In this document: positions 1 to 20,000 of the stretch, piece after piece | Numbering within the stretch: position 1 is the first letter of the stretch | Layout: every line of letters begins with the position of its first letter | DNA from: an uncultured virus (IMG/VR IMGVR_UViG_2802429268_000001) | Taxonomy: Duplodnaviria > Heunggongvirae > Uroviricota > Caudoviricetes | Strand: one strand, 5' to 3' | Virus record (IMG/VR): IMGVR_UViG_2802429268_000001 | Length of the DNA: 20,000 nucleotides | Translations under genes and position numbers: made by a program | Notes under the pieces: generated by a model | Seen by the model: only the letters and a program-made list of their open reading frames with translations | The model's database searches: none | Told to the model about the DNA's origin: nothing

Positions 1-1
1 G

Positions 2-373
2 GTTCCGACCGAGTCGCATACCCTCGTCGGGCGGGCGGAAATGCCGTTCCCAGCCACGAACCTCACGGCGTCAATCGTCGGATCAGACATTGCGCTCGGC
101 TGGGATTGGCGCTCAAGGCTCAACCCGATCGCCATTCTGACCGGGCCGGCCGATACGGTTCATGGAGAATCCAGCCTGTCCTTCGAGATCGACATCATGG
201 ACGGCTCGACGGTGAAGCGCACGCTGACCGCAACGACCAACGAAAAGACCTATCTCGCCGCGGACATCTCTTCGGATTGGGGCTCAATGCCGGCCGATAT
301 CACCTTCCGCGTCTACCAGATCAGCGCGCTCGTCGGGCGCGGCTATGTCGCTGAAGATACCATAACCCTCTAG
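2..373 (+). CDS. C-terminal part of a phage tail-tip/host-specificity protein (5' truncated by window)
   Basis: Frame open from base 2. Beta-rich Fn3/Ig-like end (DIALGWDWRSRL...FEIDIMDG...FRVYQISALVGRG) resembling alphaproteobacterial phage/GTA tail-tip proteins. Confidence 0.7.
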   Translation, partial: VPTESHTLVGRAEMPFPATNLTASIVGSDIALGWDWRSRLNPIAILTGPADTVHGESSLSFEIDIMDGSTVKRTLTATTNEKTYLAADISSDWGSMPADITFRVYQISALVGRGYVAEDTITL

Positions 374-381
374 GGGCACCC

Positions 382-1134
382 ATGACGAACAACACTGGAC
401 GCACCCCGGTTGCCGCCAACCAGGGGTCAGGGGTCTTTGACGACCTTGAGGACAACCTCGGGCGGCTCGACGCGAAACTGACGGAAGCCCTGACGGTTTC
501 CGTTGACAGCACGTCGGAAAGCCTGACGTCGGCACAGATGCAGGCCAATGCCTGCTTCATCCTCAACACCGGTTCCCCGGCTCCTGGCGGCCCGGTAACG
601 CTCACGGTCGCCGCGGTCGAGATCGGCCGCTTCACCGTCGTCAACAACACCAGCCAGACGGTCACGGTGACCATTTCCGGGCAGGTGGTAACAGCGCCGA
701 CCGTCGCCAGCGGATCGACGCAAACCTTCATCTCGGACGGTGTCAATGTCCGGGCGGCGGTCTCGGCTCCGAGCACGGGAACGGCGTTCGAACTCGTCGT
801 CGCTGCTTCCGACGAGACAACGACGCTCACCACCGGCACGGCAAAGGTCACGTTTCGCATGCCGCGGGCGGTCACGCTTACGGCGGTTCGGGCATCGCTC
901 ACGACGGCTTCATCTTCCGGTGTCGTGACCGTCGACATCAACGAGGGCGGCGTTTCGATCCTCTCCACGGCAATCACCATCGACGCGAACGAGAAGACAT
1001 CGACCACGGCGGCGACGCCTCCCGTCATCTCCGACTCCTCACTCGCAGACGACGCAGAAATGACCATCGACATCGACACGGCAGGGACAGGGGCCAAGGG
1101 GCTCAAGGTCGCGCTGATCGGAACAAGGAGCTAA
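382..1134 (+). CDS. Phage tail-fibre/tail-associated structural protein (250 aa)
   Basis: Thr/Ser/Val/Gly-rich beta-type composition, GGGG RBS, directly follows the tail-tip gene. Confidence 0.6.
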   Translation: MTNNTGRTPVAANQGSGVFDDLEDNLGRLDAKLTEALTVSVDSTSESLTSAQMQANACFILNTGSPAPGGPVTLTVAAVEIGRFTVVNNTSQTVTVTISGQVVTAPTVASGSTQTFISDGVNVRAAVSAPSTGTAFELVVAASDETTTLTTGTAKVTFRMPRAVTLTAVRASLTTASSSGVVTVDINEGGVSILSTAITIDANEKTSTTAATPPVISDSSLADDAEMTIDIDTAGTGAKGLKVALIGTRS

Positions 1135-1138
1135 AACA

Positions 1139-1558
1139 TTGGCGGCTTTCAACAAAATCAACGCTTTCGTCGAGAACCTGGCGGAGAAGGTGCACAACCT
1201 TGGGGCGGACCAACTTGTCGTGGCCCTGACGGCGGCGGCAAATGCGCCGGTTGCGACCAACAGCGTCTTGGCCGATCTCACGCAGATCAGCTACACGAAC
1301 CTGTCATCGCGCAACGTCACGACCTCGTCGTCGTCACAGACGTCCGGCACTTACAGCCTTGTGCTCGCCGACCTGACGCTGACGGCGTCCGGCGGCTCTG
1401 TCGGGCCGTTCCGGTACATCGCGCTCTACAACGACACGCCGACGTCGCCGGCAGACCCGCTTATCGGCTGGTACGACTATGGCTCCGACCTGACGCTTGC
1501 CGACGGCGAAAGCCTCACCATCGACTTCAGTGCAAGCGGCGCGATCACGATCGCCTAA
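1139..1558 (+). CDS. Phage virion structural protein, fibre-associated (139 aa, TTG start)
   Basis: AAGGAG RBS 8 nt upstream, GC-rich codon bias, segments such as GPFRYIALYNDT and PLIGWYDYG..LTLADGESLTIDF familiar from phage structural proteins. Confidence 0.6.
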   Translation: MAAFNKINAFVENLAEKVHNLGADQLVVALTAAANAPVATNSVLADLTQISYTNLSSRNVTTSSSSQTSGTYSLVLADLTLTASGGSVGPFRYIALYNDTPTSPADPLIGWYDYGSDLTLADGESLTIDFSASGAITIA

Positions 1559-1569
1559 GCGGAGCATTC

Positions 1570-2700
1570 ATGAGCTTCCTCATCAACCCGTTCGTCTATC
1601 TGTCGGCCGGCGCGACGCTGACGGCAGAGGCCGGCACGTTCACCCTGACCGGTGTTAATGCGGGCCTGTTGCGCGCCTTGCGCATGGAGGCGGCTGCCGG
1701 CGCCTTCACGCTGACGGGTAACGACGCGGATATCTCGACCGGCTATCCCGATCTCGTAGCGGAGACCGGGACATTCACCATCACGGGCAATGCCGCTGCG
1801 CTCACACGGGCGCTGCGCATGGAAGCAAGCGCCGGGGCGTTCTCGCTTACCGGCAACGTGGCAGGTCTCAGTAAGACCCTCACCGTCCTTGCAGAGGGCG
1901 GGTCGTTCACGCTGACTGGCGTCGACGCGGCGTTCAAACGGGCGCTCGCCATGGCGGCGGCACAGGGCTCATTCACGCTAACGGGGAACGCGGCGACGCT
2001 AACTTATGGCGCGACAGACCCGAACTTCTCAAGCGTCGTTCTTCTGTGCGGCTTTGACGGTACGGACGGGGCGACCACATCAACGGACGACAGCAACTCC
2101 GCCCACACGCTCACCTTCGTAGGCAACGCGCAACTCGACACGGCGCAGCAGAAGTTCGGCGGGTCCAGTCTGTTGCTTGATGGGACTGGCGATATAGTCA
2201 CTTGCGCGGCAAGTACCGACTGGGACTTCGGAAGTTCCCCCTTCACCATCGAAATGTTTGCTCGTTTCAACACGATCACATCCACAAGTAGGTCGGTTCT
2301 CGGCAGTTCTGGATCTAACGCAGCCAGCTTTGTGATGGGCATCAATGCTGGGCTGAGTAATTTCCAATTCGCATTCAGCTCGAATGGGGGATCGTCCTTC
2401 AACGAGATCATCACATCGTCCGGAGTCACTGCGGCGACCGGCCAGTGGTATCACCTCTGCGTCGATCGCGACGGCTCGAACAAGATCCGACTCTATATCG
2501 ACGGCGTCATGCGCGGCAGCCTGACCACAGCCAACGCCATCAACTACGAAAGCACGGCTCTAGCGATCGGTGCGACTGACGGCACCGGGTCTTCAGACAT
2601 GGATGGCTGGTTAGACGAGGTCCGCATTACCAAGGGCGTGGCGCGGTATGCATCCGATTCCGGCTTCACGGTTCCGACGTCCGCCTATCCACGGTCATAA
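1570..2700 (+). CDS. Fibre protein with six 22-23 aa repeats and a C-terminal LamG/ConA-like domain (putative receptor-binding protein)
   Basis: GGAG RBS, repeats of GxFTLTGxxA, LamG-like motifs FTIEMF, WYHLCVDR, IRLYIDG, GWLDEVRITKGVARY. Confidence 0.75.
   Translation: MSFLINPFVYLSAGATLTAEAGTFTLTGVNAGLLRALRMEAAAGAFTLTGNDADISTGYPDLVAETGTFTITGNAAALTRALRMEASAGAFSLTGNVAGLSKTLTVLAEGGSFTLTGVDAAFKRALAMAAAQGSFTLTGNAATLTYGATDPNFSSVVLLCGFDGTDGATTSTDDSNSAHTLTFVGNAQLDTAQQKFGGSSLLLDGTGDIVTCAASTDWDFGSSPFTIEMFARFNTITSTSRSVLGSSGSNAASFVMGINAGLSNFQFAFSSNGGSSFNEIITSSGVTAATGQWYHLCVDRDGSNKIRLYIDGVMRGSLTTANAINYESTALAIGATDGTGSSDMDGWLDEVRITKGVARYASDSGFTVPTSAYPRS
1609..2010 (+). repeat. Six tandem ~66-69 nt coding repeats in the fibre gene
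   Basis: AEAGTFTLTGVNA / AAAGAFTLTGNDA / AETGTFTITGNAA / ASAGAFSLTGNVA / AEGGSFTLTGVDA / AAQGSFTLTGNAA. Confidence 0.85.
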
Positions 2701-2716
2701 GAAATGCCGCGTTGAC

Positions 2717-2872
2717 CTAGTTGTGGGGCAGCACCGAAAAATACGAGAGGTCGAGCGACGAGCCCGAAACGACCAGGGCCGCCAAGCCGGAAACGATTAT
2801 GGCGGTCAGCACTAACCACTCGACACCGGTAATGTCGGCTTTGCGCTTAGGCGGACGATATTCGGTGGGCAT
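2717..2872 (-). CDS. 51-aa single-TM peptide, Flp-pilin-like (absent from the ORF track)
   Basis: Hand translation MPTEYRPPKRKADITGVEWLVLTAIIVSGLAALVVSGSSLDLSYFSVLPHN. ATG lies 6 nt after the stop of the methyltransferase gene, with purine-rich GAAGGGTAAAGAG upstream. Confidence 0.55.
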   Translation of the reverse strand: MPTEYRPPKRKADITGVEWLVLTAIIVSGLAALVVSGSSLDLSYFSVLPHN

Positions 2873-2878
2873 CGCTCT

Positions 2879-3556
2879 TTACCCTTCTTCAGCCCTTGCA
2901 ACGGGCGTCAACGGCCTTGGGATCAACATGGGAACGCTGCTGGCGTAGCTGTCGTATTCAGGGAAAGTGCGTCTGAGGACGCGCTCCTCGTTGAACATCC
3001 GCCGTAACTGGAAGGCGAAGTGGGCGGCACCGACCAGCAACGCGGCCAGCGACCAGTTGGCGATCAGGAACCCGACGGCGCTGATTGCCTCCGCAGCATA
3101 CAGCGGGTGGCGGACGATTGCATAGGGACCGGTCACGACGAGTTTGCGAGCTGATGCCATTACCGAGAACGAGCGCCCTAGCCAGAACAGACAGTAGATC
3201 GACAGTGCCGTGCCGATGAGGGCCAGGACGGTCGACGCGACGAGCATCCCAGGTCCGGCGGTGCCCCGCGGCAGCACTATGAGGACCATCAGCCCAAACG
3301 TCCCCGCGAGCGCGCTCAGTCGGGGCTCTATCCCCTCCGCGCTCCGCCGCGGCGGCAGTCGAACCACTGTCAGGCCGACGACCAAGCACAAGAACAGCAA
3401 ACCCAGCAATCGCGAAGAGAGGACGAGCGGCCAGAATTCTATGCTCTCCCGAAACCGAATGACCGCTACGATCGAGGCGACCTGCTGCAGCGCCAGGTAA
3501 AAGAAGACGAGTGTAAGGAAAGTCTTGCCCAGAAGATCTTCGATCCTGCTGATCAT
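2879..3556 (-). CDS. Integral membrane methyltransferase, ICMT/PEMT family (225 aa)
   Basis: LVVTGPYAIVRHPLY and NEERVL family motifs, several TM segments, ATGA overlap with the upstream gene. Confidence 0.88.
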   Translation of the reverse strand: MISRIEDLLGKTFLTLVFFYLALQQVASIVAVIRFRESIEFWPLVLSSRLLGLLFLCLVVGLTVVRLPPRRSAEGIEPRLSALAGTFGLMVLIVLPRGTAGPGMLVASTVLALIGTALSIYCLFWLGRSFSVMASARKLVVTGPYAIVRHPLYAAEAISAVGFLIANWSLAALLVGAAHFAFQLRRMFNEERVLRRTFPEYDSYASSVPMLIPRPLTPVARAEEG

Positions 3557-4365
3557 GGGTGCGTGTCTCCTGGTTGTTGCTGCGATAACGCGCCCGCAGG
3601 AACTCGAAGCTGCTTGAGTGGATAGGCGAGTTGCTGGTGATAGAGCGGGGGCACCGGATCATCGGTGCCGTAGACCCTCGGCATACGCTCAGGCATGTAC
3701 AAAGTGCCAGCGAGGGCATCGATGAAGGGCAGCTGGCCGGCGAAGTTTTTGTCGTAGGCCTGTCGCTCGTTGGCATGGTGCCAGTGATGGAATTGAGGAG
3801 AGGCGAGCACCCATTTGAGAGGGCCGAACCTGATCCGAGTGTTTGAATGGATCAAAAGCGACTGCGCCTGATAAATCAAAGCATAGATCGCGATTGCAGA
3901 TCCGGAGAAGCCAAGAGCGTAAACCGGAATCAGGGAGGCAGCCGAGGTCACGATCTGGTCGACCGGATGAACACGATGCGCGGCCAGCCAATCCATCTCC
4001 TCGATGCTGTGGTGGACAGAGTGAAACTTCCACAGGAACGGCACGGAATGGAAGGCGCGGTGCGCTAGGTAAAATCCTATATCGGCAACAAGAGTGACCT
4101 CGATCGCCTGCAACCATATCGGCTGGGCTTGCACCACAGCGAACACGCCTCCCGGAATGACAAACCGGATGGCGATCATGATCGAGCCGACCAGGGCGAT
4201 GAAACCGAGCTTGATCAGAATGCTGTTGAAGAAGAGGTAGATCACGTCGTTCAGCCAGTGCTTTCGCAGCACTTTCTGATCAGCGTGAAGCGGGAGAAGC
4301 CGCTCGAGCGGAATGAAGATCATGGCGATTATCAGGATCGCCTTCAGGTCGATGAGCTCTAACAT
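3553..4365 (-). CDS. Sterol desaturase / fatty-acid hydroxylase superfamily di-iron enzyme (270 aa)
   Basis: His boxes HRAFH, HSVHH, HSN, HHWHH and TM helices. ATG at 4365 overlaps the stop of the PAP2 gene. Confidence 0.9.
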   Translation of the reverse strand: MLELIDLKAILIIAMIFIPLERLLPLHADQKVLRKHWLNDVIYLFFNSILIKLGFIALVGSIMIAIRFVIPGGVFAVVQAQPIWLQAIEVTLVADIGFYLAHRAFHSVPFLWKFHSVHHSIEEMDWLAAHRVHPVDQIVTSAASLIPVYALGFSGSAIAIYALIYQAQSLLIHSNTRIRFGPLKWVLASPQFHHWHHANERQAYDKNFAGQLPFIDALAGTLYMPERMPRVYGTDDPVPPLYHQQLAYPLKQLRVPAGALSQQQPGDTHP

Positions 4366-5357
4366 GTAACACCCGATGATTGCTTGTTTTGGCTCGGCGC
4401 ATCGAAAAGCCGCCAAAAAAAGAAAACGGCAGCAGCAGAGACATACCCGTCCACCGCATAGTGCCAGCCGAAGTAGACCGAGCCGAGCAACGTCAGGGCG
4501 GCGAAAGCCCATCCCGCGAGCCCGAGCCACCGGTTAATTTGCGTCAGAAAGAGTGCGTTCAGGCTTGCAACTGCCACGTGGATGCTCGGCATTGCTGAGA
4601 TGCCGGCGAAGATGTCCTCCGCGCCGGAAACATAGGCGGCATATAGCCGCTCGGCGACAAAGAAATGGTATCTGGCGTCCGGGTTTTGTTTGAGTGTCAG
4701 GACGAGCTCTGCGAACCGGCCTTCACCGAAAAACTGATCATAGAATATGGGCCCGACGGAGGCAGTTACGGCGGCCAGCAGGGTGCCCAGGACCGCGTAA
4801 GTCGCGGCGAATGATCGCAGGTATCTTGATCGCAGCCGATCGCTTGGGTGGAAGGCGGCCAAGGCAATGCAGCCGATGAACTCGAGCAGCCAAAGTGGGA
4901 AATAGACGATGAGCATGGGTTGCATCGCGATCGGGGGAATTATGGAGTGCACCAAACGCCACGGATCGCCGAAGTGAATCATGCGGTCAGTCTCTGCGAG
5001 AGCGTGATCTGCGTAGAACGGAACGACGAGCGGGATATGGAACTTCACTGTCCAGAACGCCGCCATGCCGACGCATATAACCGCAGCGATGACAAGCGCT
5101 CCGCTTCCTCGGCGCCTAATGATGCCGGCCACGTGGCTGAGAGGTGCCGTCGGGCGGCTAACAATGGCGGAAGCCAACAGACCGAGGGCGGACAGGACAA
5201 GCGCTGCGGGCAGCACTTGCAGCGCGAATGCGCTCAGGTTCCGCATGTACAGCGCGGGAGCGAAACTGAAGGCCGCGATCACATAGGCTCCGCAAGAGAT
5301 GCTCAACCACCGCGACGGTCGCCTTGATGCGGAAGTGCTGATTACAGCTTCGGTCAT
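4359..5357 (-). CDS. PAP2-superfamily membrane phosphotransferase/phosphatase, Aur1/Ipt1 (PAP2_3)-like (332 aa)
   Basis: SVGPIFY, SAMPSIHVA and GWHYAVDG motifs (H-H-D triad), multi-TM. ATG 5357 has a GGGGG RBS; alternative GTG at 5393. Confidence 0.85.
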   Translation of the reverse strand: MTEAVISTSASRRPSRWLSISCGAYVIAAFSFAPALYMRNLSAFALQVLPAALVLSALGLLASAIVSRPTAPLSHVAGIIRRRGSGALVIAAVICVGMAAFWTVKFHIPLVVPFYADHALAETDRMIHFGDPWRLVHSIIPPIAMQPMLIVYFPLWLLEFIGCIALAAFHPSDRLRSRYLRSFAATYAVLGTLLAAVTASVGPIFYDQFFGEGRFAELVLTLKQNPDARYHFFVAERLYAAYVSGAEDIFAGISAMPSIHVAVASLNALFLTQINRWLGLAGWAFAALTLLGSVYFGWHYAVDGYVSAAAVFFFWRLFDAPSQNKQSSGVTC

Positions 5358-5449
5358 AATAGGTAGCCCCCATATCCCACGCGATTGAACCACTGGTTGC
5401 GCCTGACGGCAATATCATCCTTTCTGGTTAGTTAATGGGGTCAACACCG

Positions 5450-6670
5450 ATGGCAACTCCTCCGGTTCCGGACGACGTGATCCTGCGCTCGCTTGAGGCG
5501 TTGGCGGCCTGCGGCGGGAACCAGTGCAGGGCCGCCGAGATGATCGGCATCAGCCGGGCCGGGCTACAGGGTCACTTGAAGATGGCCGCACGCCGGGGGT
5601 TGGTTGCGCCGGCCAATGCCGCGCAGGTGATGCCCGGATTTGAGGTCACGCGAGTCCAGACAGGCCCGCGCGGAACCACGATCGAACAGAAGCCGGGGCC
5701 GGGAGAAGTCTTCACCGTCCCGGAAGGCCACAAGATCAAGGGCGTCTCCGCCTTCATCGATCCGGACGGCCGAGTCCGCGGGCAATGGGTGAAGACGCGG
5801 GAAGGGGAGCCGGATCCGGAGCGCACCGCCGAAATCATCAAGGCCGCATTCGAAAACTTCGAACCGAAGGCTCCGATCGTGCTTCCGCCGCGGGACAGCG
5901 ATACCGAAAGGCTGACGGCCTACATCTTCTGCGACTGGCATGTCGGGCTGTTCGCCTGGGGTCGGGAGACGGGCGGGGCCGATTGGGATCTGACCATCGC
6001 TCGAGAGACGCTTTCCGCCGCGGTGCGTGAGATTGTCGAGACGTCGCCGCCAAGTGCTCAGGCGGTCATTCTCGGCCTTGGCGACCTTCTCCATGCTGAT
6101 AACGGCCGGAACATGACGGAGCGATCCGGCAACGTTCTGGACGTCGACACCCGCTATTCCAAGTGCCTCGAAACCGTCTGCGACCTGATGGCCGAATCCT
6201 CGGAACTGATCGCGGCGAAACACAAGCACGTCGAAGCTGTCTTCAAGCCAGGCAATCACGACGAGAACAGCACCGTGGGCATCCGCCAGGCGCTCCGCAT
6301 GTACTGGCGGGATAATGAGCGGGTTTCCGTCGACACCAGCCCGGACGCTTTCTACTGGCGCCGCTTCGGCGTCAACCTGATCGGCGGGACGCATGGAGAC
6401 AAGGCGAAGCCCCCAGACCTTCCGATGATCATGGCGAACCGGCGGAAAGAAGACTGGAGCGCCACGGCGACCCGACACATCCACACCGGTCATATTCATC
6501 ACGATACGGAGCGCGAGATCGGCGGCGTGCATGTCTATTCGCACCGGGCTCCGGTCGCACAGGACGCCTACCACGCCTGGCACGGCTATCTCTCCGGCCG
6601 ATCGATGAAGAGCTACACCTATCACGTCGAGAAGGGCGCCAGAGGCCATTCCGAAGTCGAAATCTCATGA
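5450..6670 (+). CDS. Calcineurin-like metallophosphoesterase with N-terminal Fis-type HTH
   Basis: DWHVG, GDLLH, GNHD, THGD, GHIHH motifs and GGNQCRAAEMIGISRAGLQGHLK HTH. Start 5450 or 5435. Confidence 0.85.
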   Translation: MATPPVPDDVILRSLEALAACGGNQCRAAEMIGISRAGLQGHLKMAARRGLVAPANAAQVMPGFEVTRVQTGPRGTTIEQKPGPGEVFTVPEGHKIKGVSAFIDPDGRVRGQWVKTREGEPDPERTAEIIKAAFENFEPKAPIVLPPRDSDTERLTAYIFCDWHVGLFAWGRETGGADWDLTIARETLSAAVREIVETSPPSAQAVILGLGDLLHADNGRNMTERSGNVLDVDTRYSKCLETVCDLMAESSELIAAKHKHVEAVFKPGNHDENSTVGIRQALRMYWRDNERVSVDTSPDAFYWRRFGVNLIGGTHGDKAKPPDLPMIMANRRKEDWSATATRHIHTGHIHHDTEREIGGVHVYSHRAPVAQDAYHAWHGYLSGRSMKSYTYHVEKGARGHSEVEIS

Positions 6671-6677
6671 GGCAACC

Positions 6678-6827
6678 ATGGCGCGCTTCCACATCAGGGT
6701 CACGAAAAACGAAGACGGCAGCATCAAGCGCGAATTGATGCGGGAAGAATACAAGATCGCGGACGTGTCGAAGGCCGAGATCATCGACATGCTGATGCAG
6801 TTTTCGAGCTCGCTCCGGTACGACTGA
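6678..6827 (+). CDS. 49-aa hypothetical phage protein (absent from the ORF track)
   Basis: GAGG RBS, MARFHIRVTKNEDGSIKRELMREEYKIADVSKAEIIDMLMQFSSSLRYD, GC-rich third positions. Confidence 0.65.
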   Translation: MARFHIRVTKNEDGSIKRELMREEYKIADVSKAEIIDMLMQFSSSLRYD

Positions 6828-6887
6828 CCCCGCGTTATACCCTTTCCGCAGATTCGTTATAACCGGCATCTCCCCATAGGAACCCCC

Positions 6888-7121
6888 ATGAAACTGATCG
6901 CCGATTGGCGGGCGGTGCTGCGCTATGCGTGGTCGTTCCGGCTGAACATCCTTGCCGCCCTGCTTTCCGGGCTCGAGGTCTGGTTCACGTTTATCAACCC
7001 CGAAAGCCTGCCGATCCCGCACGGCACGTTCGCCGCCTTGGCGTGCGTGACGACCATCCTCGCGAACATCGCCCGCTTCGTGGCGCAAACGTCCATCTCA
7101 GGAGGAAAGCCCGATGAGTAG
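6888..7121 (+). CDS. Putative holin (77 aa, 2 TM)
   Basis: Two hydrophobic segments, AGGA RBS, overlaps the lysozyme start. Confidence 0.7.
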   Translation: MKLIADWRAVLRYAWSFRLNILAALLSGLEVWFTFINPESLPIPHGTFAALACVTTILANIARFVAQTSISGGKPDE

Positions 7122-7581
7122 GCTTAAGAAGGCCGGCAAGATGACGGCGATCGGTGCGGCCGCAATCGCCCTCGTCGGCGCATGGGAAGGGCTGCGCACA
7201 GTGGCCTATCGCGATGTTGTCGGGATTCCCACCGTCTGCTTCGGCGAGACCCGCGGCGTAAAGATGGGCGATCGGTATTCGGTCGACGAATGCAAGGTGA
7301 TGCTCGGTGACGCGCTCGTTGAGTTTGAAGCCGGTATGCGCGCTTGCCTGAAGAACCCCGACGGCCTGCCTGACAAGGTCTATGTGTCGTTCCTGTCCGC
7401 CTCCTACAACATCGGGACGCGGGCGTTCTGCGGCTCGTCAATGGCTCGCAAGGCGAATGCCGGCGATCTCCGCGGTGCGTGCGATTCCCTGGCGCTCTGG
7501 AATAAGGCCGGCGGCCGCGTCGTCAAGGGCCTCACCAATCGCCGCGCCGAAGAGCGCCGGCTTTGCCTTGAGGGGCTGTGA
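7114..7581 (+). CDS. GH24 lysozyme, probable SAR endolysin
   Basis: E-x8-D-x5-T triad (WEGLRTVAYRDVVGIPTVCFG), YNIG, GLTNRRAEE, and a basic then Ala/Gly-rich hydrophobic N-terminus. Confidence 0.93.
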   Translation: MSRLKKAGKMTAIGAAAIALVGAWEGLRTVAYRDVVGIPTVCFGETRGVKMGDRYSVDECKVMLGDALVEFEAGMRACLKNPDGLPDKVYVSFLSASYNIGTRAFCGSSMARKANAGDLRGACDSLALWNKAGGRVVKGLTNRRAEERRLCLEGL

Positions 7582-7937
7582 TGCTCGGTCGCTTCTTGGA
7601 CTGGGTTTATATCGCCGTCGGCGCGCTCGCAGCCTTTGCACTCTTCAGCCTGTACGACGGCATGGTCGACGATCCTCTCGTGAGACGTGAAGCGCTCCGG
7701 GGGTACGTCCTCAAATCGGAACGCGATGCAATCGCCTCTCAGCTTGCCGAGGAACGACGTCGAGCGCTCGCTGCGGCACAGACAGCCGAAGAGTTCAAAC
7801 GGCGATACACGGCCCTCTCTGAGCGGAACAAGGCCAACAGCGAAAAAGCGGAGCAGGACATTGAAAGCGACAACCGCACTGACGACGGCGCTCCTCGGGT
7901 TACTTCTGGGGATCTCGACTGGCTGTCAAAGCACTAA
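7578..7937 (+). CDS. i-spanin (Rz-like)
   Basis: N-terminal TM followed by a charged coiled coil, directly after the endolysin. Confidence 0.7.
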   Translation: MMLGRFLDWVYIAVGALAAFALFSLYDGMVDDPLVRREALRGYVLKSERDAIASQLAEERRRALAAAQTAEEFKRRYTALSERNKANSEKAEQDIESDNRTDDGAPRVTSGDLDWLSKH

Positions 7938-8172
7938 CCAGCGCCTCCAGCAAGCCGCCATCCAGCAAGGACAGGCGAGGGCGACGGTGATCCTGCCCGA
8001 CCTTCCGCAAGCCTGCCGCGATGCAACCGGCGTCGTGAACCCGAAAGAGGGCGAGAAATGGCGCGGCGTCCAGCTTCGATGGCAGGTGGTCCGTGAGAAC
8101 GAGAACGAGATCAAGACTGCATGCGCTGAATTCTACGACCAACTCCGGCAACGCCTGGCGAAAGGGGAATGA
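7861..8172 (+). CDS. o-spanin (Rz1-like lipoprotein), overlapping the i-spanin
   Basis: TTG start after AGGA, signal KATTALTTALLGLLLGISTG-C (lipobox), LPDLPQAC segment. Confidence 0.72.
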   Translation: MKATTALTTALLGLLLGISTGCQSTNQRLQQAAIQQGQARATVILPDLPQACRDATGVVNPKEGEKWRGVQLRWQVVRENENEIKTACAEFYDQLRQRLAKGE

Positions 8173-8173
8173 C

Positions 8174-8491
8174 ATGCTGAAGGGCATCATCTTGGGCGCG
8201 CTGTCTCTGATCGCGCTGGCGTTCATCCTCTTTTGCTTCTGGGTCCAGCCCGCCGTGGCGCAAGTAGACCCCAGCACATGTGCACCGCGCCGCGAGTTGA
8301 TCGATTCGCTAAAGGCCACCTACGGAGAAACCGAATCCTGGGTCGGCAAGGACGCCAAGGACAAGGCCGCTGTCTTCCTGCTGATGACGGGCAAGAACGG
8401 ATCTTGGACCTTGCTCAAGGTCATGCCCGACGTCGCCTGCGTGATTGCAGCCGGATCCGAATCCACCAACCTGTTTGGAACGCCGGTATGA
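8174..8491 (+). CDS. Exported/anchored phage protein (105 aa)
   Basis: Hydrophobic N-terminus ending in AVA-Q, two Cys in the mature part, AGGGG RBS. Confidence 0.7.
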   Translation: MLKGIILGALSLIALAFILFCFWVQPAVAQVDPSTCAPRRELIDSLKATYGETESWVGKDAKDKAAVFLLMTGKNGSWTLLKVMPDVACVIAAGSESTNLFGTPV

Positions 8492-8816
8492 CGACCGAAA
8501 GCGAAACCCAGCGCAGCCTCGGCCGCCTCGAGGGCAAGCTCGACATGATCCTGGCCGATCAGGAACAAGCCCGGTTTGCCCGTCAACATCAAATGGAAAA
8601 GTCGGAAGCGATCGAGCGCCGGCTGGATGCGACCGATCAAAAGCTCTCGTCGGTCACCGACCGCTTCAATGAAGCTGCGCCGATCATCTCGGATATCAAG
8701 CGGTGGAAGGAACGGTTCATTGGGGCGCAGATGCTCATTGCCGGCGTCTTCGTCGCCATTGGCGGGGGATTGCCCTGCTGTGGAAATGGCTGGCCGTGAA
8801 GGTCGGGATGCAGTGA
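8488..8816 (+). pseudogene. Coiled-coil + C-terminal TM phage protein (DUF1515-like) with an apparent 1-nt deletion in the G run 8764-8768
   Basis: ATGA coupling, MTTESETQRSLGRLEGKLDMIL... Adding one G gives ...AIGGGIALLWKWLAVKVGMQ*, completing the TM helix. Confidence 0.65.
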
Positions 8817-8845
8817 CGGCGGCGAGTGAAACAACCCGCCGCCGT
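8816..8845. terminator. GC-rich hairpin after the last phage gene
   Basis: ACGGCGGCG-N12-CGCCGCCGT inverted repeat, no U tract. Confidence 0.35.
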
Positions 8846-8904
8846 TAGAGACACGCCTATTGCCTCAGTGACACGGCTATATTGATTCTATTCACAGTTC
8901 TCGA

Positions 8905-8951
8905 AGCCTTCCAAGCTGAATACGCGGGTTCGATTCCCGCTACCCGCTCCA
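8905..8951 (+). repeat. attR core: 47-bp 3' fragment of tRNA-Gly(TCC)
   Basis: AGC-CTTCCAA-GCT anticodon loop, T arm GCGGG-TTCGATT-CCCGC, TACCCGC-T-CCA end. No 5' acceptor strand (GCGGGTA) or D arm upstream. Confidence 0.9.
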
Positions 8952-9127
8952 AACCTCCATTGCACCGTTCCGCAGTCTTTATATGAGACTTTAGGGAATT
9001 GCCGCATATGCCTGATTGTGTTGACTTTCATGGCTTTGGGCGATCTATGGGCCGGCGTTTGGCGAATCTTCGTGACAAACTTACGAAGTGGGGTCAGGCT
9101 GTACCGTCAAGCGGACGCAATTAAGTC

Positions 9128-9156
9128 TTGCGCAAAGGCCGCGAAACCCTTAAACG
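9128..9156 (+). promoter_or_regulatory. Possible sigma70 promoter of tuf
   Basis: TTGCGC-N17-TAAACG about 60 nt upstream of the ATG. Confidence 0.3.
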
Positions 9157-9216
9157 GCTCGACAAACCGGCCCAGCCGGCTGATCCATCGTATTTTTGAC
9201 CACAGGAAGCGTACCC

Positions 9217-10392
<1,176 letters not shown>

Positions 10393-10414
10393 TTTCGGCC
10401 ACAACCGGATTTCG

Positions 10415-10442
10415 AGACCCCGCGGGCGACTGCGGGGTTTTT
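10415..10442 (+). terminator. Intrinsic terminator of tuf
   Basis: ACCCCGCGG-GCGA-CTGCGGGGT stem (one G-U pair, GNRA loop) followed by a T run. Confidence 0.85.
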
Positions 10443-10628
10443 CTATGTGCGGTCGACAGCGTCGGGCATCTGTCAAGTCGGACAGCGCTGTGTGATGTCT
10501 GCAACAGTGTGAACAGGGTTCTGCCCGTCGCCGCCAAGTATCTAAGGTCTTTGCCGCCAGGCTGTGCTATTCTCCGATCCCGATGAATGTCCGCGTGGCA
10601 CGGTTACGGCCGAGGATCGGAATCCCCA

Positions 10629-11290
10629 ATGAGAAGACGTATCGCGGCGCGGTTCACCGCTGCCGGCATCGCTCTGATTTGCGTGGGCCCTTTCGCGCCG
10701 GCATTGGCGGGTGAAAGCGGCCCGCTTGTCTGGGCCCCCTCCAGGACCGGCTCCAATGCCTATAGGCTCCGGTTCGGCCTCCGCTCACCGGGCCTATGGG
10801 AGACTGCGGGCGGCGCCGAGATGTCGATGAAGGCGGCTCCCTCCGGCAAGATCGTCCCGCCGGAGGCGCCGGTTCGCCTCTGGGGCACGGTCTCGCGCAG
10901 GAGCGTCCCGCGGGCGGCCCAACGCTCTTCTCGGATCAGTATGGCGTTCGATCCGGTGACCGGCGCCGGCAATATCGGTGCAGGTTCCGCAAGGACGTGG
11001 ATCCTTACCCCGATGCTCGATGTGGAGGTCCAGCGGAACATCGCCGTTCAGTGCAATGTCTATGAAAAGCACTGCGATCGCCCCAGGTTGACGCAATCCG
11101 CGAGGCTCGCCTCCACCGCAGCGAGGACCTCGATTGCGGTGCAGAGCAGGCTATCGGGTGAAGGCTTCAGCGGTCTCGACCGCATTCGCGTCGAAAAGGG
11201 GTCGGCAATCTCGAACTCGGCGCCGCTGTCGTCGACCCGTTGCTGGCACCGCGTAGTCTGTTCACCCTGCGCTACAGTTGGAAGTGGTAA
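10629..11290 (+). pseudogene. Exported, possibly outer-membrane, protein with an apparent 1-nt deletion at 11193-11201
   Basis: Signal peptide (MRRRIAARF...APALA-G). Shifting frame at GAAAAGGGG gives VGNLELGAAVVDPLLAPRSLFTLRYSWKW*, a beta-signal-like end, and removes the overlap with the next gene. Confidence 0.6.
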
Positions 11291-11367
11291 GCTGCGAGCA
11301 TGCATCTTGCATCTTGCGCAACGAGGTGAAGCAACTAACCTGTTTGTGTCTTTTCAAGGGGGGCGTC

Positions 11368-12267
11368 ATGAAAAAGCGTATTCTGTTCACCGGCGGCGCC
11401 GGCAAGGCCGGGCGGCATGCGGTGCCCTATCTCGTCGAGGCGGGCTATGAAGTGCACAATGTCGATCTCGTGCCGCTCGACAGTCCCGGCGTCACCAATC
11501 TGATCGCCGACATCACCGACGGCGGCCAGATGTTCAACGCGCTTTCCATGCATCGCGATTTTCCCGATCTCGATCCGGGGCGGGGGCCGCAAGGCTTCGA
11601 CGCCGTCGTTCACTTCGCCGCCGTTCCGCGAATTCTCATCAAGCCGGACAATGAGACCTTCCGGGTCAATGTAATGGGAACCTATAATGTGATCGAAGCG
11701 GCGGTGAAGCTCGGGATCCGCAAGATCATCATTGCCTCCAGCGAAACAACCTACGGCGTTTGCTTCGCCGAGGGCCACCGGGACTTCCATCACTTTCCGC
11801 TCGAGGAGGACTACGACGTCAATCCAATGGATTCCTACGGGCTTTCCAAGGTGGTGAACGAGCAGACGGCACGGGCTTTCGCGGAGCGTTCCGGATTCGA
11901 TATCTATGCCTTGCGCATCGGTAATGTGATCGAGCCGCACGAATACGAGCACTTCCCGCACTATTTCGCGCATCCGGACATCCGCAAGCGGATTGCATGG
12001 AGTTATATTGACGCGCGCGATCTTGGCCAGATCGTCAAGCTCTGCATCGAAAAAGACGGGCTCGGCTTTGCAATCTTTAACGCCGCGAATGACACCGTCT
12101 CTGCCGATACGCCGTCTCGCGAGCTTGCCAAGCGCTTCTACCCGAATGTTCCGTTCAAGCGGGAGATCGGCGAGTTCGAGGGACTTCTTTCGAATCGTAA
12201 GATTCGCGAGGTGCTCGGCTTTGAGGAACAGCATGACTGGCGAAAATACGTGCGCGTCGACCGCTGA
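11368..12267 (+). CDS. NAD(P)-dependent epimerase/dehydratase (extended SDR, 299 aa)
   Basis: ILFTGGAGKAG Rossmann motif, VVHFAA, ASS, catalytic YGLSK, AAGGGGGG RBS. Confidence 0.92.
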   Translation: MKKRILFTGGAGKAGRHAVPYLVEAGYEVHNVDLVPLDSPGVTNLIADITDGGQMFNALSMHRDFPDLDPGRGPQGFDAVVHFAAVPRILIKPDNETFRVNVMGTYNVIEAAVKLGIRKIIIASSETTYGVCFAEGHRDFHHFPLEEDYDVNPMDSYGLSKVVNEQTARAFAERSGFDIYALRIGNVIEPHEYEHFPHYFAHPDIRKRIAWSYIDARDLGQIVKLCIEKDGLGFAIFNAANDTVSADTPSRELAKRFYPNVPFKREIGEFEGLLSNRKIREVLGFEEQHDWRKYVRVDR

Positions 12268-12390
12268 GCTGGTTCATTCAAGTCGCAAGGAAAGGCGCGG
12301 TGCCGGCGGGGCGCGAGCACCCTCGCGAGAGAGAGGCGGGGAGCGGCGCGGAAATTTTCCCGGATTTTTCCGCTTTTGTTGCAAATGCGC

Positions 12391-12419
12391 TTGAAAGCGC
12401 CCGTCAAACTGAATATGAA
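12391..12419 (+). promoter_or_regulatory. Possible sigma70 promoter of tRNA-Trp
   Basis: TTGAAA-N17-TATGAA followed by a GC-rich discriminator, with an AT-rich element upstream. Confidence 0.4.
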
Positions 12420-12469
12420 GCCGCTGACTTGAGGCGCTTCCCGCGGTATTTGGATGGCGCCACGATCAT

Positions 12470-12545
<76 letters not shown>

Positions 12546-12598
12546 TTTCTTTCAAGCACTTGGCATAGACAAGCCGCGGAAACGGGCTCTCCAGCGCA

Positions 12599-12624
12599 AT
12601 CTGGACAACGGATTTGGACAACGG
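12599..12624 (+). repeat. Tandem 13-bp direct repeat, putative integrase arm-type sites
   Basis: ATCTGGACAACGG-ATTTGGACAACGG, 53 nt after the tRNA end. Confidence 0.55.
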
Positions 12625-12641
12625 GGGCGGCACCGGTCTCC

Positions 12642-12968
12642 TCAAGGCCGTTCCTCCGGGCTCGTTCCCGGACCCGTCGAAGCGGAACCCGCGTCGGTGC
12701 GGGCGGCGGTTGCGTTTCGCTCGGACTTCCTGAACCTGCGTGCCGCCAGGTGCTCCCACCGTGCCCGCGCCTGCTCCTTCCCGGACGGCAGCGCCAGAAT
12801 CCAGGCCCAGACGTCGCCACCCAGCCACCTCAGATCACCGCCGGGCAGCCGAAGGGCGCCGGGGAAGCGACCGTCGCCTTCGTAGCGCCAGAGGGTTGTG
12901 CGCGAAAGCCCGGTGATGAGCTCCACCTCCCTGCGCCTGAGCAGTCGCATCATCTCGTCCCATCCCAT
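12642..12968 (-). CDS. alpA: AlpA-family regulator/excisionase (108 aa)
   Basis: RLLRRREVELITGLSRTTLWRYEGDGRFP...RW...V.AWI signature, GGAGG RBS 7 nt before ATG 12968. Confidence 0.88.
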   Translation of the reverse strand: MGWDEMMRLLRRREVELITGLSRTTLWRYEGDGRFPGALRLPGGDLRWLGGDVWAWILALPSGKEQARARWEHLAARRFRKSERNATAARTDAGSASTGPGTSPEERP

Positions 12969-13235
12969 GGGTTGCCTCCAAAGCGCAAGCTGTAGCGTTC
13001 GCGTTCCGGCATCGGGAACGCGGCACTCAGTCGAATGATTTGACGGTTGAGGTGATCCTAGCACTAAAATTCCACGACGTAAAGCCTATCTGGATTTGTG
13101 TTCTACCGAAGCGCCGAATGAAGTCGAATGGGCGACCATAATTGTTGACATAAGGAAAAATCGTTCCGAAACGAATCCAGTGGCCCTGCGGCTCTGCGAA
13201 TGCGGGCGGACCGACGCCGATCACGGCAATAAAAG

Positions 13236-13264
13236 TTGACATTGGCCGCGCATGATCGTAATGC
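13236..13264 (+). promoter_or_regulatory. Candidate sigma70 promoter for the rightward island operon
   Basis: TTGACA-N17-TAATGC in an AT-rich divergent spacer. A second TTGACA lies at 13145. Confidence 0.45.
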
Positions 13265-13396
13265 TTACAGAGTGAGCATAATGTTTTGATTTAGGGACTC
13301 GTTGTTTGCGACGGGTGGACGTCGCTGTTTGGGCGCGAATCCTTCAGGGATTCGAGTACGCCATGGACGTCGGCGGCGACGGGAGGCGGTCTCGGC

Positions 13397-13804
13397 GTGA
13401 CGGCGCCGGATCCGGCGGACGGGGCGCCGAGACGTCCCAATCCTGAGGAGGTATCCGGAGAACGCGGAGCGACACGGCAATCGAAAGGACAGGATGTCGT
13501 CGAGATGATGCGCGCCCGTCGGCGCGAGCAGGATTCCTCTGACCAACCCGAGGTCATTCCGACCCCGCGGTTGCGACGCCGGGGCTCCCGCTTCGGCCGC
13601 CTCCGATACATCGGCAGGAACTCCGCCCTTGCGGGGAATGAACGTGAACTCGCGACGGTGCGAGACGTGAGCAGGAAAGCGCTTGAACTTTCATTGGATG
13701 GACAGCGAGACGGTAGAACGCCTTCTCGAAAGCATTCACAGCGCGAACGCGGGGGGGCTGGACCAAGCCGTCATCGCGGAAGCCCCCTTGCTGGAGTGCT
13801 ATAG
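13397..13804 (+). CDS. Possible hypothetical protein (doubtful)
   Basis: GGGAGG RBS before GTG, but Arg-rich, disordered and overlapping the next gene by 122 nt. Confidence 0.25.
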   Translation: MTAPDPADGAPRRPNPEEVSGERGATRQSKGQDVVEMMRARRREQDSSDQPEVIPTPRLRRRGSRFGRLRYIGRNSALAGNERELATVRDVSRKALELSLDGQRDGRTPSRKHSQRERGGAGPSRHRGSPLAGVL

Positions 13805-13982
13805 GACCGCTGTGGGGCACGCATTCGCCCTGACTGGCATCGTGCAGGGGCATCCCCGCATCGATGACGGACGCAGGGTCGTCACCAGCCAGCTTTTCTA
13901 CTTGGATCCGAACCTGGGCATCGCCCGGACGATGAACCGGTGGTATCGCCTCGGCGCCCGCGACAGAAGCTGGGGGCAATGA
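13683..13982 (+). CDS. Small protein, DUF6634-like (99 aa)
   Basis: APLLECY...LTGIVQGHPRIDDGRRVVTSQLFYLD...ARTMNRWYRLG, AGGA RBS, 1 nt from the ATPase start. Confidence 0.75.
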   Translation: MNFHWMDSETVERLLESIHSANAGGLDQAVIAEAPLLECYRTAVGHAFALTGIVQGHPRIDDGRRVVTSQLFYLDPNLGIARTMNRWYRLGARDRSWGQ

Positions 13983-13983
13983 G

Positions 13984-15840
13984 ATGAGGTTCGAGATTGA
14001 TCGCGCGCTCGCCCGAAAGCAATCCGGGGATCCCGGCATATTCCTCGCGTCCTGCACTCTCGTGCGCGCACTGCGGGCCGCCGGGCTGTTCCGGTCTGGT
14101 GCCACCGGATTTGTCATCTTCGTGGTCCCAAGGGGCTACCGCACGCAGGAATACGAAGCGGCAGCATTGAGCCTCCTGGGACCCGAGCGTGGTGATTGGC
14201 TGGACCAGCAGGTCAAAGTTCAGTTTGCCAATCCACCCAGGAAGAAGGGCGTCCCCCAAAAGCGCGTGTCCGTATTCGACCTCACGGGGCTGGAGGTGCT
14301 GATCGCCAGGGACATCGGCGAGCTCCCGAAAGACGTGCGCTTTGCAGCCACGGCGGTTATGCTGGTGGAGCGGCCAACGCCGGGACACATCAATGCCGTA
14401 CGCCGGCTCTCGGGGCGGACGCCATTCTCCCGGGAGGTGGCAACTCTACTGGCAGAAAAGCCGCAGAACGCCCTTCTCGCCGCGGTTCTTCAGCCGAACA
14501 TGGCTGAAGGCAGGATTGGCGAAGTCAACGATTTGAATCGCTGCGAAACCGGCGCGCCAAGCCTCTTCGAATTGCCGGGGTATGAGGAACTGAAGCCGTG
14601 GGCGAGAAGGCTCTCGTCTGACCTCGCCCGCTGGCGGAGCGGCGAGCTGCCCTGGAGACTTGTCAATCGGGGCGCCCTCATATCCGGCCCTCCCGGGACC
14701 GGCAAGTCCCTCTTCGCGTCGGCGCTGGCCAACGCGCTTGGTGTGAAGCTGATCTCGACCACGATAGGGAGCTGGCAGTCAGAAGGCCATCTCGATGACA
14801 CGCTCGCGGCGATGAGGAAGAGCTTCAGCGATGCCGATGACGGGGAGGGCTCGGTCCTGTTCATTGATGAATTCGATAGTATCGGAAGGAGATCCGCTCG
14901 TCCCACTCACCGCAATGACCACTATTGGCAGGTCGTCCTCAACGATTTTCTCTACCTGTTGAGCAACCTGGGCGATGGCGTGGTGGTGATCGGGGCCACA
15001 AATCTTCCCGAGTGGATCGATCCAGCTATCTTGCGCGCCGGGCGCCTCGAAAATCAGTTCGAGCTAGCTCTCCCAGACCACAAGTCGCGGGCCGGGATCT
15101 TAAAGCATCATGCTGGTGATGCCATATCGCTCGATTCCCTGTCCGATATCGCCGAGAACTTGGACGGCGCCTCGGGGGCTGACCTCGAGAAGCTGGTGCG
15201 CGATGCACGCGAGGCTGCGCGAAGCGAGGATCGAGAGCTGGAACTACGGGATCTCATCAACCGCCTCCCGGAGAAAATGCGATACACGGCGGAACAGCAG
15301 CTCAGGCTTGCGGTCCACGAAGCCGGACATGCCCTGGTCTCGCTCGCGCTGGGATATGCAACGAGCGTGACCATCGAGATCAAGGACAGCTTTGATCCGA
15401 CTGCAACAGAGTTTCTTGGGGGGCTGGCATCATACACCCTGGTTCCGGATCACTTTCCAACGGAAACGAGTCTGCGCAATCGCATCGCAGTGAGCTACGC
15501 CGGGATGGCGGCTGAGGCAGCGGTGTACGGCGATCGGTCAGTCGGCTCGGGTGGCACGGTTGGCAGCGATGTCGAACGGGCGACCTCAATTGCCCGGCGG
15601 ATGGTTGGAAGCTTTGGGCTCGGCAAGACGCCAATTTTTCTCGGCACTCCTAAAGACCTCGGAAACGGGCCGCTGCCCGAACGGCTGGAAGCGGAAGTGG
15701 CGCAAATGCTGTCGGAGGAGTGGGAGCGGGTGCTCGCGATGCTCACGGAGGGGCAGAAACGCATCCTTGACCTGGCGGCCGAAGTCGTCACCAATCGTTC
15801 GGTGAGGATCGAGCGCGATGGAATAGCGGAGGCCGCCTAG
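13984..15840 (+). CDS. Soluble FtsH-like AAA+ ATPase fused to an M41-type zinc peptidase (618 aa)
   Basis: Walker A GPPGTGKS, Walker B LFIDEFD, SRH GATNLPEWIDPAILRAGRLE, HEAGH, AGMAAE, GSD. No TM pair. Confidence 0.9.
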   Translation: MRFEIDRALARKQSGDPGIFLASCTLVRALRAAGLFRSGATGFVIFVVPRGYRTQEYEAAALSLLGPERGDWLDQQVKVQFANPPRKKGVPQKRVSVFDLTGLEVLIARDIGELPKDVRFAATAVMLVERPTPGHINAVRRLSGRTPFSREVATLLAEKPQNALLAAVLQPNMAEGRIGEVNDLNRCETGAPSLFELPGYEELKPWARRLSSDLARWRSGELPWRLVNRGALISGPPGTGKSLFASALANALGVKLISTTIGSWQSEGHLDDTLAAMRKSFSDADDGEGSVLFIDEFDSIGRRSARPTHRNDHYWQVVLNDFLYLLSNLGDGVVVIGATNLPEWIDPAILRAGRLENQFELALPDHKSRAGILKHHAGDAISLDSLSDIAENLDGASGADLEKLVRDAREAARSEDRELELRDLINRLPEKMRYTAEQQLRLAVHEAGHALVSLALGYATSVTIEIKDSFDPTATEFLGGLASYTLVPDHFPTETSLRNRIAVSYAGMAAEAAVYGDRSVGSGGTVGSDVERATSIARRMVGSFGLGKTPIFLGTPKDLGNGPLPERLEAEVAQMLSEEWERVLAMLTEGQKRILDLAAEVVTNRSVRIERDGIAEAA

Positions 15841-16764
15841 CGGCATCCGGGCGATGCCATCCGTTCGCTAGCGGCACCGCCATTGCAGCGGCAGGGCATT
15901 CAGCCGGCCGCTGGTGGAGGGCGTATGCACACTCGTTGCTGAGATAGTGAACGGTTGGCGGCTGCTGCGAAATCGGAGTCAGGCATGTCACACGGCGGAA
16001 AGGACGATGCAGGCAAGGCCGGCGACGCCGGCCGGATCGGCGAAGAGGCAGACCACGACGAAACGCTCGGCGAAGCTTTGTCAAGAGAGGGATTCGAGCC
16101 GGCCAAAGTCGGTCGCAAAGTCATGTCGCAAGGGAGACGCAGAGAGCCTTTGAAGAAGGGGCCTCCCAAAGGCTCCAGCAGGTAGACGTTTCCGGAATGT
16201 GACCGATATGCGCGCTCCTTCTCCCCCCCCGACTTCCACTACCGAAGCTTGATCCATCGGCAGTCTTCCTTCCTCGAGGCACGTGCGGCTCTATTAACCG
16301 CATACCGTCATCCCGTCCGCCAGGGTGGGCGCATGGGCTGCGCCATCGGCGAACCCGCCGCCGAGCGCAGGCTCCGGCACTGATTGTTCAAGACCCGGAA
16401 ATACTGGCCGGCGCGATTTCGAAACGTGGGATCGGATCATTGTGCTGCTGGATGCTCAGGTGCGAGGGATAGCAGAAGCGCTCCCATCGCCGCCCGTGGA
16501 TATGAAATGCGTTTGGGGGTTGCCTCGATGCGATCGTCTATGCCCTGGGGCGGCGCTTGCGTCCTCGATGGCTTGGCGAAGGCGGATGGGATCAGGTTTC
16601 GGCAATATGGGTGGGCAACGGGATTGCGTAGGGCGTCTCGTAAAATAATAAGTAATCAATCTTCGATGCGATGAAGAGCTTGGCCTATCATAGGGTCCTG
16701 TGACCTGCGCTCTCCGCCGTAGAAGGCAACTGGACGGCCTATCTTTCGTATTCTAGGAGCTGTT

Positions 16765-16998
16765 ATGGACGCGCAAGCACTCATCGAATTCAGGAAGAAC
16801 ATCGACTTCATGGAGATCATGTTTCGGATGTCATGCGCTTCGACGCGCTTGGCGTTTGGGGCGGGCCTTGAGCAGCTTTCAGTTCTCAACCACGGCAATA
16901 ACGATGCCGACGTTGAGGAAGGCCGCCGACGCTTGCGCGCCGCCATTACCTCACAACTCGCCGAATTCGAGAAGCTATTGGAGCTCGTGGGCGAGTAG
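16765..16998 (+). CDS. Hypothetical helical protein (77 aa)
   Basis: AGGAG RBS, amphipathic helical pattern, protein-like composition. Confidence 0.55.
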   Translation: MDAQALIEFRKNIDFMEIMFRMSCASTRLAFGAGLEQLSVLNHGNNDADVEEGRRRLRAAITSQLAEFEKLLELVGE

Positions 16999-17095
16999 TC
17001 CTGGTCTTCGGTTTCACGTCTCTTGTTCGCCGATCCCGCCCGCTCTACGCTCGCCCGCACGCGCCGGATTCGGCAGACGAGGGCAGGGGCAATTT

Positions 17096-18010
17096 GTGAA
17101 GGGCATTTTCGACACCAAACGCGATTCTGGGTACGACGACGAGATCGCGTTTCGGTACCATTTTCCTAAACGTTACCGCCCGATCGCCGAGACACTGGTT
17201 GGCGACCGGGTCATCTATCGCGAGCCCCGTCGTAATGGCGGAAGACAGGCGTATGTCGCGACGGCTAAGGTAGTGCAGGTGAACGACGATCCCCTCCGAC
17301 TGGGGTTCGCATACGCTGCTATGGCCGAATACCAGGAGTTCGATGAACCCGTGCCATTCTTCCAGGGCGGCCGCTATTGGGAAACGGCACTGCTAGTGGT
17401 CGCAGATCCCAGCCGTGTCGGGGCCTTTCTTCAGGGAAAGTCCATTCGCACAATTCCGGAAAGCGACTTCGCAGCGATCGTCCGCGCCGGGCTGTCCGAG
17501 ACACTGGCGGCCGACAACGCCATTAGGCTCGAACTTGACCCTCGACACGTCGACGGCCCCACGCAGGAACTTCTCGACCTCCCGCTCGTGGACCAGGAGC
17601 GCCGCATCGAGCAGATCCTGACGAATCGCAAGATCCGAGAAGCAAGCTTTCGGCGAAAGGTCTGCGATGCCTACGATAGCCGCTGTGCAATCACTGGACT
17701 GCGGATCGTCAACGGTGGCGGCAAGTCCGAAGCCCAGGCCGCTCACATATGGTCTGTTGCCGACGGCGGTCCGGACGTCGTCCAGAATGGCATCGCACTT
17801 TCCGCCACGGTCCATTGGCTCTTCGACAGGCATCTGATCTCGCTGACGGACGATTACCGAATCCTCGTTTCGCATAACAAGGTGCCGTCGGAGCTGCGGA
17901 TGCTGTTCGCGAAGCAGATGGATCGGATACATCTGCCCGCGGATGAGCGGCTGTGGCCCCACCCGGCGTATTTGGCGCTGCATAGGGAGAAGTTCAGCGG
18001 GATCGTGTAG
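17096..18010 (+). CDS. HNH endonuclease with PUA/EVE-like N-terminal domain (304 aa, GTG start)
   Basis: FRRKVCDAYDSRCAITG, AAHIWSVADGGPDVVQNGIALSATVHWLFD (HNH_2-type), and N-terminal VGDRVIYRE...YVATAKV. Confidence 0.85.
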   Translation: MKGIFDTKRDSGYDDEIAFRYHFPKRYRPIAETLVGDRVIYREPRRNGGRQAYVATAKVVQVNDDPLRLGFAYAAMAEYQEFDEPVPFFQGGRYWETALLVVADPSRVGAFLQGKSIRTIPESDFAAIVRAGLSETLAADNAIRLELDPRHVDGPTQELLDLPLVDQERRIEQILTNRKIREASFRRKVCDAYDSRCAITGLRIVNGGGKSEAQAAHIWSVADGGPDVVQNGIALSATVHWLFDRHLISLTDDYRILVSHNKVPSELRMLFAKQMDRIHLPADERLWPHPAYLALHREKFSGIV

Positions 18011-18179
18011 GGCGCAAGTCGGCCCCCACCAGAGGACGGTTCTGAAAGCGAGCCTCCGCCACGACTCCCGAAGCGATTCTTTGATGTAGAAACACGTATA
18101 AATTTAGTCCGGTCACACTAAATGCCATCGCAGAATGCAGTTGGTCTTGATAGTGTACCGCGGGAATTTTGGGGGAATC

Positions 18180-20000
18180 ATGCAGACTGCTATCGATCTC
18201 TATTCCGGCTGCGGCGGCATGTCGGCTGGTGCGGCCATTGCAATCCCCGGTCTCGAAGTGAAATGGGCGCTCGACATTGATAAGAACGCGACCGCGACCT
18301 TCAAGAAGGCTCATCCCGAAGCGCTAGTCGATTGCTGCGATGTTTCGCTGGTATCGGCGACTGACGTGATTGAGCGCGCGGTAATCGAGAAGATCGACTG
18401 GTTCTTCGCCGGGCCGACTTGCCAGGCGGTCAGCACGATGGGCGTCTTCCACCTCGATGATCCCCGCAACGCGCTCTTCGTACATTTCATCCGCTTGCTG
18501 GACGGTTTTACGGCGGCTGGACGGCGCCCGCAGCGCGTTATTATGGAAAACGTTCCGGGCGTCGTTTACGGCAAGAACCTCGTCATCGTGAAGGAGCTGT
18601 TCAAGCTCTTCGAGGAGCGAGGCTACCATGTCTTCGCAGACGTCGTGAACATGGCCGACTACGGCCTCCCGCAGCTCCGCAACAGGTTCATTCTCGTCGC
18701 GTCCGTCGATCCCATCGCCGCGACCTTTCCCATGCCCACCCATGCTCCCGACGGCGGCGGCGATCTCGAAGGCTATGTGACAGTCGCCGAGGCGATCGGT
18801 GATCTCGTTCAATGCAATGCGAATGGCGACGGGATCGTCCGGTTGCCGGAAGCCGTGAACCAGACCGCCTTCCAGCGCTTCGCCAGAAACGGGGCGGATG
18901 GGGTCGGAAGCCATTTCGCAAACTCGCTGACCGAGATCAACGCGAAGAGGATCGCACAGGTGCCACAGGGCGGTTGCTGGAAGGACATTCCTCCGGAACT
19001 CCTTCCCGACCGCTTTCGACGCGTCCGACTGACCGACTATGCGACATTGTACGGGCGACTGCACGAGGCGGCGCCTGCCTATACGATCTCGGCAGGTTTC
19101 GCGAACGTGACATCCGGATGCTTCACACATCCCATCCATGACCGGGCTCTGACCGTGAGGGAAGGGGCGCGCATCCAGGGGTTCCAGGACACGTTCGAGT
19201 TCACCGGGCCACGCAGTGCACAGTACAGGCAGGTCGGGAATGCCGTTCCGCCATTCTTCATGAGCAAGCTCCTGACGCACCTGACAGCGGGCACGGAGGG
19301 CGTTCCGGCAAGGATCACGTCGAGTGCTCTGGCCAGCGGCAGGAAGCTGCCGAAGATGGTCAGGCGCTACATGAACAAGAAGAACGAATCCGTGCGCGCC
19401 CGCGATGGCTACGGCGGAGGAACCTACTGGCCGGCGGGCTGGGGCGAACCGATTGCGGCCGACGCTGTCGCCGCCAATGGCTATCGATTGAGCGAGATGC
19501 CGCTGCGGTTTCGTCGCCGCGATGAATGGCGCGCCTCGCGCGACAAGTTCACCGACCAGGATCTCGTCGCCGTCTACGAGGAGCAGCAGCGCCGCGGCGT
19601 GGGTCCCGCGGACTTGGTTGCGCTGCCTCTGACACGCGAAGGCGACGTGGACGCTATCGACCGGGCCATCGTCCAGCTTCTTGCCATCGTTGGCTCGAAG
19701 CCAGGTCAGATGGAACTCGACATCCCCGTACGCTACCTCCGCGCACGCCTGAAGCTGTTGCACGACCAGCTCTCCGAGAGGCGCGTTTCAAACCTGCCGC
19801 CGCTGGCAATCCCGGAGGACGGCGCTGCTGTCCTGCTCGGAAGCGACAAGGGAACGTTCCGCCTCGCACGGCTGACCTTCGAGGACACGGACATGTCGGC
19901 CGACGCGTCGCTCAAGGCTCCGCATCTCGTCCTTCATCCCGATCCGCTGCGAACGAAGGGCAAGGACAAGGCCGCGGAGGACCACCTGCGCTACCGATAG
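18180..20000 (+). CDS. DNA (cytosine-5)-methyltransferase-family protein with long C-terminal extension (606 aa)
   Basis: Motifs I DLYSGCGG, IV AGPTCQ, VI ENV, VIII PQLRNR, IX RALTVREGARIQGF, X YRQVGNAVPP. GGGGG RBS, TAG ends at 20000. Confidence 0.92.
   Translation: MQTAIDLYSGCGGMSAGAAIAIPGLEVKWALDIDKNATATFKKAHPEALVDCCDVSLVSATDVIERAVIEKIDWFFAGPTCQAVSTMGVFHLDDPRNALFVHFIRLLDGFTAAGRRPQRVIMENVPGVVYGKNLVIVKELFKLFEERGYHVFADVVNMADYGLPQLRNRFILVASVDPIAATFPMPTHAPDGGGDLEGYVTVAEAIGDLVQCNANGDGIVRLPEAVNQTAFQRFARNGADGVGSHFANSLTEINAKRIAQVPQGGCWKDIPPELLPDRFRRVRLTDYATLYGRLHEAAPAYTISAGFANVTSGCFTHPIHDRALTVREGARIQGFQDTFEFTGPRSAQYRQVGNAVPPFFMSKLLTHLTAGTEGVPARITSSALASGRKLPKMVRRYMNKKNESVRARDGYGGGTYWPAGWGEPIAADAVAANGYRLSEMPLRFRRRDEWRASRDKFTDQDLVAVYEEQQRRGVGPADLVALPLTREGDVDAIDRAIVQLLAIVGSKPGQMELDIPVRYLRARLKLLHDQLSERRVSNLPPLAIPEDGAAVLLGSDKGTFRLARLTFEDTDMSADASLKAPHLVLHPDPLRTKGKDKAAEDHLRYR

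Follow-up and report, generated by a model that had tools for sequence, protein, structure and literature searches.

Gene organisation of the prophage locus

The analysed stretch of DNA comprises 20,000 nucleotides (hereafter, the window) and contains part of a prophage of about 55 kb. In its host, a bacterium of the Rhizobium family, the prophage has inserted upstream of tuf at a fragment of tRNA-Gly. The prophage is bounded by direct repeats of 740 and 747 nt, each ending in a tRNA-Gly fragment. The right-hand repeat (~745 nt; 8206..8952, plus strand) is 99% identical to a copy 54.8 kb upstream (G000:C1:991903-992642), and its end, a 47-nt 3' fragment of tRNA-Gly(UCC) at 8905-8951, constitutes the att core. 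The latter sequence was matched in most of those genomes of the family that gave any match (196 of 201 gave one), and in RNA contigs the 5' half of a tRNA is joined to position 8905. The same element is also present as a viral contig of 52.9 kb in IMG/VR. The late genes are encoded on the plus strand and start with genes for tail proteins (41-1558) and a tail fibre-like gene (1570..2700), whose product carries a C-terminal Laminin_G_3 domain, a ConA-like lectin (Pfam PF13385, 79 bits), and matches baseplate and virion families of PHROG. Further downstream are located a gene for a phage exonuclease-like protein with an N-terminal HTH_8 domain (5435..6670; phrog_704, E 4e-90; Pfam HTH_8) and a lysis block (6888..7937). 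The block consists of a DUF7940 gene in the holin position (6888-7121; 59.7 bits), the endolysin gene (7114-7581; Pfam Phage_lysozyme, 122.8 bits; phrog_7) and an ORF without a family match in Pfam or PHROG (7578-7937), all on the plus strand.

Reading of the sequence confirmed that four genes on the minus strand (2717-5357) are inserted in antisense orientation to these late genes. The preliminary description had placed them between the fibre gene and the lysis region; they do lie in between, but their direct neighbour is the exonuclease gene and not the lysis genes. The fibre gene forms the left flank and is convergent with the cassette, while on the right a divergent intergenic region of 77 nt (5358..5434), read from the sequence as the presumed promoter region, separates the operon from the exonuclease gene. 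The tight coupling of the genes is likewise borne out by the sequence. The start codon of the second gene (ATG, 4365-4363) and the stop codon of the first (TAG, 4361-4359) lie within a 7-nt overlap, the second and third genes share an ATGA overlap (3556-3553), and a 6-nt gap (2878-2873) precedes the fourth gene. Hydropathy and AF2 models characterise each of the four products as a hydrophobic membrane protein; in the order of the genes, the predicted helices number 7-8, at least 3, 5 and 1. The GC content of the cassette is 0.588, that of its flanks 0.619-0.624.

The enzymes and the small membrane protein

The first gene (4359..5357, minus strand) codes for an Aur1-like PAP2_3 membrane phosphotransferase or phosphatase of 332 aa, and full-length homologues of 332 aa back its ATG start codon. 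The Pfam profile PF14378 was matched with 63.9 bits (cut-off 27) over positions 2-188 of 190. The catalytic triad H260, H299 and D303 is found in the PSxH...HYAVD motifs; an alignment of 32 relatives shows no variation at H260 and D303 and has H299 in at least 90% of the sequences. Judging from hydropathy, charge distribution and what is known about the family, these residues would face the periplasm. Yeast Aur1 is the best match of the AF2 model (pLDDT 90.6) among solved structures (Z 17.9 over 246-255 residues, covering model residues 5-332), and it was the sole match in a profile search of the PDB, with the PSxH and HYxVD motifs aligned. The cores of PAP2 phosphatases gave Z scores of 10-15, and the majority of these matches were confined to residues 114-324. 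Thus, the enzyme shares with the PAP2_3 head-group transferases Aur1 (PDB 9ivc, 9vj4) and SMS the Pfam family, the catalytic motifs, the whole-length fold and a predicted non-cytoplasmic active site. However, it is only 14% identical to Aur1, and no Kei1-like partner was identified. Two matches had been proposed for this protein, head-group transferases of the Aur1/Ipt1 type and PAP2 lipid A phosphatases. The Aur1 type holds for family, motifs and fold, whereas the class of PAP2 lipid phosphate phosphatases (LpxE, PgpB) was rejected: PF01569 reached only 20.4 bits (cut-off 27.2) and the KX6RP phosphatase motif was not found. In our own reading of the relatives' alignment, K105 and D117 never vary, but K105 is not followed by RP.

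The second gene (3553..4365, minus strand) codes for a membrane di-iron hydroxylase of 270 aa belonging to the FA_hydroxylase/sterol desaturase family (PF04116, 104.3 bits, cut-off 31). Its three His boxes, HX3H (H102/H106), HX2HH (H115/H118/H119) and HX2HH (H193/H196/H197), are invariant among 26 relatives. The earlier assignment to the Sur2/ERG3/OlsE type is valid for the superfamily and for the likeness to OlsE, but the enzyme is not an OlsE equivalog because it reaches only 109 bits with the NCBIfam model NF052566 (profile positions 43-284 of 293), of which the cut-off is 475. OlsE is described as a di-iron enzyme that hydroxylates ornithine at C4 (PMC12971839). The OlsE enzymes of Rhizobium tropici and Agrobacterium belong to the same superfamily of membrane hydroxylases, come from the same bacterial family and match the prophage enzyme over nearly the full length of their profile (PMC12971839). 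In contrast to OlsE, the prophage hydroxylase falls into a separate and well-conserved clade, whose members are 62-90% identical and are accompanied by an ICMT-fold methylase.

This methylase is encoded by the third gene (2879..3556, minus strand) and is an integral-membrane SAM-dependent methyltransferase of 225 aa with the ICMT/PEMT fold. It matches the Pfam families PEMT (PF04191, 35.5 bits, cut-off 25) and ICMT (PF04140, 34.6 bits, cut-off 24), and the best solved match of its AF2 model (pLDDT 83.2) is Ma-ICMT (PDB 4a2n; Z 14.3, rmsd 3.3, 174 of 192 residues). The RHPLY and EE...Y...Y motifs are invariant among 27 relatives. The fold, the SAM-binding RHPxY motif, the C-terminal EE motifs and the Pfam membership are common to Ma-ICMT, PEMT, LmtA and MddA, but the prophage enzyme remains below every NCBIfam equivalog cut-off (41/160, 35/325 and 19/270 bits for its three matches). 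An identity with LmtA (TIGR04571) was rejected, since the enzyme scored 35.2 bits where the cut-off is 325, and the genome search gave it 31.4 bits. For all three enzymes the Pfam matches, and for PAP2_3 and the methylase also the structural fold matches, agree with the proposed families, and the catalytic motifs are intact as had been stated.

The fourth gene (2717..2872, minus strand) codes for a single-pass membrane protein of 51 aa that has no family match in profile searches of Pfam, PHROG and NCBIfam. It contains one hydrophobic helix (residues 17-35) with four K/R residues before and none after it; read from hydropathy and charge, the N-terminus is probably inside and the C-terminus outside. 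A homologue at the same position of a locus in R. sullae (40% identity over 52 aa, E 8e-10) shows that the ORF is real.

The resemblance to OlsE raises the question of whether the cassette edits the head group of ornithine lipids. In that case, OlsE-like hydroxylation would be combined with ICMT/PEMT-like methylation of the carboxylate or amine, and the PAP2_3 enzyme might attach a phospho-alcohol to the new hydroxyl group, as Aur1 does on ceramide. OlsE is the only characterised family that was matched nearly full length, and the host possesses an OlsB-like gene (PF13444, 113 bits) and no true OlsE, so that ornithine lipid is probably available there as an unmodified substrate. By our own reasoning, it also resembles the substrates of ICMT in its chemistry, as these are lipid-bearing amino acids that are N-acylated and have their carboxylate free. 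However, the hydroxylase score lies far below the OlsE cut-off, and a top match in NCBIfam means little because this collection holds few models of the superfamily. Moreover, we know of no phospho-substituted or methyl-esterified ornithine lipid. OlsG, the known methylase of ornithine lipids, is likened only to phospholipid N-methyltransferases (PMC12971839). Altogether, we regard ornithine-lipid editing as quite unlikely.

Chromosomal relatives of the cassette

The cassette is of chromosomal origin. A locus on a chromid of R. sullae WSM1592 (pWSM1592_1, 1,933,263-1,935,788) matches 96% of it in one piece with 81.4% nucleotide identity, including the small ORF and the same two overlaps, and only the last gap differs (5 instead of 6 nt). 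The identities of the proteins are 76% (PAP2_3), 90% (hydroxylase) and 83% (methylase), and no phage genes surround this copy. In Ensifer sp. B1-9 the trio is present in the same gene order (65%, 81% and 82% identity, respectively), whereas a Pseudolabrys MAG contains it in a different order. Four genes in R. sullae and three in Ensifer share the order and near-identical junctions with the prophage cassette, but these copies are surrounded by ordinary genes of the host (GGDEF-EAL, tad pilus) and are annotated by family name only. It had been considered that the trio might turn out to be a common, already characterised chromosomal locus; it does occur on chromosomes and chromids, but it is rare there and uncharacterised. 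With dN/dS values of 0.14-0.19 relative to the R. sullae copy (0.14 for the hydroxylase), the three enzymes are under purifying selection; as these values and the invariant motifs show, their function has been kept since the split from that copy.

Co-conservation of the trio was found only in part. Among 79 metagenome loci with relatives of the methylase, 41 have an adjacent hydroxylase gene, 14 lack it and 24 are undecidable (41 of 55 decidable loci). The hydroxylase gene also adjoins the methylase gene in all three other genomes of the family that carry the latter, and the methylase is absent from the two further species by which the sample represents the genus. In contrast, in 77 of 79 genome loci with relatives of PAP2_3 neither a hydroxylase nor a methylase gene lies beside them, and PAP2_3 is located near the methylase in only 1 of the 79 metagenome loci. 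Going by gene neighbourhoods, the conserved core is therefore the hydroxylase/methylase pair, to which PAP2_3 is an occasional addition. It follows that the three enzymes need not share a pathway, and of the compact three-enzyme pathway envisaged in the preliminary description the co-conserved pair is retained, but PAP2_3 usually occurs apart and some prophages carry single enzymes.

Several loci (L045, L083, L106, L107 and L108) have tad genes next to the methylase gene or the pair, namely genes for a Peptidase_A24 prepilin peptidase, TPR and T2SSF proteins and a TadA-type ATPase. The hydroxylase, the methylase and the small protein might thus form a module working with Tad/Flp pili, for instance by modifying the pilin or a lipid of pilus assembly, and the prophage would alter a pilus-dependent trait. 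Such neighbours occur in 9 of the 79 metagenome loci. They involve three or more lineages by sequence, of which one comes from a different family within the order, and the basic leader, the EW residues and the hydrophobic helix of the small ORF loosely resemble the Flp motif (E 2.6, not significant). However, most pair loci have no tad gene in their visible flanks, and few independent events stand behind the count because kin share synteny. Moreover, the small ORF has no Flp family match, the Gly of the cleavage motif is missing from its counterpart in R. sullae, and the prophage itself carries no tad genes. A link to pili is therefore very improbable.

The cargo slot in related prophages

The suggestion that the genes are a moron has been substantiated, as the cassette lies inside the repeat-bounded element and the slot is empty or otherwise filled in related prophages; in its position and distribution it is a genuine moron. 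In the viral loci L136, L137 and L143 the endolysin gene follows 1.8-2.6 kb after the fibre gene with no antisense cargo. The slot is occupied by the hydroxylase gene alone, in antisense orientation, in L134, L135, L142 and L117, and homologues of the fibre gene adjoin this cargo in the first three. These hydroxylase-only genes form a separate clade (starred) in a quick tree. In L122 and L123 an antisense gene for PAP2_3 alone lies between the tail genes and those for holin and endolysin. Of 51 other viral loci with the fibre domain, three contain a hydroxylase, and not one contains PAP2_3, the small ORF or the methylase. Relatives of PAP2_3 or the methylase are absent from the INPHARED phage records, and none of the phage records searched, INPHARED included, combines these genes, in agreement with the earlier statement that no such phage system was known. 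That some prophages have just one of the enzymes suggests that each can act on a host substrate by itself.

The cassette can be compared with the serotype-converting morons gtrABC and oac, whose transcription does not depend on the late genes and which close relatives of the phage lack. Like gtrABC and morons of the oac/Acyl_transf_3 type, it provides integral-membrane, envelope-modifying enzymes as accessory cargo near tail or att regions; it differs in the families involved (Aur1-type PAP2_3, di-iron hydroxylase, ICMT-fold methylase) and in its likely target, which would be a lipid rather than an O-antigen sugar. LPS conversion by epsilon15 is mentioned in PMC5537653. An alternative is that the cassette edits lipid A or LPS and thereby masks the phage receptor: in the periplasm, PAP2_3 would remove or transfer a phosphate of lipid A or the core, the methylase would cap a phosphate like LmtA and the hydroxylase would hydroxylate an acyl chain. 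The cassette directly follows the gene for the receptor-binding fibre, a site at which other temperate phages carry genes for serotype conversion. Furthermore, an Acyl_transf_3 gene (O-antigen acetylase family) precedes PAP2_3 in L125 and the methylase, beside an integrase gene, in L107; LmtA, a methylase of lipid A phosphate, is among the three NCBIfam matches, and the catalytic core of PAP2_3 is common to LpxE (Z 14.9) and PgpB (Z 13.4). However, the 35 bits for LmtA are far from its cut-off of 325 and no better than the 41 bits for the generic ICMT model, PF01569 stays below its cut-off, KX6RP was not seen, and the known lipid A acyl hydroxylases are from a different family. We consequently consider lipid A or LPS editing quite unlikely as well.

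RNA coverage of the cassette

The cassette is covered completely by contigs from four RNA libraries, all of one study, although assembled contigs convey no strand, ends or level. One of them spans all four ORFs (2614-5408), and its end at 5408 does not establish where transcription begins. Coverage extends to the late genes on either side, so that the libraries may hold DNA carried over or reads from induced cells; the contigs are compatible with expression in the lysogen. A scan for the sigma-70 consensus yielded no promoter for the cassette, the region 5358..5434 included, and terminator-like sites were no more frequent than expected by chance. If the cassette were passenger DNA from illegitimate recombination, idle in the lysogen, or functioned only in the lytic cycle, the missing promoter consensus and the RNA contigs over the late genes would be accounted for. 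Against this stand the purifying selection on the three enzymes with all motifs and junctions intact, the independent filling of the slot with the same two families in other prophages and the orientation against the late operon, which fits independent transcription. We hold this explanation to be highly improbable.

Proposed function and significance

The reading that we favour, with moderate confidence, is a lysogenic-conversion operon acquired from a Rhizobiaceae chromosome or chromid, in which the hydroxylase/methylase pair shares an envelope substrate and the envelope of the lysogen is altered. The four-gene block would have been copied whole from such a locus into a cargo slot of a temperate phage, between the tail-fibre gene and the exonuclease and lysis genes, and would be transcribed against the late operon. 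Judging from their families, the hydroxylase and the methylase would both have active sites on the cytoplasmic side of the inner membrane. Most likely, one and the same membrane lipid or lipid-anchored molecule is hydroxylated by the former and methylated by the latter. On the periplasmic side, PAP2_3 may transfer a phospho-head group onto a lipid hydroxyl, or remove or transfer phosphate, on the same or a related envelope molecule, and the small membrane protein would be a conserved accessory. The net effect would be an altered envelope of the lysogen with changed phage-receptor or stress properties; the cassette probably alters envelope lipids of the host.

A bolder version of this lysogenic-conversion operon, which is possible but unlikely, is a phage-carried multi-step head-group pathway: a host aminolipid or lipid A would be hydroxylated and methylated, and the periplasm-facing Aur1-type enzyme would then transfer onto it a phospho-alcohol taken from bulk phospholipid. 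If true, this pathway would yield a class of membrane lipids that is new for bacteria, the enzyme would be the first Aur1/SMS-type transferase in phage lysogenic conversion and the widespread pair would mark an unrecognised lipid modification in soil Alphaproteobacteria.

Temperate phages re-decorate the surface sugars of their hosts, while phage cargo aimed at the membrane lipids themselves is, to our knowledge, barely documented. New findings are the collinearity of the cassette with a non-phage locus of R. sullae, the pair as conserved core and the slot with variable cargo. A group of Rhizobiales prophages has a defined slot for an Aur1-type enzyme, a di-iron hydroxylase, or both together with the methylase, and the hydroxylase/methylase pair is a frequent and uncharacterised two-gene unit in soil bacteria. 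As a small transferable four-gene construct (2.6 kb), the cassette lends itself to finding the products of the pair and of a bacterial PAP2_3 enzyme. Moreover, it allows a direct test of whether lipid editing affects phage sensitivity, stress tolerance or symbiosis in rhizobia.

Organisation of the cassette and assignment of its products

The genome that carries the prophage (6.09 Mb in three contigs; window at G000:C1:1038524-1058523) belongs to a bacterium whose named close relatives in sequence searches are Rhizobium, Ensifer and Sinorhizobium. The cassette consists of four minus-strand genes, which encode a PAP2_3 protein (5357..4359, 332 aa), a hydroxylase (4365..3553, 270 aa), a methylase of the ICMT/PEMT type (3556..2879, 225 aa) and a small protein (2872..2717, 51 aa). 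As read from the sequence, the first two genes overlap by 7 nt, the second and third share an ATGA, and 6 nt separate the third from the fourth; the tight coupling noted in the preliminary description is thus borne out. The longest-ORF starts GTG 5393 and GTG 4530 were rejected because the homologues (332 aa and about 271 aa long) start at the ATG codons. The GC content of the cassette is 0.588, compared with 0.619-0.624 in the flanks. A search of the window with Rfam at gathering thresholds revealed no RNA element inside or ahead of the cassette, the sole match being a tRNA-Trp.

The PAP2_3 protein matches PF14378 with 63.9 bits, and the general PAP2 model remains below threshold. In an alignment with 32 relatives, no substitution occurs at K105, D117, H260 or D303, and H299 is almost as strictly conserved; the catalytic residues are located within the motifs GISAMPSxH and GWHYAVDG. 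When a profile built from these sequences was compared with the PDB, the yeast inositol phosphorylceramide synthase Aur1 was the sole match; the E-value of 0.05 is marginal, yet the catalytic motifs align. Aur1 is also the nearest structure to the AF2 model (pLDDT 90.6), both by Foldseek (E 1.2e-3) and by VIA-align (Z 17.9 over 246-255 residues, full length), followed in the latter by LpxE (14.9), G6PC1 (about 13.7), PgpB (13.4) and SMSr (11.0). The Pfam match and the full-length Aur1 fold confirm the family to which the protein had been assigned. Hydropathy and charge, together with the helices of the model, suggest eight helices and a cytoplasmic N-terminus. In this predicted topology the catalytic residues H260, H299 and D303 would face the periplasm.

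The other two enzymes also belong to the families that had been proposed for them. The hydroxylase matches the FA_hydroxylase family (104 bits), and every histidine box is invariant among its relatives. Its best NCBIfam model is the ornithine lipid hydroxylase OlsE, for which it scores 109 bits (cut-off 475). The methylase matches the PEMT and ICMT models of Pfam about equally, and the solved structure nearest to its AF2 model (pLDDT 83.2) is Ma-ICMT (Z 14.3); its scores lie under the NCBIfam equivalog cut-offs of ICMT, LmtA and MddA. The small ORF encodes a single hydrophobic helix with four K/R residues ahead of it and none behind. No family match was found for it in Pfam, PHROGs or NCBIfam, and the ESM Atlas gave nothing beyond scores of 0.85 to unnamed clusters.

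Genomic context and boundaries of the prophage

Upstream of the cassette, the plus strand carries tail genes and then the fibre gene (1570-2700), whose C-terminal domain is Laminin_G_3. The cassette is followed by an exonuclease/HTH gene, a DUF7940 gene, the endolysin gene, an ORF without family match (7578-7937) and tuf. The exonuclease-like gene (5435-6670, plus strand; phrog_704, E 4e-90) encodes a Fis-type HTH_8 domain at the N-terminus, and its location between cargo and lysis genes is unusual.

A direct repeat of about 745 nt, with 99% identity, links window positions 8206-8952 to G000:C1:991903-992642 (7904-8643 of locus L114), 54.8 kb upstream. Host genes, including that of a SpoU methylase, lie to the left of the left copy; to its right are a gene for a 411-aa protein without family match, DUF5131 and RecT. 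The prophage is bounded by these long repeats rather than by a short att core alone. Each copy is closed by the 3' 47 nt of a tRNA-Gly(UCC) (8905-8951 in the window), and ARAGORN detected no whole tRNA at either copy. Of the 201 family genomes, 196 gave a match of any kind, which in most of them includes this 47-nt piece. A likely sequence of events is that an earlier, related prophage left an att remnant upstream of tuf, into which the present one integrated. A viral contig of 52.9 kb in IMG/VR represents the same element.

Further observations concern the right end of the window. RNA contigs join position 8951 to 9111, skipping 159 nt, and show many alternative letters across tuf (9160-10341), as would be expected if a second tRNA-Gly/tuf copy lay at another site of the genome. 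The stretch 7900-8834, partly inside the direct repeat, permits competing gene readings: three minus-strand ORFs with good third-position GC (7900-8319, 8320-8640 and 8637-8834) or a plus-strand ORF (8233-8799) that matches phrog_5211 (E 2e-11). Beyond the tRNA-Trp (12470-12545), the remainder of the window (12470-20000) appears to be a defence island. It encodes an FtsH-like AAA+/M41 protein with a weak match to the anti-phage ATPase IteA (13984-15840). Next come genes for an HNH_2 protein (16856-18010) that is similar to phosphorothioate-DNA restriction endonucleases and for a C-5 cytosine DNA methylase (18135-20000), which extends past the window end.

Coverage by RNA contigs

Four RNA-seq libraries of one study (X1-X4) were available as assembled contigs, which give neither strand, nor ends, nor level. 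Each of them contains 99% or more of the words sampled from window 2500-5700, and the contigs cover the entire cassette (2614-5408 in X3, 1807-5681 in X4, and 2614 to about 8000 in X1 and X2). The late genes are covered as well. Contig depth was 18-85 for the cassette and 5-18 for the late genes in all four runs; depth was not used as a measure of expression because it is one figure per contig and because the contig of two runs also spans the lysis genes. The RNA contigs are at most compatible with expression of the cassette in culture.

A cargo position in related prophages

No relatives of the PAP2_3 protein or the methylase were found among the phage records of INPHARED, and the hydroxylase matched two very long records only. 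These records (CAKLQH020000004.1 and CAKLQF020000002.1, 'Acinetobacter phage MD-2021a') carry an annotated fatty acid hydroxylase that is 42% identical. Given their size (232 and 305 kb), they may not be phage genomes and were left out as phage evidence. In IMG/VR, the methylase occurs in this element only.

Relatives of the exonuclease gene that are 82% identical occur in two prophages (L085 and L086). As these share no other flank with the element, the C-terminal domain of the fibre was chosen for comparing related phages. It was detected in 52 viral loci, one of which is this element. Among the 51 others, a hydroxylase is present in three, and the PAP2_3 protein, the methylase and the small ORF in none. 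The genes beyond the fibre were scanned in 14 of the 51 loci, which contributed 64 proteins; a further 14 proteins came from L117, L122, L124 and L125. In three loci (L136, L137 and L143), the endolysin gene follows 1.8-2.6 kb past the fibre; between one and four genes of the same strand intervene, and cargo of the cassette type is absent. Four loci (L134, L135, L142 and L117, the last found via the hydroxylase) carry a lone antisense hydroxylase gene, 51-54% identical, directly after the fibre or a tail gene. Its neighbour in L142 and L117 is a GH108 endolysin gene. Moreover, L122 and L123 possess a lone antisense PAP2_3 gene (39-41% identical) flanked by tail genes and holin/endolysin genes. 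In the viral contig L125 (4824-6792), PAP2_3 directly follows a gene of the Acyl_transf_3 family, to which the O-antigen acetylases belong. A gene of this family also directly adjoins the methylase gene, next to an integrase gene, in L107 (7761-9446).

In a quick tree with SH-aLRT support only, the window hydroxylase groups with the copy of R. sullae (97), and the genes of the four hydroxylase-only prophages fall into a separate clade (100) that includes a methylase-paired chromosomal copy. This separation suggests that prophages have captured the hydroxylase at least twice.

Chromosomal counterparts and the conserved gene pair

A close counterpart of the cassette was found on the chromid of R. 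sullae WSM1592, where 96% of it is matched as one piece with 81.4% nucleotide identity. Both overlaps are the same, the last gap is 5 nt instead of 6 nt, and the small ORF has a 52-aa homologue there. Between the prophage and R. sullae, dN/dS is 0.19 for PAP2_3, 0.14 for the hydroxylase and 0.14 for the methylase; the value of 0.30 for the small ORF comes with saturated dS. All three enzyme genes also occur in Ensifer sp. B1-9, where their order is unchanged (identities of 65, 81 and 82%), and in a Pseudolabrys MAG in the order hydroxylase-methylase-PAP2_3 (50-66% identity). No phage genes surround these three loci; their neighbours include GGDEF-EAL, alanine racemase, hemA, ilvD and tad pilus genes. 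A link to sphingolipids via the aminotransferase beside the Pseudolabrys genes was rejected, as this enzyme is 5-aminolevulinate synthase (679 bits) and not serine palmitoyltransferase.

The conserved unit of the cassette is the pair formed by the hydroxylase and the methylase. The methylase family comprises 813 matches and the hydroxylase clade 1892, the best 120 of which are 62-90% identical. In 41 of 79 metagenome loci, a hydroxylase gene directly adjoins the methylase relative (28 upstream, 12 downstream, 1 divergent). In 14 loci both flanks are visible and no hydroxylase is adjacent, although two of these have one a single gene away; adjacency was undecidable in the other 24. PAP2_3 lies near the methylase in one of the 79. 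Counting the host, 4 of the 201 genomes sampled from the family and 6 of the 401 from the order have the methylase, which makes phylogenetic profiling of the three enzyme genes too sparse; one unpublished genome, G078, is counted in the family tallies and gave no match. In all three other methylase-bearing family genomes the hydroxylase lies beside the methylase, in three differing arrangements, and one of them (G188) has a 74% identical PAP2_3 on a separate contig. The methylase is absent from the two other sampled species of the window's genus.

The methylase or the pair recurs at the ends of tad/Flp pilus clusters in L045, L083, L106, L107 and L108, and in the metagenome loci L185, L198, L202, L216, L222, L223, L224, L232 and L235, beside genes for Peptidase_A24, TPR, T2SSF and TadA-type ATPase proteins. 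These copies represent at least three sequence lineages, one from another family of the order.

Proposed function

Di-iron hydroxylases and ICMT/PEMT enzymes act on membrane-embedded substrates at the cytoplasmic face, and PAP2-type enzymes, including Aur1, act at the opposite face. Most simply read, the pair would hydroxylate and methylate one membrane lipid or lipid-anchored molecule, and the PAP2_3 protein would act in the periplasm on the product of the pair or on another envelope lipid. As the host genome has an OlsB-like gene (PF13444) and no true OlsE was found in it, ornithine lipid is an available candidate substrate; lipid A is the other obvious candidate. The preliminary description had envisaged a compact pathway. 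The hydroxylase and methylase genes are frequently adjacent in metagenomes. PAP2_3 is accompanied by both genes within 8 kb in only 2 of 79 genome loci, those of Ensifer and Pseudolabrys, drawn from the best 80 of 583 confirmed matches. The remaining loci, where PAP2_3 lacks the pair, speak against an obligate three-step pathway, as do the prophages that carry one enzyme alone.

Neither the cassette nor the pair was found described in the literature searched, although papers outside it may hold a description. No bacterial or rhizobial work joining a sterol desaturase with an isoprenylcysteine carboxyl methyltransferase was found, and searches for bacterial PAP2_3 returned unrelated papers only. 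Among the papers listed for prophage PAP2/lipid A morons or for lysogenic conversion by lipid hydroxylases in rhizobia, none pointed to such a cassette, and it is absent from the searched passages of a sinorhizobial virome paper. The cassette is the same kind of system as the known envelope-modifying cargo of temperate phages, but its enzymes and its probable lipid target are not previously known ones. The observation itself is solid and, with the cargo slot and a pair that is widespread, richer than it was at first description.
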